A DNA stretch of 64,000 nucleotides from an uncultured Candidatus Saccharibacteria bacterium. GTDB lineage: Bacteria; Patescibacteriota; Doudnabacteria; UBA920. Positions 1 through 64,000 of this stretch are shown here, piece by piece. Position 1 is the stretch's first letter, and the number at the start of each line of letters is the position of its first letter. The translations under genes and the position numbers were made by a program. Location: positions 29,692 through 93,691 of the forward strand of contig CAZACP010000003.1 in the NCBI GenBank assembly GCA_964483665.1, in the 5' to 3' direction. Below the pieces are notes generated by a model. That model did no database searches and was not told the origin of the DNA. It saw only the letters and a list, made by a program, of their open reading frames with translations.

Positions 1-700
1 TTTCCGTATCAGAGTCGATTTTGATATCTTTAACCCCGGCGGGGGTATTTAAATTTTTTATTTGAATGAGTTGTTCTACACTATTTACACCGTCACCCAA
101 AACTTGCGGGCTGTCTCCCCTTAAGACACCACATAATTCAAAATTTATTACAGTTGCCCTAAAAACCGGACCGAACAGCTGTTCTTCCACAACTACCCAA
201 AAACACAATTTTTTAGAAATCTCATACGCGCTTTGTAAGTCAGAAATCGATGAAACATAAGTTGTACTATGTCTGCCCCTTGATCCAGCTCTGGGCTTTA
301 CAATAACAGGTTTTTCAATATGTTGAAAAATTTTTTTTGCCTCAAAAAAATTCCATACCGACCCGCCTTTGGGTACCGGCAACCCGGCTTTAACAAATTT
401 CTTTTTAAGAATGGCTTTGTCATCCATTGCATCTAAAGCGGCTCGGTCTATATTTTTTGGCCTCGGTAAACCACTAAATATTAGTGGGTAGTGGGTAGTG
501 GGTAGTGGGTAGCCAGCAACATATGTATCGAAAGGTTTGCCAAATAGTAATAATTCTTTCATTTTTATTCCCCGCTTTTGGGCTTCTTCCCACAAAACTT
601 TAGCTCGGCTAACTTTGCACTTATTTATGTCTTCATTAAACGTAACTATATGCAAAAACGCAGCGAGCTTAGTTAAGGGCAAAGAAAAATTCGGCAGGCT
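1..700 (-). CDS. ATP-grasp family ligase (RimK/D-Ala-D-Ala-ligase-like), 3' end truncated by window edge; start uncertain
   Basis: Reverse-strand translation is open from the stop at 881-883 to position 1. It contains ...KVLWEEAQKRGIKMKELLLFGKPFDTYVAGYPLPTTHYPLIFSGLPRPKNIDRAALDAMDDKAILKKKFVKAGLPVPKGGSVWNFFEAKKIFQHIEKPVIVKPRAGSRGRHSTTYV... (DK..K central-domain start and a K-P..GS.G motif typical of ATP-grasp). The only in-frame ATG is at 562, but 106 more codons are open upstream, so a TTG/GTG start near 650-860 is likely. It is not in the ORF track because it runs off the edge. Confidence 0.5.
482..512. repeat. Heptanucleotide tandem repeat (TAGTGGG)x4 inside the ATP-grasp coding sequence (encodes YPLPTTHYPL)
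   Basis: Direct reading of ttagtgggtagtgggtagtgggtagtgggtag. Confidence 0.9.
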
Positions 701-845
701 GGCAAAAGAAAAAATTTTTATCAACCTTTGCCTAATAGGCGAAAGTAAAATATTCAAACTTTCAAAAAACCAATAAATAAAATGCGGTACAGGGTTATTG
801 CCGCAATACTGGCAGTTTAGTTTAGCTGATTTATTTTTTAGAGGG

Positions 846-1328
846 TTACTTTCCACGCTTAAAATAATACGTTCCGGCAGTCAACACTAAAATCAAAAAT
901 AAAACAAAAATTGTGTTTTTTATTAGACCATTTTCAGTACTAAAAATACGGGAAGGCGAAAACCAATCCAAGTTATTTTTTTTTATCAATTCTCCACCGT
1001 CTTTTCCTGACAGGATTTTCTCATCTTCTAATTTTTCAGAATTATCGTCTGTTTGAGCTGAAGTTTCGGTTTTAAAATTAATATTTTTGCTAACATTCGG
1101 GAAACTGTCTTCAGGAATTGGCTGTAGCGGTTCAAGTTTAGGCACAGTTCCTTGAATAGCTGTAACAACTGGGGTAGGCAAAAAAACAAAAAAAACAAAA
1201 AAAATTGTTATAAAATATTTCATAATTTTAATGACAAAAACGACATATATTATCAAAAAAAGTCTTTTAACTGCCCCGAATGCACTGAAGGATCCCTCTT
1301 TCCCTTCGCTCACTCGGTAAGGCAACAA
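846..1328 (-). CDS. Hypothetical membrane protein (one strongly hydrophobic segment, Lys/Asn-rich tail)
   Basis: ORF track 160 aa; hydrophobic stretch LFLIIYVVFVIKIMKYFITIFFVFFVFL; true start may be internal. Confidence 0.4.
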   Translation of the reverse strand: MLPYRVSEGKEGSFSAFGAVKRLFLIIYVVFVIKIMKYFITIFFVFFVFLPTPVVTAIQGTVPKLEPLQPIPEDSFPNVSKNINFKTETSAQTDDNSEKLEDEKILSGKDGGELIKKNNLDWFSPSRIFSTENGLIKNTIFVLFLILVLTAGTYYFKRGK

Positions 1329-1367
1329 TTTATTTAAAAGTATTGTTTGCTCTTTTTTTCATTTATT

Positions 1368-2804
1368 TTAATCGCTATTCCAACTAATTGTTTGATAACC
1401 TTCGGCCGAGAGAGGAAAAGAAGGTGGCGGGCCAAAAAGCAAATTGCCGTCATAAGTTGTGTTGGTGTTGCAATAACCAGAAGTACAATTACCACTTCCG
1501 TTTACCCAGCTCCACGTCCAAACCCCAAAGCTTGAGACCGCTCCAAAAATTGTAATCTGAGTTTTTAGGTTGCCTGAAAAATCATACCTCTGTATACTAC
1601 CATTTTGCGCTATCATTGCCGCGTTAATTTCTAAATTATCTGGCGCGAAATAACTTACCAAAACGTCTTTTTGTCCTATTAACCCCAACACATGGTTTCC
1701 GTTTTTGGCGGTATAAACAATATTATTTGGAATAACAATACTAGGCGCGCTTGCTGCATTGTATGGTAATTTTGCAGCTGCAACCAAAACCTTTCCGTTT
1801 ACAATACCTTCAACCCAAGTCTTGTCCTCAATGTAGATCAAACCATTTGTGGGCATTTGGTAATTCTGGGTTCCGGCTAAGCTTGGATTACCATCTAATT
1901 TTGTTCGTGCCCCTCCGCCTGTTCCATAATCTATATCTTCATTGTGCGCTTGCCCATTTACATCATACCCTGTTGCGTGACTTCTTAAAGAATTTACTCT
2001 ATATATTGAAATTGTTGAGTCATTGTTAAATACCAAAGAATATCCTTGGGCACTTGAGGGTGGCAAATAAATTCCTGCAGACTGTGCCCCGCTTTTTATT
2101 GCAGCTAAATCAGAAGTTATTGAAGAAAAATCCACATTAGGAACCGGGAAATTCCAAAAGGCTCTAGTCGAAATAGGCGCCAAACCCCAAATACCTGGTT
2201 TACTTTGCGCCGGGCTGCACCCATGGTAAGTTTGGCAAGTATAGGTTGTTTTTGAAGAAGTTATTAATGCATTACCAGTACCATCAAAATGAATACCGCC
2301 ATTCGCGTGCATTTCCCCATTAATACTTTCAGTATCGCCTACCCATACATCCGTATTCGTTAAAAAGGCGTATTTAGCCAAAGAAGGTACCCCATAGCGC
2401 ACGGTAATTGTTCTTTTTGTATTTGGATTTTGTAAAGTGTAACCTGTAGATTTTATAGTTACAATTGTAGAGCCAACACTTGGAGGTGTTATTTGCAGGC
2501 TATATTCTCCTATTTTTTTATTGGTGTCTTTGTCTATAAAATCGTGGATATAAGGTCCCGGGCTGGTTGAAGTAGCATTGCCGTCGTAATAATCTGTCGC
2601 GAAATGCGCTAATCTCCACTGATAATAATTTGCTCCTGCTTCCGCTATCTGAAAGGCTTGCTCGCGGGCTACAGTATTTTTAACTAGTCTTACTTGAACC
2701 GATGCGTAAGACAAAACCGCCAGCATAACCATAGAAAAAATAAAGATTACAATAACAGTGTAAATTAATGTACTTCCGGAGTTAAATTGATCACGATTGA
2801 CCAT
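1368..2804 (-). CDS. Type IV pilus minor pilin / PilX-like assembly protein (N-terminal TM helix plus AFQIAEAGANYY PilX_N-like motif), large secreted C-terminal domain
   Basis: N-terminus MVNRDQFNSGSTLIYTVIVIFIFSMVMLAVLSYASVQVRLVKNTVAREQAFQIAEAGANYY resembles the PilX N-terminal domain; it is first of three co-oriented pilin-like genes. Confidence 0.6.
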   Translation of the reverse strand: MVNRDQFNSGSTLIYTVIVIFIFSMVMLAVLSYASVQVRLVKNTVAREQAFQIAEAGANYYQWRLAHFATDYYDGNATSTSPGPYIHDFIDKDTNKKIGEYSLQITPPSVGSTIVTIKSTGYTLQNPNTKRTITVRYGVPSLAKYAFLTNTDVWVGDTESINGEMHANGGIHFDGTGNALITSSKTTYTCQTYHGCSPAQSKPGIWGLAPISTRAFWNFPVPNVDFSSITSDLAAIKSGAQSAGIYLPPSSAQGYSLVFNNDSTISIYRVNSLRSHATGYDVNGQAHNEDIDYGTGGGARTKLDGNPSLAGTQNYQMPTNGLIYIEDKTWVEGIVNGKVLVAAAKLPYNAASAPSIVIPNNIVYTAKNGNHVLGLIGQKDVLVSYFAPDNLEINAAMIAQNGSIQRYDFSGNLKTQITIFGAVSSFGVWTWSWVNGSGNCTSGYCNTNTTYDGNLLFGPPPSFPLSAEGYQTISWNSD

Positions 2805-2829
2805 AATTGACCATAATTGACCATAATTG
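2799..2829. repeat. Tandem 10-mer (GACCATAATT)x3 overlapping the PilX-like start; on the coding strand this reads ATGGTCAATT x3, creating three nested ATG codons
   Basis: Direct reading gaccataattgaccataattgaccataattg; the annotated ATG is at 2802-2804. Confidence 0.9.
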
Positions 2830-2881
2830 TTTTTAAATTTTGATCAATTTTACTTAATTTTAATTAATTTTGCTCAATTTC

Positions 2882-3529
2882 TTAGTCTCCCAAATTTGTT
2901 TTTAAATTCCTTATAGTTCCACCGGCTGTTAAAGTAAAAAAATTGTTATTTAAGACACCTGCTTTATTATATACTTTTAAATTTATTTTCAAATATTTAA
3001 CCGCAGTTACACTTACGGGCTGGGCAAGCGAAGTTTGGGTAGATGATCCCACATAGCTGTTATCATAATAATAAAACAGGGGCGTAGTACTGGAATTGGC
3101 AATGTCGTTTTGAACCAAGACTGAAACTTCGGTGCTTGTAGGGTAACTAGTCCCATTGTACTCAACAACCCCCTTGTACAATTTACCATTTTGTAAAAAA
3201 TACCTAATTCTTTCAATAGACGAATCCTTGTCGGCATTACTGTAATATGCCACTTGTTGGTCGCCAGCAATTTCTAGCGCATAGGCGCCATTGGCACCTG
3301 TTTGGGCATTTCTCAGCTCGTTAATAATTCCAAAAGCCACTTTACGCGCTTGGTCTGTATCTGCTAACAAATCTGACTGCTTGCGGCTACCCGTAACAAT
3401 TTGAGAAACCAAAGCAACTAAGCCTAACATAATTATCGCGAATGCAAAAATTGAAACCACGGTTTCAATTAGGGTAAACCCGTGACTGAAATTTGAAATT
3501 TGAAATTTGAAATTTGAAATTTTTCTCAT
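2882..3529 (-). CDS. Type IV pilin-like / pseudopilin with prepilin cleavage-methylation motif (GFTLIE)
   Basis: MRKISNFKFQISNFSHGFTLIETVVSIFAFAIIMLGLVALV: classic G/FTLIE N-methylation site followed by a hydrophobic helix. Confidence 0.8.
   Translation of the reverse strand: MRKISNFKFQISNFSHGFTLIETVVSIFAFAIIMLGLVALVSQIVTGSRKQSDLLADTDQARKVAFGIINELRNAQTGANGAYALEIAGDQQVAYYSNADKDSSIERIRYFLQNGKLYKGVVEYNGTSYPTSTEVSVLVQNDIANSSTTPLFYYYDNSYVGSSTQTSLAQPVSVTAVKYLKINLKVYNKAGVLNNNFFTLTAGGTIRNLKTNLGD
3487..3521. repeat. Heptanucleotide tandem repeat (TGAAATT)x5, i.e. AAATTTC x5 on the coding strand, in the leader peptide of the pilin gene (codons 3-14)
   Basis: Direct reading tgaaatttgaaatttgaaatttgaaatttgaaatt immediately 3' of the start codon at 3527-3529 (minus strand); it encodes ISNFKFQISNF. 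Confidence 0.9.
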
Positions 3530-5337
3530 GGGCTCATTAAAATTTCAAGGCTCTGGTTCCCATTAATATTCAAAGTATTAATTGTCTGGGTCTGGTACCC
3601 GGGGATACTAACCTCCAAAGAATGATTACCGGCATAAAGTTCACCAAACCAAACTTGCCCTGGGGTAAAACATCCGGAAATGTAATTAATATTTACCGAA
3701 GTGAATACCGGCGTAATATATGGGTCAGAACTAGACAAATACGCCTTGTATCTTACATAACGATTATTGTCTAGCGCCGAAGTAATATTGCTTCCAGGAA
3801 CTGTATAATAAGTAGACGAAGTTCCGTCAGGCCCCACATAATTCCAAGTTGCGTTATCATTATTAGCCGCAAGCTGAAAGCTTAAAGATGTTGAAGAGCT
3901 CTGGGAAGGAGGATCCCAAGTTAAAGTAGTAAAATTTGAAAGCCCTGTTCCTGTATCAAAAGTAGAACTTTCAAGCCACCCGCTTGAAACAAACAGCCCG
4001 ACGTCCTGCCTTAATCTGACACCAGTCGGAACTGAAGCAATATCAATATTTGCGTCGTCCTGAAAATACTTGTCGGGACTGGAAGTTGACCAATTCGCTT
4101 GTCCGCTTCCGCTACTCCAATCTATCTGCGTCCATACACTGCCTGAGGTATAACCGTAATAATCTTCAGAAGGAGGGCCAGTTTTCTGTAAATGAGCAAA
4201 AACATTTTCCAAAGCCGCTCCTGTCGCAGCATCTTTAACAACTAAAAGTAAACTATTGGAAGTAGAGTTTAAACCTAAAATTGTAGTAAACGTTTGAGTG
4301 GTATTTGGCATAACATCAATTTTCTGTATGGGCGAAGTACCAGCCACAACCCAAGACTGTCCGGTTAAAAGCGTCGGAGTATAAGAATCCCATTCCAAAC
4401 TATTTAACGCAATAAGCCCGCCCGATGAACTAAAATTTTCATTAAATTTTAAAACATCCGGGCTGGTTCCAATTAACTTAGCCCCACGAATATTAATATT
4501 AACACCATTCACATTTTGACACGATGTATTTAAAGTTTTAATATTAAGCGTCGAAATGAGATCGATGGAGAAACTTATCGTGGTAACTTGGCCGTCAATT
4601 ATGGTAGTGTCCGGCTTAATTGGGTTTGGATTTGAAACCGTTGGCAGATAGGTCATATCAGAAGAATAACCAGCCTTGGTAACAACAATATGGTAGCCGT
4701 TAACTTTTGCCGGAAGACCAACTTCAATCCATTGACCGGCTGAGTCGCTTGTTCGGTCTAAAATAATAGTCGGAGCCGTGGTCGTTGATTCTATATGAAT
4801 ACTGGCACCCGACACCGGCTGACCGCTTGAGTTAAAAACTTTTATTAAAAGAGCTCCCGCATTTAATGTTCCTTCCAAGCCCTTTGGTACAACATTAGTA
4901 GAAAAAGTTGAAACCTGGTTGGTAGTAGTATTTAAAATTGTCATTTTTACCTGCTTATAGTCTGCGGGTTCAGCGTCTGCCGGAGCCAGACCGTCGGCGG
5001 GGTCGTCTATGTATGTTACTTCGTAATAAATTTTGTAGGTATAACTTTCAATTCTTGTTGTAATAGCGTTTGTTAAGTCAACCAAAGGCCCGTTGGGGTT
5101 GCCCACAACAGTTCCCACTTGACTGTAGGGCATATTTTTTACAATTTCCATATAGTTATCCGCTAAAGAAGCCAGAATGGTTTTTTCCCTTGCTACCTTA
5201 ACTGTTTTGGTTAAAGCTGCGTACGAGCCAATAACCCCAAGCGCAATAATTGCAAAAATCGCCAAACTCATAAGAGCCTCGAGCAGAGTAAACCCGGAAC
5301 GATTAACAATTAACGATTTACATTTAACCTTTTGCAT
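3526..5337 (-). CDS. Large type IV pilin-like protein (prepilin motif GFTLLE, 603 aa)
   Basis: MQKVKCKSLIVNRSGFTLLEALMSLAIFAIIALGVIGSYAAL N-terminus; overlaps the next gene by 4 nt (operon). Confidence 0.75.
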   Translation of the reverse strand: MQKVKCKSLIVNRSGFTLLEALMSLAIFAIIALGVIGSYAALTKTVKVAREKTILASLADNYMEIVKNMPYSQVGTVVGNPNGPLVDLTNAITTRIESYTYKIYYEVTYIDDPADGLAPADAEPADYKQVKMTILNTTTNQVSTFSTNVVPKGLEGTLNAGALLIKVFNSSGQPVSGASIHIESTTTAPTIILDRTSDSAGQWIEVGLPAKVNGYHIVVTKAGYSSDMTYLPTVSNPNPIKPDTTIIDGQVTTISFSIDLISTLNIKTLNTSCQNVNGVNINIRGAKLIGTSPDVLKFNENFSSSGGLIALNSLEWDSYTPTLLTGQSWVVAGTSPIQKIDVMPNTTQTFTTILGLNSTSNSLLLVVKDAATGAALENVFAHLQKTGPPSEDYYGYTSGSVWTQIDWSSGSGQANWSTSSPDKYFQDDANIDIASVPTGVRLRQDVGLFVSSGWLESSTFDTGTGLSNFTTLTWDPPSQSSSTSLSFQLAANNDNATWNYVGPDGTSSTYYTVPGSNITSALDNNRYVRYKAYLSSSDPYITPVFTSVNINYISGCFTPGQVWFGELYAGNHSLEVSIPGYQTQTINTLNINGNQSLEILMSP

Positions 5338-5415
5338 TTTGTGATGGTTTTTGTTTCTTATTAAGGCCTAAAGTAGTATCTTTGCTTTCGGTGCAATCTG
5401 TGTATCTGTGAATAA

Positions 5416-6651
5416 TTATACCACAATTTCGGGCTCTTTGTCAGTCTGAAGCAAAATAGCTTTTTTTGAAAGCATTCGGGTAATTACAAAAAAAGACAAG
5501 CCGGAAATTAAAACCGTCAAGCTGTTCCATTTTAAAGCAAACAACAACCCGTAGCTGTCTGAAAATTTACCTACCAAAGCAGGACCTAACGTATCGCCTA
5601 TCAGGTGAATAATTAATACGTACAAAGCAAACGCCGAAGCCCTTAAATTTTTTGGCACAACTTCATGCATAACCGCCGTAACCGGACCATGATACACACT
5701 AAAAAAAACTGTGCCTAAAAAAAAGTAAATTATAAATAGAAATCGATTTTCTTCCGTAATTCCCAAATACATAAATGGAGCAGCTAAAGTCAAACTTAAA
5801 GCAACAGTCAGGCTTCGGCCATACGCAAACTTTTTGTGCAAATAGTCAGCAACCATACTCCCTAAAACCACGCCTATAATTCCGGCAAACATTAGAGTAG
5901 AACCTAAAACCAAACCGGCATCGCGCAAATTCATACCCTTGTAGCGGGAAATGAATTCCACGCCCCAGGTTATGTAAGCACCTGAAGCAAAAGTAGCGAA
6001 AATTCCGCTAACTATAATCCACCAAAAAGCTTTATTGCTTTTTAGGTCTAGCAGCTTAATTTTATGGTCATGTTGTAAAATTCTTACGTCTTTAAGCCTA
6101 TAAGCAGCCCACGAAAGCAGTAACCCCGCCGGAGAGACAATAAAAAAAGCTAAGCGCCAGTTATTAAAATAATAGGCTATAAGTCCTCCTAATATTGCGC
6201 CCAAAGTACCGCCCACTATCATGGCCGCATTAAACCAGCCTTGTGCGCGAGACCAATAGCTTTCAGGCACATTGTCGGAAATCATGGCAGTGGCTGCAGG
6301 GGCGTAAGCCGCCTCGCCTACCCCCACCGCGCCCCGAACAAATAATAACTGATAAAACTTGGAAGTCAACCCGGTTGCAAAACTCATTACGCTCCAAAAA
6401 CCTACCCCCGCGGCAATTATTACTTTTCGGCTCATACGGTCAGCTAATATTCCTAAAGGTAAACTAGCTAAAGAATGTACTAGCATAAACACCGAGGCTA
6501 AAAGACCTAACTGGAAATCTGAAATTCCAAATTCCGCTTTAATGTGCCCGAACAACGGAAAAACTACCTGCCTGTCCAGGTAGTTTATTAAGTTAATTAA
6601 AGACAAAACCCACAAAATCCGCTTTTGGCCGGAGGAAAGCTTATTTAACAT
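5416..6651 (-). CDS. MFS transporter
   Basis: 411 aa polytopic protein; MFS motif A-like GILADRMSRKVII between TM2 and TM3; about 12 hydrophobic segments. Confidence 0.8.
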   Translation of the reverse strand: MLNKLSSGQKRILWVLSLINLINYLDRQVVFPLFGHIKAEFGISDFQLGLLASVFMLVHSLASLPLGILADRMSRKVIIAAGVGFWSVMSFATGLTSKFYQLLFVRGAVGVGEAAYAPAATAMISDNVPESYWSRAQGWFNAAMIVGGTLGAILGGLIAYYFNNWRLAFFIVSPAGLLLSWAAYRLKDVRILQHDHKIKLLDLKSNKAFWWIIVSGIFATFASGAYITWGVEFISRYKGMNLRDAGLVLGSTLMFAGIIGVVLGSMVADYLHKKFAYGRSLTVALSLTLAAPFMYLGITEENRFLFIIYFFLGTVFFSVYHGPVTAVMHEVVPKNLRASAFALYVLIIHLIGDTLGPALVGKFSDSYGLLFALKWNSLTVLISGLSFFVITRMLSKKAILLQTDKEPEIVV

Positions 6652-6662
6652 TGCCTAAAACT

Positions 6663-6899
6663 TTATTTTAACAGCATTTTTTCTAGTTCGTTTTGTTGTT
6701 CTTCCAATTCCTGCAGCCTTTTACCGTCTTCCGACGACCATCTATTTCCATTAGATTCTACTTGACTATGTAATTCCTCTATTTGCGCTCTTACTTTTCT
6801 TAATTTTTCCTCGACACTCTCGCCCTGTTCAAAAGAAGGCTCATCCGGATTATTTAAATCCATTTCTAGACTTGGTTCTTGACCTCTTAATTCACTCAT
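6663..6899 (-). CDS. Small acidic coiled-coil protein, hypothetical
   Basis: 78 aa, heptad-rich EELHSQVESN...LQELEEQQNELEKMLLK. Confidence 0.45.
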   Translation of the reverse strand: MSELRGQEPSLEMDLNNPDEPSFEQGESVEEKLRKVRAQIEELHSQVESNGNRWSSEDGKRLQELEEQQNELEKMLLK

Positions 6900-6977
6900 A
6901 AATTTATTAATTAATTTTTTAAATTTTTCTCAATCTTATAATATTCTTGTCATTCTTTTAAATCTTGGTCAATCTTG

Positions 6978-8831
6978 TCAATTCCTTCTTACCCCTCCCC
7001 ACTCAACTACAGTAAAACCTTTTCTTTCAGGGGTGCGGATATTAAACCCTTGTACGGCTATTGGTTTTTCTAACGGCACAAAGTCCATTAAAATTCTAAT
7101 TACTGTGTCAGGCTTGGGGCTTACTTCCAAAGGCGCAAGTGCGTCCATAGTGCTATTGCCCATAAAAGTTACAAAATAGTACGGACTGCCTTGCATTTTA
7201 GGTTCCCAATATTCCATAAAATCAGCCGACTCCTTGGTGTTCAAACCGAGCTTAGCTAGCTTTTCTAACAAAAAATTGTGCGCATCTGCCTGGGCTACCA
7301 CAAAACCGCGGTCAGGGGTTTGGTACATTCCTCCCCGACCCTCCCAAAACAAATACGGATAAACTTTACCGTCCGCTAAATTAGTTATGTTGCTAACTGG
7401 GTCTGAAATTACATTCCAGCCTTGGTTATAAGCCGGCTCTGTAAAAGTAAAGCCGCCAACCGGACTTACCTTAACTGAAATTTTTTGCGTAGTTTCCGGA
7501 TACAAATATATTACCGGCTTGCCGCATTCAGCCATTGGCTGATACTTTGTTGATTTAAAACGAATGAATTTACCAAACTGGTCCTTCCAAAAGAATATTG
7601 GCCTACTGGCAATAAAGTTTTGATACGAGATCTTACTTTCACCTTCTGGTACATACATAGTCTCATATATATATGTAAGTTCGGGGCTATCTGAATTTTT
7701 ATAACCATAAACAGGCTGCCCGCCAATACTAGTAACGCCAATTTGTTTTAAATCCTCAAATTTTACTTTCGCAACATCCCGAAAGTTATTTGAACCGCAT
7801 CCGCCAATTGCCTGATACATATACTCTTGAGAATTAACTTTAGAATCAGACCAAGTCACGTATGGCACTTTCTGGTCAACAAATGGTATGTCTAACTGAT
7901 ACGTTCTAAGAGAACTGTCCGGGCCTTTTACATAAAAGCCATGTCTTTTTCCGTAACTATAAACACCCTCTAAATCTTCCTCTATCAGGGTGTCTGTATA
8001 GACATCGCCAACTTTCTCGTCAGTAAATACCTTTACTAAATTATCTTTACAAAAAAAATCAACACCGTTTTGGAAAAACCCCATTGACTTAACATAGCTA
8101 AACTTTGCATCCGGATTGCTTAAAATAAGCTGTTCAGGAAATTCTAAATCAGGCAACTCAAAATCATTGTCAACCACTAGCTTAGTTAGAAAAATATTAC
8201 TGTCAGGTTTATCGGGCAATGCATTTGAATATTTAGACAAATAGTAGTATTTTCCGTCCTTGCTAATAATCCTATACCGTTCGCCAACACTAGGTCCGTC
8301 CGGTGTTATCTGGCTTACAATAAAATCGCCCCCTGCGTACTTACCTTCTTTTATATGCCCGACTACGTAATTTACATCATAATACTGAGCCGTATAAACT
8401 CCTGAGACTTGATCCAGTTTTGCAAAAATTTTAAAATTTTCATTCTTTTTTGGCTCAATCCACTCAACCATTTTAGACCTACTTGTCACAATTTCTCCAC
8501 GATCTTTGCATTCCTGTGAGCCGTAAGCGTCTAGGTACGAAGTATCTGGTGTTGTTGGAGTTCCTGACATATCTGAAGTTTCAGGCCACGAGCTGCTATT
8601 AGCATTCTGTGAATTAATGTTTGACCCAGGCAAAGGCGGGACTGGCAAAATCAAATATTTATTTCTAATTTCCAAATAACCTAAAACCCCGCCAATTAAA
8701 ACCACAACCGCGACTATGCCGGTAATTGTCCAAACTTTTTTGGCCGGATAATGTTTTTGTGTGGGGGTAATTTGGGGAGCCGGAACCTGAGAATTTTGTT
8801 CGTCCATAGAATAGTTGATAGTTTGTAGCAA
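6978..8831 (-). CDS. Hypothetical membrane-anchored protein (N-terminal TM, 617 aa extracytoplasmic domain)
   Basis: TM segment WTITGIVAVVVLIGGVLGYL; no motif recognised. Confidence 0.55.
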   Translation of the reverse strand: MLQTINYSMDEQNSQVPAPQITPTQKHYPAKKVWTITGIVAVVVLIGGVLGYLEIRNKYLILPVPPLPGSNINSQNANSSSWPETSDMSGTPTTPDTSYLDAYGSQECKDRGEIVTSRSKMVEWIEPKKNENFKIFAKLDQVSGVYTAQYYDVNYVVGHIKEGKYAGGDFIVSQITPDGPSVGERYRIISKDGKYYYLSKYSNALPDKPDSNIFLTKLVVDNDFELPDLEFPEQLILSNPDAKFSYVKSMGFFQNGVDFFCKDNLVKVFTDEKVGDVYTDTLIEEDLEGVYSYGKRHGFYVKGPDSSLRTYQLDIPFVDQKVPYVTWSDSKVNSQEYMYQAIGGCGSNNFRDVAKVKFEDLKQIGVTSIGGQPVYGYKNSDSPELTYIYETMYVPEGESKISYQNFIASRPIFFWKDQFGKFIRFKSTKYQPMAECGKPVIYLYPETTQKISVKVSPVGGFTFTEPAYNQGWNVISDPVSNITNLADGKVYPYLFWEGRGGMYQTPDRGFVVAQADAHNFLLEKLAKLGLNTKESADFMEYWEPKMQGSPYYFVTFMGNSTMDALAPLEVSPKPDTVIRILMDFVPLEKPIAVQGFNIRTPERKGFTVVEWGGVRRN

Positions 8832-8858
8832 GCCGATTTATCGGCTCTATTTGCAAAG

Positions 8859-10361
8859 TTAATCGTTAATTGTTAAGAGTATTAAGCCTTTCCGTATTTG
8901 CTCTTTTGTTTCTTTCGGTACCTTAGAGTTTGCCGCTAATTCTGCCAGTACTATATCATTTTCTTGGCCAACAAGCAATTTTCCTTCCCCATTTTTTAGC
9001 CCAATCGGCAACAAAAATATTTCTACTGAATTGCCTCTTACCACAAACCCAACCGCTAAACTTTGAGTATTTTCTTTGATGCTATTTTGGGTTAATAACT
9101 CACCCAAACTGTTTATAACAATTTTTCCTTTATACTGCTCAAGATTAATGTGTTTACCGTTGCTTATGGCTATAACAGCTCCATTATCTATTTGTTTACG
9201 CGCTCCTTCTAAAGTTGGGCTAAAACCTATTTTTATATTGCCCAAGGCTAGCAGTTCTTCTGTATAAACGGGATGATTGATACTGAATCTATTCAGCAAA
9301 TTTTCCAAATTCTTATCCGGCTTATTTACAAACGCGGTGGTTATTTCTTGCCCGTAAAACAGTCTTTCTAAAAATTCTATGGAAAAATTAGGACTTTTTC
9401 TGTTTAGCGCCCTTATGGTTGTAGTCGAATATTCAATTTGACCCAAAGCTAACAAACTATAGACCGGCTCTGGTTTTGCTTTACCTTTGGTAAAATATCC
9501 GGTTATATAGCTGGTAGTTTCTAAAGTGTCCGGCATTTGTGCCAATTTGGCGGAATTATTTTGCCTAAGCAAATTAAATTTTTCAAAACCTTGGTTTGAA
9601 AGCAGTTTTAAAAACAAGGCTAAACCCGGCCGACTGTCTATATCTAGCCGGCTTATTTGGTTAAAATCAAAATTCTCCATTGCCGCAAGGCTAACTTCGT
9701 CGTGAAAATCCGCTGGCAAAGACGGCAAATAATGCGAAAAGTCAAACGATCCGACAATAATCGCATTTTGTGGCAAAGCGCGTATAATATTGTCTGCCAA
9801 TTCTTTTGCCTGGCTAATGTCTACTCTGTCTTTAACTACTATTGGCACGACTTTTGCATTCGGCAAGCTTTTTTTTATAAATGCCACAATTCCGCTAACC
9901 CCGTGTTCCTGTTCAAAAGGCTGCTCTTCTATGCTTGCAATTTTTTGCTTAGCTAAATTATTTATTAATACCTTATCCGGCTTTAATTCCCCGAAAGGCG
10001 TTTTCCATATCGCGGCCGATGCTAATACGTTATTTCGCCCCATAGAAAAATGGTTTGGACTTATTAACAAAACCGTTACCGGCTCAGTCGTTGCAATAGT
10101 GTTAAAGCCTTCGGCAATATATTGTCCGGCCAGCAAATGGTGGTTAATAACTAATCCGCCTATTTCTCCGATTCCTCCGCTTTTAAACAGAGGATCAAGG
10201 AGTTTAATTTTACTTGCCTCTAAGTAAGCCTGCTCATAAAATTCCGGCTGGCTAAAATAGGAATAGTGGTACACTTTTTCATAACTTGTATTTTTCTTGT
10301 TTAAAAACAAGCCAATAAAAAAAATTACCAAAACAAAAAATATAATGGTAATTTTTCTCAT
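8859..10361 (-). CDS. Memo1/AmmeMemoRadiSam-B-like (class III extradiol dioxygenase superfamily) domain protein with signal anchor and extra C-terminal region
   Basis: Motifs LVINHHLLAGQYIAEGF, VLLISPNHF and IVGSFDFSHYLP parallel Memo1 PHAGYxYxG, GPSHH and SSDFCHWG; judged by eye only. Confidence 0.45.
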   Translation of the reverse strand: MRKITIIFFVLVIFFIGLFLNKKNTSYEKVYHYSYFSQPEFYEQAYLEASKIKLLDPLFKSGGIGEIGGLVINHHLLAGQYIAEGFNTIATTEPVTVLLISPNHFSMGRNNVLASAAIWKTPFGELKPDKVLINNLAKQKIASIEEQPFEQEHGVSGIVAFIKKSLPNAKVVPIVVKDRVDISQAKELADNIIRALPQNAIIVGSFDFSHYLPSLPADFHDEVSLAAMENFDFNQISRLDIDSRPGLALFLKLLSNQGFEKFNLLRQNNSAKLAQMPDTLETTSYITGYFTKGKAKPEPVYSLLALGQIEYSTTTIRALNRKSPNFSIEFLERLFYGQEITTAFVNKPDKNLENLLNRFSINHPVYTEELLALGNIKIGFSPTLEGARKQIDNGAVIAISNGKHINLEQYKGKIVINSLGELLTQNSIKENTQSLAVGFVVRGNSVEIFLLPIGLKNGEGKLLVGQENDIVLAELAANSKVPKETKEQIRKGLILLTIND

Positions 10362-10367
10362 AGAGAA

Positions 10368-10730
10368 CTAATTTTTAGTAAAATTTCTTAAAAATGTTTT
10401 CAGTCTTCCTTGGCCTACTGAGCTATTGCTTTTCATTTGCTTCATAATTTCTTCTAAAGCACTTTTCTGCTCTGCGTAAACACCCAAAGCAGTTGAAGTT
10501 AATTGTTGTTTACTTGAAGAATTAAGATCTTCGTTAAGCGATCTAATCAAACCACTTAATTCCGCTATGCTACTTGAACTATCTTTTAAGATTTTTGGAT
10601 TTTGAATAATTTTTTTAATTCTCTCGTTTCGCGCTGCTATTCTAACATTTTCATGGGCATTTTCTCCCTCAGGCGCGGTTGGGTTGTGAAATTCTACGGG
10701 GTCATAAAGTCTGCCTTTTTGTCTATCCAT
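10368..10730 (-). CDS. Hypothetical protein
   Basis: 120 aa ORF, co-oriented, 5-nt gap to the downstream gene. Confidence 0.45.
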   Translation of the reverse strand: MDRQKGRLYDPVEFHNPTAPEGENAHENVRIAARNERIKKIIQNPKILKDSSSSIAELSGLIRSLNEDLNSSSKQQLTSTALGVYAEQKSALEEIMKQMKSNSSVGQGRLKTFLRNFTKN

Positions 10731-10735
10731 AAATT

Positions 10736-11074
10736 TTATTTTAATTCTGCTTTAAGCCAATTATAAAAATTCTTTTCCACGTTTTCCATTTCCCACTGGC
10801 CAATGAAAGGTATTTTGTCTGAATGAAGTTCTTTAACTAATTTGAGGATTTTCAAATAATGTTTAGGCAAGGTTTCTAAAGTAAGCAAAGGCCCGTGCGA
10901 TGTTTGTAGTTTGTTTGACTTGGGCGGCCAAAAATAAACGCTTTTTATTCTGGGTATTATGCCATAGCAAGCGCAAAGGCGATTCTTGAGTACTGCGCGG
11001 CCGATTTTTTCCGCTTCCTTAGAACTATTCGTATTTACCACCACCCAAACAATCTCATTTATTGACATAAACAA
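10736..11074 (-). CDS. cutA: Divalent-cation tolerance protein CutA
   Basis: ...VVNTNSSKEAEKIGRAVLKNRLCACYGIIPRIKSVYFWPP...LLTLETLPKHYLKILKLVKELHSDKIPFIGQWEMENVEKNFYNWLKAEL matches the CutA1 fold consensus. Confidence 0.75.
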   Translation of the reverse strand: MFMSINEIVWVVVNTNSSKEAEKIGRAVLKNRLCACYGIIPRIKSVYFWPPKSNKLQTSHGPLLTLETLPKHYLKILKLVKELHSDKIPFIGQWEMENVEKNFYNWLKAELK

Positions 11075-11130
11075 AAAAAGTAATTGGGATGAAAAAATTC
11101 ATAAAAATTTTAAATTGCATTCAATATTTT

Positions 11131-11198
11131 TGTCATTTCCGTCGTTTTTTGCTTGCCCGCCATAGCCTTGCGCGAAGGCTGGGTCATTTTTGTTCAAT
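11131..11198. repeat. Copy 1 of a ~70-bp repeat encoding the tail peptide (L)NKNDPAFAQGYGGQAKNDGNDKN, out of frame (+1) with the 3' end of yjbQ
   Basis: About 75% identical to 11606-11673; on the minus strand a TTG-initiated small frame overlaps the yjbQ stop. Confidence 0.7.
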
Positions 11199-11588
11199 TA
11201 TTGTAACTACTATTTCTCTTTGTTTGGGACCGTCAAAATCAAAAAACAAAACTCTTTGCCAAGTACCTAAATCGAGAGTGCCTTTTACTACGGGCACAAG
11301 CGTCCCAGGACCTATGCCGGCCGAAAGCACGTGGTCAGGCATATGGGAAGGGTCGTGCGGATGACGGTAATTTAACTTGGGCACAATTTTTTCAAAAGCT
11401 TCCAAGTAGTCTAAGTCAGTGCCTCCGGAGTCCAAATCCGCAACGCTAATCGCAGTAGTTGTGTGCTTGGAAAAAATATGACAAAGACCGGTAGTCGCAC
11501 CCAAACTTTCCAAATGCTCATTTACTAACTCCGTAATGTCCAATACCTGTTTATGCTTTTGTGACTGAATTTTTAACAACTTGGACAT
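11184..11588 (-). CDS. yjbQ: YjbQ/UPF0047 family protein (secondary thiamine-phosphate synthase-like)
   Basis: HTTTAISVADLDSGGTDLDYLEAFEKIVP...HMPDHVLSAGIGPGTLVPVVKGTLDLGTWQRVLFFDFDGPKQREIVV matches the YjbQ consensus (HTTAA..NE, LGTWQ). Confidence 0.85.
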   Translation of the reverse strand: MSKLLKIQSQKHKQVLDITELVNEHLESLGATTGLCHIFSKHTTTAISVADLDSGGTDLDYLEAFEKIVPKLNYRHPHDPSHMPDHVLSAGIGPGTLVPVVKGTLDLGTWQRVLFFDFDGPKQREIVVTIIEQK

Positions 11589-11591
11589 ACA

Positions 11592-11918
11592 TTATTCGGG
11601 GTTATTTTTTTCATTTTCGTCGTTTTTGACTTGACCGCCGTAGCCTTTCTGAGAGACTAGGTCATTTTTGTTCATTTCTATTACTTCCACATTTCCTACC
11701 CTTGCTCCTTCCGGTCCTTGTTTGGCCCAATTTACAAATTTTTCTAAAGCTTCGTCTTCACCCGAAACTTCTATTTCCACTCCTTCTTTGGTATTTTCCG
11801 CCTTGCCGGTTAAACCTAAATCCACCATTTGCAAATGCGATTCAAACCTAAAACCAACCCCCCAAACTCTCGGTCCTGAAATTTTAACCAACAATGTTTT
11901 AGTCATTTTAATTTCCAA
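11592..11918 (-). CDS. acyP: Acylphosphatase with 27-aa C-terminal tail (MNKNDLVSQKGYGGQVKNDENEKNNPE) encoded by repeat copy 2
   Basis: VKISGPRVWGVGFRFESHLQMVDLGLTGKAENTKEGVEIEVSGEDEALEKFVNWAKQGPEGARVGNVEV is the acylphosphatase signature (V.G.VQGV.FR, G.V.N..DG.V); the tail begins with an internal ATG. Confidence 0.8.
   Translation of the reverse strand: MEIKMTKTLLVKISGPRVWGVGFRFESHLQMVDLGLTGKAENTKEGVEIEVSGEDEALEKFVNWAKQGPEGARVGNVEVIEMNKNDLVSQKGYGGQVKNDENEKNNPE
11606..11673. repeat. Copy 2 of the ~70-bp tail-peptide repeat (in frame with acyP)
   Basis: Aligned by eye to 11131-11198. Confidence 0.7.
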
Positions 11919-11978
11919 ATATCAATTAATTTCTTAATTTCATGCTCTAAATCCTAATATCTTTAATATCTTATTCCC

Positions 11979-12428
11979 TCACATTTTTCCTATATCTTTC
12001 AAAACTTCTTCCGCGTGTCCTTTTGGTTCCACCTTCTCATATATTTTAGCAATTCTGCCTTCCTGGTCAATTAAAAATGAAGTTCTGGCATTCTTTCCCA
12101 TAAAACCTTCCCCGCTTACCCCGTAACTTTCTGAAACGCTTCCGTCTTCGTCGGAAAGTAAAGTAAAAGGCAAACCGTATTTTTGCGCAAATTGCTTATG
12201 ACTTTCCGTAGTGTCTGTACTTATGCCAAAAACTTCTGCGCCAATGTTCTGAAATTTAGGCAGATTGTCTCTTATTCCGCAGGCTTCCAAAGTACAGCCC
12301 GGAGTGTCGTCTTCTGGGTAAAAATACACTAAAACCCACTCGCCTAAAGAATCTTCCAGGCTATGAATACTATTATCCTGGTCAGGAAGGCTAAATAGCG
12401 GCGCCATTTGTCCTACTTGCAATTTCAT
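11979..12428 (-). CDS. bcp: Peroxiredoxin Bcp (thiol peroxidase, AhpC/TSA family)
   Basis: MKLQVGQMAPLFSLPDQ...VLVYFYPEDDTPGCTLEACGIRDN...; the FYPxDDTPGCT active site is diagnostic. The ORF track extends the start to 12527, but the internal Met with the conserved N-terminus is preferred. Confidence 0.85.
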   Translation of the reverse strand: MKLQVGQMAPLFSLPDQDNSIHSLEDSLGEWVLVYFYPEDDTPGCTLEACGIRDNLPKFQNIGAEVFGISTDTTESHKQFAQKYGLPFTLLSDEDGSVSESYGVSGEGFMGKNARTSFLIDQEGRIAKIYEKVEPKGHAEEVLKDIGKM

Positions 12429-12429
12429 A

Positions 12430-12618
12430 TTACATTTTTCTTCTAATTTTAAATTCCAAAGCCTGCTGGCTGCCTTTTTTGCTTTTGGTAATACTAATTT
12501 TTTCGCCCAAAGCCTCCATTTCCACACTGTCGCCTACCCTTAAACCCGCTTTGTCTAATAAGCTTTTAGACAAAGCCACTACCAAGCTATTGCCGGTTTT
12601 AAATATTTTCCTCTGCAT
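12430..12618 (-). CDS. AbrB/MazE/SpoVT-family DNA-binding protein (antitoxin-like), no cognate toxin adjacent
   Basis: MQRKIFKTGNSLVVALSKSLLDKAGLRVGDSVEMEALGEKISI: swapped-hairpin (AbrB) signature K.G.S..V.LPK...........GD.V. Confidence 0.6.
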   Translation of the reverse strand: MQRKIFKTGNSLVVALSKSLLDKAGLRVGDSVEMEALGEKISITKSKKGSQQALEFKIRRKM

Positions 12619-12723
12619 TACTACATTATAGACAAAAAATGCAAATTGACCAATTGACTAATTTTTGATAGATTTGTAAGCACAAAAGCCTTATAAAGGC
12701 TAAAAGAAAGAGGGACGCATGTT

Positions 12724-13413
12724 ATGATTACCCGCATACTGTTTGCCGTTCTTCTGTTGGCTTTTTCCCCAGCGCTCGTCGCCCAGGGGCAAACACTCAC
12801 ACCGGAAAAGATGCTCGAGCTGTTTGAACAGGACTCGGAGGTACGTTCGGTATTCTTTAAGGTCCTAGAGAACCACCCCGACCAACTCCGCGGAGTGGCA
12901 ATTCGGAACGCCATTTACGATGGCAACATCGGGCTCGAGTTCGACTGGTCTGTGGGCGTGTTCTCTGTTAACTTGCGAAAGCAAGGAACGAAGTTCGTAC
13001 CTTCAATGGTTTTTAACCCGAACTTCTTCTTGAAGTTCCGGGTGATAGACAAACACGACCCGGGCAACCCTACCGCCGAACGCCGCTTCAAACTGCTGGT
13101 TGTGGAAGGGGCTATGGCTCAGATTGAAGACCACTGGGAGCAAAAAAACCCTCTTCTTTTTCCTGGGGAGGAAGGGCTTCCAGCCGAACGAGCCTTTTTC
13201 CTTTGGAAGGCGGAATTCGCGGCAACCAGTCGTCAAGTTAAACTCGCCCGCGAGTGGCAAATTTTGCCACTCATGGACCACGAGCTTCTAAAGTTGGTTG
13301 ATCGTGACGGAATCGAGGAAGGTGTTAAAACCTGGATGATTCGGGTCGCTGACAAGCGGCCGGACACCAGGTGGCTCATTCCGTTCTGGGAGAGACTTGC
13401 CGCCCAGAAATGA
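12724..13413 (+). CDS. Secreted hypothetical protein (signal peptide), in a GC-rich island
   Basis: MITRILFAVLLLAFSPALVAQGQ signal peptide; local GC is far above the surrounding sequence; an intrinsic terminator follows. Confidence 0.55.
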   Translation: MITRILFAVLLLAFSPALVAQGQTLTPEKMLELFEQDSEVRSVFFKVLENHPDQLRGVAIRNAIYDGNIGLEFDWSVGVFSVNLRKQGTKFVPSMVFNPNFFLKFRVIDKHDPGNPTAERRFKLLVVEGAMAQIEDHWEQKNPLLFPGEEGLPAERAFFLWKAEFAATSRQVKLAREWQILPLMDHELLKLVDRDGIEEGVKTWMIRVADKRPDTRWLIPFWERLAAQK

Positions 13414-13455
13414 TCTCTGTCTTTCTTCCAAAACCAAGGGCGCCAGCCGCCCCGT

Positions 13456-13510
13456 ACAAGACCCCCGCTGTTCCCAGCAGCGCGCGACAAGGGTCTGTTT
13501 TTTTTTGACA
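13456..13510 (+). terminator. Rho-independent terminator (GC hairpin plus T10)
   Basis: caagacccccgctgttcccagcagcgcgcgacaagggtctgtttttttttt. Confidence 0.7.
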
Positions 13511-13870
13511 TTGTTCAATAAAATGTGTAATGTACATCCAACTAACCGAAAACCAACTTCCACACTTCCCTCTCGGGAAGCTGGATTCGGGTAATCGGAC
13601 GCAAGTACGGGACTGTTGATCTTTTAGCTGCCTGACACGTGCCTCCATTGTCAGGACAACAGTCCCGAACATCCAATCCAGGAGGATTTATAAATAAAGT
13701 AAGTTGGGGATTAAAAAACCCTTCTTCTAAAAAATCCGTAGGATCGCGCATCCCCATCAGGCTGGATGCGTTTTTGTTTAAAAAAATTGTCACTTTATTT
13801 TTTTAAACTACTACTAATTTAAATTAGATTATAAATAAATTACACATTATAATGTCTGTTAAATCAGTAA

Positions 13871-14350
13871 TTATATTTTTTCCTTGCCTTCTATTAAACT
13901 TTCAATTTTTTTAATATATTCTTCCGGCAAACGGTTTTCGTAGGCCGCGGCAATAACCCGCCTAAAATACTCCTGCCTATACTGCATTCCCCCGCAGTTA
14001 CCCACGGGTTCAATATAAACCTGGGCTTTATATTTTATGTTATGGTCGTCAAAAACCGTAACTTCTTTTCGGTCAAACACAGTCGGATAACCTTCAAAAT
14101 CGTCGAGCATACCAAGGCCGTCTTCGTCCACGCTGTAAAGTATGCCAAAAATCTCAGCATTTTCTTGCGGGTCAATATTTAAAAAGCCCCGTTTGTCCAA
14201 ACAGTTACCATAGCCGCTAAGCCGCGCCCGACCCAAAAACTGGCAATGCCAGCCGCAAATGCGGCGCATATGTTCCAGGCTCATATTGCTGCCGTAGGCA
14301 AAGTAATACATAAAGAAAGTATAAAGTATTAAGTATAATGTATCAAGCAA
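13871..14350 (-). CDS. Gamma-glutamylcyclotransferase (AIG2/GGCT-like) family protein
   Basis: YYFAYGSNM motif (hallmark YFAYGSNL); the start is probably the internal Met at about 14311. Confidence 0.8.
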   Translation of the reverse strand: MLDTLYLILYTFFMYYFAYGSNMSLEHMRRICGWHCQFLGRARLSGYGNCLDKRGFLNIDPQENAEIFGILYSVDEDGLGMLDDFEGYPTVFDRKEVTVFDDHNIKYKAQVYIEPVGNCGGMQYRQEYFRRVIAAAYENRLPEEYIKKIESLIEGKEKI

Positions 14351-14404
14351 AAAATTATAAGGTATTCAGCCTTATACTTAATACATAATACCTTATACCT
14401 GCGA

Positions 14405-16201
14405 CTAGCTGGTCTTTATGTGTTTCATAGCAAAATCCCAGCTGCCGCCGACTTTTTTGCCCGGGTTAAAAATGTTTTGGGGGTCAAAAATATTTTTTGT
14501 TTTTTCAAATAGCTTGATCATTTCTTCGCCGAACTGCTGCTTTAAAAAGGGAGTGCGGATTATGCCGTCGTTATGCTCCGCGGTTATACTGCCTTTGTAT
14601 TCCGCAACCAGATCGTAAACTTCCTTGGCAAGTTTGGGAATAATTTCCCGCTGGTCCTGTTTGGTTAAGTCCATTAAAGGGATAATGTGAAAATTCGCGT
14701 CGCCCGCATGCCCGGCAATGGTATAAATTAAAGACGGATATTTTTTAAAAATAGTATCAAGCTTCGGCAAAAAATCGGGCAAGTCTAGCGGGTGAACCAC
14801 AATGTCGTCTACAAACGGCGCAGTGGAAAGTCCGCTTGAATGCTGCCTTAGCAGGCTAAAACTTTCTCGGCGTATAGTCCAGTATTTTTCAGCCTCGGAA
14901 GCGCTTTTAGTAATATGAGTTTTAACCCTAAACTCTTTTTCTATTTGCTCCTGGCAATGACTTGCCAAAAGCAGAACCTCTGCTTCGTCTTCACCCGTAA
15001 ATTCGGCAATAACTACTAATTTAGGAATTCCGCCCGTAATAGTCAGCCAAACCTCGGGCAAAAATGAAAATCCTAACTTTATCATATTACCCATTCCGCC
15101 AAAGGCGGATCCCGCGTCGCGGGACATTTTTTTTATCATTTCCGGTAAAAAACGCATGGCCAGGCTAAAGGTATGGTCGTCATAGCTTTCCAAAGTTTCA
15201 GGCTTAAACTCTAAAACTTTTGTTACCAACTTGCCCAAAATTTTCAGGTCTTTCAAAAATATTGCCAGCATCCTTGACTCCTGTCTTGGGGTTATAAGCT
15301 TAAATTTTATTTTGGTAACTAAAGCTAAGGTACCCTGGCTGCCTACAATTAATTTTTGCAGGTTAAATATTTTTTTCTTTTGATCCCAGAGCTCCCATAA
15401 ATACAATCCCGCGGAATTTTTTGTGGTGTCAGGCCTTGCTTTGGCAATTACTTGCCTGTTGTCGTTTATAATTTGAAAAACTTCCCTGTATATTTTGCCT
15501 TCCAGCGTAGTTAGCTTCATTTTAGCTTCAAGTTCTGCTTCAGTTAAAGACTTTACTGTAATTACCGAGCCGTCGGAAAGTACGCACTCTATTTCTTCCA
15601 CCCAGTCTTTGGTTTGCCCGAATTGCAAAGTTTTTTCGCCCGCTGAATTGTTGCCCACCATCCCGCCAACTGTATTAAGCAGTTTAGACGCGGTATAACA
15701 AGGCAAAAGCAAATTTTTTGTTAAACTAGATCTTTCAAAATCCCTATAAAACACCCCGGGCTCAACCTCGGCAGAACCTTCGGTCTGAACAAGGCTGCCT
15801 CGAATGTTTACGTTTGCTTTTTTGTTTTCAATTTTGCCGATTTTGTTAAAATATTTTGTAAAGTCGGCAATTATAGATTCGTTCAAAGGCCCGCCGGACA
15901 TATCTGTTCCCGCAGAACGCGCTGTGATTGAAATTTTAGGGTTTAGCTTTTTTTTCTCTCCTACGTATTTTACTAAGGCTTGTAAGTCCGCGGTATTTTT
16001 AGGAAATACCACTACTTCCGGTTTTACGTCAAAAATACTGGCGTCACGACTGTACTTTTTTAACGTTTCTTCACTGCTGTCAACTTCCCCTTGTATTTGA
16101 TTTTTGATTTCATTTATATCTAGCATTGTTTTAGTTATTATACCATTAAATTTGGTAATACCAAAAAACGGATCATACATAATACCTGCGGAGTAAAACA
16201 A
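14405..16201 (-). CDS. FAD-linked oxidase (GlcD/D-lactate dehydrogenase-like, PCMH-type FAD-binding)
   Basis: N-terminal FAD-binding region ...VVVFPKNTADLQALVKYV...ITARSAGTDMSGG and the C-terminal FDPQNIFNPGKK motif typical of FAD-linked oxidases; the likely start is the internal MLDINEIKN at about 16126. Confidence 0.75.
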   Translation of the reverse strand: MFYSAGIMYDPFFGITKFNGIITKTMLDINEIKNQIQGEVDSSEETLKKYSRDASIFDVKPEVVVFPKNTADLQALVKYVGEKKKLNPKISITARSAGTDMSGGPLNESIIADFTKYFNKIGKIENKKANVNIRGSLVQTEGSAEVEPGVFYRDFERSSLTKNLLLPCYTASKLLNTVGGMVGNNSAGEKTLQFGQTKDWVEEIECVLSDGSVITVKSLTEAELEAKMKLTTLEGKIYREVFQIINDNRQVIAKARPDTTKNSAGLYLWELWDQKKKIFNLQKLIVGSQGTLALVTKIKFKLITPRQESRMLAIFLKDLKILGKLVTKVLEFKPETLESYDDHTFSLAMRFLPEMIKKMSRDAGSAFGGMGNMIKLGFSFLPEVWLTITGGIPKLVVIAEFTGEDEAEVLLLASHCQEQIEKEFRVKTHITKSASEAEKYWTIRRESFSLLRQHSSGLSTAPFVDDIVVHPLDLPDFLPKLDTIFKKYPSLIYTIAGHAGDANFHIIPLMDLTKQDQREIIPKLAKEVYDLVAEYKGSITAEHNDGIIRTPFLKQQFGEEMIKLFEKTKNIFDPQNIFNPGKKVGGSWDFAMKHIKTS

Positions 16202-16215
16202 GCTATATTAGCCAC

Positions 16216-16322
16216 TGTCATTCCGGAAGCCCGGAGTGCATCCGACGGGCTATCCGGAATCCAGTCCATACTAAGCCGGGTTCTGGATCCCGGCTCTCGG
16301 CCGCGCTCGGCCGGGATGACAC
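16216..16322. repeat. GC-rich palindromic element, long form (two hairpins bounded by GTCATTCC...GGGATGAC terminal inverted repeats), MITE-like family copy 1
   Basis: tgtcattccggaagcccgg...tccggaatccag / ggatcccggctctcggccgcgctcggccgggatgacac; related copies at 49262, 53876 and 63918. Confidence 0.7.
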
Positions 16323-16446
16323 TTATAGACCAGATAAATCTGGCACTGTGAACTTGCTTTACAAAGATTATTTATAACCTAAAAAACCTCCTGCGAAAGC
16401 AAAGAGGTTTTTTAATATCCAATTTCGAATTTTTCAATATCTATAA

Positions 16447-19400
16447 TTACGGAGCTGTTTCTATTATAGAAGGCACGTTGCTAACATTAAACACTATTAA
16501 GGGTGTTGACGCCAGGGACTTTAAATTTGCTCCACTAACAGCGGATGTGTAGTTAATTTCAACGCTGTCTTTAAACCGACTAGAACTTTGAGTAGAAGTT
16601 GTATATATTTCCGCGTTGTAAGTTATAGAAGTGATTCCACCCTGAGCAATATTGTTAACTTTAATGTACAATGTCTGGTTTGGCGCTGTGCCACAAGCAA
16701 CAAAATGGTTGGCAGCTAGTGTAGTATAGTTAGTCCCGCTACAGTAAGAGCCGGCGGCGGTTTCTTCCACTAAGGAAGTGGCGCCTATTTTCATATTCCA
16801 ACCCGCAGTTGGTTTCCTTAAGTTAAGCAGCGTATCGGTAATTAACACATTACTGGCAGTTTCGCCGCCTGATAACACTTGGTTGGGCAAATTCACTGAG
16901 AATGTGACAATATCTAATTTGTTGTAAACAACATTGCCGGGAGTTTCATTATTCGAGTAAGCATTAGGTAAATATCCGGAAGGGGCTGTGCCATTAACTT
17001 TTGTAATATCTTTATTGCCATTTATGTCAGCATTACAGGAAGTTGCGCCAAGCGGACTACTTGTTATGTTTAATGGAGCAGATTCAAGCGAGCCTTTGTA
17101 AGAAACTACCCAGTAGTAATTGTTGCTAGAAGCGGCCGTGGTGTCTGTGTAAGTAGAAGCTGTGGTTCCATTGGTTAAATTGCCGCTTATGTTTGTTGCC
17201 GAGGCAAAATTATTGGAACTATTTCTGTACACCCTGTAACCGTCCACGCTCGAACCTACAGGAGTCCAAGTAATAACTATTTGGTTACAAGCAGAACCCC
17301 CTCCGCCTCCGCCACCGGTTGGCGACTGCGGCCTTACATTAACAGTTACGCTTTCTGTATCAGATCCGAACGCATTAGTACATTGCAAGGTAAAGGTGGC
17401 TGCAGAGGTTAAGTTTGAAGAAGCAACTGTACCGGAGCCATTATTGCTTCCGCCTGTGCCGGGGTCAAAGAATATGCCGCTTATAACCAAGTTGGCGGGA
17501 GCGTTGTTATTGGTGAACCTAAAAATTACATGCCCCGAAACATTCCAAACTCCATAAACTCCGTTGGTAAATGAACTGTAGGTTCTGGTATCTAAGACCG
17601 CGAGAGTATTTGCGTCAAGAACATTAACCGTCTGGTTTCTGCCGCCCTGGTAGGTATCCCAGTCAAGCATATAAATAGCAACTTTATGGCTATTGCCGTC
17701 TGTAATATTGATATTTAAATCCATGGTTGTAGCCGAATACCAAGTAGCTGCCGCGCGGGTACTGACCGAAGAACTTTCATAAGGAGCTCTGATGTCCGAG
17801 GTTGGGTCAGCCCAGGAATAAAAACTGTTACCGCTTGGAGTTACGGTCACATAGGACGGGTAGCTTTGCGTTCCGCCTAAAACATTATATCCATCTGCGC
17901 CATAAACTGTTTTCCAATTACCGCTGGTTGTAGTATCGCTGGAAATATAGGTTGCCGAATTACCCGAACCTCCTCCCACCACTGACCAAGGTCCGGCGGT
18001 GGAATTACAGGTAATTGGCTGAGTTCCGGTTGTAGACCAGGTTAAACTTGTCGGAGTATTGTAGTCAACCGGATTTGGGCTGGCGTTTAAAGTTATGGAG
18101 GGAGCTACGCCCGCGGTATTAACTATTAAAAGCGGGCTGGTTGAATGGCTTAAGCTGCCGCTTGCCTGGTCTGTTGCAGTAACGCTCAAGTTAAAGCTGC
18201 CTGTGCTGGCTGTTGCCTGGGAAGTAACAACTAAAGTGGTAGAAATGCTGCCTCCGTTCGGCACAACCGGATTTGTGGGAGAAAAGGTACAAGAAGCATT
18301 GTTAGGACAACTTCCAACGCTGGCAAAATTTACCGCTCCACTAAACCCGTTAAGCGAGGTTAAAGTTATTGTAAAAGAGGTAGACTGTCCCTGGGTAATA
18401 GTCTGACTGGCCGGAGAATGGCTAATGCTAAAGTCAGGCGCTGGCGTTACTGTAACAGTCGTTGTGTCAGAGCCAGACCCGCCCGGACCACTGCAGTTAA
18501 TAGTATAAGTTGTGTTAGCCGAAAGCGCGCCGGTAGACTGGCCGACTAAGTTGGAAGTGCCGGTGTAATTCCCCGGAGTTACTGTACAGCTGGTGGCGTT
18601 AGTAGAAGTCCAGGTTAAACTGGCGCTGCCGCCGCTTACAATAGTACAGTTATCTGCGACATTACACTTTATGTCCACCACCGGAGCTACCGGGGCTGCC
18701 TGGCTGGCGCTGCAGTTTACGCTATTTGAACCGCCGTTTTCACCGTTACAAACCCAAGTTACACTGCTGCCTGCGGAAGGAAAAGCTGTATTACTAGAAT
18801 TTCCTGCCGAACACTGAACATCTGGCGCATAACCACTTGTGCCGTTTGGATAGGTCTTGCCGCTAGCATTTCCACAAACACCGTTAACCGGAGTTAAACA
18901 GTCAGCGTTACCGTTGGCTAAATTACAAGAAGTTCCGCTGCACGAAGCAGTTGTGTTGGCAACACAAGAGTTGGCTACACAATGCCCGCCCGAAGCCGTA
19001 CCTGTTTGACAACTTCCCGCGTTGTTACAAAGACTGGTTCCGGCTGTGGTACAAACATTACTGTCATCACAAACAGAATTAAAGCTTGAAGCATAGCTGC
19101 ATGCCCCCCAGGCTGTACCTGTACCGTTACAAGTTCTGCTACCGGTACAGGTAGAACCATCAACCGAAGCGCAAGGCTGTGTATCGTTAGGCGTACACAC
19201 CCCACCGTTAACGGTTACAGTTGCTACATCCCTACTGTCAGCACAATAATACTGAGGCGCGTTATTGCTATTTTGGCAAGTTGCTGTAAAGGTTCCAGCC
19301 GAACTTTGGCTGCAGGTAAACCTATAACGAGTACCGTTAACATTGGCCGGATATTCAGAATTAATCCAAGCACACCCGGAAGGCGGCGAAATAGAGCTTG

Positions 19401-21117
19401 AGTTAACCCCAAAATCACAAAAGGCGTAGTAAGTTGAACCAACGGTTGTAGTTAACGAATTAGTCGGCGGACCCGAAGGACTGCTGGAAACCCCGCTGTT
19501 AGCAGAACTATAGGTTACCGGATTACAACTTAAAGTTGAACATTGTAATTTTGCTAAATTTAAAACTTGAGTACCGCTGCCGTTATTACAAACTATTGCG
19601 GCCCTATTCCAGTAGGTTTGCCCAGGCTGTAAGTTGGTTGTGGTAAAACTAAGATCGTGATAACTGCTACTAAGGCCTATGTCCTTACAGTTTGTTGGGT
19701 CATAAGAAGCATCGCCATTAACAGCACAAAGTCCGGTGTCTACATTAGTTTCCAAAGGATGGGCTCTAAAAACTTGCCTATTTACCGAAGCAGCTCCTGT
19801 CCCGCTCCAGTCCTCCCAATTTATTCTGTAACTGGTAGCGCTAAGTTGGGTACAGGTTCCGGAGCTTGGATTAGTAGTCAAAAGACTAGAACACGGCGGG
19901 TTTTGAACAACCAAATCAACCGAAGCCGTGTCTGTACAAGTGCCACCACAGGTTGGACTGGTAAACCAACTACCACTTCTATATCCATCCGGTGACTTTG
20001 CGTTCATTGAAATTGGGTAAGTATTCGGGACAGTTCCTCCACTAGTCCTAACCAATAAAGTCAAACTTTCAGGCAAATACATACTAAAATTTATGGTTCC
20101 TGTTCTCCAATCTGTCGTTGAATAACTAGAATATGCAGCGCCCAAACCTCCCCCTGTATTTGCATCTCCAACACCGTCCCAGTTTCCGTCATCATCAGGG
20201 TCATTAAAGCGCATTGGCGCGTATAAACCGGAAGTTCCCGCGCCTGCATCTATCCTACATTCAAGGCCGGCAGGGCAGTTAAAGGTAAAATTAAGCGGGG
20301 TTGGTACGCCGCCAACAGACACACTCACAGCATAACTGACTGACCCACCCGGACTTACCGACTGACTGTTTGGCAACGCACTTATATCTATTTGAGTTTC
20401 ACATTCGGCATTGGAACTGCAGGTACCTACAACCGGACAAGTTTCTGCGCTTGTCCCATTAAACCCCGTGTTATTTAAAGTAACCGACTGACATGAACCA
20501 TAACGACAAACGTTCGCGCTAGTTGGACAGTAAATGGAATTACCGCAAGCAGGTGTAGTTACCCTTTGGTAGTCTAAGTGAGAAGATATAACAAAATTAC
20601 CGCTCGCCGGGAGTCCAGGAATTGAAGTGCCGCAAGTGGTTACTCCTGAATTAGTTGAACAACTGCCTGCAGGAACTGTGACTGTGCCTAATGGAGTTCC
20701 GGTATACCTGTCTGTAGCCACAAAAGTAACAGAGCTTAAATTTTCACCGGTATTAAATCCGGCCGGCACGCTAACACCTACCTGCTGAACACTCGAAACT
20801 GGCATACTTTGGCTTACTGTTGTCTGTCCGTTAACAGCAACAGGCGAAGCTATTACCCCGGAACCAGACAACCCGGCTGTAACACTATTGTATGTACTTG
20901 CATTAAAACCGGGAGGTAAAGTATTTGTGCTTGAATACTCACCACCACACAAACTCCCGCCAAGTTCAACCGAACCGATTTGGGAATATAAGGTAACCGA
21001 AGCAGAAACACTTCTGTTTAAACTAAAAAATACCGCGAACAAGGCTATAAAAAAAGTAAAAAAATATTTAATATAATTATTTGAATTAAAAAGTAATTTA
21101 AAATTTTTGTTTCTCAT
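16447..21117 (-). CDS. Giant secreted Cys/Ser/Thr/Gly-rich surface protein (1556 aa) with a fibronectin-III-like domain; putative adhesin
   Basis: Signal anchor FFTFFIALFAVFFSL; FN3-like segment CNQIVITWTPVGSSVDGYRVYRNSSNNF...YYWVVSYKG; multiple Cys-rich blocks (CSGTSCNLANGNADCLTPVNGVCGN). Confidence 0.7.
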   Translation of the reverse strand: MRNKNFKLLFNSNNYIKYFFTFFIALFAVFFSLNRSVSASVTLYSQIGSVELGGSLCGGEYSSTNTLPPGFNASTYNSVTAGLSGSGVIASPVAVNGQTTVSQSMPVSSVQQVGVSVPAGFNTGENLSSVTFVATDRYTGTPLGTVTVPAGSCSTNSGVTTCGTSIPGLPASGNFVISSHLDYQRVTTPACGNSIYCPTSANVCRYGSCQSVTLNNTGFNGTSAETCPVVGTCSSNAECETQIDISALPNSQSVSPGGSVSYAVSVSVGGVPTPLNFTFNCPAGLECRIDAGAGTSGLYAPMRFNDPDDDGNWDGVGDANTGGGLGAAYSSYSTTDWRTGTINFSMYLPESLTLLVRTSGGTVPNTYPISMNAKSPDGYRSGSWFTSPTCGGTCTDTASVDLVVQNPPCSSLLTTNPSSGTCTQLSATSYRINWEDWSGTGAASVNRQVFRAHPLETNVDTGLCAVNGDASYDPTNCKDIGLSSSYHDLSFTTTNLQPGQTYWNRAAIVCNNGSGTQVLNLAKLQCSTLSCNPVTYSSANSGVSSSPSGPPTNSLTTTVGSTYYAFCDFGVNSSSISPPSGCAWINSEYPANVNGTRYRFTCSQSSAGTFTATCQNSNNAPQYYCADSRDVATVTVNGGVCTPNDTQPCASVDGSTCTGSRTCNGTGTAWGACSYASSFNSVCDDSNVCTTAGTSLCNNAGSCQTGTASGGHCVANSCVANTTASCSGTSCNLANGNADCLTPVNGVCGNASGKTYPNGTSGYAPDVQCSAGNSSNTAFPSAGSSVTWVCNGENGGSNSVNCSASQAAPVAPVVDIKCNVADNCTIVSGGSASLTWTSTNATSCTVTPGNYTGTSNLVGQSTGALSANTTYTINCSGPGGSGSDTTTVTVTPAPDFSISHSPASQTITQGQSTSFTITLTSLNGFSGAVNFASVGSCPNNASCTFSPTNPVVPNGGSISTTLVVTSQATASTGSFNLSVTATDQASGSLSHSTSPLLIVNTAGVAPSITLNASPNPVDYNTPTSLTWSTTGTQPITCNSTAGPWSVVGGGSGNSATYISSDTTTSGNWKTVYGADGYNVLGGTQSYPSYVTVTPSGNSFYSWADPTSDIRAPYESSSVSTRAAATWYSATTMDLNINITDGNSHKVAIYMLDWDTYQGGRNQTVNVLDANTLAVLDTRTYSSFTNGVYGVWNVSGHVIFRFTNNNAPANLVISGIFFDPGTGGSNNGSGTVASSNLTSAATFTLQCTNAFGSDTESVTVNVRPQSPTGGGGGGGSACNQIVITWTPVGSSVDGYRVYRNSSNNFASATNISGNLTNGTTASTYTDTTAASSNNYYWVVSYKGSLESAPLNITSSPLGATSCNADINGNKDITKVNGTAPSGYLPNAYSNNETPGNVVYNKLDIVTFSVNLPNQVLSGGETASNVLITDTLLNLRKPTAGWNMKIGATSLVEETAAGSYCSGTNYTTLAANHFVACGTAPNQTLYIKVNNIAQGGITSITYNAEIYTTSTQSSSRFKDSVEINYTSAVSGANLKSLASTPLIVFNVSNVPSIIETAP

Positions 21118-21123
21118 ATTAAT

Positions 21124-21606
21124 TTAATTTGAATAAACAAAGTTAATATAAACTTCATTTTTTAATGTTGCGGTATTTTGACTCATTGTAATAAGCACAA
21201 CCGCTTTGTCTTTTGCGGCAAAAATACTTTTTATTAACTTGTCGTTGACGGTCTGCGTTATTTTCCAACCATTTTGCTGCAAATAATCGTTGTATAATTT
21301 ATATTTTTGAGCCAATGTCTGGCTGGTTTCAAAACTCCTGGTAGATTGGTATTTATTGTCTTTATTTAAATTAAAATTGGAAATTACTGTCACATCTTTT
21401 TCTATAGGAAAATCGGCCGGAAACATTTCTGGCAGCTTTTCCGTATCTACGGCTACTATTCCTTCGGGTTTAGTTTGAGTATTTTGTAAATTGTTTGATG
21501 GTAATGGTTCTTGCGTGTTTTGCTTCTTAATTTTTGGCTTAAAAGCCAAAATTAACGCGACAACAATTAAGACAGCGAATATTAAAATTTGTGACTTTTT
21601 TGACAT
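21124..21606 (-). CDS. Small membrane-anchored protein, paralog A (family shared with 24049-24549)
   Basis: MSKKSQILIFAVLIVVALILAF...EKLPEMFPADFPIEKD...YKLYNDYLQQNGWKI aligns along its whole length with the 24049-24549 product. Confidence 0.6.
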   Translation of the reverse strand: MSKKSQILIFAVLIVVALILAFKPKIKKQNTQEPLPSNNLQNTQTKPEGIVAVDTEKLPEMFPADFPIEKDVTVISNFNLNKDNKYQSTRSFETSQTLAQKYKLYNDYLQQNGWKITQTVNDKLIKSIFAAKDKAVVLITMSQNTATLKNEVYINFVYSN

Positions 21607-21759
21607 ATTTTAAATTTATTTTTTATTTCTCTCTTTAAACAAGGCTTAAAATTTTCCTATTAAAATTTTAGGAAATATAATATTTGATTTTACTATACCA
21701 TATTTTTTATGGCTTTACCACATTTATCCACACAGGCTAAATTTCACATTTTGCCATAA

Positions 21760-21788
21760 TTGACAAAAAATGCAAAATATGATACAAT
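21760..21788 (+). promoter_or_regulatory. Near-consensus sigma70 promoter (TTGACA, 17 nt, TACAAT) for the S8 peptidase gene
   Basis: ttgacaaaaaatgcaaaatatgatacaat; AGGAGG Shine-Dalgarno at 21805-21810; ATG at 21820. Confidence 0.6.
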
Positions 21789-21819
21789 ATACAAACAGTT
21801 CCGAAGGAGGAACCTAACT

Positions 21820-23940
21820 ATGCGTTTTGCAACGCTTCTTTTTGTCTTTTCTTGCGTACTTGTTAGCGCGCAAGAACGCTTTTCAACTCGTGCCCTGACC
21901 TCACAGGGCTACATAACCCGGGAGTATTGGGCGGGCGAGATAATCGCAAAGCCCAAAGGCTACGCCGGCGTCTCGGCCAAAACCGAAACCCGCTCCGCTC
22001 TCGCTGAAGCCGTAGTTGATGCTTTGGGCTACGCGTACATCCCCCACACCGGAGATGTCGCATCACTCACTGCCCGCGCTACCGCAATGTCAGCAAACCC
22101 AGACTTCGAGTCGGTTTCGCTGTCGCCGGTAGCCAAAGCAGACCAAGCGCCTCAGCCTGTTAATGACCCAGCCTTTTGGCTGCAGTGGGGTCTTGGCAAT
22201 TCCCTGCCCGCTGGCTCTTCGTGGAAGCCAAGCACCAAGAGGTTTGACAACCTCTACATCGGATCGTTTGACACTGGCGCCTGCTTCGGTCACGAGGACT
22301 TTGACTGGAGTAGAAATGAGGTCAAACTCAACTACAACGCCATACTCGCGCCAAAATCACCCGAGGCCATACCTTTTGACGACAACGGCCATGGGTGCGC
22401 AACTACCGGCATCGTCGCAGCCAAGTCCAACAACCGATTAGGTATTTCGGGTATGGCGGACAACGTCAAGACCGCATACATAAAGGTTCTCGATGCTAAG
22501 GGCAACGGCAAGGTCAAGGACATTGTTTCCGGCATTCTCGAATACGCAACCCGCGTCAAGAATATGCCGGCAGGGTCTAGATTCCTTGCCATAATGGCTT
22601 TCGGCTTCGAAGAACAGGTGCCGCCCATCGAGGAGGCCGTCCAAATCGCCCGCAAAGCAGGGATCATGTTCTTTGCTTCCGCGGGAAACGAGGGTTGGGA
22701 TCTAAGCCGCTTTAAGAAAACACCGGCAACAACTGACGGCGTAATCTCGGTAGCGGCCTGCACTCCCCAAAACGAGCTTGTAGTTAAGACGTTCTGGGCT
22801 TCCAACTACGGGAATCCCGTACTCGGGTGTGCCGCGGGAGTAGAAGTCTGGACAACGGTTCCAAAGCCAACAGAAAGCAGCAGCTACGAACTAGCAGACC
22901 CTTCCGGCTATAAAATGCTTGAGGGAACGTCGTTCGCTGTCTCTTTCTACGCCGGTGCTGCTGCCCAACTCATAAACGAAAAACCGGATATATCCGAAGA
23001 GGAAATCCGGATTCGGCTTATGAACGGCAACCGTAAGGTTGCGCCCGCTACGATTTGGAAACGGTCTTATCAAGGTCCGGATCTGTTCGTTTCAGGCAGC
23101 AGCCTCTACTTACCAACTGCCCTGGCGGAAGATAACCAAGCTCCGGCGCAACCGGTTTTGGAAATCACGCCCGGCCACAGCTCGGCTCGCATAAGGCTTT
23201 CAGACACGGAAAGGCCGTTCGGCATTCGCTGCGCCTATGGCAACATAGGCGACCAGCAAATACTCGAACTGGTGCCGTACTTTGGCAACGAGGATATTAT
23301 TCTCAAAAACCAAGACGGTACCCCGCTTCCTTCCTCCACCGACCTTCAAGTCGCGTGCAAAATGGTAGACGGCGCCGGCAACTGGTCACCTCTTTCCCGC
23401 GGGGCTTCGTTCCACACCAAGGAAAGCAAAAGTGAAGCGGTTTCGCTCAACCTGTTCAACGCCAGTCTGGGTCCCTTGGGCGACATAATTGCCCAGGCTG
23501 ACCCAAACACCAGGCCGTTATGGTCTCCTAAGGAGTTCCCTCTGCTGGGACAAATGACCTGGTACGCCGGAACACAAGCGTTGAACTACCGGGTCGGCGA
23601 CAACGACTCGGTACTGGTGTCCGAACCCATCGCCCTACCCGAGGGCTCAGTGTCAATTAATCTGCGACAGTTTGTGCAGATGATTGGCACCCGCGCCCAA
23701 GGAATGCACTTTGACAGCTCAGAACTGTCAGTGCTGTGGCAAGAGGACGGCCAAGAACGGCAAAAAGTCCTTCGGCAGATAATGCCGAACTCCAAAGAGT
23801 TCGGGCTAGAAGCCTTTCAACTCGACGTCACCGAATTCGCGGGCAAGACCGTCCGCCTCCAATTCCGCCTGTTTACCAACGGCTCCTCCGTTGGCATAGG
23901 CTGGATTGTCGGGGCCGTGGAGGTACGTAGCGACAAGTAG
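21820..23940 (+). CDS. Secreted subtilisin-like serine peptidase (S8 family), in a GC-rich island
   Basis: Signal peptide MRFATLLFVFSCVLVSAQE; catalytic triad motifs GSFDTGACFGHEDF (Asp), NGHGCATTGIVAA (His), GTSFAVSFYAGAAAQL (Ser). The ORF track start at 21760 lacks a Shine-Dalgarno, so 21820 is preferred. Confidence 0.85.
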   Translation: MRFATLLFVFSCVLVSAQERFSTRALTSQGYITREYWAGEIIAKPKGYAGVSAKTETRSALAEAVVDALGYAYIPHTGDVASLTARATAMSANPDFESVSLSPVAKADQAPQPVNDPAFWLQWGLGNSLPAGSSWKPSTKRFDNLYIGSFDTGACFGHEDFDWSRNEVKLNYNAILAPKSPEAIPFDDNGHGCATTGIVAAKSNNRLGISGMADNVKTAYIKVLDAKGNGKVKDIVSGILEYATRVKNMPAGSRFLAIMAFGFEEQVPPIEEAVQIARKAGIMFFASAGNEGWDLSRFKKTPATTDGVISVAACTPQNELVVKTFWASNYGNPVLGCAAGVEVWTTVPKPTESSSYELADPSGYKMLEGTSFAVSFYAGAAAQLINEKPDISEEEIRIRLMNGNRKVAPATIWKRSYQGPDLFVSGSSLYLPTALAEDNQAPAQPVLEITPGHSSARIRLSDTERPFGIRCAYGNIGDQQILELVPYFGNEDIILKNQDGTPLPSSTDLQVACKMVDGAGNWSPLSRGASFHTKESKSEAVSLNLFNASLGPLGDIIAQADPNTRPLWSPKEFPLLGQMTWYAGTQALNYRVGDNDSVLVSEPIALPEGSVSINLRQFVQMIGTRAQGMHFDSSELSVLWQEDGQERQKVLRQIMPNSKEFGLEAFQLDVTEFAGKTVRLQFRLFTNGSSVGIGWIVGAVEVRSDK

Positions 23941-24048
23941 TCAACTTGTCGGCTAGTTCCTCCTTCGGCAACGAAAAAGCAGCATAGTTACCAAACGCAA
24001 AAACGCCGGAGAGCTATAAACTCACCGGCGTTTTCATTTTGCTTATTT

Positions 24049-24549
24049 TTATTTTATCGGCTGTAAGAAACCAATATCCACTTCCACATTATTGGTAGCG
24101 CTGTTGGTGGAAACGCTTATGGTGGCTGTTATTTTAGCCGGCGATTCCGCGGAAATAGACTTAAACGCCGGCGTGTCGACCGAGGTTAAAATAGTCCATT
24201 TATTTTTTGTAAAATAATCGTTATAAATTTTATAATTCTCGTCCAAAGTTTTTTTGCTTACAAAACGCCTGGAACTCTGAAGCCCGGAAGCGGTTTTGGC
24301 GCTATAGTTACTAACCACTATTGCGTCTTTCTCTAAAGGAAACCCGGCCACAAAACCTTCCGGCAATTTTTCCACCGGAGTTTCTTCCTTGGTAAATGGC
24401 AAAACGGGCTTAACCTCGGCAGGAGTTTGAGTATTGTTTTGTTCCTGCTTACCCGGCTTGTACATTTTGGACTTGTTTAAAGCCCACAAGCCAAACAAGG
24501 CAATTGCCACAATTGCTAAAACTATTATTACTGCTATTTTTTTAGACAT
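24049..24549 (-). CDS. Small membrane-anchored protein, paralog B
   Basis: MSKKIAVIIVLAIVAIALFGL...EKLPEGFVAGFPLEKD...YKIYNDYFTKNKWTI; paralog of 21124-21606. Confidence 0.6.
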   Translation of the reverse strand: MSKKIAVIIVLAIVAIALFGLWALNKSKMYKPGKQEQNNTQTPAEVKPVLPFTKEETPVEKLPEGFVAGFPLEKDAIVVSNYSAKTASGLQSSRRFVSKKTLDENYKIYNDYFTKNKWTILTSVDTPAFKSISAESPAKITATISVSTNSATNNVEVDIGFLQPIK

Positions 24550-24822
24550 TTTGTTTCAAATTTACTGGTTATAGTCTGCGCGGCTTTTTGCCGGCAAAAT
24601 TTACTTATATATTATAGCATATTGCTTGTCAAACAAAAAACTGGCATAATATTTGTGGAAACTAATAATATTAGGGTATTGTGATTTTAGTAATACTTTT
24701 TTAGTATCAAAATAATCTGCCTGCCCTGTACTATAGCTTTAGCTTCTAGTACCGGGGTGTATCAGTGAATAAATAATTAATAGCATCTGCGTAATCTGTG
24801 CTATCTGCGCATCTGTGAATTT

Positions 24823-25221
24823 ATGTTTAAAGGCTTTAAACAATTTATTTTAAGGGGCAATGTCATAGACCTGGCCGTAGGCGTAGTAATTGGCGCGGCT
24901 TTTGGCAGTATTGTTAATTCCATAGTTAAAGACATATTAACTCCTTTAATAGGCGCGATTGCCAAAGTTCCGGACTTTTCCAGCTTAACTTTTACTTTAA
25001 ACGGCAGTAAGTTTATGCTGGGTTCTTTTTTAAACGCCCTTATTTCTTTTCTTTTAGTTTCTTCGGCCGTGTATTTTTTTGTTGTTACCCCAATGAATGC
25101 GCTGGTTGCCCGCACCCGCAAAGAGCCGTCACAAGACCCGACCACTAAAAAGTGCCCCAAATGCTTTAGTGAAATAAACCTAAAAGCCACCCGCTGCGCC
25201 TTCTGCACCAGCGAAATATAA
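24823..25221 (+). CDS. mscL: Large-conductance mechanosensitive channel MscL with a C-terminal CxxC...CxxC zinc-ribbon-like tail
   Basis: MFKGFKQFILRGNVIDLAVGVVIGAAFGSIVNSIVKDILTPLIG matches the MscL N-terminus (FKEFAxRGNVVDLAVGVIIGAAF); the tail is CPKCFSEINLKATRCAFC. Confidence 0.9.
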   Translation: MFKGFKQFILRGNVIDLAVGVVIGAAFGSIVNSIVKDILTPLIGAIAKVPDFSSLTFTLNGSKFMLGSFLNALISFLLVSSAVYFFVVTPMNALVARTRKEPSQDPTTKKCPKCFSEINLKATRCAFCTSEI

Positions 25222-25258
25222 TAACCCAAAAACCCAAACCGCCTTTTACTAAAAATGT

Positions 25259-25301
25259 TTTGTTGCTCTTTAGTCACATATGTGACTTTTTAGCAACAAA
25301 A
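25259..25301. promoter_or_regulatory. Perfect 43-bp palindrome TTGTTGCTCTTTAGTCACATATGTGACTTTTTAGCAACAAAA (copy 1), upstream of the PaaX-like gene
   Basis: Read directly; the second copy at 26072-26115 differs by 2 nt; the two flank the gene at 25320-26012. Confidence 0.8.
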
Positions 25302-25319
25302 CAGTCACACTAAATTTTT

Positions 25320-26012
25320 ATGACAAAAAAAGAAATAATAAAAAAGCGGCGCTTAAAACTTGGCGGGCTAATAAACAAATATTCGGGACTCAAAAAAGAA
25401 TGGTTCAGCCCAAAAGAAATTGAGCAATTTCAAAATGCAAGCCTAGTTGTAATGACCTTGGTGGGAATACTTGGCCTTGCCGCGGTGAGCACGGTGGCGC
25501 CTAATGCTTTACAAATTTTAGGTAAAACAATTTTCAAAAAACAAGAACAAAGGCTTGGGCGAAGCCTGACTAAAAGAGAAAAGGAAATAAAAACAGCACA
25601 AATTTTTTACTATCTCAAACGCTCGGGGCTTATAACTCTAAAACCAAGCAATAACGACTTAAAAGCAGAGCTTACAAAAAAAGGAGAACTTATTCTAGCC
25701 AAAACCAAATTTGGCTTTCTAAAAGTGCCGAAAAAAGTTTGGGATGGTAAGTGGTGGCAAGTCGCGGCTGATATACCCACCCTAACACATAGGACTGCGG
25801 CAGACATGTTTCGAAAAAAAATCAAAAGTATGGGCTTTTATGCTTTACAGCGTACTTTGTGGTTCTACCCTTTTGACCCCCGCAAAGAGCTACAACTACT
25901 AGCTGAACACTATAATGTAGAAAAATACATAACTGTAATGGAAATTAGTAGAATGGATATTGAAGACGAAAAGTTTTTAAAACAACACTTTGCCGCCTTA
26001 GGGTTAATGTAA
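25320..26012 (+). CDS. PaaX-family-like transcriptional regulator (C-terminal PaaX_C-like domain)
   Basis: WDGKWWQVAADIPTLTHRTAADMFRKKIKSMGFYALQRTLWFYPFDP resembles the PaaX C-terminal domain pattern (WDG.W..V.Y.IPE..R..R..L...L...GF..L..SVW.). Confidence 0.5.
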   Translation: MTKKEIIKKRRLKLGGLINKYSGLKKEWFSPKEIEQFQNASLVVMTLVGILGLAAVSTVAPNALQILGKTIFKKQEQRLGRSLTKREKEIKTAQIFYYLKRSGLITLKPSNNDLKAELTKKGELILAKTKFGFLKVPKKVWDGKWWQVAADIPTLTHRTAADMFRKKIKSMGFYALQRTLWFYPFDPRKELQLLAEHYNVEKYITVMEISRMDIEDEKFLKQHFAALGLM

Positions 26013-26071
26013 TTTTTATTATTTTTTACATATAAACCCGGCCTTTAAACGCCTATTAATTATCCAACTCC

Positions 26072-26115
26072 ATTTGTTGCTATTTAGTCACATATGTGAC
26101 TTTTTAGCAACAAAT
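26072..26115. promoter_or_regulatory. Palindrome copy 2, ATTTGTTGCTATTTAGTCACATATGTGACTTTTTAGCAACAAAT
   Basis: Read directly; downstream of the PaaX-like gene. Confidence 0.8.
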
Positions 26116-26152
26116 AGGTTTTTAGATGTTATAAGATAGAAATTTTGATTGT

Positions 26153-26854
26153 TTAATTTTTATATATAAAATCTTTTAACTCGAAAATTACGTCTTTACG
26201 TTCTACTACAATTTGCCAGGCTTTTTTCTTGGCAATTTTGGCTAAGTGTAAGTTAGGGTTAAAGGCTATGGGCTTGCCTACCAAGTTAAGCATATTTACA
26301 TCACCTTCTGTGTCCCCCACAGCTATGGATTTTTTGAAATCCGCTTTAGGATATTTTTTTACAAGCCCTAAAATTACCCCAGCCTTGTTAAAAGCAGAAT
26401 CTAAATTCACGACCTTGCCTGTGAATTTGTTGTTTATTACTTCTAACTGCGTGCCGAAACACGCGTTAAACCCTATGGCTTTGGCATACGCCTCTACTAT
26501 ATAGTCAGGCGAGCCGGACACGGCTACTAAAAAGTAGCCTTGTTTTTTTAACTTTTTTATTAAATTTCTAGTAAACCGGTATGTTCTGTCTTTTTGTAAA
26601 AAAATTACCCTGTCTGCTACGCGCTTAACTTGGCTGAACTGCTTACCCTTTATGTATTTAATGTAAATCTTAACTACTTTGTTTATGTACGCCTCATAAC
26701 TGCCTTTTCGGTTTAGCCAGGCTAAGTATTCTTTTTCTATTTCAGTTTGTGATGTTTTAGGAAATATTCCGGCCACCACCAAAGCCTGGCAAAGCTGAAT
26801 TACCAAACTGGAGCGAAATATTGTACCGTCTATGTCAAAAATTGCTAGTTTCAA
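26153..26854 (-). CDS. HAD-superfamily hydrolase (subfamily IB, phosphoserine-phosphatase-like)
   Basis: Motif I IFDIDGTIF; motif IV GDTEGDVNML. Confidence 0.8.
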   Translation of the reverse strand: MKLAIFDIDGTIFRSSLVIQLCQALVVAGIFPKTSQTEIEKEYLAWLNRKGSYEAYINKVVKIYIKYIKGKQFSQVKRVADRVIFLQKDRTYRFTRNLIKKLKKQGYFLVAVSGSPDYIVEAYAKAIGFNACFGTQLEVINNKFTGKVVNLDSAFNKAGVILGLVKKYPKADFKKSIAVGDTEGDVNMLNLVGKPIAFNPNLHLAKIAKKKAWQIVVERKDVIFELKDFIYKN

Positions 26855-27112
26855 AAGTTTACATTTTAATCTCTCTCCCCAGGATTTGGGGAGAGTTGGA
26901 GAGAGGTCGATATAGCTTTAAAGCTACAGAACTACTAAATATAATACACTACAGAAACCTACAGAATTTATAGATTTGTGTAATGTACGTAGATTTTACA
27001 TTTTGTAAGTATATTATAGAACTTTTATAGGCAAAAGAAAACGAGCCGCGCGGTGTGTCCGCACGACTCATAAAGGGTGCCTCCGACCCGATCGGTCTGC
27101 GGTTCTTCTAAC

Positions 27113-27415
27113 CTAAAACAAACCGTCAGACGGCCGTCTTTTCCGCCAACCCATAGAACCACTGTGAACAAGGTCACTCTGTTTCTCATAAATAACAGTG
27201 GTCGAGCTTGGCGCACTGCATTCTTGCCCCGTCAAATCCCAATGCGTCCAAATCCATGAAAAGACGAGAATCACACCAGCTCCGGTAGCCAGAAGATGAA
27301 AAGCCTTCAGTGTCCAGAGTCCGCCTTGGCGGATTTGCCCAAAGGCATCGACTCCGCCATACACAACAAACACCAACAAAGCCACAAAAAGCGCCCGTTT
27401 CAGCACCGTCTTCAT
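27113..27415 (-). CDS. Small 2-TM membrane protein (GC-rich island), hypothetical
   Basis: AAGGAG Shine-Dalgarno precedes the internal Met MKTVLKRALFVALLVFVVYGG...; the ORF track's longer 181-aa version lacks a Shine-Dalgarno. Confidence 0.4.
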   Translation of the reverse strand: MKTVLKRALFVALLVFVVYGGVDAFGQIRQGGLWTLKAFHLLATGAGVILVFSWIWTHWDLTGQECSAPSSTTVIYEKQSDLVHSGSMGWRKRRPSDGLF

Positions 27416-28079
27416 TAACCCACTCCTTTCAAAGAAAATGACCACGATGCACAATAACACTCGTGGATAGCTTAAATTTTGAATAATTTCTACTCTTATG
27501 TCAATCCCCCTGCTGCTTGACAGGCAAAAGTAAAAGGCGCTGGGGAAACGAAAATAGAACTCGTTCCCAGCGCCCGGGTTTGCGGTTGCGAATTCGCGAG
27601 CCGTAGATGTTAGAAACACCGACGACCCACGTTTGAAAGAAACCATAACAGCCGCCACAGACGTACTTTCAGCGGTGTATGCATTATCCCCTCCCCGGCC
27701 GGCAGAATCTAAACAATGTAATGCTCCAACTCAGCCGGAACCGAATTCGCTTTTTGCGCTTTACAAGCGCATAAACGTCATTGAAAAAATCAATCGCCCA
27801 CCCGCGTGGATAGCTCCCCACTACAAACAAAAAATCTCTCACTGTACTATCTTTTTCCATGGGACCTCCCATTCCCAACAAGTTTAGCAAAATACATTAG
27901 ACTTGTCTAAAAATTCATTAATTTGACTAAAAATTATTTTTTCAGTAAACTTCGTATATCTTTCGCACATGCTCAGTATGTGCGTAGTAGTACGTTTCTC
28001 CGCAAGGAGAACCTCTAACGTACTTCTGGTCCGTTGCCCCAGCCATAGAGGTGGCTGGACTTTCAACAAGGAGTGGAAA

Positions 28080-28772
28080 ATGTCAGATTTTCGCAAGCTG
28101 TTACTTGCGTTCGCTGCAGTGACCCTCTTCGCAGGGATTGCCAGTGCCGGCCCCGCGCCGGCGCTCAACCACACCGCCCAACCCTTTTCGGTGCGGGATG
28201 ATGCCACCAGCGCTATCGCGCCAGACATCATTTCCATCGATGTTAAGATGAATCAGTTCTTCTCGGTTTGCGGCGCAGGTCTCCAGGCGCCGGCGTGGTT
28301 GAATGAATCGGGGTTGTCAGTGATGGACAACGCCCAGTCGCTGAATATCGGTGCTCCGGCGCTTCCGCCGGCACCGAATATCGCCGCTCTCGAATCCGGT
28401 ACCGCTGTCGCTTCCGGCAACGCCCCGATTATCGCGAACACAGGCCAGACCACGTTGTCTGCGCCTTCCGCCCAGGCTACCGGCACTACTGCCGCTACGC
28501 CCGCCAACCTGCTGAACTCGAATTCCGCTAAGAATACGGCTAACCTACTGAGCCAAACGACGCTGGGTTCGAATATCCTGAACGGCACAGCCAACACCAA
28601 CAACCAATTCGCGGTTGTCGACGGTAACCCTGCAGCCGACTCTTCTGTTCTTTTCAACGCTGACGCACCAGACGCCTCTACGAGCGCTGGTCAGACTGCC
28701 GTTGCAACCCATCTCGCTGCCCCTGCACAGGTCGCGAGAACAGCTCCAACGCATGCCGGCTCCGCCGGCTAA
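28080..28772 (+). CDS. Secreted low-complexity Ala/Asn/Thr/Ser-rich protein (GC-rich island)
   Basis: AAGGAG Shine-Dalgarno, then MSDFRKLLLAFAAVTLFAGIASA signal peptide; the ORF track start at 27969 is upstream and in frame. Confidence 0.5.
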   Translation: MSDFRKLLLAFAAVTLFAGIASAGPAPALNHTAQPFSVRDDATSAIAPDIISIDVKMNQFFSVCGAGLQAPAWLNESGLSVMDNAQSLNIGAPALPPAPNIAALESGTAVASGNAPIIANTGQTTLSAPSAQATGTTAATPANLLNSNSAKNTANLLSQTTLGSNILNGTANTNNQFAVVDGNPAADSSVLFNADAPDASTSAGQTAVATHLAAPAQVARTAPTHAGSAG

Positions 28773-28794
28773 CAGCAGCGAAAAGCCCCGCAGG

Positions 28795-28830
28795 GCGCCT
28801 TCCTCACGGACGGCGCCCTCGGTTTTTTTT
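28795..28830 (+). terminator. Rho-independent terminator
   Basis: cagggcgccttcctcacggacggcgccctcggtttttttt. Confidence 0.75.
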
Positions 28831-28961
28831 ATTTTACTATTTATATATCTGTGTTCTCTGTGTAAAAAAAACTGTGTATATTTGACAAAATATTTATTCT
28901 GCTTTAGTATTTATTTTACGTAGCCCCCAAGGGGGCAACTATAGACACAAGGAGTGTATGT

Positions 28962-29075
28962 ATGAAGCGTTTAAAGATGGCCGGTGCCGCGCGCGCCCAC
29001 AAGGATGTCACTCAGGTTCATGGCGTTCTCGAGGACATTCTCGAAGCGAACGCGGGCACGAAGTCCGACGTCTAG
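28962..29075 (+). CDS. Possible 37-aa small protein MKRLKMAGAARAHKDVTQVHGVLEDILEANAGTKSDV
   Basis: AAGGAG 7 nt upstream of the ATG; followed by the hairpin gggctcccgtagggagccc; below the ORF-track size cutoff. Confidence 0.3.
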   Translation: MKRLKMAGAARAHKDVTQVHGVLEDILEANAGTKSDV

Positions 29076-29392
29076 TTCATCCTGGCTCGGCGCCGCAAGG
29101 CGTCAGAGGGGCTCCCGTAGGGAGCCCTTCAATCATACGTTCATATTATACAGCTCTCATACCCAGATGAGAGGCGGCGGGGTAACACCCGCCGTGACCA
29201 GCTAGCAGCATCCCCTCGCACAAACCCGGAACGAAAGTTCTGCCCAAGCACCCTTACCAGGGCTAAGCAGAACCTTCGTTTCCGGGTTCGTTTTTTACCT
29301 AAAAAATTTTAAAGGCTCAATCGGAGTGAGCCTTTAAAATAGTAAAAACGCCCAAAGCAAAACTGTGCTTTAGATTTTAAAAAACCTAAGAC

Positions 29393-29560
29393 TTACAGGC
29401 TGACTGAAAGGCTTAAAGCTTTACCTATATAGTACGGCCAAATTACCAGCGCCAAAACGCCCTGCCAAAAACTTAAACCCAAAAACCCAATGCTAAACAG
29501 CCAGCCCATAAACCACAAGCTGCCGGTAAAAGTATGATTTTCAATTTTAATTTTTTCCAT
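29393..29560 (-). CDS. Possible 55-aa small membrane protein
   Basis: The ATG lies 1 nt after the stop of the upstream gene. MEKIKIENHTFTGSLWFMGWLFSIGFLGLSFWQGVLALVIWPYYIGKALSLSVSL has two hydrophobic helices, and a terminator hairpin (29308-29335) follows on the minus strand. Confidence 0.35.
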   Translation of the reverse strand: MEKIKIENHTFTGSLWFMGWLFSIGFLGLSFWQGVLALVIWPYYIGKALSLSVSL

Positions 29561-29561
29561 A

Positions 29562-29798
29562 TTACAAATTTACTTCTTTTTTCTTGCTAAACCCAAAAAT
29601 ATAAACTATTTCTAAGAGCGCAAAAGTGTTTAAAATAAGCAAAGCCACAAACCAGCCTTTCTGGCTGTTTTGGGCCGCTTTGTAAAGCGCCACGCCTTTC
29701 CAAGGCAATGTCCACAAAACCAAGACTATAAGCATCCAGGGCTTAACCAAACCCAAGAACTCCCCGGGATTTAAAAAATAATTCATTTTTCTCACCAC
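29562..29798 (-). CDS. Small 2-TM membrane protein (DUF5652-like)
   Basis: MVRKMNYFLNPGEFLGLVKPWMLIVLVLWTLPWKGVALYKAAQNSQKGWFVALLILNTFALLEIVYIF. Confidence 0.5.
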   Translation of the reverse strand: MVRKMNYFLNPGEFLGLVKPWMLIVLVLWTLPWKGVALYKAAQNSQKGWFVALLILNTFALLEIVYIFGFSKKKEVNL

Positions 29799-29815
29799 CT
29801 TTCTTTAAGAAAAGT

Positions 29816-30625
29816 TTAATTTGGAACAGACATATTTTTCACGCCACTCGCGAAAATTTGGCTTTTGCCTGAAATATGCTTACCTTTAACCTTAACCTGC
29901 TGACCCACCTTAAGTTCAGCGGCAGAAATTTTGTTGCCGTTTTTATTTTGAAATGCGGCACCGGAAATATCTACCCCATAAATCACTCCCCCATTAGCCA
30001 CCACGCTTATTCCTCCCGGCATAGTCATAGAAACTGTCCCGCTAATTTCTATATTTACCAGTCGAACGGTTACCAGCACCTGTTTGGCAAAAATATTGGT
30101 TTTGTCCCTTTCCCATAAACCCTTTACAGAAACACTAACTCCGGGCTCAAGATCCGAAAGACGGGAGCTTGTGTTATTTTTTTTATAAATTGTAAAAACA
30201 TCACCTTGAACATTTAGCAAACCATAACTTGCGGTTTGCAGCTTAAAGCCCAAACCGTTTAAACTAACGCTATCTACTTTTCCGCTAAATGTCCCGCTAT
30301 GCGGGTACAGAGACATGTTTCTAACTAACTCCGCGTTAATGCTGTTGTCCGGCCAAACCAAACCTTTTATTTCTATTTTATCGCCTACTAAAATTTCGCC
30401 AAACTTCATTTCCGCGCCATATTTTTTTATTAGCTTTGCCTGCCAGGTTTGAGCAGTATAATTAGCCGCACTTGAAGTTTTTACAACTAAAATATTTTGA
30501 TAGGCTTGTGTTATTATGCCGCTTACAGTCTTTTGTTTCGGGGCAATTTCTGCCGCAAAACAAAGACCGGGTATTATAAAACCAATTAGGGTTAATAACG
30601 CGGGCATTTTTAAAATTTTTTTCAT
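29816..30625 (-). CDS. Secreted hypothetical protein (signal peptide)
   Basis: MKKILKMPALLTLIGFIIPGLCFAAE signal peptide; repeated VxVKG beta-rich segments. Confidence 0.55.
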   Translation of the reverse strand: MKKILKMPALLTLIGFIIPGLCFAAEIAPKQKTVSGIITQAYQNILVVKTSSAANYTAQTWQAKLIKKYGAEMKFGEILVGDKIEIKGLVWPDNSINAELVRNMSLYPHSGTFSGKVDSVSLNGLGFKLQTASYGLLNVQGDVFTIYKKNNTSSRLSDLEPGVSVSVKGLWERDKTNIFAKQVLVTVRLVNIEISGTVSMTMPGGISVVANGGVIYGVDISGAAFQNKNGNKISAAELKVGQQVKVKGKHISGKSQIFASGVKNMSVPN

Positions 30626-30636
30626 AAAATTTTAAA

Positions 30637-31731
30637 TTACTGATATTGAATATAAAGCGGAATTGGCGAAAGTTTAAGCAGCCTTTCGGGACTTAACAGC
30701 GTATTGCCTTTGACTGAGTCGTTTTTATAAAAAATTTTAAAGCCGGTAAACTCTACCGGTTCTTTTGCCACATACTGCTGGTAAGTATTTATTTTGTTGC
30801 CGCCCGCGCCAAAACCGTCCATATTTACAACTATTTGCACTTCGGGCAAAGGCGCAATGTTTTTAGAGTTTGTCAGCATAGGCTTGGTAAAACGGTGTAC
30901 GACTAAAATTTTCGGCGGTAAATTGTTTTCTTTGACTATTTTGGCCAAATATTCCGCGGCAAAGTTTATGTCCATGGCGTCTAAGCTGCCAATTTTAGTA
31001 CCCGGCTTTGCCCCGCCGTGCATAGCGAATTCCGGATCTATGCCCAAATGCACACTAGAAAGCTTTAAATATTTTTCAAGTAGCGGCGCCTCAATCTGCA
31101 CGCTGCTTAAACCAACCTGTATGTCTAAAAAGACAATAGCGTTTATTTTTTTTGCCATTTCCAAAACCTTGTCTATTTCTTTGTCCGGCATACGCGCCCG
31201 GTATTTGCCGTCATGACCCGGACCTCCTTGCGCTACGACCGCAATGTAATGCAAAGCCGGCACTACAGGAGTGTTTGGGTCAGCCTCTTGCCATTTTTTT
31301 ACTTCTATTTTCAATTTTTCCAAAACCACTTCTTCTGGGTACTCCCCTAAAATTCCCATACCTTTGGAATACAAATTGCCGTAATACGCCACAATGCGGT
31401 TAAAAGGAAGCAATGCTCCTGGGTTTGGGTACGCGGTTTTTACCGGCCACAAACTTTGCAAAACAGATGTAGCAGAGCTTGAAGCGATTTGAATATTGGC
31501 AATTTCCAAAAGTTTTTTGTCGTAATCCGCAAAACTAAAACTAGCGGGCTTTTCTTGTTCTTGGTTTTGATTTTGTGTTTCAGCTGATTTTACCTTAGGC
31601 TCCTCTTTTTCGTTTTTCTGCCAACGGCTATAAAAATAAAAAATCCCTACTATTAAAACTAGTAAGGCTAAAATTATATAAATAGCTTTATTTTTCGGCT
31701 GGTTAGGATTTTGCCAAGGCTGGCTGTCCAT
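30637..31731 (-). CDS. Membrane-anchored hypothetical protein (possible glycoside-hydrolase-like TIM-barrel domain, DUF4015-like)
   Basis: N-terminal TM IYIILALLVLIVGIFYFY; no catalytic motif confidently recognised. Confidence 0.45.
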   Translation of the reverse strand: MDSQPWQNPNQPKNKAIYIILALLVLIVGIFYFYSRWQKNEKEEPKVKSAETQNQNQEQEKPASFSFADYDKKLLEIANIQIASSSATSVLQSLWPVKTAYPNPGALLPFNRIVAYYGNLYSKGMGILGEYPEEVVLEKLKIEVKKWQEADPNTPVVPALHYIAVVAQGGPGHDGKYRARMPDKEIDKVLEMAKKINAIVFLDIQVGLSSVQIEAPLLEKYLKLSSVHLGIDPEFAMHGGAKPGTKIGSLDAMDINFAAEYLAKIVKENNLPPKILVVHRFTKPMLTNSKNIAPLPEVQIVVNMDGFGAGGNKINTYQQYVAKEPVEFTGFKIFYKNDSVKGNTLLSPERLLKLSPIPLYIQYQ

Positions 31732-31763
31732 ACCTTAAGTATAGCAAATATTTATTTTTAGTT

Positions 31764-32981
31764 TTACTTTACAATCTCATTTAACTCAACTTGGCCAACT
31801 GCTTGTAATACCGCAAATTTAACTACGCCCAGAGTCTGGCCGCGGCTGGTTTTTACCAAAACCCGCCATTTGCCTTCTGCTACTACTGTTTTATAGGAAT
31901 AACCTCTAAAACCCTCTTTTCTTCCGCCGGTTAAAGTAAAACTTAAGACATCTTTTTCAACCCACTCGCCTTTTTTTTGGTCGTAATATTGCCAATGGTG
32001 AAATATGGGCGCGTTTAAATTTTTTGGCGCGAAAATTGCGGTAAAAACATAAAGCCTTCCACCGGGGCTAAAATGAGCAGTCTGGCCGGGCCATATTTTG
32101 CTAAAAAAATTTTCCTTCTCTGCGCTTAAAACGTAACTGCCCCCAAGCCGCTTTAAATTGTGGTAAATCCCCGACTCCCTAAGTGCCAAAGGCACGGGCG
32201 GAATTAAATTTTTAAAATAAAAGAGGTTCATTACAGCGGCAATTAATATTGCAGATAAAAAAAGAGACGGTACTAGCCGGCGAGTTTGCGGCAGCAGCCA
32301 AAACAGTAAAAATAAATAAAAAAAGAAGGCTACTAAACTGGCTAAGCTTCCAAAAACAAAATATTTAGGCTCGACCGAATTAAACAAAAAAGGCAGCGCC
32401 ACCGAAGCAAAAGAAATTGTCCCAAAAAAATACACACCCAACTGAACCACGGGCTTAAAGAACCAATGCCGAAGCGCTTCATTGCCCACCATTAAAAATA
32501 CAAATAACAATATAAACGGCCAGCTCGAATAAAGGCTGCCGGAAAACCAATAAAAAATAAACGAATTGCTTAAAAGTCCGCCAAACAAAAACTGGGTAAT
32601 AAGCGGAGCAAACAGGCGCAGATACCTAAACTTTAAAGACACTTTGCCAAAGTCATAGGCATAGGTAAATAACACAATCAAACCCGCTAAAATCCAATAG
32701 GCAAACAAAAGCCAGAGCGCGGTATTAACCTGAATACTGACGAAAGTTATATAGTCGGCGACAAAACCGGTAAAAAGCGTGACCGGCATAAGCCAACGCT
32801 CGTAGCGCTTTAAAAAAGCCTTTAGCTCTGAAAACCGATTTTTTATTGCGTGTAAACGCTGGCGCATGTCTATGGTTAAAAATTTTACAGAACACCTGTA
32901 TTTATAGGTAAAATAGTTTATCCTTTTCCTAATATATATTATAAAGCATATAAAATTAAAAAAACAGCCGGCCTTTCGCAC
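31764..32981 (-). CDS. Polytopic membrane protein, hypothetical (C-terminal soluble DUF2914-like domain possible)
   Basis: At least 8 hydrophobic helices; the start is likely the internal MRQRLHAIKN. Confidence 0.5.
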   Translation of the reverse strand: MRKAGCFFNFICFIIYIRKRINYFTYKYRCSVKFLTIDMRQRLHAIKNRFSELKAFLKRYERWLMPVTLFTGFVADYITFVSIQVNTALWLLFAYWILAGLIVLFTYAYDFGKVSLKFRYLRLFAPLITQFLFGGLLSNSFIFYWFSGSLYSSWPFILLFVFLMVGNEALRHWFFKPVVQLGVYFFGTISFASVALPFLFNSVEPKYFVFGSLASLVAFFFYLFLLFWLLPQTRRLVPSLFLSAILIAAVMNLFYFKNLIPPVPLALRESGIYHNLKRLGGSYVLSAEKENFFSKIWPGQTAHFSPGGRLYVFTAIFAPKNLNAPIFHHWQYYDQKKGEWVEKDVLSFTLTGGRKEGFRGYSYKTVVAEGKWRVLVKTSRGQTLGVVKFAVLQAVGQVELNEIVK

Positions 32982-33001
32982 TCAGGCCGGCTGAAAAATT
33001 A

Positions 33002-33751
33002 TTATTTTACAATTACTGCCTCAATATATATTTTTAAAGTAAACAAGTCATCTATAAAAGAATCTGCGAGTTTACTGGAACCAAAATTAACACCCCACTT
33101 AGTTCTATCTAGCTTAGTTTCGCTTTGCATTGTTACCTTATCCCCCAAAAATGTAACCGTGCCGGGAAACACTACTTCTGCGGTTATACCTTTCATGGTA
33201 AGGCTTCCGGAAAATTCGTAATTTTGCGTTCCGCCACTATCTGAAACAAGCTTGGCCTGGGAAATTTTTAATTCTGAAGTTGGATATTGTTCAACATTAA
33301 AAAAATCTTCACTCTTTAGGTGTCCGGTAAGCTTGTCTTCGTCTTTACCTTTTCCGCTTTTGAGAGTTTTAATAGTTGCCATATCAATTATTGCCTCAGC
33401 CGATACGACTTTGTTGTCTTTAATTTCAGCCCTGCCCGACTTAATAGAAATACTCCCGGCATCTTCGTATCCCACAACCAAAGTCTTGCGGCCAATCCAA
33501 GCAAGCTTGGTATTTTCAGGGCTTAAGGCAACAGTTCCGCTGAAATTAGCGCTTGAATTAGTTTCTGCCTGGCTTTCGGCTGAAGATGTGTCCTGAATTG
33601 GACTAGCTTCCGCTGGAGTCGATTCCGCGCTTTGCAAATACTCATTGGCCGATTGCTGAGCCTGATGATTTGAGTATCTCGAATATAGATACATTCCCAA
33701 GACTAACAAAATTAAAATTAGTAAAAAACCCATTATGTACTTTTTATTCAT
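33002..33751 (-). CDS. YceI-like family protein with N-terminal membrane anchor
   Basis: ...AIIDMATIKTLKSGKGKDEDKLTGHLKSEDFFNVEQYPTSELKISQ...FSGSLTMKGITAEVVF matches YceI patterns (ID..S..T.....D..L.....FFD...YP, G.LT..GVT). Confidence 0.65.
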   Translation of the reverse strand: MNKKYIMGFLLILILLVLGMYLYSRYSNHQAQQSANEYLQSAESTPAEASPIQDTSSAESQAETNSSANFSGTVALSPENTKLAWIGRKTLVVGYEDAGSISIKSGRAEIKDNKVVSAEAIIDMATIKTLKSGKGKDEDKLTGHLKSEDFFNVEQYPTSELKISQAKLVSDSGGTQNYEFSGSLTMKGITAEVVFPGTVTFLGDKVTMQSETKLDRTKWGVNFGSSKLADSFIDDLFTLKIYIEAVIVK

Positions 33752-33844
33752 ATTTCTCCTTAGATTATTTTTATATTCGCAAGTATATCATATTCAACCT
33801 AACTCAGAACAGCCGCAACTCAATATTTCTAAAAAATAATTTAA

Positions 33845-33878
33845 AAATTAATAACCGGCCGCAACCCCACAGCAGCCG
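33845..33878 (-). terminator. Intrinsic terminator (aaccggccgc...gcagccggtt, then T-rich on the minus strand)
   Basis: Hairpin read directly; lies 3' of the 82-aa minus-strand ORF. Confidence 0.55.
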
Positions 33879-33916
33879 GTTTTAGACATGGGCGAAAGCC
33901 TCTCTACCGAAAAACG

Positions 33917-34165
33917 TTACCGCATTTCGTAGCGACGTCCACCGCCCAAAATGATACAAGCATTGAGATTATCAGTATACTCCACCGCCAGGAGCTTCTC
34001 ATACTCCCCGCCCAAAAGGCGGCCAACGCGCCTAACACAATCAAAAGCACGCTTGCCATATCTTACCTCTTTCCTCTTGCAGATTTTCCCGCCGGTGCCT
34101 GAACTCAGGCTTGGCAGAAATATATTGGCTATAAAACTTATAACCACCGGGCTTCTGCCAAACAC
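33917..34165 (-). CDS. Small hypothetical protein (82 aa)
   Basis: Preceded by the Shine-Dalgarno aggaaagagg and followed by a terminator; co-oriented with its neighbours. Confidence 0.45.
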   Translation of the reverse strand: MFGRSPVVISFIANIFLPSLSSGTGGKICKRKEVRYGKRAFDCVRRVGRLLGGEYEKLLAVEYTDNLNACIILGGGRRYEMR

Positions 34166-34177
34166 TGGTAATAAACT

Positions 34178-34522
34178 CTAATTTTTAACTCGCCTCAATT
34201 TGCCAATTAAGGAATGAATAATTGCGGCAAGAACAGACCAATACAAAATAAAATAAATACCAATAAACGGCGGGGGCGGATCTTCTTTTAAAATGTTAAC
34301 CGAAGGCAAGAGCAAAGGTCCGATAAAAACAATTTTTACGGGCACTAAAATTGTGGATACGGTATTTTTCCAAGGCACAGGCGAATTAGTTAACAAAAAC
34401 GTGTCCGGGTATTTAGGAAAACCCCTTACGCCGGCAGAACCCAGCAGCGAGGTGGTTATAAACATAAATACAAACCCGCAAACAATAAAATATATAACGA
34501 ATTTGACCCTGGAAACATTCAT
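34178..34522 (-). CDS. Hypothetical membrane protein (114 aa)
   Basis: Two or three hydrophobic segments; ORF track. Confidence 0.35.
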   Translation of the reverse strand: MNVSRVKFVIYFIVCGFVFMFITTSLLGSAGVRGFPKYPDTFLLTNSPVPWKNTVSTILVPVKIVFIGPLLLPSVNILKEDPPPPFIGIYFILYWSVLAAIIHSLIGKLRRVKN

Positions 34523-34654
34523 ACCGGTATTTTATCAAAAAACGGCGAACTTTAACAACGGCTTGTTTATTTTTTTACTTATTCTGCATAACTAGACCGG
34601 GGGAAAAAAGCAACCTATACAAAATAAGAATTAGTGCTACAATAGTTCATATAT

Positions 34655-35893
34655 ATGAATATAAGCAAATCTACCATAATTTCGTCCGTGGCGGTTGCAG
34701 CGGCAATTGTCGCCGGGGTTATAATTTATTTGCAGGATTTTGACGCGGAAAAAATTGCCTGCGAAGACATAGATTCAGCCCGCATAGAATTACAGGCCGC
34801 CTACGATTCGGGAGTGTCCGCCAGTGTACAAATTTACGCGGACGAAAAAGCCGCAATAGACGAAAGACTTAGCCAGTGTTTAAGCGCAAAACCAGTTGAC
34901 CCTTGCGCAAACTTACAGAGTACGCGCGACGCAAGCGTAAAAGCTTTTAACGACATAGTTTCTCCGCCGGACAACGCTTCCTACCAAGAGTTTCAAGTTT
35001 ATTTTAAAAAGCGCGACGACGCTTACAATAATTACAAAAAAGCCAAAGACGCTTTAGACCAATGCCGCGCGCAGAATCCTCCCAAAGCCGAAGCGCCTTA
35101 CGAGCAGTCAGATACCAAAGCCTGTTTTACAGCTTACGACTCCTCAGTCGCAGAAATGCGCAACACTTTTGACCATGACACGCATACAATGCGCACTGCT
35201 CTCAAAGCAGCTCTTAGTTCTTTAGATGCCAGAGAAAAAGCCTGCCACCCGCCCACAGGCAAAGAGAAGTTTACCGACCAAGCTCTTACTCAAGGAGCGA
35301 AGGAAGGCCATGTTGCCGAAGACTTAGTAAGCTGCCAGCCCATAAGCGAAAATTCAGACCCAGAACTTATAACACTTCGCAATAGAGCCGCAGCAATTCC
35401 GGGGGAAATTCAAACTGCGCAAACCAGTATGGACAATATAAAAAAACGGATGAGTCCGTTAAACCAAGCTTTAAGAGATGTAGATACTTACATTCCACCG
35501 GAAAGCGCCAAAACCCAGTTTGAAGGAACCTTAAATGCACTTAGAGCGGAGCGTAAAGTTGCAATAGAATCTTCCCTTGAGTTTTACAACACTATGCTGG
35601 TAAAAAGACTGGCTGAAAAAGCTGCTTTGGAAAAAGAACTTACCGATGTGAACGCTAAAATTGCTGCCAGGCTGGCAGAAATAAATAAGCAAAACCAGGA
35701 AAAAAGTAAAAAGTACCCAACAGCGCTCCACCAAGCCAAACCGGACAAATGCGAATACTACCATTGTCACGGTATGCTGTGCGGCAGGCCTGACCCAGAT
35801 TCAAACGCCTGCGGTCACGGCGCAACCACAGAGGCCGATGTAGACTGTAAACTCTTTTTAGACTCTTACTTTAAAGCCGCAGGAGCCAAATAA
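34655..35893 (+). CDS. Membrane-anchored Cys-containing hypothetical protein (412 aa), coiled-coil rich
   Basis: TM IISSVAVAAAIVAGVIIYL; C-terminal CEYYHCHGMLCGRPDPDSNACGHG cysteine cluster. Confidence 0.55.
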   Translation: MNISKSTIISSVAVAAAIVAGVIIYLQDFDAEKIACEDIDSARIELQAAYDSGVSASVQIYADEKAAIDERLSQCLSAKPVDPCANLQSTRDASVKAFNDIVSPPDNASYQEFQVYFKKRDDAYNNYKKAKDALDQCRAQNPPKAEAPYEQSDTKACFTAYDSSVAEMRNTFDHDTHTMRTALKAALSSLDAREKACHPPTGKEKFTDQALTQGAKEGHVAEDLVSCQPISENSDPELITLRNRAAAIPGEIQTAQTSMDNIKKRMSPLNQALRDVDTYIPPESAKTQFEGTLNALRAERKVAIESSLEFYNTMLVKRLAEKAALEKELTDVNAKIAARLAEINKQNQEKSKKYPTALHQAKPDKCEYYHCHGMLCGRPDPDSNACGHGATTEADVDCKLFLDSYFKAAGAK

Positions 35894-36094
35894 TTTTTTG
35901 TCTTTGAATTACAAACAGCAAAATTTTAGTGTTCGACCTTGTGGAGAACCTAAAATTTTAATCTAAATATGAAAGTACTGTTCTCCATAGAGCCTGCCCC
36001 GTACTAGATGCGGGGTCGAAAAGTATTGAGCTTCATAATTCACAATTTTTCTGCTCAAGACCAGCGGGATTTAGTTGAACAATATGAACAAACA

Positions 36095-36122
36095 AAAAAA
36101 CCGGCATAAGCCGGTTTTTTTA
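36095..36122. terminator. Bidirectional intrinsic terminator, aaaaaaaccggcataagccggttttttta
   Basis: Perfect 8-bp GC stem with a U-run on both strands, between convergent genes. Confidence 0.8.
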
Positions 36123-36341
36123 ATGTTAAATAATTTTTACAGAAACAAAAGTTAAGTTAATATAGAGCAACCCAGCAGTTAAAATGTTTTTCTTAGCCTC
36201 GACACAGATGTTGTATTTGTATTCACGATTTAACTATACAGGAGATGGGGGTAAATAGATATGGGGGAATAATGGGTCACGTCACAATTTTACCCATTTA
36301 GAATTATTTAGTAAGGCGGATTGTTTAAAAAATTAAGAGTA

Positions 36342-37751
36342 TTATTTAATAATTTGTGCTCCACCTTCAGAACCAATCGCATTAATATCCGTGCTGCTAA
36401 TTGGTGGTATACCGTCCCACCTAATTGCCAGATGATTTAACCGTCTTTTTAGTTCATCAACGTCACTTATTTTTAAAGCACTACAGATTTTCATAGCTGT
36501 TGGATAATCAACCGCTTCAAAAATGAATCTCGGAGTATCTCTTAACCAAATATCACTCCTTGGATACCAATCACCAGCAAACCTCTCGGTAGTTTGCCCC
36601 TCTCCGTATAAGTGTAAAAAGAAATCAGCTTCTGCAAAGTCTTTAAAAGGCCTAATAGAGGCAAGCTCACCAGCATTATGTCTATCTTTTAAAATGTCCG
36701 CATGTAAAGATAAACGTTTTTTGTTCCGTCCCTCATCAGCTAACCAAGGAGAATACTCCGAAAGTTCTGTCCACGATGCTTTTCTTTCATTGTAATAATG
36801 TAGAGTTCGCCCAACGGATAAAGTCCCTTTCAGAATTTCTTTTAATTCACTCCATTTATTTTCACATAAAAAAGGAGATATAAAATTTACAAAAAGTTCA
36901 TGGCCAACAAACTTATAGTAATCTCCATCACAATTCCAATTAGTACCTCCGTTCGGTAAAAAAGGATGGTATTTAGTTAAAATCTTACCGAACCACTGGA
37001 ATACTTCTTTCGCAGAATTCATATCATCCATTAAGACTATGGTTTCTGCGAGTTGTGAAAATTCTGCTGATATATTCTCGGTTTTTGGAATGGCACCCAA
37101 AAATTCCTCTAAGGTTCCACCATCCCGTTTCATTGGAGGTTGCAATTTTTCAATTTTTCTAAACAGGTCATTGAGGTATGTTCTAAGTTCAATTTTTTTA
37201 CTGGGAGTATTGTTTTTTATAACATCAATAATAGATACTTGTAGTTTTTTGGGAGATGTAAGTGTTAATCCATTAAGTAAAGCAACCTTTAAATCTCTAA
37301 CCAACCCAGCTTTAATATTTGAACGATCCGTTGTGGTTTCAGGACACTCATACGTTAAAGTTCGATGCATTCGCAAATCAAAAGGCAATTTCTCCACCTC
37401 ACCAAATGCGGTATTAAAAACCAAAATTATTCGTTCATGGCCTAATGATTTAAAAGCGTATCCCAGTTCTATTAAAACATTTGGATTGGGCAGAAAACGC
37501 TTTCCTGCGTTCCCAATGATTGATACATCTGCTACAAAAATATCGGCTTTATCTATTTTTTGAAAAATTGCCGTGGCAATATTTGGTGCACCTGCAACCC
37601 CTTGAGTATCACGATCAATCACAGGCTCTATATCAGCACTATCATCATTTTCTATGGCTTTTGCTGCTTCTTTTAGTGCATTCTCAATTAACGTGCGGTT
37701 TGTGCCATTTGGTAAATCTGACTGCCAGGAATAAAAAACTATTTTTTTCAT
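36342..37751 (-). CDS. Protein with N-terminal TIR-like / nucleoside-2-deoxyribosyltransferase-like (Rossmann, ELGYA motif) domain and an uncharacterised 300-aa C-terminal domain; candidate defence or signalling protein
   Basis: MKKIVFYSWQSDLP...ADIFVADVSIIGNAGKRFLPNPNVLIELGYAFKSLGHERIILVFN: the catalytic-Glu ELGY motif and overall pattern match the TIR-like/NDT fold families (Cap12-like). Confidence 0.45.
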   Translation of the reverse strand: MKKIVFYSWQSDLPNGTNRTLIENALKEAAKAIENDDSADIEPVIDRDTQGVAGAPNIATAIFQKIDKADIFVADVSIIGNAGKRFLPNPNVLIELGYAFKSLGHERIILVFNTAFGEVEKLPFDLRMHRTLTYECPETTTDRSNIKAGLVRDLKVALLNGLTLTSPKKLQVSIIDVIKNNTPSKKIELRTYLNDLFRKIEKLQPPMKRDGGTLEEFLGAIPKTENISAEFSQLAETIVLMDDMNSAKEVFQWFGKILTKYHPFLPNGGTNWNCDGDYYKFVGHELFVNFISPFLCENKWSELKEILKGTLSVGRTLHYYNERKASWTELSEYSPWLADEGRNKKRLSLHADILKDRHNAGELASIRPFKDFAEADFFLHLYGEGQTTERFAGDWYPRSDIWLRDTPRFIFEAVDYPTAMKICSALKISDVDELKRRLNHLAIRWDGIPPISSTDINAIGSEGGAQIIK

Positions 37752-37886
37752 ATTTTTTAGCGTAACTGAGGAATAAAAAATAAATGGGTAGGTAAATAGA
37801 TGGATTACCCATTTTAATATAATACCTTTATAATTTTTTAGCCAGGACCGAGGGGTCCTGGCTAAAGTTGTTTTATTCTATTTTCC

Positions 37887-38306
37887 TTACATCATCCACT
37901 TAAACACAACAGCAATTATTTCTACGCAGGCTAGGCTGGCGCCTATGGAGATGGCAATTTTTGTCCATATCCATTCCGGTTTAGTTCCGCCAAATATAAC
38001 GGCTGCGGCTTGAGTTGGCATCATAAACCCGAGCCAATAGTGGAAGGCTAAGTTATAAATGTTCCAGTTTGGTAAGACGTTGGTTACTAAAATAGCAAAC
38101 ACTACAGTGGTGACTAAAGTTAATATAAACTGCACCACTAACCACTTCCACATACCCGCCATCATCTCTTTCTGCTTTTCCTGCGGCACTTGGTCAAAGC
38201 CGTGAATTTTGCCCCATACTTTGCCAAAAATTGGCATATACCAAATTGCGCCAAAAATAAACTGCGCAATAGCAGCTACTAAAATAGCCTTATAATTTAA
38301 GTCCAT
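37887..38306 (-). CDS. DUF1761-like integral membrane protein
   Basis: 139 aa, 4 hydrophobic helices; the AILVAAIAQFIFGAIWY start is typical of the family. Confidence 0.5.
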   Translation of the reverse strand: MDLNYKAILVAAIAQFIFGAIWYMPIFGKVWGKIHGFDQVPQEKQKEMMAGMWKWLVVQFILTLVTTVVFAILVTNVLPNWNIYNLAFHYWLGFMMPTQAAAVIFGGTKPEWIWTKIAISIGASLACVEIIAVVFKWMM

Positions 38307-38370
38307 AGATTATTATTAATAATTTAATTTTATATATTCTAACATTCTTTCTTAAAAATTTAAATTTTTT

Positions 38371-38823
38371 TTATTCAGTTTCTACCTTGTATTTCTTACG
38401 ACTCACCGCAAGCTTAATAATTTTTTCCAGCTCTTTTACATTAACGTCAGAAAGTTTGTTTATATAAAGACAACCCCCGCCTTCTTTGTATTTGCCCAAA
38501 TTTAAAAGAAAGTCATTTTCTTTGCTATTTACCTTAACACCATTAACTGCCATTTTAAAAATCTTCAAACCATAAAGCGCAATGTTCTGTGCTCTGGGAG
38601 AAAAACCTATTATCATCCATTCCGCTTCTTTTCCACTGGCGTATTTATATTTCATACGACCAAAACCAACTATGCTTTTCCCCCACATTTCCCCTTTAGA
38701 CTTTGTGGCTTTCTCCATAAGTTTAGAAATTACAGAGCAGTCTTTACGTTTCTCAGGATTTTTGATGGTACTCAAAAATTTTTCTACACTTGCTTTATTT
38801 ACCTTAGTTTTAATTTCAGCCAT
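38371..38823 (-). CDS. DUF1801 (YdhG-like) domain protein
   Basis: ...GEMWGKSIVGFGRMKYKYASGKEAEWMIIGFSPRAQNIALYG matches the DUF1801 core. Confidence 0.6.
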   Translation of the reverse strand: MAEIKTKVNKASVEKFLSTIKNPEKRKDCSVISKLMEKATKSKGEMWGKSIVGFGRMKYKYASGKEAEWMIIGFSPRAQNIALYGLKIFKMAVNGVKVNSKENDFLLNLGKYKEGGGCLYINKLSDVNVKELEKIIKLAVSRKKYKVETE

Positions 38824-38901
38824 AGGTACTTAGGTTAATTACTAATATAATATCAAAAACTTTATATTTGATCTATTTAGTAATATTGTTAAAATATAAT
38901 T

Positions 38902-39474
38902 ATGAAAGATAATCCAAAAAAACTTTATTGTTTTGTAGACGAAACTGGGCAGGACACTGGCAGTCAGGTTTTTGTTGTGGTTGCGGTAATTGTAACTTCT
39001 AACATTGAAACTGTTCGTCTAAGGTTAGAAGAACTGGAAAAATCTACCAAAATTGGCGTTACCAAATGGCACAAATCTAACTATAAGTACCGAATAGAAT
39101 TTTTGGGAGAATTTTTACGACAAGATAATAAAGACCTAAATATTTACTTTTTGAAAGTAAAGAAACCGGTATTCTATTGGCTACCTACTATAGAAGTCTT
39201 ACAAAAATCAATCCCTAATCATAGCGGTAGTGAAACACGAGTTATTATTTGTGTAGATGGCTTAGATAAATTCAGCTCCAAAAAATACACAAATGCTTTA
39301 AGAGGCAAAGACTTAAAAATCAAATTAGCCAAAGGTCCGCGTGACGAGTCCGAACCCTTAATAAGACTTGCTGACCGCTGGGCTGGCTGTATTAGAATGT
39401 CGCTATCTGCCAACAAAGATTGCGAGACTTTGGTAGCCAGAGCTAAAAAGCGGAGCTTATTAAAAGAAATATAA
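38902..39474 (+). CDS. DUF3800 family protein
   Basis: LYCFVDETGQD near the N-terminus (the DESG motif of DUF3800). Confidence 0.6.
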   Translation: MKDNPKKLYCFVDETGQDTGSQVFVVVAVIVTSNIETVRLRLEELEKSTKIGVTKWHKSNYKYRIEFLGEFLRQDNKDLNIYFLKVKKPVFYWLPTIEVLQKSIPNHSGSETRVIICVDGLDKFSSKKYTNALRGKDLKIKLAKGPRDESEPLIRLADRWAGCIRMSLSANKDCETLVARAKKRSLLKEI

Positions 39475-39650
39475 TAAAAAAACAAACCCCTTTCGGGGTC
39501 TGCGTTTTCGCCTAGTTTGAGATTGCTCTCAAACCCATTCTCCGCCATACGGTCGGGCCTTCAGCGAAAATCTATACAGGAAGTATAGCAAAAACCTAAG
39601 TCCAAGTCAAATAAAAATTTTTGGCTTAAGTATAGTATAAATATCAACTT

Positions 39651-40016
39651 ATGAAAGAAGACTCAAAAACTTTAGAACGAGTACATAACATGATTTTTGC
39701 CGGAGTGTACCCTATGTACATTCTTAAAGCAGAGAAAAAAGGTAGGACAAAAAAAGAAGTCGATGAAATTATTTGCTGGCTTACAGGTTTTTCTAAAAAA
39801 GAATTAGCTTCAGAGATTAAAAATAAAACGAATTTTAAAAATTTTTTTACTAAGGCTCCTAAAATGAATCCTTTATAAAATTTAATTACGGGGGTTATTT
39901 GCGGCGTAAGGGTAGAAGAAATAAAAGATAGGGTTTACAGAGAAGTTAGGTACTTAGACAAGTTGATTGATGAACTAGCCAAAGGCAGGGCAATGGAAAA
40001 AATTTTAAGGAAATAA
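39651..40016 (+). pseudogene. DUF2200 family gene interrupted by an in-frame TAA at 39876-39878; the frame continues to 40016
   Basis: VYPMYILKAEKKGRTKKEVDEIICWLTGF is DUF2200-like. After NPL-TAA the same frame reads [45 protein letters not shown], then stop. Confidence 0.5.
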
Positions 40017-40053
40017 AAAACACCAACTTAAGCAGGTGTTTTTTATAAACTTT

Positions 40054-40482
40054 TTATTTATTAGGGTAAAATTCAATTATCCACTCAATGCCGTATTTGT
40101 CTCTAAACATACCGGCGTACGAACCCCAAGGACCTTCGCCCATTGGTCCTTCTACTTCACCCCCAGCAGAAAGGCCATTAAAAAGTTTGTCCGCTTCTTC
40201 TTTAGTGTCGCAACTTACAGAAATTTTACTTCGGTTTTCGCGTTCATTAACTTTGCCCATTACTTCCGGCACGTCGTTTGCCATTAGCATGTTATTTTTT
40301 CCAATTGGCAAAGTAATAAGCATTATTTTATTAGCCTCTTTTTCTGGTACCGGGAACTCAGCAGTTGCTATGTCTTTAAAGCGTACAATTTTTCCAAACT
40401 CCCCGCCAAAAACCGATTTGTAAAAAGTAAAAGCCTCTTCCGCATTGCCGTTAAAGTTAATCCATGGGTTTATAGTTGTCAT
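40054..40482 (-). CDS. VOC-family (glyoxalase/PhnB-like) protein
   Basis: INPWINFNGNAEEAFTFYKSVFGGEF, the PhnB-type N-terminus; 142 aa. Confidence 0.75.
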   Translation of the reverse strand: MTTINPWINFNGNAEEAFTFYKSVFGGEFGKIVRFKDIATAEFPVPEKEANKIMLITLPIGKNNMLMANDVPEVMGKVNERENRSKISVSCDTKEEADKLFNGLSAGGEVEGPMGEGPWGSYAGMFRDKYGIEWIIEFYPNK

Positions 40483-40610
40483 ATTTACCCCGTCTAATTA
40501 AATATTATTCCAATATTATATATTATAATACAAAAAAAGAAACGCCGTGTCCGATTGGGTAACCGGGCGTGCGCTAATTCATGGCGGTGTCGCCGGCCTG
40601 TTAGGCAGAC

Positions 40611-40718
40611 TTAAATTTTTCGTCGTTTAGATGCCGCGACAACAATCGCGGCTAGGACGATCACTGCTACAAGCGCAAGGACCAAAAAAGGTTCTTTGCC
40701 TGTAATTTGAAATCCCAT
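40611..40718 (-). CDS. Possible 35-aa single-TM peptide MGFQITGKEPFLVLALVAVIVLAAIVVAASKRRKI
   Basis: AGGAGGAGG Shine-Dalgarno 7 nt upstream on the minus strand; GC-rich; below the ORF-track cutoff. Confidence 0.3.
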   Translation of the reverse strand: MGFQITGKEPFLVLALVAVIVLAAIVVAASKRRKI

Positions 40719-40810
40719 AGCCTCCTCCTTTCTGGATATGTTTCTAAGATTTTACATACTACCAAAAAAGGCTAATAAAGTCCAGGCTCAAAATATCATC
40801 AAAAATTATT

Positions 40811-40893
40811 TTAGTTTCGAATCTTACCATTTTTCTACTCTGCCCAAAATAAAAATCCTCAATGGTTATTGAGGATTTTTATTGGCTCGGAGC
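40811..40893. repeat. Direct repeat copy A (83 bp: tRNA-downstream flank with terminator-like hairpin and a tRNA-3'-end-like remnant)
   Basis: Aligns with 41843-41926; ends ttggctcggagc versus ttggctcgggagc (tRNA acceptor/CCA). Confidence 0.65.
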
Positions 40894-41070
40894 AGTTGAC
40901 CGTGTTAGAAGTTTTTATATTCAAAAGGAGAATTCTAGATTCATATTAGTAACTGATGCTATTGCCCCAACCGCCGTTAAATGATATACTTTTTAGTCCT
41001 GCATATGCGGGAAGCCCAAACTCCAAGGGCAAGTTTGGAGCAACAACAATCTAGATTTGGAGGAACAGCT

Positions 41071-41766
41071 ATGCCAGAACATAGAACCCCCTCCGAGGGT
41101 AGAGTGTTAGACTTCGTGCTTAAAACCGTATGTCCGAATGTGCCACGAAACCTCCAGCCTGACGTCATGGACGCTTGGGCAAAGGAAAGCGGCGCATTGC
41201 AGAAGCGGTTGCACGGATCACTCGTCTCGGGACCGGGGTTGGAATTCCTAGCACCGAAATCAGTAAAGAGGCTCAAGGTGCCGGTAAACTACGACCTAAC
41301 GTGGGATCAAGCTCTAGGCGACTACGAGCTTCCTCAAAAGCACGTAGACATCCGGCTACTAGGAGCTTACGACTCTACTGGCAAAAAGGGTGTGGTTGAA
41401 ACCGAAATGCTTTTCGTAAACTTCGGCGAGACTCAGTTGGTGCCACAGGTGCTGGCTTGGGGTGTTGCCAACTACTATCACCCTATCAGCTTCCGTGAAG
41501 TGCTTGCGGTGGGTTCCACGCATCCCAAACTTCACGATGAGTTTGGGTGCGAGAAGATGACGCTCTGGAGCCTTAAACCGTGTTCGGTAAAACGAGTGAA
41601 GCAAGCTATCTGGATTTCAACCAGCATTGGTGACAAGCCTTGGGCAACCATGACATGGATGCCAACATCGCTCGCTCCCATCGATTGGATTGGGTTCTAC
41701 TACCGATCGCCTCTGATCGAGCCGATCCCTAACCCCCAACGAATCCCTGAAGTGCTTAAACCATAG
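41071..41766 (+). CDS. Hypothetical protein in a GC-rich 1-kb insertion
   Basis: GGAGGA Shine-Dalgarno, then MPEHRTPSEGRVLDF...; the ORF track start at 40981 is upstream and in frame; a terminator hairpin cccgatcgagtccggtcggg plus a T-run follows. Confidence 0.5.
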   Translation: MPEHRTPSEGRVLDFVLKTVCPNVPRNLQPDVMDAWAKESGALQKRLHGSLVSGPGLEFLAPKSVKRLKVPVNYDLTWDQALGDYELPQKHVDIRLLGAYDSTGKKGVVETEMLFVNFGETQLVPQVLAWGVANYYHPISFREVLAVGSTHPKLHDEFGCEKMTLWSLKPCSVKRVKQAIWISTSIGDKPWATMTWMPTSLAPIDWIGFYYRSPLIEPIPNPQRIPEVLKP

Positions 41767-41842
41767 TCTTTAGCCCGAGCCTTGCTGCGAAGAAAGGCAC
41801 CCGATCGAGTCCGGTCGGGTTTTTCATTTTATAAAATTTAAT

Positions 41843-41926
41843 TTGGTTTCGAACATTACCATTTTTCCACTCTGCCCAAAATTAAAATCACCAACAAACA
41901 TTGGTGATTTTAATTGGCTCGGGAGC
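41843..41926. repeat. Direct repeat copy B (includes the genuine tRNA 3' end)
   Basis: See copy A. Confidence 0.65.
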
Positions 41927-41955
41927 TGGGATTCGAACCCAGGACCCATCGGTTA

Positions 41956-42508
41956 CACTTTACCCTAATATTTCTATTAGGCGTGGACTATATCATTCCG
42001 CCAGAGGCGGACGAGGGGCTTCCCAATCCCACATAGTGGGATAAGTACTCTCTTTCGAGATAGTCTCTGAACCTTCAATGACTTTTCGTCAAAGCTTGGC
42101 TGCTGATTGCCATATCCTTATAAGGATTTAGGGTTCCAGCAATTCACCTCGTTTTTCACTTCCCAATTGCTTGAGAAGGCTGCAATAGACCGGCATGAAT
42201 TTCCTTATGACAGTTGGAACAAATAAGTACGCACTTATTTAGTTCTGCTAAAGTTTTTTGCCAGGACCTTGTTAGGCCATTGGCACCAAGTCCAAAACCT
42301 TTGGTTTTGGGGTCAAGATGATGAAACTCTAGGGCACCGGCGCAACGGTTATATCCACAAAATTGGCATTTGCCACCTTTGTGGGCTATTGCCATTTCTT
42401 TAATCTTTTTGCGCCGTTTGTCTACTGCCTTTTTAAGGTATTCTGCGCGGTCGGAATATTTCCTTTTATCAGGCATAAATTTATGTTTACTGATAAAGGG
42501 TAGTGTTC
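41956..42508 (-). mobile_element. Group I intron (conserved P, Q, R, S elements) with embedded HNH homing-endonuclease ORF
   Basis: In RNA sense: P GUGAAUUGCUGGAACCC, Q GGCAAUCAGCAGCC, R GGUUCAGAGACUAUC, S AUGAUAUAGUCCACG, P9 hairpin CCUAAUAGAAAUAUUAGG, terminal G. Confidence 0.75.
42156..42476 (-). CDS. HNH endonuclease (intron-encoded)
   Basis: CQFCGYNRCAGALEFHHLDPKTKGF...NGLTRSWQKTLAELNKCVLICSNCHKEIHAG: the HNH His-Me finger with two CxxC pairs. Confidence 0.85.
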   Translation of the reverse strand: MPDKRKYSDRAEYLKKAVDKRRKKIKEMAIAHKGGKCQFCGYNRCAGALEFHHLDPKTKGFGLGANGLTRSWQKTLAELNKCVLICSNCHKEIHAGLLQPSQAIGK

Positions 42509-42648
42509 ACAGCCGATTGCTCTACCGCTGAGCTACTCCCGAACGTTTGTTGAATATATTCAACTTACGATATTTTAACATCAAATTTAAATTTCATCAA
42601 CCCCAAACAAATTAGCTGGATGCTAGTATTTTTTGTTATAATCTAACT

Positions 42649-42945
42649 ATGAGTAAAGTTTTAAAAATCTGCAGCCGCGGACATAAGTTTTATAAAAGCA
42701 GCGACTGTCCTGTCTGTCCTGTTTGTTGGTCAGGTTGCTACAAAAACAAAATCCAAAATGACTTTCCTAAACTTAGCGCGCCGGCTTTAAGGGCGCTTTT
42801 ACATGCCAAAATAACTTCCCTAAAACATTTAACAAAATTTACAGAAAAAGAACTACTCGAGTTACACGGCTTTGGACCTTCGTCCCTCCCGCCTTTAAGG
42901 CAAACTTTAAAAAAACTTGGGCTGGCTTTTAGAAAAAACAAATAA
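42649..42945 (+). CDS. Small zinc-ribbon plus helix-hairpin-helix-like protein, hypothetical
   Basis: CSRGHKFYKSSDCPVCPVC ... ELLELHGFGPSSLPPL. Confidence 0.45.
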   Translation: MSKVLKICSRGHKFYKSSDCPVCPVCWSGCYKNKIQNDFPKLSAPALRALLHAKITSLKHLTKFTEKELLELHGFGPSSLPPLRQTLKKLGLAFRKNK

Positions 42946-42954
42946 TTTTTCACA

Positions 42955-43344
42955 ATGAACAAAGACATAACAGCTTACAATCAAAAACAAAAAGTGCCTT
43001 ACAAAGCTATTTGCGTAAAGCTGGCAAAAGAATTACAAGTCGGGCTAAAAAACTCTGAAAGCAAAGTCTGGCATGGCTCCCCCGTTTGGTTTTTAGAAGG
43101 TAACCCTGTGGTAAGTTTTGCGGTTAGGAAAATTGGCGTACAACTGCTTTTTTTTAGCGGGCAGTCGTTTAAGGAAAAAGGACTTTCACCCGAAGGCAGT
43201 TTTAAGGCAGCAGAAGCCAGGTTTTTAAATGTGAAAGAAATAAACAGCAAAGACTTAAAACGCTGGCTAAAAAAAGCCAAAACCATACAGTGGGATTATA
43301 AAAATATAGTTAAAAGACGAGGCAAGTTAGTAAAATTAAAATAA
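42955..43344 (+). CDS. DUF1801-like hypothetical protein
   Basis: 129 aa; weak pattern similarity to the DUF1801 core. Confidence 0.4.
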   Translation: MNKDITAYNQKQKVPYKAICVKLAKELQVGLKNSESKVWHGSPVWFLEGNPVVSFAVRKIGVQLLFFSGQSFKEKGLSPEGSFKAAEARFLNVKEINSKDLKRWLKKAKTIQWDYKNIVKRRGKLVKLK

Positions 43345-43393
43345 ATTTTTAAAAAACCTGAGTGTTTTGCATTTGAAAACTTTTTACTAATTT

Positions 43394-43699
43394 ATGCCTA
43401 ACAATACTATATTCAAAGGTACTGTTCATACAATTCCACAAGATTTAAAAAATGCCTTAAGTGCCGACAAAAGGGCGTTGGTTATTTGGCAAGGTCTAAC
43501 TCCCCTGGCCCGCAATGAATGGATTTGCTGGGTGACTTTTGTAAAAAAAGAAGAAACAAGAAAAGAGCATATTAACAGAACCATAAGCCAGCTTAAACAA
43601 GGCAAGCGCCGGCCGTGCTGCTGGATAGGCTGCATACACCGCAAAGACAAACCACCAAGCCAGTTTATAAAAGCAATTTTAAACAAGAACAAAAAATAA
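43394..43699 (+). CDS. YdeI/OmpD-associated (OmdA) family protein
   Basis: LTPLARNEWICWVTFVKKEETRKEHINRTISQLKQGKRR matches the YdeI/OmdA C-terminal signature. Confidence 0.6.
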   Translation: MPNNTIFKGTVHTIPQDLKNALSADKRALVIWQGLTPLARNEWICWVTFVKKEETRKEHINRTISQLKQGKRRPCCWIGCIHRKDKPPSQFIKAILNKNKK

Positions 43700-43703
43700 C
43701 TAA

Positions 43704-44687
43704 ATGAAACTGACGTTTAAAATTTTTTTAATATTGGGAATTTTTAGTTTTGGTATTGTACTTGGCGTTTTTTACGAACGCAAAAAAATAATACAACCCC
43801 ATATATTAAAAATTCAGGAAGCTAATTCAAACTATAAATACACGGCACCGCTTTTAGGTATAGACATTGCCGAAATAAAATACTTTCCCGAGTACAAGGA
43901 TCTGGAAAGCAAAATTAGCCGAATTATAGAAGACTATAAAAAAACCAAAAATATTTACAGCGCTTCGGTCTATTACCGAAATTTAAACAACAGCACCTGG
44001 ATGGGTATAAACGAAACCGAAGCTTACTCTCCCGGCAGTTTGTTTAAAGTGCCCGTTATGATTGCCTACTTAAAACAGGCGGAGGCTGACCCCGACATTT
44101 TAAATGAAAAAATTAAATTCATCGACCCCCGGCTTAAGGCCGAACCTCAGGCTACGCCGCCCAGCAAAGAAATAGAATTCGGCAAAACATACACAATCGA
44201 AGAATTGCTGGAGTATATGATTGCCTATTCTGACAATAACGCGGCAAATATATTGGCTTCCAAAATTTATTTGGACGCAAATAATTCATATACGGAAATG
44301 ATGCGGGATTTGGGTCTGTCTGTTTTTGCCGAACAAATTTCTGCCAAAGATTACTCCATGTTTCTAAGAATTTTATATAATGCAACATATTTAAACGCCG
44401 AAATGTCTGAAAAAGCCCTAAAAATTTTGGCAAAAACTGAATTTAAGGAAGGTATAATAGCCGGACTGCCTCCGGGCATAGAAGTTTCCCATAAATTCGG
44501 GCAATTCGGCTTTGTGGAAGAAAACAAACAGTATGAAGAATTCCACGAATGCGGCATAATCTACGCGCCAAGTAACTTATATTTGCTTTGTGTTATGACC
44601 AAGGGAGATAACGCAGAAATACAAAAAAATTTAATTAAAGACATTAGCCGGGAAATTTACCAACAAACCGCGACAAAAAAAGATTAA
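43704..44687 (+). CDS. Serine hydrolase, class A beta-lactamase-like (membrane-anchored)
   Basis: SxxK motif YSPGSLFKV, SDN motif YSDNNAAN, KTG-like HKFG. Confidence 0.7.
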   Translation: MKLTFKIFLILGIFSFGIVLGVFYERKKIIQPHILKIQEANSNYKYTAPLLGIDIAEIKYFPEYKDLESKISRIIEDYKKTKNIYSASVYYRNLNNSTWMGINETEAYSPGSLFKVPVMIAYLKQAEADPDILNEKIKFIDPRLKAEPQATPPSKEIEFGKTYTIEELLEYMIAYSDNNAANILASKIYLDANNSYTEMMRDLGLSVFAEQISAKDYSMFLRILYNATYLNAEMSEKALKILAKTEFKEGIIAGLPPGIEVSHKFGQFGFVEENKQYEEFHECGIIYAPSNLYLLCVMTKGDNAEIQKNLIKDISREIYQQTATKKD

Positions 44688-44728
44688 GGCAATATGATAC
44701 AATTGTAAAAGGAGGCTCTAAAAATAAA

Positions 44729-45358
44729 ATGCTTCATAAACACAAATTCTTTTGGCTGCAAAAATCTTTTGTTTTAAGCTCGCTTTTTGGAGCAATGCTT
44801 TTAATTGTTTCCTTTTTTGCCAACTACTACGCCAACGCCTATATTGCCAGCCACGCCAGCAACTACGTAACCGACATACTCCTCGACAATTTACCGGTGG
44901 TTAACGTGCAATTTTTGTTTTCAGAAGGCGCACTTTTGTTTTTAATATTTGTAATTATTACTTTACTGGTGGAGCCCAAATATATACCCTTCTCGCTTAA
45001 AAGCATAGCGGTTTTTATAATAGTACGATCTTTCTTTTTGGTTTTAACCCATATGGCTCCCCCGGCCAATGAAATATATATTGACCCAAACGACTTTATT
45101 TCCCGCTTTAGCTGGGGCAATGACCTGTTCTTTTCTTCCCACACGGGGCTACCGTTTTTAATGGCATTAATTTTTAAAAAACACCATAACTTAAACTACT
45201 TTTTCTTTACCTGTTCGGCCATTGGCGGCATAACAGTTTTGCTCGGGCATCTGCATTATTCCATAGACGTGTTTTCCGCCCTGTTTATTTCTTACGGCAT
45301 ATATCACATTTCTAAACACTTATTTACCTCAGACTTTAGACGAATTAACCAGGGTTAA
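44729..45358 (+). CDS. Polytopic membrane protein, possibly PAP2-like phosphatase
   Basis: SSHTGLP and GHLHYSIDV resemble PAP2 motifs 2 and 3 (PSGH, SR.....H...D); weak. Confidence 0.4.
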   Translation: MLHKHKFFWLQKSFVLSSLFGAMLLIVSFFANYYANAYIASHASNYVTDILLDNLPVVNVQFLFSEGALLFLIFVIITLLVEPKYIPFSLKSIAVFIIVRSFFLVLTHMAPPANEIYIDPNDFISRFSWGNDLFFSSHTGLPFLMALIFKKHHNLNYFFFTCSAIGGITVLLGHLHYSIDVFSALFISYGIYHISKHLFTSDFRRINQG

Positions 45359-45442
45359 ATATAACTTTTATATTAAACACCCCCGAGGTGTTTTTTATTA
45401 GTATTGAAAAACTAAAAAATTTTAGCTATAATACATTCTCGA

Positions 45443-46225
45443 TTGCCATTTAATATTAAATATATGATGGAAAATTTACTAGAAGTAAAAAACTTAAAAA
45501 AACGTTACGAAAACGGCTTAGAGGCTGTTAAGGGGGTTAGCTTTAGCGTTAAAAAAGGCGAAGTTTTCGGCATACTAGGGCCTAACGGTGCGGGCAAAAC
45601 CACGACTTTGGAAATGATAGAAGGCTTAAGAAGCATAACCGAAGGCAGGGTAACCTTAGACGGCATAGACGTCAGTAAAAACCCATACCAAGTAAAAGAA
45701 CGCGTTGGCATTCAACTTCAGTCTTCCTCTTTCTTTCCCAATATGAGCTTAAAGGAATTACTTGATATGTTTTCCGACCTTTACGGCCAGGCTCACGAAC
45801 CTATGCATCTGTTAAAGGAAGTGGGTTTGGAAGAAAAAGCAAACGCGCGCACTAAAGAACTTTCCGGCGGGCAAAAACAGCGCTTTTCCATTGCCACAAC
45901 TTTAGTTAACAAACCCATTATAATATTTTTAGACGAGCCGACCACCGGCCTTGACCCGCAAGCAAGAAGAAACTTATGGGAGTTAATTCGGGAAATTAAA
46001 AACAAAGGCACCACGGTTATAATAACAACGCATTATATGGACGAAGCGCAAAATTTGTGCGACAGAATAGCTATTATGGACGAGGGAAAAATTGTGGCAT
46101 TGGATACTCCCACAAATTTAATTAACCAGCTTTTAGCCAGGGGCTTTAAACCGCACACCGAAGTACACGCCGCGACTTTAGAAGATGTATTTTTAGACCT
46201 TACAGGAAAAGAACTCAGAGATTAA
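45443..46225 (+). CDS. ABC transporter ATP-binding protein
   Basis: Walker A GPNGAGKTT, signature LSGGQKQR, Walker B IIFLDEPTTGLD. Confidence 0.95.
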   Translation: MPFNIKYMMENLLEVKNLKKRYENGLEAVKGVSFSVKKGEVFGILGPNGAGKTTTLEMIEGLRSITEGRVTLDGIDVSKNPYQVKERVGIQLQSSSFFPNMSLKELLDMFSDLYGQAHEPMHLLKEVGLEEKANARTKELSGGQKQRFSIATTLVNKPIIIFLDEPTTGLDPQARRNLWELIREIKNKGTTVIITTHYMDEAQNLCDRIAIMDEGKIVALDTPTNLINQLLARGFKPHTEVHAATLEDVFLDLTGKELRD

Positions 46226-46304
46226 ACTAATTGCAGATTGTAAATTTTAGATTGCAGATTATCTGCAATAAATCTAAAATCAAAAATCTGAAATCTAAAA
46301 TTCT

Positions 46305-47408
46305 ATGAATCGTACTCTCACCTCATTTAAAGCCCTACTGCTTGCTTCCCTTAAAATGTATTACCGAAACAAAGGAGCGGTAATTTTTACGCTTATAGTG
46401 CCCATGGCGCTTTTGGCGGTTTTTGGCTTTTTGTCCAAAGGCGGCGGCACCACTATAAAAATCAGCCTAACCAACTATTCTCAAACCGAACTGGCAAGAA
46501 ATATGGAAGAGGGTTTAAAAAATGTTTCTTCCTTTAAAATTACTAACACCGGAGAAACCGAGGCCGCGGAAGCTTTAGGCAAAGGCAATGTTGACTTGCA
46601 AATTGTTATTCCACAGGACTTTGGCAACATTGACCCTTTAACCCAAAAACCCCAAGCTTCCGAGATAATTACCCACTTTAACCAAGCCAGGCCGCAAAAC
46701 GGACAATTAGCCAATATGATTATCGGCCAGTTAACCAGCCAAATAAACAACAAAATTTCCGGCACGCCTCAAATTATTTCCGTGGCTGCCAGCGGGGTTA
46801 CCACCAATAATTTAAGTTTCTTTGACTTTATACTCCCCGGTATTTTAGCCATGAGCATTATGCAGCTTGGAATTTTTGGCACAGCTTTCGCTTTTGTGTC
46901 TTTAAAGGCCAGCGGCGCCTTAAGAAGAATTCAGGCTACGCCCATTCACCCCCGCAACTTTATAATGGCGCAAGCCGCGACCAGGCTAATTATAACTTTA
47001 ACCAGCGTAGTTATTTTAGTCGCTTTCGGCAAACAATTTTTTGGCTTTCATATGCTGGGCAGCTATTTTAGCTTTCTTTTGATTGCCTGCGTTGGCAGCT
47101 TAATTTTCTTAGGTTTTGGTTTTGCCATTGCCGGCATTTCCAAAGACGAAAACCAGGTAGCCCCTTTAGCCAACCTCATACAACTACCTATGCTGCTCCT
47201 GTCCGGCGTATTTTTCCCCCGCGACAGCTTCCCCGCTTGGCTTAAAACCATAACCGACTATTTTCCGCTGACTTTTATGGCCGACGCTTTAAGAAAAATT
47301 GCCAACGAGGGTGCAAGCCTCTTTAGCTTAGGCGGTAATTTGCTTGGTTTAGGCATTTGGATGGTGGTTGTCTTTATAGTTGCGGTTAATTTGTTTAGAT
47401 GGGAATAA
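46305..47408 (+). CDS. ABC-2 family transporter permease
   Basis: 367 aa; 6 C-terminal TM helices after a large periplasmic loop; adjacent to the ATPase. Confidence 0.8.
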   Translation: MNRTLTSFKALLLASLKMYYRNKGAVIFTLIVPMALLAVFGFLSKGGGTTIKISLTNYSQTELARNMEEGLKNVSSFKITNTGETEAAEALGKGNVDLQIVIPQDFGNIDPLTQKPQASEIITHFNQARPQNGQLANMIIGQLTSQINNKISGTPQIISVAASGVTTNNLSFFDFILPGILAMSIMQLGIFGTAFAFVSLKASGALRRIQATPIHPRNFIMAQAATRLIITLTSVVILVAFGKQFFGFHMLGSYFSFLLIACVGSLIFLGFGFAIAGISKDENQVAPLANLIQLPMLLLSGVFFPRDSFPAWLKTITDYFPLTFMADALRKIANEGASLFSLGGNLLGLGIWMVVVFIVAVNLFRWE

Positions 47409-47454
47409 AAACAAATGACAAAAATGAACAAAATTGACATAAATGACAAAAGTT

Positions 47455-47490
47455 TAAAACCCTCTTAGCAAAATGCCAGAGGGTTTTTTT
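47455..47490. terminator. Intrinsic terminator, aaaaccctcttagcaaaatgccagagggttttttt
   Basis: Hairpin plus T-run after the permease. Confidence 0.75.
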
Positions 47491-47544
47491 CGCAAATAAT
47501 GTGCTTGATAGCTTCTTTCGCGTTTTTCTAACAATAACTCGCCT

Positions 47545-48024
47545 CTATTTTTCTATATTTACCGTTGCTGCACCGCCGCCGTCACAGGTTAAATTGTAAG
47601 TACCTTCTGAGCCAATGTAGGCCAAAGCATAGTCATAAGCTTTTATGTAATAGCTTTTTCCCGCAACTTTCAAAGTATGCGCCTTGTCGTCTCTGTTGTC
47701 TAACATTAAAGGCAAATTACGCTTTAAAGAAACCGTGCCCGGATTGCCATGGCAATTTACAAACTGGATTCGATATTGGTATTTTTTAATAGCCTCGCCA
47801 TAGCTTAGTTTTCCCGAAGTTTGGCCGGACGAACCCGATCCGGTGGAAGTAGGCGTTGGCGTTACTACAGGAATTTCAGAATTTTTTTGAATGCTGTCTT
47901 CAGAACTTTCGCCTTGCTTGCTTTCATTATATTCGGTAGCTCCAGGCTTTTGTATTTGCCAAATTAACAAAGCGCCTAAAATCACTACTCCAATTACTAC
48001 AACCCATTTGTAATTTTTTTGCAT
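47545..48024 (-). CDS. Secreted hypothetical protein
   Basis: N-terminal anchor WVVVIGVVILGALLIW; 159 aa. Confidence 0.5.
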   Translation of the reverse strand: MQKNYKWVVVIGVVILGALLIWQIQKPGATEYNESKQGESSEDSIQKNSEIPVVTPTPTSTGSGSSGQTSGKLSYGEAIKKYQYRIQFVNCHGNPGTVSLKRNLPLMLDNRDDKAHTLKVAGKSYYIKAYDYALAYIGSEGTYNLTCDGGGAATVNIEK

Positions 48025-48083
48025 AAATTTTGTTTAATATTAACTTACTATAAGTATAACGTATTTTTTAAAAAAATGTTACT

Positions 48084-49184
48084 TTATGCGCTTTTACCTA
48101 TAGCCTCAGAAATATTTTTAAAACCATCTTTTTTTAACAATTTTACAAGTCCCATATTTATTTCCGCTATAAGCTGGGGACCTTGGTAGATCATACCGGT
48201 TATAAGCTGAATTAAGCTTGCCCCCAGTTTAATTTTCTTATAAGCGTCTTCCGCACTAAATACTCCTCCGCAGCCAATAATTATTTTCTTACCTTGGTAC
48301 AATTTATATACTTTGGCAATAAGCTTATTTGAAAGCTCGTCTACCATTTTGCCGGAAAAACCGCCCCTGCCTTCGTGATTATGGGAATTTTCTTTTGTTA
48401 AGTTGCCGCACACAAAACCATCAACTGGAAAATTCTGGCAAACAGATAAAATATCATTTAAATTTTCATCGCTTAAGTCGGGCGAAAGTTTTATAAATAC
48501 CGGCTTGGTTTTTGATGTTTTAAAAATTTCCACCAGCAGTAAATTTAAATTTTTAGCATCGGCAAATATTGGTTTTATTTCGCACGTGTTAGGACAGCTT
48601 ATGTTTATAGTTACGTAGTCGCCCAGATTGCTAAATTTTTTATAACTATAAACATAGTCTTCTACTCCGGCTTCTACGTGGGAAGTAGCCTCGCTGTTTG
48701 TTTTTGCAATGCTTATGCCAATAGGAAAACTAAAATTTAATTTTTGTAAGTTATTGTAAATATTGTCTGCTCCCGAATTCTTAAGCCCATAGTAAACTCT
48801 TAAAGCTTTTTTTTCAGGCAACCTATAAAGCCTAGGTTTGGGGTTGCCTTCGTAAGCCTTAGCAGTAATAGACCCAACTTCTTCAAAACCAAAACCAACG
48901 CTTGGCAAAATTTGGGTAAGTACTGCTTCTTTATCAAACCCCGCAGCCAGGCCAATGGGATTTTTAAACTTAATGCCCAGGATAGTTTGCGAAAGGGCTG
49001 GATGGCTGTAGTTAAAAGCTATTGATGTTAGCCCTCTGGTAAATAGATTTGACCCAAGTATTTTACCCGCCGCAGTCATTCTGTCATGTACATCTTCCGG
49101 ATCCTGCATAAAAAAAACCGGCTTGAGCAGGTTCCTATAAATTGCGCCGATTATTTTATTGCGAACACTCAAAAATGTTTCCAT
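48084..49184 (-). CDS. pyrD: Dihydroorotate dehydrogenase (quinone-type, class 2)-like
   Basis: GIKFKNPIGLAAGFDKEA, NISCPNT and IIGCGGVFSAEDAYKKIKLGASLIQLITGMIYQGP match the DHODH motifs. Confidence 0.8.
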   Translation of the reverse strand: METFLSVRNKIIGAIYRNLLKPVFFMQDPEDVHDRMTAAGKILGSNLFTRGLTSIAFNYSHPALSQTILGIKFKNPIGLAAGFDKEAVLTQILPSVGFGFEEVGSITAKAYEGNPKPRLYRLPEKKALRVYYGLKNSGADNIYNNLQKLNFSFPIGISIAKTNSEATSHVEAGVEDYVYSYKKFSNLGDYVTINISCPNTCEIKPIFADAKNLNLLLVEIFKTSKTKPVFIKLSPDLSDENLNDILSVCQNFPVDGFVCGNLTKENSHNHEGRGGFSGKMVDELSNKLIAKVYKLYQGKKIIIGCGGVFSAEDAYKKIKLGASLIQLITGMIYQGPQLIAEINMGLVKLLKKDGFKNISEAIGKSA

Positions 49185-49261
49185 TTTTTAAGTATACCGC
49201 AGGCAAACAAACATTGCAAAATGCGCCGAAAGATTGTAGAATGACAAAGTATTTATTACTT

Positions 49262-49292
49262 TGTCATTCCGGCCTTTGAGCCGGGATCCAGA
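49262..49292. repeat. GC-rich palindromic element, short form (gtcattccggcctttgagccgggatccag), family copy 2
   Basis: Read directly; preceded by the AT hairpin atgacaaagtatttattactttgtcat. Confidence 0.7.
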
Positions 49293-49307
49293 TATTTTAT
49301 CTATACT

Positions 49308-50231
49308 ATGAACAAATTTATAACCATTGGCCTAATTCAGACTAAAGTTTCCAAAGACGTAAAAGCAAACGTGGAAAAAACTGTAAAAATGATAGCAGAG
49401 GCAGCAAAAAAAGGTGCTAAAATTATAGCTCTGCAGGAACTTTTCCAAACTCCATATTTTCCACAATGGGAAAAAATGCAGAAAGACGACTTTGCCGAAA
49501 CTCTGGAAGGCTACACAGTAAGTGAAATGAAAAAAACAGCCAAAAAATTTGGTATAACTTTAGTTGTACCTATCTACGAAAAGAAGGGGTCTAAATATTT
49601 CAACACAGCAATAATAATCAATAAAGAAGGAAAACTACTTGGACAGTACCACAAAGTCCATATACCGCACGACCCTGGTTTTTACGAAAAAGAATACTTT
49701 GAGCATTCTACCGAAGGCTACAAAATTTTTACTGTTGATAGAGTTAAATTTGCGGTACTTATTTGCTACGACCAATGGTTTCCAGAAGCTGCTAGAATGG
49801 CAAGGCTACAAGGTGCTGAAATTATTTTTTATCCAACAGCCATTGCTGACATAATTGGTTATAAACACCCAAATGATTGGCACGATGCCTGGGAAACCAG
49901 CATGCGGGGCCATGCCATTGCAAACAGCGTTGTAGTTGCAGCTATTAACAGAACAGGAGTAGAAGGAAGAAGCCGTTTTTGGGGTCAAAGTTTTATTGCC
50001 GATGCTTGGGGCAAAATATTAAAAAGAGCATCAAAAGATAAAGAAGAGGTTATTGTTCAAAAAGTTGATTTAGAATATAACAAATTTTTGTCCGAAGGCT
50101 GGGGCTTTTTAAGAAACCGCAGGCCCGATACCTACAAAGACTTAACTTCCAATAAACTTATAAAAAAATCTAAAAAACTCCAAAACGTAGACCACTACGA
50201 AGACGAAAAAAGGGCATTGGGACAACTTTAG
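49308..50231 (+). CDS. aguB: N-carbamoylputrescine amidase (carbon-nitrogen hydrolase family)
   Basis: Catalytic E/K/C context ALQELF, YHKVHIP, LICYDQWFPE; adjacent to aguA. Confidence 0.85.
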   Translation: MNKFITIGLIQTKVSKDVKANVEKTVKMIAEAAKKGAKIIALQELFQTPYFPQWEKMQKDDFAETLEGYTVSEMKKTAKKFGITLVVPIYEKKGSKYFNTAIIINKEGKLLGQYHKVHIPHDPGFYEKEYFEHSTEGYKIFTVDRVKFAVLICYDQWFPEAARMARLQGAEIIFYPTAIADIIGYKHPNDWHDAWETSMRGHAIANSVVVAAINRTGVEGRSRFWGQSFIADAWGKILKRASKDKEEVIVQKVDLEYNKFLSEGWGFLRNRRPDTYKDLTSNKLIKKSKKLQNVDHYEDEKRALGQL

Positions 50232-50392
50232 AAAAAAATTAGTTGTTGGGTTTAGAAGCCAGCATAGAAAAAGGATAGTAAGTATTAGGCTCCCCATAAC
50301 CTAAGTCTTAAAACTAATCCGGCTTCTAAAACTTACAACTTGCAAAAATCTTTCACCCAATTATGGTCAGTTTTACTTAATTTTACTTAATT

Positions 50393-51463
50393 ATGGTCAA
50401 TTACATTATGCCCGCGGAGTGGGAACCGCACAAAGCCATATGGCTTGCCTGGCCTCACGATGAAATTTCCTTCCCCGGCCGGGTAGAAAAAGTCCAGGAC
50501 GACGTAGTAAAAATAATTTCTGCTATTCACCCCTATGAACAGGTGGAGCTTTTTGTTTTAGACCCCGAAATGAAGGAAAAGGCAGAAAATAAACTAGCTA
50601 AAGCTGGGGTAGATTTAAGCAAAGTAACTTTTCGCTTTGCCGAATATATGGACGCCTGGATGCGCGACTGCGGACCTATTTGGGTTCGCCCCTCTTTCCC
50701 TCTCCCCCTGGGAGAGGGTCAGGGTGAGGGTGCCAATTACACTTTAATAAAATGGATATTTAATATGTGGGGCGGAAAATTTATAGATCTTTTGCCCGAC
50801 GACAAACTGCCCTACAAAATTAAAGAGTGGCTGAATTTGCCCATGGAGCAGCCGGAAATGGTTTTAGAAGGCGGGGCAATAGATGTTAACGGCCAAGGAC
50901 TTTGTCTTACCACGGAGCAGTGTGTTTTAAATGAAAACCGCAATATGGGCAAAACCAAAAAAGATATTGAAGAATACTTTGAAAAGTACCTTGGGGTTAA
51001 AAAAACCATCTGGCTGTTTCAGGGACTTGTAAACGACCACACGGACGGGCATATAGACGAACTCGCCCGCTTTGTTAGCCCAAACAAAATAGTTTGTGCC
51101 TATGAAGACAACGAAACAGACGAAAATTATGTAACTTTAAAAAATAACTTTGAGACTTTGCAGGCCGCTACAAATTTAGAAGACAAGCCTTTTGAACTTA
51201 TAAAGCTACCTATGCCTCACAAAATATTTCCGGAAGGAGCGGCAGGTGTAGAAAAAAATGCCAAAGCACCAGTTTCTTACACAAACTTTTATATTGGCAA
51301 CAATGTAATTTTAATGTCTGTATTTAACGACCCTAACGACCAAAAAGCCATAGACATAATTCAGAGCTGTTTTCCAGACCGCAAAGTTGTTCCTATTGAT
51401 TGTAGCGACATTATATATGGCGGTGGTGGCATTCACTGTATGACCCAGCAACAGCCTGCATAG
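50393..51463 (+). CDS. aguA: Agmatine deiminase
   Basis: WLAWPH, WMRDCGPIWV, FNMWGG and C-terminal GGGIHCMTQQQP (catalytic Cys) match the agmatine deiminase family. Confidence 0.9.
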   Translation: MVNYIMPAEWEPHKAIWLAWPHDEISFPGRVEKVQDDVVKIISAIHPYEQVELFVLDPEMKEKAENKLAKAGVDLSKVTFRFAEYMDAWMRDCGPIWVRPSFPLPLGEGQGEGANYTLIKWIFNMWGGKFIDLLPDDKLPYKIKEWLNLPMEQPEMVLEGGAIDVNGQGLCLTTEQCVLNENRNMGKTKKDIEEYFEKYLGVKKTIWLFQGLVNDHTDGHIDELARFVSPNKIVCAYEDNETDENYVTLKNNFETLQAATNLEDKPFELIKLPMPHKIFPEGAAGVEKNAKAPVSYTNFYIGNNVILMSVFNDPNDQKAIDIIQSCFPDRKVVPIDCSDIIYGGGGIHCMTQQQPA

Positions 51464-51541
51464 CACCCCGGAGTCATTCTGAACTTTTTATGGATATTAA
51501 GCTCTACCCTAGTATTACAGTGTCATTATAGAAATAAACAA

Positions 51542-52126
51542 ATGGACTTTTTTAAAATCCTTTTATTTGCGTCTCTCGTTTCAGCAATTATAGCATATAC
51601 TCTATATATTAGGCTTATTGCAAAGAACCAAATAAAACCCCATGGTGTTACCTACCTGGTGTGGAGCATTATTTTAGGTCTAAATTTTGTTATTCAGTTA
51701 AAATCTGGCGTAGGCATTAGCGCCTTTTTCTTAGGCGTAAACTTTCTTGGTTGCGGTCTTGTTTTTTTGTTCTGCTTAATAAAAGGTCACGTTCGCTACG
51801 ACAAACTAGATTGGTTCTGTTTTGCACTAGCCATAATAGCAATCCTACTCTGGCTTTTTGCTACGACTCCTTTATACTCTGTTATTTTATCTTGCGTAAT
51901 AGACTTTTTTGCTATCTTCCCCAGCTTCAGAAAAAGTTTTAAAGACCCATGGGAAGACTCGCCGATTGCGTACTGGATCGCTGCCTTGGAATATTTATTT
52001 TCTATACCTTCATACCAAGTCTTTTCTATAATCACCCTACTTTACCCAATTTGCATAATGACTATTGAATTCGGCTATGCTCTTTTCATCTGGATCAGAA
52101 GGTTACAATTAAAACAGCCAGTTTGA
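51542..52126 (+). CDS. Polytopic membrane protein, hypothetical
   Basis: 194 aa, 6-7 hydrophobic helices. Confidence 0.5.
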   Translation: MDFFKILLFASLVSAIIAYTLYIRLIAKNQIKPHGVTYLVWSIILGLNFVIQLKSGVGISAFFLGVNFLGCGLVFLFCLIKGHVRYDKLDWFCFALAIIAILLWLFATTPLYSVILSCVIDFFAIFPSFRKSFKDPWEDSPIAYWIAALEYLFSIPSYQVFSIITLLYPICIMTIEFGYALFIWIRRLQLKQPV

Positions 52127-52174
52127 CAGATATCTAAAAAGTATATATAATGTATATATCATTAAAAATATATT

Positions 52175-52465
52175 ATGACTACCCAAGTAATTTTCAAACT
52201 TGACTCGGCTATAAAGAAAAAAGCACAAAAAGTTGCCAAAAAATATGGTTCAACCTTTTCTGCCTATTTACAACAGGCCAGTTACGATCTTGTCGCAGGC
52301 GCGGTAAGGCCTGGATTAGTAATAGAACCCGAGCGCTTTAACGCTAAAACCAGGCGTATAATGGATAAAGCCCTTAAAGATATAAAAGAAGGTAAAAATT
52401 TGGTTGGGCCTTTTAACAACGCCAAAGAAGCTATTGCATACCTAAAAAATCGTCATGCGCGTTGA
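52175..52465 (+). CDS. Type II antitoxin (RelB/DinJ-like)
   Basis: 96 aa; overlaps the downstream toxin gene by 11 nt. Confidence 0.55.
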   Translation: MTTQVIFKLDSAIKKKAQKVAKKYGSTFSAYLQQASYDLVAGAVRPGLVIEPERFNAKTRRIMDKALKDIKEGKNLVGPFNNAKEAIAYLKNRHAR

Positions 52466-52712
52466 CTATCAAAAAACTTTTTTAAAGGAACTCGACAAAC
52501 TTCCCAAAAAGATCGAGGAAAAATTTTACACGCGTTTGGAGCTTTTTCTAAAAAACCCAACCAATTCTTTACTAAGTTATCATTCTGTTGATAGGGCCTA
52601 CCCTGGATGTTATAGCATTAATATTACCGGGGACTACAGGGCAATTTTTCGGCAACAAGACAATTCAGTTATATTTGTACATATAGGCACTCATTCTCAA
52701 TTATACGGATAA
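52455..52712 (+). CDS. RelE/ParE-family type II toxin
   Basis: ...GDYRAIFRQQDNSVIFVHIGTHSQLY: the RelE/StbE C-terminal signature. Confidence 0.75.
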   Translation: MRVDYQKTFLKELDKLPKKIEEKFYTRLELFLKNPTNSLLSYHSVDRAYPGCYSINITGDYRAIFRQQDNSVIFVHIGTHSQLYG

Positions 52713-52727
52713 TTAACTTAATAAATT

Positions 52728-53828
52728 ATGGACAAAAAAAAGATAGGTAAACTTTCCAAAGGTTTACAAAAACTTATTTTAGAAGAACCAAACAGTAAAA
52801 CCACAGGCACCATAACCGGGCATGTTAAGGGTGCAGGAAAGCCTGTTTCTGCTTTTGCGGAAAGGACTTTAAACCACTTAAACGGCGGCTCAACTATGCA
52901 GGCGGCCTTGTGGCTTAAGGAACATTTAAAAAACGGCGGCAAAATAATGGTCACATTAGCCGGCGCGCTGTCTAGTTTTCAAATTGGTGTTATGCTGGCA
53001 GAGCTTATAAGAAAAGGGAAAGTGCATGCGGTGTCCGCCACCGGCGCTAACCACGAAGAAAGTTATTACCGCTATGTTGCCCACTCCCACTATGCCTATA
53101 TTCCCCGCTATACTGAACTTACTCCGGAGCAGGAAGAAGAACTTAGGGATGCCGGCCTACGCAGAATTACCGACACCTTTTTACCGGAAGATGAAAGCGT
53201 AAGAATTATGGAACCACATTTATTAAAAATGTGGCAGGAAGCAGAAAAAAAGAAAGAGCGCTATTTCCCGCACGAATACTTCCGAAGATTGTACAAGGAG
53301 AAATTGATAAAACCGGATAAGAAGGCGAACCCGCAAGACTCTTGGACTTACGCAGCCTACGAAAAAGACATTCCAATTATAGTGCCTGGTTTTGAAGACT
53401 CCACTATGGGAAATATTTTTGCCTCTTACACTTACGGCGGCGCTCTTAAAAAAAAGGGCGATATTATGGTAGACAGTAATGTAATGAAGAGCGGCCTTGA
53501 ATATTTTCACTTAATGTACGACTGGTATAGTAAAGAAAGCAAAGACGCGCCTATTGCATTTTTGCAACTCGGCGGCGGTATTGCGGCAGACTTCCCTATT
53601 TGCGTAGTGCCTTCTATTAAACATGACTTAAAACACCATAACGTGCGCGACTGGGCAGGCTTTATAGAAATAGGTTCTTCCCCAATGTCATACGGTTCTT
53701 ACAGTGGCGCCGGCGGCAAGGAAAAAATCACCTGGGACAAACTTTCTACCAAAAGCTACTACCAAATTATTCAAAGCGATGTTACCGTAGCTTTCCCCTG
53801 GATAGCGGCAGTATTGTTAGACTTATAA
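52728..53828 (+). CDS. Deoxyhypusine synthase-like protein (homospermidine synthase-like)
   Basis: GGSTMQAALWLKEH...IMVTLAGALSSFQIGVMLAELIRKGKVHAVSATGANHEE resembles the DHS family core (T.AG....G.R..I..L.....VD.IV.TG). Confidence 0.65.
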   Translation: MDKKKIGKLSKGLQKLILEEPNSKTTGTITGHVKGAGKPVSAFAERTLNHLNGGSTMQAALWLKEHLKNGGKIMVTLAGALSSFQIGVMLAELIRKGKVHAVSATGANHEESYYRYVAHSHYAYIPRYTELTPEQEEELRDAGLRRITDTFLPEDESVRIMEPHLLKMWQEAEKKKERYFPHEYFRRLYKEKLIKPDKKANPQDSWTYAAYEKDIPIIVPGFEDSTMGNIFASYTYGGALKKKGDIMVDSNVMKSGLEYFHLMYDWYSKESKDAPIAFLQLGGGIAADFPICVVPSIKHDLKHHNVRDWAGFIEIGSSPMSYGSYSGAGGKEKITWDKLSTKSYYQIIQSDVTVAFPWIAAVLLDL

Positions 53829-53875
53829 ACATATTCGTCATTGCGAGTGCACCCGAAGCAATCTAAATCAATTAT

Positions 53876-53905
53876 GTCATCCCGGCCTTTAGAGCCGGGA
53901 TCCAG
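53876..53905. repeat. GC-rich palindromic element, short form (gtcatcccggcctttagagccgggatccag), family copy 3
   Basis: Read directly. Confidence 0.7.
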
Positions 53906-53937
53906 AAAAAAGAGCCTTAAATAAGGCTCTTTTTCTT
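53906..53937 (+). terminator. Intrinsic terminator, aaaaaagagccttaaataaggctctttttctttt
   Basis: Hairpin plus T-run. Confidence 0.8.
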
Positions 53938-53967
53938 TTGTCATAACTTATTTGATATAATTAAAAT

Positions 53968-56211
53968 ATGGGAAGAACAGGTATAAAAATTGAATCCGCC
54001 AACGAACATATTAGGCCTGAGGCTGAGATCTCTTTTAAATTTGACCCGACTGAAAAAACCAATGTCAAATTAAAAGAAAAGGTATTAAGCCTGTTTGCGC
54101 AAGCAGACATTCTACATTATGAAGGCCAAAACAGAATATTAGACACAGAAAAACTTAAACAAATTCGCTTATCAGAACCCCTATTTGAAAACAAACATAT
54201 TGACTTAAAACAAGTTTTACAAGTATTATCACAAATTAAAGCATTACCCAAACCTGCTGACAAATTTTCGAAGCCAAGCCCTGAAAAACCTGTAGTGGTA
54301 ATACCAAAAGACTTAAAACAATTACTGGAACCTGGTTTAAATGGCTATGCAGAAATTTCACAAACTGAATTAGTCCACCCTTGGAAAATTTCTGGAAAAT
54401 TTCAACATTGGACAACCCCCGTGAGACTTGCTTCCGGAGATCGAACCAATTTTTCCGAAATGGCTTTTTTAAGCGGCTTAAAAAAACTAAAAGCAAAAAG
54501 AAACGAACAAGGCGCGCTTCTTTTATGGGACGACGAAAAAAAAGATTGGGTCAATTTTAGCGGCGAAACTTTTTTGGAACTTAGCGGCATTTATCCCGCA
54601 ACACAGAAAGATAAAGGGAATATATCTTTAAAATCCCAGGGTTTTTCATTCGCGCAAAATTATATGCCTAATTTAATTAGGCAAGGAATTTTAAAAAAAA
54701 GTGATTTTAGAATTTATGGCAATTCCCCAACTGCTGAAATACATTCCGTCAACGAAAAACCTTTAAACAAAACAGCGCATTTAAATTTCACAAATTCAGA
54801 AGGACTGACAGCTAAGTACTATTTAGGCAGAAATTTTGTGACGGGCACAAAAATTCCCAAAGACGGCAAAGTAAAAGCCAAACTAATCGCACCGAATTTA
54901 GTGGCCATAATACAAATAAAACAAAACGGACAGGAAGAAATTTCCCATGTATTTAATTTACTCGATACTGAAGAACTAAAAGTGTTAAGGGATTCTACAA
55001 CAGAACGACTAAAGCAAAGAAATATAGAACCCACAAAAGAAGCGGTAGCACAAAACACTACCGTAGGCGAAAAAAAAGTTAAAGAAAGTATGCGTAAGTA
55101 TACGGTTACTGAATTTTTACTTCCTAAACCCAAAGAAGATCCAGCCTTGTATTACCAAAGAGTCAGGCCTTTAGACAACCCTGAGTTTGTTTTAAACACT
55201 GTTCAAAAATTCTTTTCAGAAGCCGGCGTAGGCGTGCATAACTTACCCTGGAATGAACAGCTAATGCTGACCAGAATTTTAACCGAAGGACATGAGCTAA
55301 AAAATTTAAAAGAGTTTACAAAAGAATACGGTATAACGGGGGTACGCACTTTTATTTCTTTGGAGTATAACCAAAATTTAGGCGAAAAGCTGCTTAATTT
55401 AGGAGAAAATAAAGGGCTTGCCCGGGCAGTTTTTGAAAAGTTTTCAGAAATAATTGACGCCTCTTACACTGTAGACGAGGCATTAAAAAAATTTAACATT
55501 AGCTCTGAAGACTTAAGCCTAGAAAACAAAATAGCTCTGCAAAATTTACTCTTTAACAAAGCTTCTAAACTACTTGAGGAATATGGAAATTTAATAAACA
55601 ATCCAAGAATAAATGAACTTGAAACACTTACAATAATTAAAAGCTTAGAAGCTATAAAATCTGAAATAATACTTTATGCACAAAGCTTTAAACTGTTTGC
55701 TCAGGAAGACAAAACAGAAGTAGATTTTTTATTAAAAAATACTGTTGAAAAAAAATCGTCTGACCTAAACACCAAAGAAATGCAAGAAATGAGAGCAATA
55801 TACTCTTCTAACAGGCTTTCGTTTTACCCCGCAGAATTAGCTAAATCTTCAGTAGAAGATTTTGAAAAAACAATTACCGAACCTGGTCATAACTTTGTCT
55901 TACTAAAAGACAATCAGGATAACATTTTGGCTTTTTTTCATTATGACCAAATTGATACTGAAAATATTTATATTGGCTCTTTAAATTTAAATCCTTCTGC
56001 CAAAGATTCACCTGTAGCAGTAATATTTATGCGGGAGCAGACCAAAAAACTTGGTTCTATGTATGACATTAATGCCGTAGTTTGGCAGAACAACCCTGCC
56101 CGATTATTTTATACGAAAAAGCTAGGTTTTGTTAAAACAGAAGAATATGCAGATGCTAATTCAGGAGAAATTTTCTGGAAAATACTCCGCAAAAAAACTA
56201 AACCACTCTAG
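53968..56211 (+). CDS. Large hypothetical protein with a C-terminal GNAT acetyltransferase-like domain
   Basis: C-terminus VAVIFMREQTKKLGSMYDINAVVWQNNPARLFYTKKLGF (GNAT motifs A and B). Confidence 0.55.
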   Translation: MGRTGIKIESANEHIRPEAEISFKFDPTEKTNVKLKEKVLSLFAQADILHYEGQNRILDTEKLKQIRLSEPLFENKHIDLKQVLQVLSQIKALPKPADKFSKPSPEKPVVVIPKDLKQLLEPGLNGYAEISQTELVHPWKISGKFQHWTTPVRLASGDRTNFSEMAFLSGLKKLKAKRNEQGALLLWDDEKKDWVNFSGETFLELSGIYPATQKDKGNISLKSQGFSFAQNYMPNLIRQGILKKSDFRIYGNSPTAEIHSVNEKPLNKTAHLNFTNSEGLTAKYYLGRNFVTGTKIPKDGKVKAKLIAPNLVAIIQIKQNGQEEISHVFNLLDTEELKVLRDSTTERLKQRNIEPTKEAVAQNTTVGEKKVKESMRKYTVTEFLLPKPKEDPALYYQRVRPLDNPEFVLNTVQKFFSEAGVGVHNLPWNEQLMLTRILTEGHELKNLKEFTKEYGITGVRTFISLEYNQNLGEKLLNLGENKGLARAVFEKFSEIIDASYTVDEALKKFNISSEDLSLENKIALQNLLFNKASKLLEEYGNLINNPRINELETLTIIKSLEAIKSEIILYAQSFKLFAQEDKTEVDFLLKNTVEKKSSDLNTKEMQEMRAIYSSNRLSFYPAELAKSSVEDFEKTITEPGHNFVLLKDNQDNILAFFHYDQIDTENIYIGSLNLNPSAKDSPVAVIFMREQTKKLGSMYDINAVVWQNNPARLFYTKKLGFVKTEEYADANSGEIFWKILRKKTKPL

Positions 56212-56971
56212 CATTTTGCCACATTACCTCAAACAAAGTTTTATGCATTTGACTAATAATAGGGTTATCAAGAATAGCTGATACAATGTTTTTATCTTGT
56301 AATGTAATGTAAGAGATTTTAGTCCCGTAAATTTGCATTACTGCGCTAAAAGGCTGCTTGGCCGCAACTACCCTCGCCTGGGTAGTTTTTGTATTAAAAC
56401 TTTTTATATGCTGCCTGACAAAAATGCTGTCCTCAAGTATTAATTTTTTTGTAATCCCTGCTTTAAGTCTTTTTTCCACATACTCCCTATTAATTTCCGG
56501 GTAATTTTTATTTACCGCCTCGCTGTCTACAAAAGCATAAATCTCGCCTTTTGCGTTTAAACTGTCCGCCAAGACTTTTTTTGCGCCGTCCATACCTTCA
56601 AAAATTTGAATGCCGGGCATACCTAAAACCATATTAAAATCTGAAATAAGCTTGGGTAAAAAACCACTAAGAGCTATTTCAGCGTTTTTAAATTGTTCCT
56701 GGCGCTTTTCTACCCATTCCTTAATTTTAAACGGGTGTGCTGCCTCAAAAACCGCGACCTTGCCCTTTTCTTCCTTTTTTACCACCAAACCCATTTCTGC
56801 TAAATCAGTAAGAATTTTATAGGTTAAGCTCCTTTTAAACGGCACAAAATTCCCCAGACTGGAAGCCTTTTTTGGGCCGCTTTTTAACAGCGCTTCGTAA
56901 ACCAAAGCCTGATCCCCTTTTAGTCCGGCTTGGGTTAATATTTGCAAATACTTATTGTATGAATTGGCCAT
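56198..56971 (-). CDS. TrmB-family-like transcriptional regulator (N-terminal winged helix-turn-helix)
   Basis: YLQILTQAGLKGDQALVYEALLKSGPKKASSLGNFVPFKRSLTYKILTDLAEMGLV. Confidence 0.55.
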   Translation of the reverse strand: MANSYNKYLQILTQAGLKGDQALVYEALLKSGPKKASSLGNFVPFKRSLTYKILTDLAEMGLVVKKEEKGKVAVFEAAHPFKIKEWVEKRQEQFKNAEIALSGFLPKLISDFNMVLGMPGIQIFEGMDGAKKVLADSLNAKGEIYAFVDSEAVNKNYPEINREYVEKRLKAGITKKLILEDSIFVRQHIKSFNTKTTQARVVAAKQPFSAVMQIYGTKISYITLQDKNIVSAILDNPIISQMHKTLFEVMWQNARVV

Positions 56972-57114
56972 ATATTTTTAGGTTATATGGGTATTATAGC
57001 AAAACATAATATTTTTGTCAAGACTTTTGTAACAAAAATGTACCAAAAATATTAGTAATTTTGCCTATTTTTATTAAAGATACATATTTAATTTATAATT
57101 TTGACATAATATTA

Positions 57115-57143
57115 TTGACATTTTAGTTATTTTTAGTTATAAT
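57115..57143 (+). promoter_or_regulatory. Perfect sigma70 consensus promoter (TTGACA, 17 nt, TATAAT)
   Basis: ttgacattttagttatttttagttataat. Confidence 0.65.
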
Positions 57144-57149
57144 GTTTTG

Positions 57150-57510
57150 TTAACCTTTAACAGGGTTAATATTAACAATCTATATATCTTGCCTGAAATG
57201 TATGATTTTAGAGTGAATAACCTAAAACTTATATTTCTAAACATTCTGACAGGAAGGAATGTTTAAGGCAGATCCAGCTAAAGTTAATAAGTCTAAAGTG
57301 TTTAGTGCTGTATATAACCCTTCTTTGGTAAAACTACGAAGGGCAAGCAGGAATTTACGGCTCTGACCGCTTATATAACTTCCTAGCAAGAAGTGCGACC
57401 CTTCATCATGCTAAAACATGGTGAATGGGACACTCCTTGCTAACCCCTTTCTAAGCCTTGTGCGAAGTAGGGACTAGATTTAAAACCCTTCCTGTCCGGA
57501 AGGGTTTTAA
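57150..57510 (+). ncRNA. Candidate ~350-nt non-coding transcript or leader RNA (promoter to intrinsic terminator, no ORF above 25 codons)
   Basis: Lies between the consensus promoter and the terminator aaaacccttcctgtccggaagggtttt (57480-57510); no tmRNA or RNase P signature motifs seen. Confidence 0.35.
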
Positions 57511-57596
57511 ATTGCTAAGGACGAAAATATGTAAAATTATTCTCCCTTCTTTTTTGCAGATTACACATAGCCTGTAAAAATGAAGGGAGAGGAAAT

Positions 57597-57899
57597 ATGG
57601 TATGCAATGAAGGGGGCTGCACCGCCCCGGTAACGGTGCAAAATGGATTCGTTCCCGCCCTGGCCGAAATTTCGGCCTTGGCAGGCAAGCCGGTCACCCG
57701 GCTTACCGAGAACGAGGTTCTCGCAGTCGGATACTGCGAGGACTGTGCTGCCATCCATGGGATGTGCGGCGGCAAAAAGCTTTTCTCCGCCAGCCGCGCG
57801 CTGGCGGAAATAGAAAAACAACAAAAGGCGGCTAACCACGCCGCCGCCCGGCAAACGCTGGGCGCGGCATTTGTGGCCGCAGGCTTCCAAGCCAAGTAG
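57597..57899 (+). CDS. Small Cys-rich hypothetical protein (first gene of the GC-rich island)
   Basis: MVCNEGGCTAPV...GYCEDCAAIHGMCGG; Shine-Dalgarno GGGAGAGG; GC-rich. Confidence 0.5.
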   Translation: MVCNEGGCTAPVTVQNGFVPALAEISALAGKPVTRLTENEVLAVGYCEDCAAIHGMCGGKKLFSASRALAEIEKQQKAANHAAARQTLGAAFVAAGFQAK

Positions 57900-58108
57900 C
57901 CTTGGAAGCCAAACGCACGCGAGGGAGTTAGAGAGCAGCACACTCTTCTAACTCCCCTTTCTCCAGCTCGTGATTGTAAAATCATTGGCTGAAGATTGTA
58001 ACCGAACTAGCGGTCATACTAGGAAGCTGGTCTGTCTCGCCCAGTATAAAAAAGGCAACCTGCCATACCACAGACAGTGGTGCAGGAAACTCCTAGGAGG
58101 GGTTATGA
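57882..58108. repeat. 227-bp perfect direct repeat, copy 1 (hairpin-hairpin-conserved element-Shine-Dalgarno-ATGA)
   Basis: Identical by eye to 58528-58754. Confidence 0.85.
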
Positions 58109-58512
58109 TTGTTTTGATTGAATTAACTAAGTCAACGCGGGAACACCCCGCGGGGAGCATACTGAAAATTTGGGGGCCCTTTGCCTCGGAGGAGGAGGTA
58201 AAAGAAAAAGAGCCTATAAGAAAAGGCTCAGATTTTGTTATTTCAAACCTCACTGGTTCACAAACCGGTGTGGGGGAGATATACCTCCTCCTGTTGTTGG
58301 GAAACTACGACAGGGGGATAGGAGGAGATTCATGGGCCGAATGCCCTAGAATGTGGGGACCCTTTGCCTCGGAGGAGGAGGCGGAAAAAATAATAGCGGA
58401 AGAAAAGGAACTCGAAAAAGGTTTCTTTTCCATGGGGGACAAATGGAACCCCCAATGTACTCCCGAGTTTCGTATTTTCTCAGGGGGGATTACACCCCCG
58501 AAGGACATGTAA
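58105..58512 (+). CDS. Hypothetical protein with internal duplication (WGPFASEEE x2)
   Basis: AGGAGGGGTT-ATG; 135 aa; the ORF track's longer version starts at a GTG inside the repeat. Confidence 0.5.
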   Translation: MIVLIELTKSTREHPAGSILKIWGPFASEEEVKEKEPIRKGSDFVISNLTGSQTGVGEIYLLLLLGNYDRGIGGDSWAECPRMWGPFASEEEAEKIIAEEKELEKGFFSMGDKWNPQCTPEFRIFSGGITPPKDM

Positions 58513-58527
58513 CAATGTCCTGCCGCT

Positions 58528-58754
58528 GGCTTCCAAGCCAAGTAGCCTTGGAAGCCAAACGCACGCGAGGGAGTTAGAGAGCAGCACACTCTTCTAACTC
58601 CCCTTTCTCCAGCTCGTGATTGTAAAATCATTGGCTGAAGATTGTAACCGAACTAGCGGTCATACTAGGAAGCTGGTCTGTCTCGCCCAGTATAAAAAAG
58701 GCAACCTGCCATACCACAGACAGTGGTGCAGGAAACTCCTAGGAGGGGTTATGA
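58528..58754. repeat. 227-bp perfect direct repeat, copy 2
   Basis: See copy 1. Confidence 0.85.
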
Positions 58755-59863
58755 AAATTCAATACAGACAAAAAGGTCAAGCTGTGACCACAAAGGTCAC
58801 ACGCATTGTGGAGATAACCACACTGCGGGTGAGAAACGACAACATGGTCGCAAAGGCTCACCGCCTAAAATACGAGGAAATCCCTCTCAGCGATGGCACC
58901 TTAAATCCGAGGTGTCCGGTGATTTCTTTTGTTACCAGCCAGTTATACAACGGCTGGTGCAAAATTCAGAACTTCAAAAATGAGAATCCCCAGTTTAGGG
59001 GGATCTTTTTGAACATCGACAACGGCAAGTACGCCTTTGACGATGTGAATACGCTGTTCGCGAGCTGGGAGGATATCTATCCAAATCAGCCCGTGCCGGA
59101 AAAAATAGCTGCCACCCGTGCGGCTATCAAACAACAAAAAGAAAAACGGGAGGCCGAAGAGGCCACTCGTAAACGCAATGAACAGGCCGCACGGGAATAT
59201 TACGAGGCTCAGACAAGTCTCGCTCGAGATATTCTCGGCGATGTGGTTGAAAGGGTTTCGATTAAAACGCTCAATAATGAGCGCGTCACCCAGTTGACCG
59301 CAAACGTAAAGATTTGTGGTCAACAAATCGAAATGACAGTAAATAAATATGCTCCCGATGCTCGGGGGCTGGCTGAAAAAGTCAGGGAACTCGTCCAAAC
59401 CCTGACCGAGAAAGACCTGGCAGAAATGCCGGGCGATCCGACATTTACCCTTTACTATGAAGTAAAGGAATGGTGTGGGAGTTGGGAACTCGACGGCCGC
59501 AGCCTTGAGCACGCGCGAAAAAAGGCTGCAGAAGCCAGCCGGGCGGAGTCCGCCCGCCAGGCCGAAGAAGCCAGAAGGAGGGAGGAAGAGGAAGAGGCGG
59601 AAAAAAAACGGCAATTTGCCGCAGAGCAGGTCTTAGTCAAAAGGCTTGCCAAACCGCTCAATCTCCGGAGTGAAGAACTCTATGGGGTGCCGGTAGATGA
59701 AAACTTGGCGCCCTGTGAATCAGGTAGTACCTGGGTTCTATATTCGTATAGAGCCCAAGACGATAAATACTACCCTGGAGCTCTTATGCCCCACAAGGGG
59801 TTCAGGAGTAAGTCCACGGGGCGGACGCTCCAGGAGCTGATTCGGGATTATACCCGCCGTTAA
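58751..59863 (+). CDS. Hypothetical protein with a charged coiled-coil region (370 aa)
   Basis: AGGAGGGGTT-ATG; ...AEEATRKRNEQAAREYYEAQ... and RREEEEEAEKKRQ. Confidence 0.5.
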   Translation: MKIQYRQKGQAVTTKVTRIVEITTLRVRNDNMVAKAHRLKYEEIPLSDGTLNPRCPVISFVTSQLYNGWCKIQNFKNENPQFRGIFLNIDNGKYAFDDVNTLFASWEDIYPNQPVPEKIAATRAAIKQQKEKREAEEATRKRNEQAAREYYEAQTSLARDILGDVVERVSIKTLNNERVTQLTANVKICGQQIEMTVNKYAPDARGLAEKVRELVQTLTEKDLAEMPGDPTFTLYYEVKEWCGSWELDGRSLEHARKKAAEASRAESARQAEEARRREEEEEAEKKRQFAAEQVLVKRLAKPLNLRSEELYGVPVDENLAPCESGSTWVLYSYRAQDDKYYPGALMPHKGFRSKSTGRTLQELIRDYTRR

Positions 59864-60093
59864 ATTTACCTTCGTTTTTAGTAACAAAACGAGGGCGTCT
59901 GTCCGAGCGTCATCCGGACAAAAACTTTGTCATTAGCCTAGCAACACACACGCTAGCTAATGACCTTTCTCCAGCTCGTGATTGCAAAATCATTAGCTGA
60001 AGATTGTAAAAATAGTTCTTTAAAAACTCTTCTCCTTTTTGGGATTCTTGCCATAAATTTTATGGCAAGTGTCCCCAACAGGAGTGGGGTGAA

Positions 60094-60519
60094 ATGAAAT
60101 TTGTTTTTATTATGCAGCACGCGCCGACCACCGACCAGGTGGCCGATGCGCGGCGTATGGGTTTTACGGAAGTAGGCGCTTTTGCGCCACTGCCGGAAAA
60201 CCCGATCGAAGGCGTAAAGTATTTGGGACTGACCCAAAACCTTTACGTTCCAGAAGATTTAGGACTAGAAAGGGACTGGTTTGTAAACCAGGCCCAAACC
60301 ATTCTACAGCTTGCCGGCGTTAAATCCGGTGACGCTATTGTGGCCGCAGGTCACGCCCAGCTAATGACCGCGGTTAATGCTGTGGCAAAACAGCTGGGCA
60401 TCGCCCGCTTTGAGTCCGTAACGGCCCGGGTGTCCGAGGACATCCATGGGTCTGACGGCTCGGTCAAGACAGTCCAGGTGTTCAAGCACCTGGGCTATAG
60501 GAAAATTTTTGACTTCTAG
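60094..60519 (+). CDS. Hypothetical protein (141 aa)
   Basis: Preceded by a conserved 45-nt element and the Shine-Dalgarno aggagtgggg. Confidence 0.5.
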   Translation: MKFVFIMQHAPTTDQVADARRMGFTEVGAFAPLPENPIEGVKYLGLTQNLYVPEDLGLERDWFVNQAQTILQLAGVKSGDAIVAAGHAQLMTAVNAVAKQLGIARFESVTARVSEDIHGSDGSVKTVQVFKHLGYRKIFDF

Positions 60520-60835
60520 ATACACGGGAGCTCTGGAAATTCGCACTTTCCATCTCCCAACCTTTTTCCAGCCAATGATAAGTTAATAATAATACTTGAT
60601 TGGCTGAAAATTGGTTAAACTAAAAACTTTGAAGAAAGCAATATGGCAGTTTGTTTAAACTACTATCTTGTTTTCCTTAAACGGAAGACGGAATTAAAGA
60701 TGTTCCCTAAAGCCACGGGAACCGCCTATTTTAGGAAGAACGTAAGGTGACGCTGTGTTCGCAAAGGGCAGCTAGAAAATACCTTTGTCCGCAACTCTCT
60801 CTGGCGAAATAGAGGGAACCCTATAAGGAGGGGTT

Positions 60836-61555
60836 ATGAATTGGTACAACGTGGTTGGGAAAAACGGGATCTCTTTAAGGGACCTCACAGACGAGGACGG
60901 ACAAAAATATGTTCCCGCCCTTTTCAAGGGCGAGGAAGTAAAGTTAATTCGTCATAACAATGGCTTCGATTTTGAAGATATCGAAGCTGACCAGGTAGGC
61001 CAGGAGATATGGGCCTACCCAATAAGCGTTTTTTTTCCAGACAGTGAGGAAATCACTGAATACGGTTGGCCGGAAGGCTCAATCGTGGAAAAAAACCGCA
61101 AGGGTCCCTTCATTAAGGGGGGGCGTAGCGGGGTCATCTGGGCGACATCATACGATATGGCGAAAGCAGAAGTCAGCCTTCGGGCATGGCTTAAGGGTAG
61201 AGAGACCTACCAAATCGGCTTTTGCCACAGAGATGGCGATGCGGGAATTTTTCCGCCACCTCCCGAAGGCTATATGTACCATGAGGTACATGGTCACTGG
61301 GAGGGGTCAAAATTTGGGCTGGCGTACCCGAAACCCATATACAAATGTAGAGTCCCAGGATATGGTTCCTGGCTCAATCATTGGGAAGAGTGGCTTGCAG
61401 GGTGCCGCGGGTACGACCAGATGGAGGTCGTACCAGGAAGTTTGGTCTGGATTCAAAACGAAGATTATGATGCTAAATGGATACAGGTAGAAGACCTAAA
61501 AGGGTGGCAAGACCAAAACCCCTTTAAGGTTGTTATGCCCAAATTTCCAGACTAG
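60836..61555 (+). CDS. Hypothetical protein (239 aa)
   Basis: AAGGAGGGGTTATGAATT start module. Confidence 0.5.
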   Translation: MNWYNVVGKNGISLRDLTDEDGQKYVPALFKGEEVKLIRHNNGFDFEDIEADQVGQEIWAYPISVFFPDSEEITEYGWPEGSIVEKNRKGPFIKGGRSGVIWATSYDMAKAEVSLRAWLKGRETYQIGFCHRDGDAGIFPPPPEGYMYHEVHGHWEGSKFGLAYPKPIYKCRVPGYGSWLNHWEEWLAGCRGYDQMEVVPGSLVWIQNEDYDAKWIQVEDLKGWQDQNPFKVVMPKFPD

Positions 61556-62073
61556 TAGCGGCAGACTCATCTCGCCGCCGGGGTTGATTCCCCCGTTAAA
61601 GCCCTTATGTCCACACCTTAGGACTTGGGCAAAACAATCATCCGCTTTCCTGGCGGAGCCGGTGGTTATTTCATAAACCCGTCGGCAAACAGGAAGCATT
61701 CATACGGCCAAACAGCACTCGCACTGTTTGTTTGGCCCTCTTTTCCAGGCTGTCATATTATTTTAAATTCCTGTGTTGCTTAGGCAATATAAAAATATCA
61801 TGGCAGCCTGAAAATAGAAAAATAGTTCTTTAAAATTTATTGGAGGAAATAAGAAAGATTTCCTGTCTAAATAGTAGATTAATACTTATCTATTGCTTCG
61901 ACAGGAAATCTTAAATCTCCTAGTCGGTTAGTTGTAAGGACCGCTGGGTTAAAAGCCCGGCATTGTGCTGTTGTTTGTTTTAGTTTAAGAACCGCGGCAC
62001 TTTGGCCGCTTTGCCCAGTTTTGCGTGTTCATCGCTCTTTTAGTAGGGCTTACTGTCCAGTGAAAAGCTGACG

Positions 62074-63006
62074 GTGGGTATGTTGGGAAACCAGACCCAT
62101 GAACACGTACAAGGTCAACAATCTTACCGTGCCGGCGTGATCCGGCAGATGGAGATAAAAATGAAAAAAGTTACTCATGATATTGACCAAGCAACCCGCA
62201 CTTATTTCGAGATGAAAATCCGAAATAAGGGTCAAATAAAGATCATCCGACTGTACCTGCGGAACCGATATGGGGTTCCGAAAATCGAAAGCCTTTTTGA
62301 AAAGGCTGAAAGTTTAGGACAGGAGGGACTGGATTTTACAGCACTCGGTGTGCTGTACACGAAGCGCTTTCCTAAAGCCTTACCTGTCTCGTGCATCACC
62401 CTGGTCAACCTGGGGTGCGATACAGACGAAGCAGACTGGCTGTTTGTGCCGGATGAGTGGAAGCCGATAGGTGTCTCGTTTTACGAGACACAGCAGCAAA
62501 CAAAGGCTGCTCGGACAAAAAACCTCTTCAACTCTGTCGTTGGTAGGATGGAAGAGGCCTTCAAGGATTTACCAGCAAACTGGAATGTCCAGATAGGGGA
62601 AGGTAAAGCCATGTTTTGGCTTAATTTCCACCCAACTGACACTCTCACATTTTGGTCCTCCACAAGTAGTCCTGTCAGCTCTCTAACCGGAGAACAGGAG
62701 GATGTGGAAAAAGCAGTACAGCTTTTTTTGCAAGAGCGTTCCCAGAGAAAAATCTGGGATCAAAGACTTCAGATCGTCGCCGATAAGTTCGGCGACAAAG
62801 TTTCCATCGGAAGTCACCAGATACAATTCAAAGAAGCAAAGGCGATAATCGATTCGATGGAGTTCGACGGGAAAATAATCCTCTATTGCTTCCGCAATGA
62901 AGGTGATGAGGACTGGGTGTTCTTTAATCGGGTTGAATGGACAAAGTCAGCACATCCCGACTATTCGTACCTATTCTCGCATATTGATTTTGCCAACCGT
63001 TTTTAG
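62074..63006 (+). CDS. Hypothetical protein (start uncertain; may be an internal Met at about 62152)
   Basis: ORF track 310 aa. Confidence 0.45.
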   Translation: MGMLGNQTHEHVQGQQSYRAGVIRQMEIKMKKVTHDIDQATRTYFEMKIRNKGQIKIIRLYLRNRYGVPKIESLFEKAESLGQEGLDFTALGVLYTKRFPKALPVSCITLVNLGCDTDEADWLFVPDEWKPIGVSFYETQQQTKAARTKNLFNSVVGRMEEAFKDLPANWNVQIGEGKAMFWLNFHPTDTLTFWSSTSSPVSSLTGEQEDVEKAVQLFLQERSQRKIWDQRLQIVADKFGDKVSIGSHQIQFKEAKAIIDSMEFDGKIILYCFRNEGDEDWVFFNRVEWTKSAHPDYSYLFSHIDFANRF

Positions 63007-63347
63007 CAACAAAACGAGGTGGCGAGTCTAGAGCCGTAATCTAGACAAACACTCCTAAAGGAGGAATGTTTGTATTAGCCCTTAAATGGGCAACACTCGT
63101 GGGATGAGACAACTCATCCCCTTTCTCCAGCTCGTGATTGTAAAATCATTAGCTGAAGATTGTAAAAATAGTTCTTTAAAAGAAGTAGAGCACGGGCGCG
63201 CTCTAGTGTGCGGGCCTGGATCTTTGCCGGCTTCTCTTTACCCCGAGAAACCTGGCTGTGAGTAAACACATAAAAAACCGAATGTAACATCGTTAAAGTA
63301 CCTGCTCTAACCCGAGATACGGGTGGCGGAGCTCCCAAGGAGGGGTT

Positions 63348-63647
63348 ATGAATTCTTTGCAAAAATTTTCTGAGGCAACGTTACAGTTGCCCTCAGGGCA
63401 TCGGTTGTTGTGCATAAATATAACCGCTAACCCGCGGTGTAATAGATTCAGAATTCTCTGCGTACCCGACAAGTGGTACGATGAGAACGGGACATCATCT
63501 CTTTTTGATAATATTGATACCCCGGAAAAAATTTTTGCCCTCCTGGCGTCCCTCCGGGGCATAAATGCCAAGGAGTGGATTTACGTAAATGGGCGGGCAC
63601 GGTGGAGGAGTTTTATCCCACACAAACCCCATCGAAAAACGCCCTAA
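63348..63647 (+). CDS. Hypothetical protein (99 aa)
   Basis: AAGGAGGGGTTATGAATT start module identical to the one at 60826-60843; a terminator follows. Confidence 0.45.
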   Translation: MNSLQKFSEATLQLPSGHRLLCINITANPRCNRFRILCVPDKWYDENGTSSLFDNIDTPEKIFALLASLRGINAKEWIYVNGRARWRSFIPHKPHRKTP

Positions 63648-63656
63648 CACGGTTTG

Positions 63657-63700
63657 GCGCGGGGTCGTTTCGCACAACGACTCCCGCGCCTTTTTCTTTT
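63657..63700 (+). terminator. Intrinsic terminator, ggcgcggggtcgtttcgcacaacgactcccgcgccttttt
   Basis: Read directly. Confidence 0.75.
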
Positions 63701-63917
63701 GTATAAAAAATAGCAGCACCCTCCCCTAACCCCTCCCCTCAAGGGAGGGGAACAATCTGTTAAACTTTATACTTCCCCACCCTCGTTCTCTTTAAACTAA
63801 ACACCACTCCACCTGTTTTTAATTTCTTACCAAGGTCGTGGGCTATGCTGCGGATGTAGGTACCCGAACCTACAGAAATTTTAAATTTTATAATTTTAAA
63901 TTTTAAATTACTGTTTT

Positions 63918-63990
63918 TGTCATTCCCGCGAAAGCGGGAATCCAGCTTTTTATTTATTCTGGATCCCGGCTCGGAGGCCGGGATGACACG
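63918..63990. repeat. GC-rich palindromic element, long form, family copy 4
   Basis: tgtcattcccgcgaaagcgggaatccag ... ggatcccggctcggaggccgggatgacacg. Confidence 0.7.
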
Positions 63991-64000
63991 CGCTGATGGG

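Follow-up and report, generated by a model that had tools for sequence, protein, structure and literature searches.

A heptanucleotide repeat in a minor-pilin leader as a candidate phase switch in an uncultured CPR bacterium

Introduction

Type IV pili are thought to be essential to CPR bacteria (Patescibacteria) for host attachment and DNA uptake, and to our knowledge nothing is known of how these bacteria vary them. The pilus gene cluster in a 64-kb stretch of DNA (hereafter the window) from an uncultured, ultra-small CPR bacterium of Doudnabacteria type raises the question of whether tandem repeats can switch such genes on and off. An earlier note, made from the sequence of the window, had read three short repeats, in a pilin leader, at the start of a PilX-like gene and in an ATP-grasp gene, as candidate slipped-strand contingency loci, and had stated that such loci are undescribed for CPR pilus genes. 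The latter agrees with the literature searched, in which matches were zero or irrelevant and no paper tied CPR bacteria to phase variation. All three repeats are located where they had been reported, far above chance expectation. Their reading as contingency loci holds in part: the pilin repeat stands as a candidate switch by its frame logic, by a four-unit allele and by its recurrence, but the PilX-like repeat does not.

Results

The pilus gene cluster

The cluster comprises three adjacent pilin-like genes, in keeping with the surface or host-interaction role expected of a phase-variable locus. The features concerned are given below in window coordinates, with the source of each assignment in parentheses.

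1..856, minus strand: 5' part of a 402-aa ATP-grasp gene, the remainder lying beyond the window start (L001 8674-9882) (NCBIfam)
482..512, minus strand: perfect (CTACCCA)x4.4 array (TAGTGGG on the plus strand), in a loop just before the ATP-grasp domain (TRF)
976..984, minus strand: A9 homopolymer (T9 on the plus strand), within a small ORF, 1328..846 (sequence comparison)
1368..2804, minus strand: 478-aa PilX_N-type minor pilin-like gene (Pfam PilX_N, NCBIfam)
2785..2829, minus strand: (ATGGTCAATT)x3 plus 2 degenerate units, 3' hairpin arm, spanning the PilX_N ATG at 2804 (TRF, sequence)
2836..2880, minus strand: (AAAATTGAnC)-type decamer array, 5' hairpin arm, in the pilin-PilX intergenic region (TRF, fold)
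2882..3529, minus strand: 215-aa minor pilin or pseudopilin gene, PulJ/PilV-like (Pfam, NCBIfam, homologue names)
3487..3522, minus strand: (AAATTTC)x5 heptanucleotide array in the prepilin leader, codons 3-14 (TRF, sequence reading)
3526..5337, minus strand: 603-aa pilin-like gene, the first gene of the cluster (Pfam N_methyl and CarboxypepD_reg)
5298..5328, minus strand: degenerate heptamer array in the leader of the 603-aa gene (GTTAAAT GTAAATC GTTAATT GTTAATC) (TRF)

A type IV pilin-like protein was defined by a short N-terminal leader that ends in Gly and is followed by the motif F/M-T-L-I/L-E and then by some 20 residues of hydrophobic helix. The translation of the ORF 3529..2882 has the leader MRKISNFKFQISNFSHG/FTLIE, and its N-terminus as a whole, MRKISNFKFQISNFSHG/FTLIETVVSIFAFAIIMLGLVALV, joins a Gly-ended leader to a hydrophobic helix, the arrangement of a class III signal peptide. 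This 215-aa product is matched by Pfam N_methyl (E=1.9e-5, 24.5 bits, cut-off 21.2) and by NCBIfam IV_pilin_GFxxxE, TIGR02532 (17.2 bits, cut-off 16.3), NCBIfam also assigns it a ComGE/PilV-like N-terminus, and its 358 homologues carry the source names PulJ, PilV or PulG. In a PDB profile search only the pilin N-terminal helix was matched (E of at least 0.05), and the globular domain had no structural relative there. As for the neighbors, NCBIfam recognizes a GspI/ComGE-like N-terminus in the 603-aa protein and a ComGG-like one in the 478-aa protein, whose Pfam PilX_N match (E=1.8e-5, 25.0 bits) is just under the cut-off of 25.5. The ATG of the 215-aa pilin gene overlaps the stop codon of the upstream gene (ATGA). 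A promoter scan of the cluster was uninformative (12 sites vs 8.2 expected).

Frame logic of the pilin heptamer tract

The minus strand of the pilin ORF begins ATGAGA-A(AAATTTC)x5-AGTCACGGGTTTACC, and TRF reports 5.1 copies of a period-7 unit at 3487-3522, with a 100% match. The array thus lies directly 3' of the start codon and encodes the leader, as had been claimed, and it is uninterrupted beyond chance expectation, a property of phase-variable tracts. The further claim that gain or loss of one 7-nt unit shifts the frame holds by frame arithmetic: the ORF is full length at n=2, 5 or 8 units, and 10-30-aa peptides result at n=1, 3, 4, 6, 7 or 9. No alternative start codon was found in the sequence between the tract and GFTLIE. 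By the same arithmetic, the tract occupies a 5'-coding position at which a one-unit change would abolish or restore expression. The pilin leader is the least conserved stretch in comparison with a locus of a different species, L112 (37-50% identity, against 70% overall). L112 and L113, the nearest relatives, are without the tract altogether.

The unit itself suggests another possibility, −1 ribosomal frameshifting at A_AAU_UUC (of the form X_XXY_YYZ). This was rejected, for the shifted frames stop within a few codons and the orthologous units are not slippery. Separately, AAATTT is self-complementary, and the tract is able to form a small hairpin.

Copy number at the pilin tract

An x4 allele was found on one same-species environmental contig, L011 (ENA ERZ27283041, a MEGAHIT k141 contig), whereas x5 is carried by at least 22 same-species contigs. 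In L011 the frame of the ATG is open for 17 codons and stops at codon 18, and the gene call begins instead at an internal GTG, giving a protein (P0124) without the leader and the GFTLIE motif. Over about 12.6 kb compared among some 30 same-species loci, there are only two indels, the pilin 7-nt unit and the A9/A10 run. The latter, A9 at 976..984 in the window and A10 in L011, is the second frameshifting repeat polymorphism of the cluster. L011 thus carries, beyond x4, this second frameshift together with SNPs, and it may represent a minor strain whose cluster is decaying. Between L011 and L021 there are repeat differences and zero SNPs, a comparison confounded by possible haplotype mixing in the Logan contig.

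Further evidence comes from assembly breaks. The Logan k=31 contigs of SRR6837555, SRR6837549 and SRR23702482 share the end ...ATGAGAA(AAATTTC)x4A, which is the x4/x5 branch point. In a de Bruijn simulation, x5 alone produced no branch, and a mixture of x4 and x5 produced exactly the Logan contig end. Three more contigs begin within the array. The assembly-graph breaks in the three samples are consistent with a mixture of x4 and x5, which would then co-occur within single samples. Could the copy-number difference and the contig breaks instead be artefacts of assembling or sequencing a short repeat? We regard this as very improbable. The single x4 contig would be compatible with it, and so would the right-hand starts of the Logan contigs, which are not exactly at the predicted branch points. 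However, both the reads and k=141 exceed the length of the 36-nt tract, whose flanks are unique, x5 was recovered by SPAdes, MEGAHIT, JGI and Logan assemblies, a single allele gives no branch at k=31, the break falls on the identical base in three samples, and the SNPs linked to x4 in L011 indicate a real haplotype.

Beyond the species of the window, array-bearing orthologues are all ON in the assembly consensus. Copy numbers are equal within the array-bearing, near-identical pairs L047/L124 (99.4%) and L056/L057 (99.5%), and other close locus pairs are duplicates or have no array differences. Repeated sampling of array-bearing pilins in other species was found in one of 10 protein clusters, which has two members of equal length, the other nine being singletons. 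Hypothetical in-frame x2 and x8 pilins have no exact match in about 15 billion proteins. Three truncated homologues were considered as OFF alleles and rejected: L192 and L194 have an inverted-repeat insertion in the leader instead, and the contig of L193 begins in another heptamer array.

The PilX decamer arrays

The PilX-like gene had been described as starting inside decamer repeats that provide nested ATGs in different frames. The array and its three ATGs are present, but the alternate-frame starts could not be upheld: the ATGs at 2824 and 2814 open ORFs of 19 aa and 7 aa, and the only productive ATG is the last, at 2804, which is in frame at any decamer copy number. A second decamer array, at 2836-2880 and absent from the earlier note, is the inverted complement of the array at 2785-2829. 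All 28 same-species loci compared have the same decamer copy number, as does L112, and the arrays are 93-97% identical to those of L112 vs 70% overall. The RNA of 2770-2890 (minus strand) is predicted to fold at −21.7 kcal/mol (z=−2.86), a value equalled or bettered by 2 of 200 shuffled sequences, and the four pairs of the hairpin that are substituted in L112 are all still paired, one of them by a compensatory change. No Rfam family matches the hairpin at the gathering threshold. The uniform copy number, which the earlier note had itself named as evidence against a switch, the unshifted frame of the productive ATG and the conserved hairpin all argue against phase switching here. Judged by sequence comparison and fold prediction, the decamer arrays are a conserved predicted hairpin over the PilX ATGs rather than a switch, and probably constitute a translational or transcriptional control element.

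The adjoining decamers, which behave as a conserved structure, raise the question of whether the heptamer tract too acts in cis, as RNA or DNA, and is under selection for that function and not for its mutability. It could serve as an AU-rich unstructured aid to re-initiation after the overlapping stop, as a weak hairpin or as a protein-binding array. The overlap of the pilin ATG with the upstream stop does imply that initiation context matters, a small hairpin is possible in the tract, and about 14% of heptamer arrays fold with z<−2, most of them being paired inverted non-coding arrays. Against this, the fold of the pilin tract on the sense strand is not significant (RNA z=−1.25, DNA z=−0.59), by which a hairpin-driven function was rejected. 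The perfect coding arrays of orthologues have z from about −1.8 to +1.7 and mostly non-palindromic units; without an RNA-fold signal, structure does not account for them. The heptamer unit is not conserved between species, and L112 and L113 have no tract, the opposite of the decamer behavior. A cis-acting role for the heptamer tract is thus improbable.

The ATP-grasp gene

The name ATP-grasp, used in the earlier note, is upheld by one profile library and not by the other. With Pfam, the best match of the full-length product is RimK (E=0.008, 16.2 bits; cut-off 21), and nothing matches the part encoded in the window when it is searched by itself, whereas NCBIfam places a cyanophycin-synthetase ATP-grasp domain at residues 139-400 of the 402-aa product (E=1.7e-51). 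The (TAGTGGG)x4 array is in frame, as had been stated, and is read through as GYPLPTTHYPL. Orthologue comparison places arrays in two variable loops of the enzyme, and in L037, L044, L117, L131 and L095 the loop that holds this array has arrays of 7 or 14 nt that are unrelated to it. The array is perfect and its unit length is capable of shifting the frame, but no copy-number variant was found among the 14 loci with both flanks, all of which are x4, and x1 and x7 proteins have no exact match in the protein collection. The protein cluster consists of the 402-aa call, a later-start version (358 aa) and a 133-aa fragment, with the tract length unchanged. Two contigs ending at or in the tract are only suggestive as a hint of copy-number change.

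Period-7 arrays across the window and the lineage

Arrays were counted at a TRF score of at least 40, with expectations from order-3 Markov shuffles. There are 5 period-7 arrays in the window (0.0 expected) and 65 in 160 orthologous loci comprising 734 kb (0.2 expected, a more than 300-fold excess). Heptamer arrays with differing units are present 3' of the ATG in minor-pilin, PilX-like and 603-aa-type orthologues of many Patescibacteria, and an array typically starts 1-7 nt 3' of the ATG, whether the gene is that of the 215-aa pilin, the ~475-aa PilX-like one or the ~600-aa pilin-like one. The units vary by species (AAATTTC, AAATTCC, AAATCAC, AAATTAC, AAATCAT, AATTTTC and others) and copies per array are low (4-6). 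That units differ between species while many arrays are 100% perfect implies continuing homogenization. The degenerate array at 5298..5328 (TRF period 7 at 75% match, period 14 at 88%) has cleaner counterparts at the same leader position in orthologues of the 603-aa gene (L112 542-575, L117 500-531, L056 610-636). Palindromic units were rejected as the cause of period 7, a 6-nt palindrome being present in a minority of units (AAATTTC, AGTACTN, GACATGT). Elsewhere in the window, the non-coding arrays near an ABC-2 gene are invariant in 8 places, and three contigs end within a 9-mer array at 47442. The pilin leaders of relatives accept other insertions as well.

The same survey bears on a rival explanation, by which a slippage or duplication bias peculiar to the lineage generates heptamer arrays that are tolerated as a by-product wherever DNA is unconstrained, as in cleaved leaders, enzyme loops and intergenic DNA. 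Switching would then have no selected role, and x4 would be a null mutation or pseudogene of the ordinary kind, belonging to a minor strain. Period 7 predominates among non-coding arrays as well, where frame is irrelevant, and this points to a lineage-specific mutational bias. A by-product would also be consistent with the position of arrays at tolerant sites (leaders that take other insertions, the two variable ATP-grasp loops), with a consensus that is ON nearly everywhere, with close locus pairs lacking array differences, and with the second frameshift and extra SNPs of L011. Under this explanation, however, coding selection should remove frame-breaking units, yet pilin-type leader-coding DNA, 3.2% of the sequence, holds 25 of the 74 period-7-type arrays (34%; P=3×10−19, binomial test), vs 8 of the 65 arrays with a period that is a multiple of three. 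Nor would one expect periods 3 and 6 to be almost absent among the arrays of the orthologous loci, many arrays just 3' of the ATG to be perfect and not interrupted, or array positions to persist among species whose proteins are 40-80% identical while the unit changes. In the window, moreover, the pilus cluster has 5 of the 11 arrays of at least 4 copies in about 8% of the length. We therefore consider a mere by-product to be unlikely, if well worth keeping in mind.

Discussion

A candidate switch in the minor-pilin leader

That the pilin (AAATTTC)x5 tract is a contingency locus working by strand slippage, on the model of Neisseria opa and pilC, has in our judgment an even chance of being right. 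By this reading, nascent and template strands would misalign by one 7-nt unit during replication, slippage being the presumed mechanism. Since 7 is not a multiple of three, after a unit change the GFTLIE prepilin domain would no longer share a frame with the sole start codon, which would be translationally coupled to the upstream gene through the ATGA overlap. With 2, 5 or 8 units the minor pilin would be made, and with other numbers a 10-30-residue peptide and no pilin. As the repeat sits in the leader that prepilin peptidase would cut off, the mature pilin would be unchanged. A population would then always contain subpopulations without this minor pilin, and the negative cells would probably lack the pilus tip complex or have an altered one. 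For an episymbiont this may amount to a hedge, with attachment or DNA uptake on one side and evasion of pilus-specific phages or hosts on the other, and such a hedge would be the adaptive benefit of switching. Contingency loci switch reversibly at about 1e-5 to 1e-2 per generation, and the pilin tract would likewise be expected to switch at a high, reversible rate; its low copy number (4-6) implies that slippage rates are possibly modest.

More tentatively, and with the balance somewhat against it, the arrays could form a lineage-wide heptanucleotide contingency system in Doudnabacteria and related Patescibacteria. Such a system would have been long kept while its units turned over. The genes of the minor-pilin (pilus-tip) operon, along with the adjacent ATP-grasp enzyme, would each be switched independently of the others, producing combinatorial variation of the organelle of host attachment and DNA uptake. 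If true, no phase-variation system would have been described in CPR bacteria before it. A switch in the minor-pilin leader would mean that episymbionts with reduced genomes share the bet-hedging of host-adapted pathogens, and a frameshift switch would explain assembly breaks at pilin genes as well as N-terminally truncated pilin calls. Repeat copy number would offer a simple, read-countable marker of ON/OFF dynamics in metagenomic time series. The tandem-array hairpins over start codons, better conserved than the surrounding genes, point to a 5' regulatory element in these genomes that is of a type not yet described.

Comparison with known systems

Start codons are sequestered by 5' hairpins in AU-rich RNA thermometers and translational operators. 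The decamer element resembles these in that a long, imperfect, AU-rich predicted hairpin buries initiation codons, with conserved sequence and substitutions that keep pairing. It differs in that its arms are 10-nt tandem arrays without an Rfam match, and in having no known ligand, temperature or protein dependence.

Heptanucleotide simple sequence repeats are an accepted phase-variable or rheostat class, and each species has a preferred unit length. Haemophilus influenzae has ATCTTTC heptanucleotide repeats upstream of hmw1A and hmw2A, and its lic1 combines tetranucleotide repeats with several ATGs. The non-coding heptamer arrays of the window that lie upstream of other genes are like those of HMW. 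Unlike the pilin tract, the HMW repeats are promoter-proximal, grade expression and number 12-30 copies. The logic of lic1, in which ATGs upstream of the repeat are in different frames, was considered for the PilX decamer and rejected, as its ATGs fall within the units and the last one is in frame at every copy number.

The nearest counterparts of the pilin tract are in Neisseria. In pilC1 and pilC2 a poly-G tract lies in the signal-peptide coding region of a pilus-associated adhesin and switches it. The pilin tract, too, is a leader-region repeat in a pilus accessory or tip gene, and the expected phenotype would be changed piliation or adhesion, but it is a heptamer and not a homopolymer, and PilC is not pilin-like with a GFTLIE N-terminus. 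In the opa genes, the stretch that codes for the signal peptide carries CTCTT pentamer repeats. Whereas opa has a 5-nt unit in about 7-28 copies and a Sec signal peptide, the pilin tract has a 7-nt unit in 4-6 copies and a class III leader cleaved by prepilin peptidase, in an uncultured CPR bacterium, where it is a putative switch. As in opa, the repeat unit is not a multiple of three and belongs to an N-terminal leader that is cleaved from a surface protein, so that copy number would set the frame, ON or OFF, with all three frames of the unit translated in turn and the mature protein unaffected.

The pilin gene cluster and its tandem repeats

The window is AT-rich (GC about 40%), and the names of its homologues point to a Doudnabacteria-like member of the Patescibacteria (CPR). 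Gene calls, homologues and Pfam/NCBIfam matches delimit a pilin cluster of five co-directional minus-strand genes:

5337..3526, minus strand: 603-aa pilin-like protein with N_methyl and CarboxypepD_reg domains
3529..2882, minus strand: 215-aa minor pilin, PulJ/PilV-like
2804..1368, minus strand: 478-aa PilX_N protein
1328..846, minus strand: small ORF
extending past the window start, minus strand: 402-aa ATP-grasp enzyme

Three repeats, which the earlier note had proposed as slipped-strand phase-variation switches, were all recovered by TRF at the positions given there:

3487-3522: perfect (AAATTTC)x5.1, minor pilin gene
2785-2829: (ATGGTCAATT)x3 plus degenerate units, PilX gene
482-512: perfect (TAGTGGG)x4.4, CTACCCA on the gene strand, ATP-grasp gene

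At a TRF score of at least 40, five period-7 arrays were observed in the window versus 0.0 in order-3 Markov shuffles. The minor pilin gene begins ATG AGA A(AAATTTC)5 AGT CAC GGG TTT ACC and encodes the leader MRKISNFKFQISNFSHG followed by FTLIE; inspection of the sequence between tract and cleavage motif revealed no further start codon. When copy number was simulated, a full-length ORF was obtained at n = 2, 5 or 8 only, and all other numbers gave a peptide of 10-30 residues, which bears out the proposal that a unit change breaks the frame.

Copy-number variation at the pilin tract

The exact pilin protein is encoded by 18 contigs, which come from JGI, ENA and Logan assemblies; identity to the window is 99.3-100% in those examined, so that they represent one widely sampled species. 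To avoid selecting for five units, contigs were also sought by way of the adjacent genes and of the 90% cluster of the protein. This protein cluster includes a 192-aa product (P0124) starting at an internal GTG, whose contig, L011 (ENA ERZ27283041), carries (AAATTTC)x4 and reaches a TAA 17 codons past the ATG. Across about 30 loci and about 12.6 kb there are just two indels, both in L011: this 7-nt unit, and A10 in place of A9. The A9 homopolymer (gene strand) lies at 976-984 in the small ORF beside PilX, which has a signal-peptide-like N-terminus and is frameshifted by A10. Another contig, L012 (JGI 3300045384), has unrelated sequence at 1-225 that runs into the pilin gene at residue ~25, and encodes a 207-aa product (P0122); either the assembly is chimeric here or a rearrangement has deleted the leader.

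Three other samples each yielded a Logan contig (k=31) that stops exactly at ...ATGAGAA(AAATTTC)x4A, and three further Logan contigs start within the tract. In de Bruijn graph simulation, five units alone gave no branch, whereas a mixture of four and five units gave precisely the observed end point. Indirectly, these contig ends and simulations point to the presence of both alleles in the same samples. It is very unlikely that the copy-number signal is an artefact. L011 and contig L021 have haplotype SNPs in common and are otherwise identical over 2.9 kb, with both repeat tracts differing, which is only suggestive as a Logan contig can mix haplotypes.

Heptamer arrays across the lineage

In a set of 160 orthologous loci, drawn from metagenomes as well as GTDB genomes, 65 period-7 arrays were found versus 0.2 expected, periods 3 and 6 being essentially absent. 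TRF detected an array in 40 of 118 pilin leaders, 28 of them with period 7, 14 or 21. The arrays mostly start 1-7 nt past the ATG and occur in three genes, for the 215-aa pilin, the ~475-aa PilX-like and the ~600-aa pilin-like proteins; leader-coding windows, 3.2% of the sequence, contain 25 of the 74 period-7-type arrays (p=3e-19). The unit differs by species (AAATTTC, AAATTCC, AAATCAC, AAATTAC, AAATCAT, AATTTTC, AGTACTC and others) and 100% perfect arrays are numerous, which indicates ongoing turnover rather than ancient relics. At the protein level, these arrays show up as a 7-residue periodicity in homologue leaders, e.g., INHKSKIINHKFQ and IPNSKFQIPNSNR. In a comparison with L112, the nearest species in the set, conservation is lowest in the pilin leader (37-50% vs 70% nucleotide identity overall). 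Perfect coding arrays gave no significant fold, and a cis-element is an improbable reading of the pilin tract.

Period 7 is also dominant among non-coding arrays, which shows a lineage-specific mutational preference independent of reading frame; organisms in which contingency loci are recognised typically show such a preference as well. The pilin tract may be a tolerated by-product, a possible if rather doubtful reading. Counted against a contingency locus are, besides the non-coding arrays, the low copy numbers and the presence of five units in at least 22 contigs versus four in one, which also carries SNPs and a second frameshift and so may come from a minor strain whose cluster is decaying. 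In addition, no pilin protein with two or eight units was found in a 15-billion-protein collection, two array-bearing locus pairs (99.4-99.5% identical) show no copy-number difference, and the assembly consensus of array-bearing orthologues is in frame throughout. We therefore regard the pilin heptamer as a candidate contingency locus with evenly divided confidence, its putative membership of the class being incomplete as to switching rate and reversibility.

Relatives' pilin leaders also contain ~100-nt modules (L192 690-830, L194 150-260 and L203 2340-2570, compared with L113), bounded by inverted repeats ACCCAGCAC...GTGCTGGGT and TCACTTTT...AAAAGTGA plus a duplicated GGGTTTACC (G-F-T) motif. 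L203 has two tandem modules and L113 one, each with its own ATG and leader; the module looks like a small insertion/duplication element targeting prepilin cleavage-site codons. At 6913-6982 (minus strand), (TTGACAAGA)x4 with a consensus -35 hexamer TTGACA in every unit lies upstream of a 78-aa ORF, and similar AATTGACAA arrays lie upstream of relatives' pilin genes, e.g., in L032. Between convergent genes, an (AAATGACAA)x4.2 array (47413-47451) may be another polymorphic site: Logan contigs L200, L201 and L202 (five samples) all stop within it at 47442, and two others read through.

The PilX and ATP-grasp repeats

The 478-aa PilX ORF is opened by the last ATG (2804) only, those at 2824 and 2814 giving 19 and 7 residues. 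Because the ATGs sit inside the decamer units, unit number never shifts the productive one, and the nested ATGs pointed out in the earlier note open only these short frames. L112 and all 28 same-species loci have the same copy number; by the refuting condition set in the earlier note, this repeat is not a phase-variation switch. Positions 2770-2860, with 93-97% identity to L112 versus 70% overall, form the cluster's most conserved stretch. The decamer array has its inverted complement in a second array upstream, at 2836-2880, and the two fold into an imperfect ~35-bp hairpin burying all three ATGs (-21.7 kcal/mol, z=-2.86); the four stem pairs differing between the window and L112 all remain paired, one through a compensatory GC to AU change. 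The decamer arrays are most likely a regulatory element whose structure covers the initiation region.

Elsewhere in the window, heptamer arrays of ~4.5 units lie next to each other in two further pairs, directly 5' of start codons:

14316-14400, minus strand: array pair 5' of a GGACT-family gene
46230-46301, plus strand: array pair 5' of an ABC-2 permease gene

The arrays within each pair are inverted complements, judged by eye; folding a region centred on a single array per pair gave z=-2.8 and -3.5, and both pairs are invariant in eight other assemblies. Their design is that of the PilX hairpin.

The ATP-grasp product matches a cyanophycin-synthetase-type domain (residues 139-400, E=1.7e-51, NCBIfam), with Pfam matches below threshold only. 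Its (CTACCCA)x4.4 array codes for GYPLPTTHYPL between the conserved motifs FGKPxDxYVA and FSGLPRP. The same loop holds unrelated 7- or 14-nt arrays in L037, L044, L117, L131 and L095, and a second loop holds arrays in L134 and L033. Because a perfect 7-nt array is read in frame in an array-bearing loop, it could frameshift the enzyme. The in-frame array is as the earlier note described it; variation is not seen, as four units are present in each of the 14 loci that include both flanks and the protein collection has no copy-number variant on record. Two contigs break off at the tract or within it.

Other features of the window

GC rises to 47-55% at 22001-24000, 28001-30000 and 58001-64000 (~38-40% elsewhere), and one of these stretches includes a 726-aa ORF (21760..23940); by composition, they may be of foreign origin. 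Rfam identified a complete group I catalytic intron at 41964-42208 (minus strand; 64.9 bits, E=3.4e-14) and no other family, rRNA included, in the whole 64 kb, where ARAGORN found no tRNA genes. L006 and L026, otherwise nearly identical to the window, have a dense substitution cluster at ~6376-6650, the 5' part of an MFS transporter gene (6651..5416), which suggests a recombination tract or allele replacement at its N-terminus. At 63700-64000, GC-rich palindromes CCCCTCCCCTCAAGGGAGGGG, TCATTCCCGCGAAAGCGGGAATCC and GGATCCCGGCTCGGAGGCCGGGATGAC on either side of an (AAATTTT)x4.7 array resemble elements of the REP or terminator type; the genome is otherwise AT-rich.

Comparison with known systems

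The Haemophilus hmw promoters are a known case of heptanucleotide SSRs. Full-text literature searches that paired phase variation, contingency loci, slipped-strand or simple sequence repeats with CPR, Patescibacteria or Saccharibacteria gave no relevant paper, in agreement with the earlier note. The PTD repeat of one CPR paper is an in-frame 9-mer, a different phenomenon from the frame-breaking pilin heptamer. The pilin tract would work like Neisseria opa, with CTCTT repeats in the signal peptide, and pilC, which encodes a pilus protein and has poly-G in its signal peptide.

Follow-up and report, generated by a model that had tools for sequence, protein, structure and literature searches.

A duplicated acyP 3′ tail brackets yjbQ in a Candidatus Saccharibacteria genome and is most likely a recombination scar

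The window, by which we mean the whole 64,000-nucleotide stretch analysed here, derives from an uncultured Candidatus Saccharibacteria bacterium and carries four collinear minus-strand genes. The first is an AhpC/Prx gene (11979-12527), followed by the acylphosphatase gene acyP (11592-11918; Pfam Acylphosphatase, E 3e-15), the UPF0047 gene yjbQ (11184-11588; E 5e-30) and cutA (10736-11068/11074; CutA1, E 1e-19). The true start of acyP is probably the ATG at 11906, and its stop codon lies 3 nt ahead of the yjbQ ATG. Downstream of cutA there is a 120-aa ORF, and then a Memo-like gene.

Two copies of a 75-nt element, hereafter E, bracket yjbQ on the minus strand. The initial annotation had described a ~70-bp repeat flanking this gene, and the repeat is real: a repeat search of the 64-kb window pairs 11125-11199 with 11603-11677 over 75 nt at 81% ungapped identity, and blastn with the first of these (copy A) recovers the second (copy B) at E 4.8e-16, the next-best match in the window having an E of 0.018. 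The repeat search found no third copy in the window, only these two, both linked. Both are present unchanged in an independent JGI assembly, L005 (97-98% nucleotide identity), which excludes an assembly artefact. Searching the 64-kb window and 29 related loci with an nhmmer profile of E gave no further copies beyond those of L005 and L006, so E is not a dispersed repeat. An exact pattern for its right half had no match in metagenome/GTDB contigs, which is weak evidence given that these collections do not hold even the L005 contig.

Copy B (11603..11677) sits at the native site, the 3′ end of acyP, where it is in frame and encodes most of a 27-aa AcyP tail (codons 11595-11675, stop 11592-11594). 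The protein thereby ends ...VEVIE-MNKNDLVSQKGYGGQVKNDENEKNNPE*, and the tail peptide is also given in the form LVSQKGYGGQVK. In copy A (11125..11199) the acyP tail recurs ectopically, behind yjbQ. This copy contributes the final yjbQ codons, EQK, together with the TGA stop (11184-11186; AAAAATGACC), and thus overlaps the last three codons of that gene (EQK*). The rest of copy A is non-coding, save for a mechanical 32-aa ORF with a TTG start (11099-11197) that translates as (L/M)NKNDPAFAQGYGGQAKNDGNDKNIECNLKFL. Translation of the ORFs returns both peptides as they had been written in the initial annotation.

In both copies 25-27 codons are open in the same frame, starting with ATG or TTG. The element had been proposed to be a small, independently translated gene of the form NKND...GYGGQ...KND, or else a C-terminal degron or localization tag. 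A translated module of either kind is very improbable. E lies directly 3′ of acyP in the related locus L006 (AcyP 80% identical), one base out of register relative to the acyP frame of the window; there, AcyP ends ...VEVTLVEQK* at a TGA within the element, which is left behind the stop and untranslated. In copy A the open frame is not that of yjbQ, and no ribosome-binding site is evident for it. Read in the NKND frame, 12 codons differ between the two copies, 10 of them nonsynonymously and 2 synonymously, a small sample in which the codon differences give no sign of purifying selection on the peptide. No homologue of the 32-aa ORF turned up at E<=0.001 when phmmer was run exhaustively against 1.84 billion protein representatives. 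In AcyP orthologues (53-87% identity) the tail is missing or its place is taken by short tails unrelated to it, and only a 97%-identical sibling (P0001) has it. Nor is the element kept at orthologous acyP–yjbQ–cutA loci: it is absent from both junctions of the compact yjbQ-containing relatives L011, L012 and L015, and L013 has no copy behind yjbQ. The GYGGQ motif itself is one frame of a GGCTAYGGCGGNCAAG module that is found elsewhere in all contexts and frames. Across copies and orthologues the frame varies or is absent, and the apparent conservation of the peptide is limited to the two copies in the window. The conserved-peptide and tag readings, already largely refuted, are rejected, and with them goes any new gene or signal to annotate here.

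The related loci compared are from Patescibacteria/CPR MAGs, among which the order acyP–yjbQ–cutA is widespread (L011, L015, L009/L010/L021 and L027). L011 shares 70% identity with the window in AcyP, 69% in YjbQ and 77% in CutA; L012 and L013 show the yjbQ–cutA part of the arrangement, both contigs ending before acyP. Loci in which acyP is next to cutA, with no yjbQ, are common too (L001/L023, L006, L014, L017, L018, L019, L020, L022 and L028), and loss of yjbQ is frequent in this set. Because near and more distant relatives alike have yjbQ between acyP and cutA, with identities concordant with those of its neighbours, we regard the gene as resident and, on this comparison, not inserted. This bears on the suggestion that the direct repeats are footprints left when yjbQ entered an ancestral arrangement of acyP tail and cutA. 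Two parts of that suggestion hold, in that yjbQ-less acyP–cutA loci exist and copy A resembles an acyP 3′ end lying before cutA, but the polarity is the wrong way round: it is the segment made of acyP tail, spacer and cutA 5′ end that arrived or was duplicated, around a resident yjbQ. Duplication of a target site by insertion of yjbQ is rejected on the same ground.

The composition of E can be read from L001, where the AcyP tail ends ...EVNKNEGNEK*, the stop overlapping the cutA start, and can be aligned collinearly and in frame to copy B if 42 nt of the latter are left out. The stretch missing from L001 lies between the near-repeats AAAAATGAC and AAAAACGAC; equivalently, it can be described as a 36-nt insert flanked by CAAAAA. 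On this collinearity, the A-rich sequence on either side of the core of E is native to the acyP tail, and the GC-rich core is an insertion/deletion difference. By this alignment, E is the A-rich, low-complexity 3′ tail of acyP (NKN(D/E)...NEK) with an embedded 36-42-nt GC-rich hairpin module, which adds 14 residues to the AcyP tail in frame. In copy A the module spans 11152..11186 (minus strand; TGACCCAG-CCTTCGCGCAAGGCTATGGCGGGCAAG) and scores E 4e-7 against the HMM of the hairpin family described below, a value that is not independent because the family pattern was designed from copy A. The copy B counterpart (11630..11664, minus strand; TGACCTAGTCTCTCAGAAAGGCTACGGCGGTCAAG) is decayed, with a family HMM E of 0.0034: its 3′ half is intact and its 5′ half diverged, so that it matches the family pattern over the 3′ 18 nt only and does not fit the stem register. 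Scanned with the family HMM, the window holds the module in the two E copies and nowhere else. In each copy the core is bordered by CAAAAA and AAAAA(T/C)GAC, the flanks being low-complexity and A-rich, and L001 resembles an empty site.

The element of L006 is ~83% identical to copy B, and acyP itself is 85% identical between the two loci; copy B and the L006 element are thus orthologous acyP 3′ ends. Copy A matches the L006 element at 55/60 positions and copy B at 50/60. At 10 diagnostic sites the L006 element is A-like at 7 and B-like at 2, the two B-like sites being adjacent transitions that lie between A-like sites. Copies A and B are 19% diverged from one another, against a background of ~4% between the window and L013, with the qualification that L013 has no copy A.

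Copy A is part of a larger mosaic tract (10934..11207, minus strand) that takes in the last codons of yjbQ, copy A, a 57-nt spacer and ~135 nt of the cutA 5′ end. The reference for this comparison is L013, the closest relative apart from L005 (CutA 92% identical, flanks ~96-97% identical at the nucleotide level), in which copy A is absent and the arrangement is yjbQ, a 37-nt spacer and cutA. As far as ...GAAATAGTA, the 3′ end of the L013 yjbQ agrees with that of the window at 76/78 nt; it then diverges and ends ...ITLIGN*. Window and L013 differ at 2/78 positions in the yjbQ 3′ part, at 28/135 in cutA nt 1-135, at 6/198 in cutA nt 136-333 (97-100% identity) and at 18/368 in the downstream gene. 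The contrast between tract and flanks is thus 28/135 versus 26/644 (21% versus 4%; Fisher p 1.5e-9), and many of the differences in the cutA 5′ part are synonymous.

Neighbour-joining trees place the two parts of cutA differently, the 3′ part joining the window to L013 (100%) and the 5′ part, incongruently, joining it to L006/L016 (57.5% bootstrap). The spacer between copy A and cutA (11069..11124, minus strand) is ~80% identical to that of L006/L016 and is not alignable to the 37-nt spacer of L013. CutA begins MS(I/K)NEI in the window and in L006/L016, and M.(D/E)REI in L013 and most relatives; both loci that have an MS.NE-type cutA and a known upstream context (L006 and L017) are without yjbQ. 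Identity to the closest relative changes sharply here, the flanks agree with one another and the nearest relative within is another one, which makes the tract a mosaic. Within it, cutA nt 46-90 are only 64% identical to L006, and the left junction holds three substitutions that L006 and L013 both lack; a donor would lie outside the loci sampled. Identity between the window and L006 is roughly uniform at 76-85%, counting acyP (85%), the spacer (80%) and the parts of cutA (76-78%), and an attempt to polarize the recombination by identity to L006 failed on this uniformity.

The GC-rich core of E belongs to a hairpin family of much wider distribution. The family pattern, CCTTCGCNNAAG(N0-1)CTNNGGCGGNCARG, was built from copy A and L015 and has matches on at least 120 metagenome contigs, with GC contents between 33 and 72%, for a rough chance expectation of ~1; copy A matches it exactly, as follows from its use in the design. 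The L015 sequences had surfaced through weak matches of the nhmmer profile of E. L015 holds two core-like sequences, one of them an isolated insert of 34 nt that has a 10-nt direct repeat, AAGTTGAAAG, at its ends. Among the matches listed, an upstream CCG that completes a 6-bp stem is found in 78/121 and is not imposed by the pattern. The closing pair (-4, N′) of these matches is T-A in 57, C-G in 47 and A-T in 3, with 109/121 pairable where 80 are expected. The resulting stem, NCCGCC / GGCGGN′, encloses a 14-15-nt loop, TTCGCT(A/G)AAGCT(A/T)C, that is almost invariant among the matches listed, in which loop dinucleotides that the pattern does not impose are also nearly fixed. Copy A, with a C...G closing pair and an upstream ACCCAG, falls into a 'CAG' sub-family (compare L058, L057 and L032). 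Short direct repeats are enriched around the matches listed, the longest shared word being 5.39 versus 4.64 in re-paired controls, and none of 200 re-pairings reaches 5.39.

Some copies of the hairpin are modules within larger elements that have GTCATTGCGAG...CTCGCAATGAC ends (L052, L096 and L015 6340-6530), and the GTCATTGCGAG-ended composite elements are GIY-YIG-associated. Rfam searches of 20 hairpin-bearing loci, and of one locus at E<=10, returned tRNAs or noise only; a literature search on the hairpin sequence and the translated motifs yielded nothing relevant, and blastn against 7.3 Gb of plasmids gave no match for the hairpin consensus. Tentatively, and with rather low confidence, we suggest that the core represents an apparently undescribed, phyla-crossing family of ~30-40-nt hairpins, mobile or recognized by protein as DNA or RNA, which would insert in frame into genes, here into the acyP tail, and of which the repeat flanking yjbQ would be a footprint. 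Separately, a 37-nt similarity links the copy A/spacer region to 63892-63928 (TTTTTGTCATT(T/C)CCG preceded by AT-rich sequence; E 0.018). Reading E through this similarity as a decayed GTCATT-type composite element or as an outward promoter was rejected, the match being non-significant and having no downstream gene.

Our leading explanation, held with about even confidence, is that copy A entered by recombination with a yjbQ-less allele and so duplicated the acyP tail. At the native site, the acyP frame runs through the tail with its module and yields the 27-aa appendix of AcyP, with the stop 3 nt from the yjbQ start. Some related genomes would have lost yjbQ, leaving acyP, E, spacer and cutA adjacent as in L006, and DNA of this type would then have recombined into a resident acyP–E–yjbQ–cutA chromosome. 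The right crossover would have been homologous, ~110-135 nt into cutA, and the left join would have formed at a patch of microhomology at the yjbQ end (GT[A/T]AC..TA[A/G]TTG) instead of in acyP; candidate partners are GTTACAATAATTG in the window, GTAACGTTAGTTG in the L006 acyP and ATAACTCTAATTG in the L013 yjbQ. Such a process would amount to homology-facilitated illegitimate recombination. A left join at the end of yjbQ would keep that gene, give it a new C-terminus and stop (EQK*) and leave it flanked by two diverged acyP tails.

One recombination event of this kind would explain at once why the tract is mosaic, why the acyP tail is duplicated and why the tract leans towards L006/L016, and import is favoured for this parsimony; parsimony is also what points to the window as recipient. 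We infer the illegitimate nature of the left join, as well as the absence of any function; our analyses found no evidence of a dedicated function for the repeat. Patescibacteria have been reported to be naturally competent and to retain genes for homologous recombination (PMC12455944). An open frame across copy B may be tolerated, or even favoured, because the acyP stop stays 3 nt from the yjbQ start, consistent with translational coupling. Possible side-effects of the arrangement are a direct repeat with a spacing of 478 bp that is able to delete yjbQ, and a new spacer or promoter before cutA.

The main competitor to import is an older duplication, a possible but rather unlikely history in which the common ancestor of the window and L006 already had the order acyP–E–yjbQ–E–spacer–cutA, by a duplication of unspecified mechanism. 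L006 would then have lost yjbQ through the direct repeats, and L013 would have lost copy A and the spacer by importing a compact junction. L006 does look like the expected product of deletion between the two copies, having the acyP left flank, one E, a spacer of the copy A type and cutA; yjbQ loss is frequent in the group, and the L006 element mixes A-like with B-like sites. The similar identities of window and L006 in acyP, spacer and cutA fit vertical descent of E–yjbQ–E, with L006 as a deletion derivative, as well as they fit import. L013, too, could be the recombinant, having received the compact yjbQ–cutA junction while E–yjbQ–E is the older state, and the affinity of copy A to L006 amounts to 7 versus 2 sites, alongside a 5′ tree with 57.5% bootstrap. 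Against the older duplication, the origin of the duplication itself is left unexplained and an import, now into L013, is still required. Relatives at ~70% identity (L011, L012 and L015) have compact junctions without E, and the two adjacent B-like transitions of L006, flanked as they are by A-like sites, follow no simple crossover pattern.

We consider each of two further explanations improbable. Independent insertion of a small MITE/REP-like mobile element at the 3′ ends of acyP and yjbQ would be in keeping with a core that belongs to a widespread hairpin family, in which short direct repeats often border the copies, with the CAAAAA / AAAAAYGAC direct repeats around the core in both copies and with the repeat-flanked solitary copy of L015. 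It sits poorly with the ~40 nt of A-rich flank that the copies share outside the core, which in L001 is native acyP tail, with the lack of any other E or core in the 64-kb window or the related loci, and with the spacer and cutA 5′ end that accompany copy A and have co-diverged. A functional cis element (promoter or 5′ leader, RNA hairpin or terminator) ahead of yjbQ and of cutA, equally improbable, is suggested by the position of each copy upstream of a gene, by a predicted 10/12 sigma-70-like site formed by the end of copy A and the spacer (ATGACA-18-TAAAAT, 11136-11107), by a terminator-like copy A hairpin with T-run on the antisense strand and by the conserved loop and covarying closing pair of the hairpin family. 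The folds of both copies, on both strands, are nevertheless no better than those of shuffled sequences (z +0.3 to -1.2), and the predicted copy B hairpin, UGACCUAGUCU...AGGCUA..GGUCA, is itself non-significant at z = -1.2. An 11-nt deletion in L006 removes the 3′ arm of the inner hairpin, Rfam gives no relevant match (the window at gathering threshold, the region at E<=10), and the same gene order occurs without E in L013, L011, L012 and L015; copy B, moreover, falls within coding sequence, next to the yjbQ start. The coding strand is also without a U-tract after the hairpin, and an intrinsic terminator on that strand was rejected, since only copy A scores and only in the antisense direction.

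Judged from sequence comparison, the repeat around yjbQ is most likely an ordinary recombination scar, a by-product of genome shuffling whose material is the low-complexity tail of a gene plus a hairpin repeat that is common elsewhere. The locus is a small example of reshuffling in the streamlined Patescibacteria, where many lineages share this neighbourhood of three genes but yjbQ is present in some and missing from others, and the mosaic tract shows that such alleles recombine; as a scar, the duplicated acyP tail could in turn promote loss of yjbQ. Low-complexity tails combined with hairpin insertions give rise to lineage-specific C-terminal extensions that mimic 'conserved peptides' when one genome is read by itself. 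Of the by-products of the analysis, the hairpin family is the most intriguing, and it may merit a study of its own.

Several known systems share parts of this picture. A small gene enclosed by a pair of similar ~70-nt sequences, of which the downstream member begins at the stop codon, resembles an integron cassette. Unlike attC sites, E has no terminal inverted repeats and no R''/R' core sites (RYYYAAC...GTTRRRY), and its ends are direct (ATTGAAC / ATTGAAT); the fold is at chance level, with the z values given above, and the flanks are acyP coding sequence. The order AhpC–acyP–(yjbQ)–cutA–ORF–Memo is syntenic across relatives, which argues against a cassette array, and an integron origin was rejected on account of the ends and the fold. 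The hairpin core recalls Rickettsia palindromic elements (RPE) and REP/BIME sequences in being a short GC-rich palindrome that lies in frame and is bordered by what may be short direct repeats, and in coming from a family that has many copies in other genomes. It differs from RPE in size (~35 nt versus 100-150 nt) and from RPE/REP in occurring as two linked copies in a 64-kb window, within a family whose contigs range over 33-72% GC and are not confined to one genus, and no associated, RAYT-like transposase was identified for the module.

The arrangement is also of the kind that may undergo deletion between direct repeats, with 75-nt repeats 478 bp apart that bracket one gene and with L006 showing exactly the structure of the corresponding product, a single repeat and no yjbQ. 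At 81% identity the repeats are poor substrates, and L006 may be either a deletion product or the donor type. Homology-facilitated illegitimate recombination and mosaic alleles that arise by natural transformation are known from Acinetobacter baylyi and Streptococcus pneumoniae. The present locus differs from those cases in being known from comparative sequence only, and its tract of ~270 nt is at the short end of the usual range. It otherwise resembles them: the import would have one end in homologous cutA and the other at microhomology in the non-homologous end of yjbQ, and the locus combines a short mosaic and a sharp break in identity with extra DNA at the illegitimate end.

The GC-rich hairpin at 11152–11186 and 11630–11664 of the window is of a kind, roughly 30–40 nt long, that is found on at least 120 metagenome contigs (L030–L149) whose GC content spans 33–72%. 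Its stem, NCCGCC/GGCGGN', has a covarying closing pair, and the loop is conserved as TTCGCT(A/G)AAGCT(A/T)C. Many copies lie between short direct repeats or within short tandem repeats, and some adjoin tRNA genes (contigs L060, L077 and L106). The related locus L015 carries two copies (976–1011 and 6467–6503). Searches with the hairpin found no family in Rfam and no paper in the literature.

AcyP proteins of the window's clade (window 11592–11918 and homologues P0001–P0008) are 81–108 residues long, with the Pfam match ending at model position 77 of 85. They terminate directly after VEVxE, so they apparently lack the final strand normally present (F-x-I). The AcyP of L015 (3225–3500) has the canonical end, ...GFEGFTIERY. 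The related locus L001 (6001–6596) matches the window at 87–88% protein identity in acyP and at only 72% in the adjacent cutA, below the value for more distant genomes (76–77% in L011). This discordance between neighbouring genes suggests a further recombination junction between acyP and cutA.

In the more distant relative L009 (4360–4440 and 4720–5260), YjbQ contains a GC-rich in-frame insertion, MDSGSPDRDPGQAWAGATAG, the yjbQ stop codon falls within a GTCATTGCGAG-type repeat, and repeats of the same type bracket a GIY-YIG ORF lying between yjbQ and cutA. Another GIY-YIG gene occupies a ~310-nt insertion (2630–2940) in L005, a sibling contig 97–98% identical to the window, which lacks the insertion at ~12619–12625. 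The insertion lies immediately upstream of a 62-residue MazE/AbrB-like gene and encodes a 92-residue GIY-YIG protein, its gene bracketed by 21-nt inverted repeats (CCCAGTAATACAACTTCCAAT and ATTGGAAGTTGATATACTGGG). Between L005 (filled) and the window (empty), this is a site polymorphism for a mini GIY-YIG element.

On the minus strand, the window also holds a group I intron at 41964–42208 (Rfam RF00028, 64.9 bits), with tRNA-like half sequences on both sides (42512–42542 and 41914–41953). Since ARAGORN called no tRNA in the whole 64-kb window, 41914–42542 is probably an intron-split tRNA gene.

A repeat search of the window returned a perfect 233-nt direct repeat (57876–58108 and 58522–58754, spaced by 646 nt) and, at 59957 and 63113, related repeats of 69 nt, together forming families D1, D2 and D9. 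Further GC-rich palindromic islands lie at 16210–16332, 53876–53906 and 63919–64000, and also at 50690–50738 and 63709–63760, against a GC content of 41% elsewhere in the window. The sequence of one type is GTCATTCC(C/G)G...GGAATCCAG / CTGGATCCCGGC...GGGATGACA, that of another CCCTCTCCC...GGGAGAGGG; these islands look like additional small repeat families of the kind typical of CPR genomes.

Follow-up and report, generated by a model that had tools for sequence, protein, structure and literature searches.

The 64-kb window, that is, the whole stretch of DNA analysed, exhibits on its minus strand a tRNA gene interrupted by a group I intron, which in turn harbors an ORF for a small HNH protein (Table 1). 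The original prediction had named the exons, intron and ORF, and we confirmed its coordinates to the base. Joined in silico after U35, the two exons form a 75-nt cloverleaf identified by ARAGORN as tRNA-Asn(gtt). The predicted spliced product carries GGCUGUUAACCG, and its anticodon loop reads CUGUUAA; the tRNA body exhibits a U1-A72 pair and the discriminator G73. Run with introns allowed, ARAGORN independently calls a split tRNA at exactly 41915-42542, labelled Thr. Its default mode calls no tRNA in the window, and no other tRNA gene of any type is present there. The boundaries could be resolved for 84 related loci; every one of these has the junction CUGU/...G/UAA, together with U1-A72 and G73. 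Judged from these sequences, the intron lies between anticodon nucleotides 35 and 36 of tRNA-Asn(GUU). This host and this site had been proposed originally, and uninterrupted tRNA-Asn genes (see below) also agree with them.

Table 1. Coordinates of the features identified at the split tRNA-Asn locus
Feature	Position	Strand	Remarks
Promoter-like site	42572-42600	minus	TTGATG-17-TAAAAT, TG-extended, ~30 nt upstream of tRNA 5' end
tRNA-Asn(GUU) exon 1	42509-42542	minus	34 nt, ends CUGU; U35 at the 5' splice site; acceptor 5' strand, D arm, anticodon stem 5' strand, loop C32-U35
Group I intron	41956-42508	minus	553 nt, starts GAAC, ends GUG; omegaG at 41956
Leader hairpin	42462-42500	minus	intron nt ~10-19 (CCUUUAUCAG) pair with ORF codons 2-5
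HNH endonuclease ORF (putative)	42156-42476	minus	106 aa + stop, in P1 loop; CQFC...HH...CSNCHKEIH
P1 3' strand (internal guide)	42180-42185	minus	UU-GCAG, inside ORF codons Leu-Gln
P2 hairpin	42159-42178	minus	CUUCUCAA-GCAA-UUGGGAAG, GNRA loop; encoded by terminal ORF codons (PSQAIGK)
ORF stop UGA	42156-42158	minus	directly after P2
P3 5' strand + P element/P4 5' strand	42136-42151	minus	CGAGG (P3) and GUGAAUUGCUGG (P4); alignment helices 2, 3
P element	42136-42147	minus	within CGAGGUGAAUUGCUGG
Q element/P4 3' strand + P6 5' strand	42098-42108	minus	AAUCAGCAGCC
R element/P7 5' strand	42061-42072	minus	GUUCAGAGACUA; invariant in 54 sequences
P7.1	42049-42060	minus	UCUC-GAAA-GAGA
P7.2	42026-42042	minus	AUCCCAC-UAU-GUGGGAU
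P3 3' strand	42012-42016	minus	CCUCG
P8 hairpin	41997-42011	minus	alignment helix 10
S element/P7 3' strand	41985-41996	minus	AUGAUAUAGUCC
P9.0	41983-41982 with 41958-41957	minus	A-C pairs with G-U, directly before omegaG
P9 hairpin	41964-41981	minus	alignment helix 12
tRNA-Asn exon 2	41915-41955	minus	41 nt, UAA-CCGAU...G-CCA; U36 A37 A38, anticodon stem 3' strand, variable loop, T arm, acceptor 3' strand
Exon 2 3' end			discriminator G73 + encoded CCA, from sequence
Terminator-like hairpin	41884-41911	minus	AAAAUCACCAA-UGUUUG-UUGGUGAUUUU, immediately 3' of CCA end; read from sequence

Since the promoter scan returned one site against 1.9 expected by chance, the promoter-like site is only consistent with a promoter and counts as no evidence for one. 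The hairpin following the CCA end was not flagged by the terminator scan; it is kept at 89-96% identity in three intron-less loci (L097, L103, L105).

A Thr(UGU) junction was absent from the original prediction and needed explicit exclusion. With introns allowed, ARAGORN reports the window locus as tRNA-Thr(tgt) i(33,553), and it treats about half of the related loci likewise. In the window this corresponds to an intron at 33/34 spliced after 42511 and ending at G 41958. This junction also satisfies the U(-1)/G(omega) rule and yields a valid cloverleaf. However, it requires an intron that starts with G and ends with GUG, a combination found only in a subset of the loci; L030, L050 and L058 (..ACG/UAA), L071 (..GCG/UAA) and others admit the Asn reading only. 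The guide GCAG pairs with CUGU, placing the wobble at U35 and not at U33. The U1-A72 pair and G73 are Asn-like, tRNA-Thr having normally G1-C72 and A73, and the matching uninterrupted genes are tRNA-Asn. The varying terminal trinucleotides GUG, AUG and ACG are explained by covarying P9.0 pairs. Furthermore, the same two-base miscall, as Thr(UGU) at 33/34, has been described by Nakagawa et al. (PMC13011429), who sequenced the spliced product. The host is almost certainly not a tRNA-Thr, and on these comparisons the Thr(UGU) call of ARAGORN is an artefact. A third junction, Thr(GGU), breaks the U/G rule.

The nature of the Asn intron was examined with the Rfam group I model RF00028, which matches positions 41964-42208 of the minus strand over its full length (64.9 bits, E = 3.4e-14) with a score above the gathering score of 50, as anticipated for a group I intron. 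This is the sole Rfam match in the window. The core elements P, Q, R and S and the P9 hairpin are all present in the canonical order, exactly where they had been predicted. A 40-nt insertion appears in the Rfam alignment at the position of P7.1 and P7.2. Such peripheral hairpins are typical of subgroup IA, and their presence between P7 and P3' suggests that the intron is of the IA type.

The guide GCAG (42183-42180) pairs with C32-U35 of the exon, with U35 (42509) in a wobble with G 42183, and the adjoining UU pairs with the first two intron nucleotides (G+1 and A+2). Only 4 bp of P1 involve the exon. The guide is invariant in the 72 introns in which it was located, and all 72 exhibit both the U(-1) wobble with the guide G and the terminal omegaG, in keeping with the original observation that the 5' exon ends in U and the intron in G. 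The +1/-1 pair of P1 is formed in 69 of these introns (G:C 39, G:U 12, A:U 18). In ORF-less relatives the same GCAGC lies 7-10 nt past the splice site, which identifies the ORF as an insertion in the P1 loop. The ORF does not simply separate the 5' splice site from the core, as the original prediction had it; it lies inside the P1 loop (~320 nt with the ORF), and it overlaps the P1 3' strand and the whole of P2, its last 9 codons being also P1' and P2.

In the window, further pairs of P1 with the anticodon stem are possible (GGCUGU/GCAGCC). Such an extension was considered and rejected, as it exhibits no covariation across the 72 introns: guide base 5 pairs with tRNA position 31 in 47 introns (47.0 expected), and guide base 6 with position 30 in 53 (57.2 expected). 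The extension is thus coincidental in the window. This lack of covariation at stem positions 30 and 31 is consistent with an anticodon stem replacing a strong P10. Inspection of the window by eye revealed no convincing P10, only a gapped 4-bp ACCG/CGGU match to UAACCG.

The fold was evaluated on an alignment of 54 sequences with 52 pairs, using slid partners and 500 shuffles as controls. Pairing is observed in 94.7% of the cells, against 33-45% with partners slid. Compensatory changes occur in 40 of the 52 pairs, and none of the 500 shuffles reaches the observed values. The same helices are recovered unaided by RNAalifold. The four central pairs of P2 reach 99.5% pairing and all exhibit compensatory changes, which are also found in both P7.1 and P7.2 (helices 8 and 9). 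The P9.0 pairs (helix 11) are 100% paired (AU 48/GC 6 and CG 34/UA 18). P7 is invariant, and thus gives no information for or against covariation.

These data bear on the idea that the intron is a decaying relic, with a non-functional ribozyme or ORF, the locus being a pseudogene or needing host factors to splice. With so long a P1 loop and so short a P1, self-splicing might be compromised, and a 15-nt tandem duplication in the P5 loop distinguishes close strains from one another, indicating some peripheral drift. Against such decay, the window sequence agrees with the alignment at all 48 invariant core positions and its helices pair as in the rest of the family; the ORF is intact, and 20 contigs from several samples, among them JGI 3300045394/5 and SRR23702459/60, carry it at 100% identity; and the window offers no second tRNA gene, although another tRNA-Asn may lie elsewhere in the genome. 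We regard a relic as very improbable.

The protein encoded in the P1 loop scores 20.2 bits against the Pfam HNH family (PF01844; cut-off 21.4), a family matched by 26 of 34 close homologs at E-value<=0.01. PHROG HNH families match the window protein itself down to E = 4.5e-27, in agreement with the HNH assignment of the original prediction. The residues C40, C86, N88, C89, H90 and H94 are invariant in the 34 homologs, and C37, H52 and H53 are conserved in at least 90% of them; their layout (C37-x2-C40, H52-H53, C86-x-N88-C89-H90, H94) is that of HNH catalytic and zinc-binding residues, with the His/Asn/His of a beta-beta-alpha-metal motif and two CxxC zinc pairs. A highly basic N-terminal segment, RKYSDRAEYLKKAVDKRRKKIK, is also conserved. 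No separate DNA-binding domain is recognisable in the 106 aa, and the HNH family profile has no match among PDB sequences at E-value<=0.01. The protein is presumably a site-specific homing endonuclease. RNAfold of the window leader places the AUG of the ORF (42474-42476) at the loop edge of the leader hairpin; a similar hairpin is predicted in all 14 related introns compared, and may have a role in translation control.

Relatives of the HNH protein form more than 450 protein clusters and are encoded at no fewer than 549 loci of species-representative genomes. At 71 of the 80 genome loci examined, the relative lies inside a tRNA-Asn intron. The combination of such an intron with an HNH gene is thus not rare, contrary to what had been supposed. 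The closest relatives of the intron (L011-L014) are from MAGs of the Candidate Phyla Radiation (CPR), and for pyrD of the window the closest relatives that have a name come from Ca. Doudnabacteria and the Patescibacteria group (63-70% identity). A 28-nt sequence spanning the spliced junction is found uninterrupted in 17 metagenome contigs, in all of which ARAGORN identifies tRNA-Asn(gtt). Six of the 17 contigs match exon 2 (41 nt) at 100% and exon 1 at 97% identity; the uninterrupted genes with an identical exon 2 are those of L091, L095, L096, L099, L100 and L107. The flank common to the window and the intron-less L097 and L103 is only ~40-75 nt. By protein-level synteny, what L100 has in common with the window is limited to diverged copies of pyrD and ABC transporter genes, and the short intron-less contigs have nothing in common with it. 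Given so little common flank, or only diverged genes in common, the presence or absence of the intron distinguishes relatives, not strains.

The same HNH clade also occurs outside introns. Of 80 phage loci with tRNA arrays, 53 have a free-standing member next to a tRNA-Asn gene, and the same holds for the cultured phages CR3 (Cronobacter; gp262, YP_006383277) and Bastille (Bacillus; gp259, YP_006907301). In three CPR loci (L031, L044, L073), a free-standing HNH gene is located just upstream of a tRNA-Asn gene with an ORF-less intron at 35/36. A simple motif count for the group I core (AGAGACTA with GATATAGTC) gave none at the 80 viral loci, which places the phage HNH genes outside introns of the tRNA-Asn 35/36 family. 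The NJ tree of HNH proteins is crude and only its nearest-neighbour pattern was used; its automatic free-standing label is wrong for some embedded ORFs (L021, L055, L062).

This distribution helps to decide whether the protein is, or still is, a homing enzyme, rather than one with another role such as maturase-like help in folding or a general nuclease activity. A role of that kind might suit a protein of 106 aa with a basic N-terminal segment and no identifiable sequence-reading domain. It would also suit a gene kept across hundreds of genomes; persistence on this scale is not an obvious outcome of purely selfish homing with later decay. A further point is that the target tRNA exists as a single copy, in most cases one that is already occupied. 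However, the HNH catalytic and zinc-binding residues are invariant or nearly so, and the clade adjoins tRNA-Asn even where no intron is present, as in the phages. Its position next to intron-less tRNA-Asn genes fits a tRNA-Asn-specific, DNA-targeting homing enzyme, and cannot reflect a role in splicing. We know of no HNH maturase. A function other than homing seems unlikely.

Small HNH enzymes tied to self-splicing introns are familiar from phages, where group I introns with the HNH endonucleases I-HmuI (SPO1) and I-BasI (Bastille) reside in DNA polymerase genes. Free-standing HNH genes with collaborative or trans homing reportedly include T4 mobE (PMC2790892) and F-CphI beside psbA (PMC6083498). 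The present clade resembles those systems in being both intronic and free-standing. In contrast to their protein-coding targets, it is always linked to tRNA-Asn, and the window represents a bacterial chromosome. The clade is seen in three arrangements: free-standing beside intron-less tRNA-Asn genes in phage arrays, free-standing by an ORF-less CPR intron, and inside the P1 loop. That its members are tRNA-Asn-specific homing endonucleases, and that these arrangements are possibly stages of one evolutionary route, is a tentative view to which we give somewhat less than an even chance. This link is not mentioned in Nakagawa 2026, in Williams 2020 or in selected passages of the Hausner 2014 review.

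The site 35/36 is indeed not a classical one for bacterial tRNA introns, as originally stated, but neither is it unpublished. Williams 2020 (bioRxiv 10.1101/2020.01.27.920355) designated tRNA-Asn introns at 35/36 as class "Asn.4Ug", and Nakagawa, Amikura, Omae and Suzuki (2026, mSystems; PMC13011429) described group I introns at 35/36 of tRNA-Asn(GUU) in Patescibacteria, assigning 25 of 28 to IA. The latter authors demonstrated splicing in vitro, sequenced the ligated tRNA, and found that an omegaG-to-C change blocks the reaction. The window intron shares with these the host gene, site, phylum, IA-type P7.1 and P7.2 and the Thr miscall, and also the PF01844-type HNH gene present in some of their copies. 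Their in vitro splicing was done on introns that lack an ORF (234 nt in the case of tRNA-Asn), whereas the window intron is 553 nt long with an ORF in the P1 loop. Splicing of the ORF-bearing copy is expected by analogy. Nakagawa et al., working with complete genomes, reported four tRNA-Asn introns that contain HNH genes, and they inferred that mobility is limited; we find relatives at no fewer than 549 loci. As we read it, their paper does not describe the place of the ORF in the ribozyme, its overlap with P1' and P2, or the free-standing relatives.

Two other anticodon-loop introns, both as cited in PMC3984707, provide a useful comparison. The group I intron in tRNA-fMet(CAU) of Synechocystis PCC 6803 encodes I-Ssp6803I (Bonocora & Shub 2001), and like the window intron it is a bacterial tRNA intron with its own homing endonuclease gene. 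It differs in the tRNA, the site (33/34), the nuclease type (PD-(D/E)XK) and the phylum. The target of I-Ssp6803I is the anticodon region of the uninterrupted tRNA gene, and cleavage by this enzyme has been demonstrated, whereas cleavage by the window HNH protein is predicted from its sequence. The self-splicing intron of Zaug, McEvoy & Cech 1993 is cited as having a similarly short exonic P1, with the anticodon stem holding the exons in lieu of a strong P10; it differs in its subgroup (IC3), its site (34/35) and the lack of an ORF.

We conclude with high confidence that the locus is a tRNA-Asn(GUU) gene of Patescibacteria (CPR), whose site 35/36 is occupied by a self-splicing group I intron of the IA type, and that the P1 loop of this intron contains a gene for an HNH homing endonuclease. 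A single 628-nt precursor would be transcribed. In the folded ribozyme, C32-U35 would pair with the guide, presenting U35.G at the cleavage site, while the anticodon stem would stay formed, tethering both exons and substituting for a strong P10. Free guanosine would attack after U35; omegaG, placed by the two-pair P9.0, would then enter the G site, and exon ligation would restore the seven-nucleotide anticodon loop. Formation of P1 might be slowed or impaired by the ~320 nt in its loop. The HNH protein would be translated from the precursor or the excised intron, with its start within the leader hairpin. Since the last 9 codons of the ORF are also P1' and P2, translation and ribozyme folding are probably mutually exclusive on one molecule, and an interplay of translation and splicing seems likely. 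The predicted DNA target of the protein is the intron-less tRNA-Asn gene, which it would nick or cut near the anticodon; repair would then copy the intron in (homing).

As the intron type was described and shown to splice in papers of 2020-2026, the window provides a further example and not a discovery. What is new is that the HNH-bearing form is far commoner than the four reported cases, and that the same clade is free-standing beside tRNA-Asn in phages and a few CPR genomes. Because tRNA finders miss the gene or name it Thr, the genome would seem to lack tRNA-Asn; such a seeming loss affects estimates of CPR genome completeness, a point already in print. In a bacterium with a reduced genome, tRNA-Asn, which is essential and probably encoded by one gene, would rely on a ribozyme for its maturation. 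The commonness of the HNH form weakens the published inference of little autonomous mobility of tRNA introns in Patescibacteria, and the consistent linkage of HNH and tRNA-Asn in phages and CPR provides a concrete, testable prediction of the nuclease target. If the three arrangements are indeed stages of one route, they would form a natural series for a free-standing endonuclease gene invading an intron at its own cleavage site to generate a mobile group I intron; "ORF-less" tRNA-Asn introns would be mobilisable in trans, and phages may ferry the nuclease between lineages.

A search of the whole 64-kb window against Rfam retrieved only one family at or above its gathering score, the group I intron, with a full-length match on the minus strand at 41964-42208 (64.9 bits against a gathering score of 50, E = 3.4e-14). 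ARAGORN in its default mode found no tRNA anywhere in the window; with introns allowed, it returned a split tRNA at exactly 41915-42542. The original prediction of a group I intron is borne out by this RF00028 match. The exon coordinates and the 553-nt gap between them were confirmed, and the strings proposed as P, Q, R and S all occur in the window in the claimed order. The observation is real and precisely located. The intron-aware run also proposed a "tRNA-Leu(cag)" with a 355-nt intron (20428-20880, minus strand), which lies inside a 1556-aa ORF (16447-21117), has no Rfam hit and is almost certainly a false positive.

Features of the split tRNA-Asn gene and its surroundings, and free-standing HNH genes in three related loci (positions within each locus)
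Sequence	Feature	Position	Strand	Remark
Window	Exon 1, UCGGGAGUAGCUCAGCGGUAGAGCAAUCGGCUGU	42542-42509	minus	sequence reading
Window	Intron, 553 nt, GAACAC at start, AAAGUG at end	42508-41956	minus	sequence reading
Window	Exon 2, UAACCGAUGGGUCCUGGGUUCGAAUCCCAGCUCCCGAGCCA	41955-41915	minus	sequence reading
Window	HNH ORF, 106 aa	42156-42476	minus	ORF list
Window	P2 hairpin, CUUCUCAA-GCAA-UUGGGAAG	within 42185-42156	minus	encoded by last ORF codons
Window	P7.1	42049-42060	minus	between P7 and P3'
Window	P7.2	42026-42042	minus	between P7 and P3'
Window	Promoter-like site flanking the gene	42572-42600		statistically not compelling
Window	Hairpin directly past the CCA end	41884-41911		statistically not compelling
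L031	HNH gene	1224-1520		
L031	tRNA-Asn	from about 1526		
L044	HNH gene	1501-1812		
L044	tRNA-Asn	1838-2155		
L073	HNH gene	1501-1815		
L073	tRNA-Asn	1856-2158		

The flanking sequences (CUGU/GAAC...AAAGUG/UAA) permit two junctions with a final U in the exon and a final G in the intron. A junction after U35 yields tRNA-Asn(GUU); one after U33 yields tRNA-Thr(UGU) with an intron at 33/34, and this is the choice of ARAGORN. Our comparison set comprised 90 loci, 80 HNH-relative loci from species-representative genomes and 10 contigs with an identical protein; a tRNA gene was detected by ARAGORN in 85 of them, nearly always split around the ORF. The boundaries read ...CUGU/intron...G/UAA in all 84 loci where they were resolved. 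The Thr junction is possible only where the intron starts with G and ends with GUG, and Asn is the sole possible identity in L030, L050 and L058 (..ACG/UAA) and in L071 (..GCG/UAA). In bacteria, U1-A72 with G73 is the identity pattern of tRNA-Asn, and G1-C72 with A73 that of tRNA-Thr; all compared tRNA bodies exhibit U1-A72 and the discriminator G73. Pairing of C32-U35 with the guide sequence GCAG places the wobble at U35. A 28-nt probe across the proposed ligation junction is found uninterrupted in 17 metagenome contigs, each called tRNA-Asn(gtt) by ARAGORN; six of these match the window at 100% in exon 2 and at 97% in exon 1. These four lines of evidence (junctions of related loci, tRNA body, guide wobble and uninterrupted genes) rule out the Thr reading: the host gene is a tRNA-Asn with its junction at 35/36, as originally predicted. 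The two bases preceding omegaG, the last base of the intron, pair with the two bases following P7 (P9.0; AU 48/GC 6 and CG 34/UA 18). Hence the introns frequently end with GUG, and mimic a Thr anticodon.

The ribozyme fold was examined in an alignment (A2) of 54 distinct introns, starting at the guide sequence and extending to exon 2. RNAalifold recovered, unaided, P2, P3, P4/P5, P6/P6a, P7.2, P8, P9 and the pairing of the last intron bases, with compensatory changes in 38 of its 46 pairs. After the pseudoknotted P7 and P7.1 were added by hand (52 pairs), 94.7% of the cells were paired, against 33-45% with the partners slid by 1-3 columns. Two-sided changes occur in 40 of the 52 pairs, and the covariation score is 0.619 versus 0.174 in shuffles (0/500 reaching the observed value). 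P7 is invariant in the alignment and thus uninformative on covariation. P7.1 and P7.2 lie between P7 and P3', the characteristic mark of subgroup IA, in line with how these introns are classified in the literature. Judging from its sequence, the element would self-splice in the ordinary group I manner and carry a homing-endonuclease gene as a passenger. Within the P5 loop (42110-42133 in the window), five contigs encoding an identical HNH protein (L001-L005) have a 15-nt stretch, CCCUAAAUCCUUAUA, duplicated in tandem, so that their intron measures 568 nt versus 553 nt in the window; this shows that peripheral-loop length varies at the strain level.

The HNH ORF of the window fills the P1 loop, as it does in 71 of the 80 genome loci; the medians for such loci are an intron of 554 nt and an ORF of 108 aa starting 32 nt past the splice site. 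In the short-intron relatives L031, L044 and L073 (206-244 nt), GCAGC occurs 7-10 nt past the splice site, with the same P2 after it. CUGU and GCAG are unchanged in all 72 introns compared. Intron position +1 and the base 5' of GCAG covary (G:C 39, G:U 12, A:U 18; paired in 69/72), and no covariation was found between the guide and tRNA positions 31 and 30 in these 72 introns, which argues for a P1 limited to four exonic and one or two intronic pairs, with the anticodon stem untouched. In this the family would be like the Anabaena pre-tRNA-Leu intron, whose exons are aligned by the anticodon stem (Zaug et al. 1993, cited in PMC3984707). The codons for Leu-Gln-Pro-Ser-Gln-Ala-Ile-Gly-Lys-stop double as the P1 3' strand and the entire P2, and the protein tail ("LQPS/TQLP") is accordingly conserved. 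A hairpin predicted at 42462-42500 (minus strand) pairs the 5' leader with ORF codons 2-5, with the AUG at the margin of the loop; a comparable one is predicted in all 14 related introns listed. Together with the codon overlap, this hairpin points to a possible coupling of translation and folding, and may itself regulate endonuclease translation.

The HNH assignment of the ORF is supported by matches to phage HNH families, the best at E = 4.5e-27; the Pfam HNH model scores 20.2 bits, slightly below its cut-off of 21.4. PF01844 is matched at E <= 0.01 by 26 of 34 homologs. C40, C86, N88, C89, H90 and H94 (HNH motif, two CxxC pairs) are invariant in these 34 sequences, C37, H52 and H53 are conserved in at least 90%, and a basic N-terminal segment is common to them. 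The family forms more than 450 clusters at 90% identity, and exhibited no sequence match to solved structures.

The first interpretation was correct overall; what it said on novelty and rarity no longer holds. The class "Asn.4Ug", with its occasional Thr misannotation, is credited to Williams (2020; bioRxiv 10.1101/2020.01.27.920355) by Nakagawa et al. (2026; PMC13011429). The latter found 35/36 introns in 15 tRNA-Asn and 3 tRNA-Asp genes of 95 complete Patescibacteria genomes, documented the ARAGORN/tFind Thr(UGU) 33/34 miscall, placed the introns in subgroup IA, and demonstrated self-splicing in vitro, with the ligated tRNA sequenced and a block by an omegaG-to-C change. This makes the window element one more representative of a published class that has experimental support. 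The Asn intron spliced in that study is 234 nt long and ORF-less, whereas the window intron (553 nt) carries the HNH ORF. HNH (PF01844) endonucleases were reported in four tRNA-Asn introns, and limited mobility was inferred, with a warning that HNH genes may be under-detected. In contrast, we identified HNH relatives at no fewer than 549 loci in 185,579 species-representative genomes, and the gene lies within a tRNA-Asn intron in 71 of the 80 examined. The intron is absent from relatives with identical exons; two such metagenome loci (L097, L103) also have immediate flanks in common with the window (83-96% identity), and a third (L100) diverged neighbour genes. At least eight independent contigs (L005, L006, L007, L020, L029, L031, L039, L051) have a 3' end that coincides with the final base of the split tRNA-Asn gene, as seen by comparing locus lengths with gene ends. 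This suggests strain-variable or repeated DNA directly downstream, perhaps with integration at tRNA-Asn behind it.

The window, a stretch of bacterial chromosome, has a G+C content of about 40% and carries pyrD, ABC and MFS transporter and pilin-like genes. Candidatus Doudnabacteria and the Patescibacteria group provide the nearest named pyrD relatives, and the closest intron relatives are CPR MAGs. Several intron-bearing MAGs (e.g. L018, L019, L024, L025, L029, L033, L037) are labelled "uncultured Gammaproteobacteria" or "Pseudomonadales"; these labels look doubtful, since their tRNA and HNH sequences sit among CPR ones. A few matches in Omnitrophota, Aerophobetes, Limisphaerales and Blastocatellia MAGs may reflect real spread or binning errors.

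L031, L044 and L073 have their HNH gene outside the intron: it stands on its own directly upstream of a tRNA-Asn whose 35/36 intron lacks an ORF, a layout that resembles that of an endonuclease acting in trans. Free-standing endonucleases mobilising introns in trans are described in PMC2790892 (T4 mobE) and PMC6083498 (F-CphI). In the bacterial MAG locus L065 (1501-1889), the HNH gene (1501-1797) is followed 17 nt on by an uninterrupted tRNA-Asn(gtt) (1815-1889), possibly an intron-less, endonuclease-adjacent state outside phages. We also examined 80 IMG/VR contigs (L108-L187) with HNH relatives 48-63% identical, and the phage loci NC_017974.1 145846-146292 (L188) and NC_018856.1 5857-6685 (L189). 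The phage relatives are free-standing genes in tRNA arrays, and the core motifs of this intron were found in none of the 80 viral contigs. An uninterrupted tRNA-Asn(GUU) is the immediate neighbour (within 250 nt) in 53 of the 80, while Asn accounts for 69 of about 506 tRNAs (about 14%) in those arrays. The arrangement recurs in cultured phages: the HNH gene of Cronobacter phage CR3 has a tRNA-Asn 17 nt upstream, and that of Bacillus phage Bastille is flanked by two such tRNA genes. A rough NJ tree nests the free-standing CPR genes among the embedded ones and groups most phage genes together. The HNH clade is linked to tRNA-Asn independently of the intron. Bonocora and Shub have reportedly made a proposal on the origin of mobile introns.

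What is added to the published class is scale (at least 549 HNH-relative loci versus four reported), the ORF within the P1 loop overlapping P1' and P2, the presence or absence of the intron among relatives, and the intron-independent link of the HNH clade with tRNA-Asn. The intron itself is of modest interest. What deserves follow-up is the HNH clade, whose pattern would fit a lineage of homing endonucleases that specifically target tRNA-Asn genes and that came to occupy an intron at their own target.
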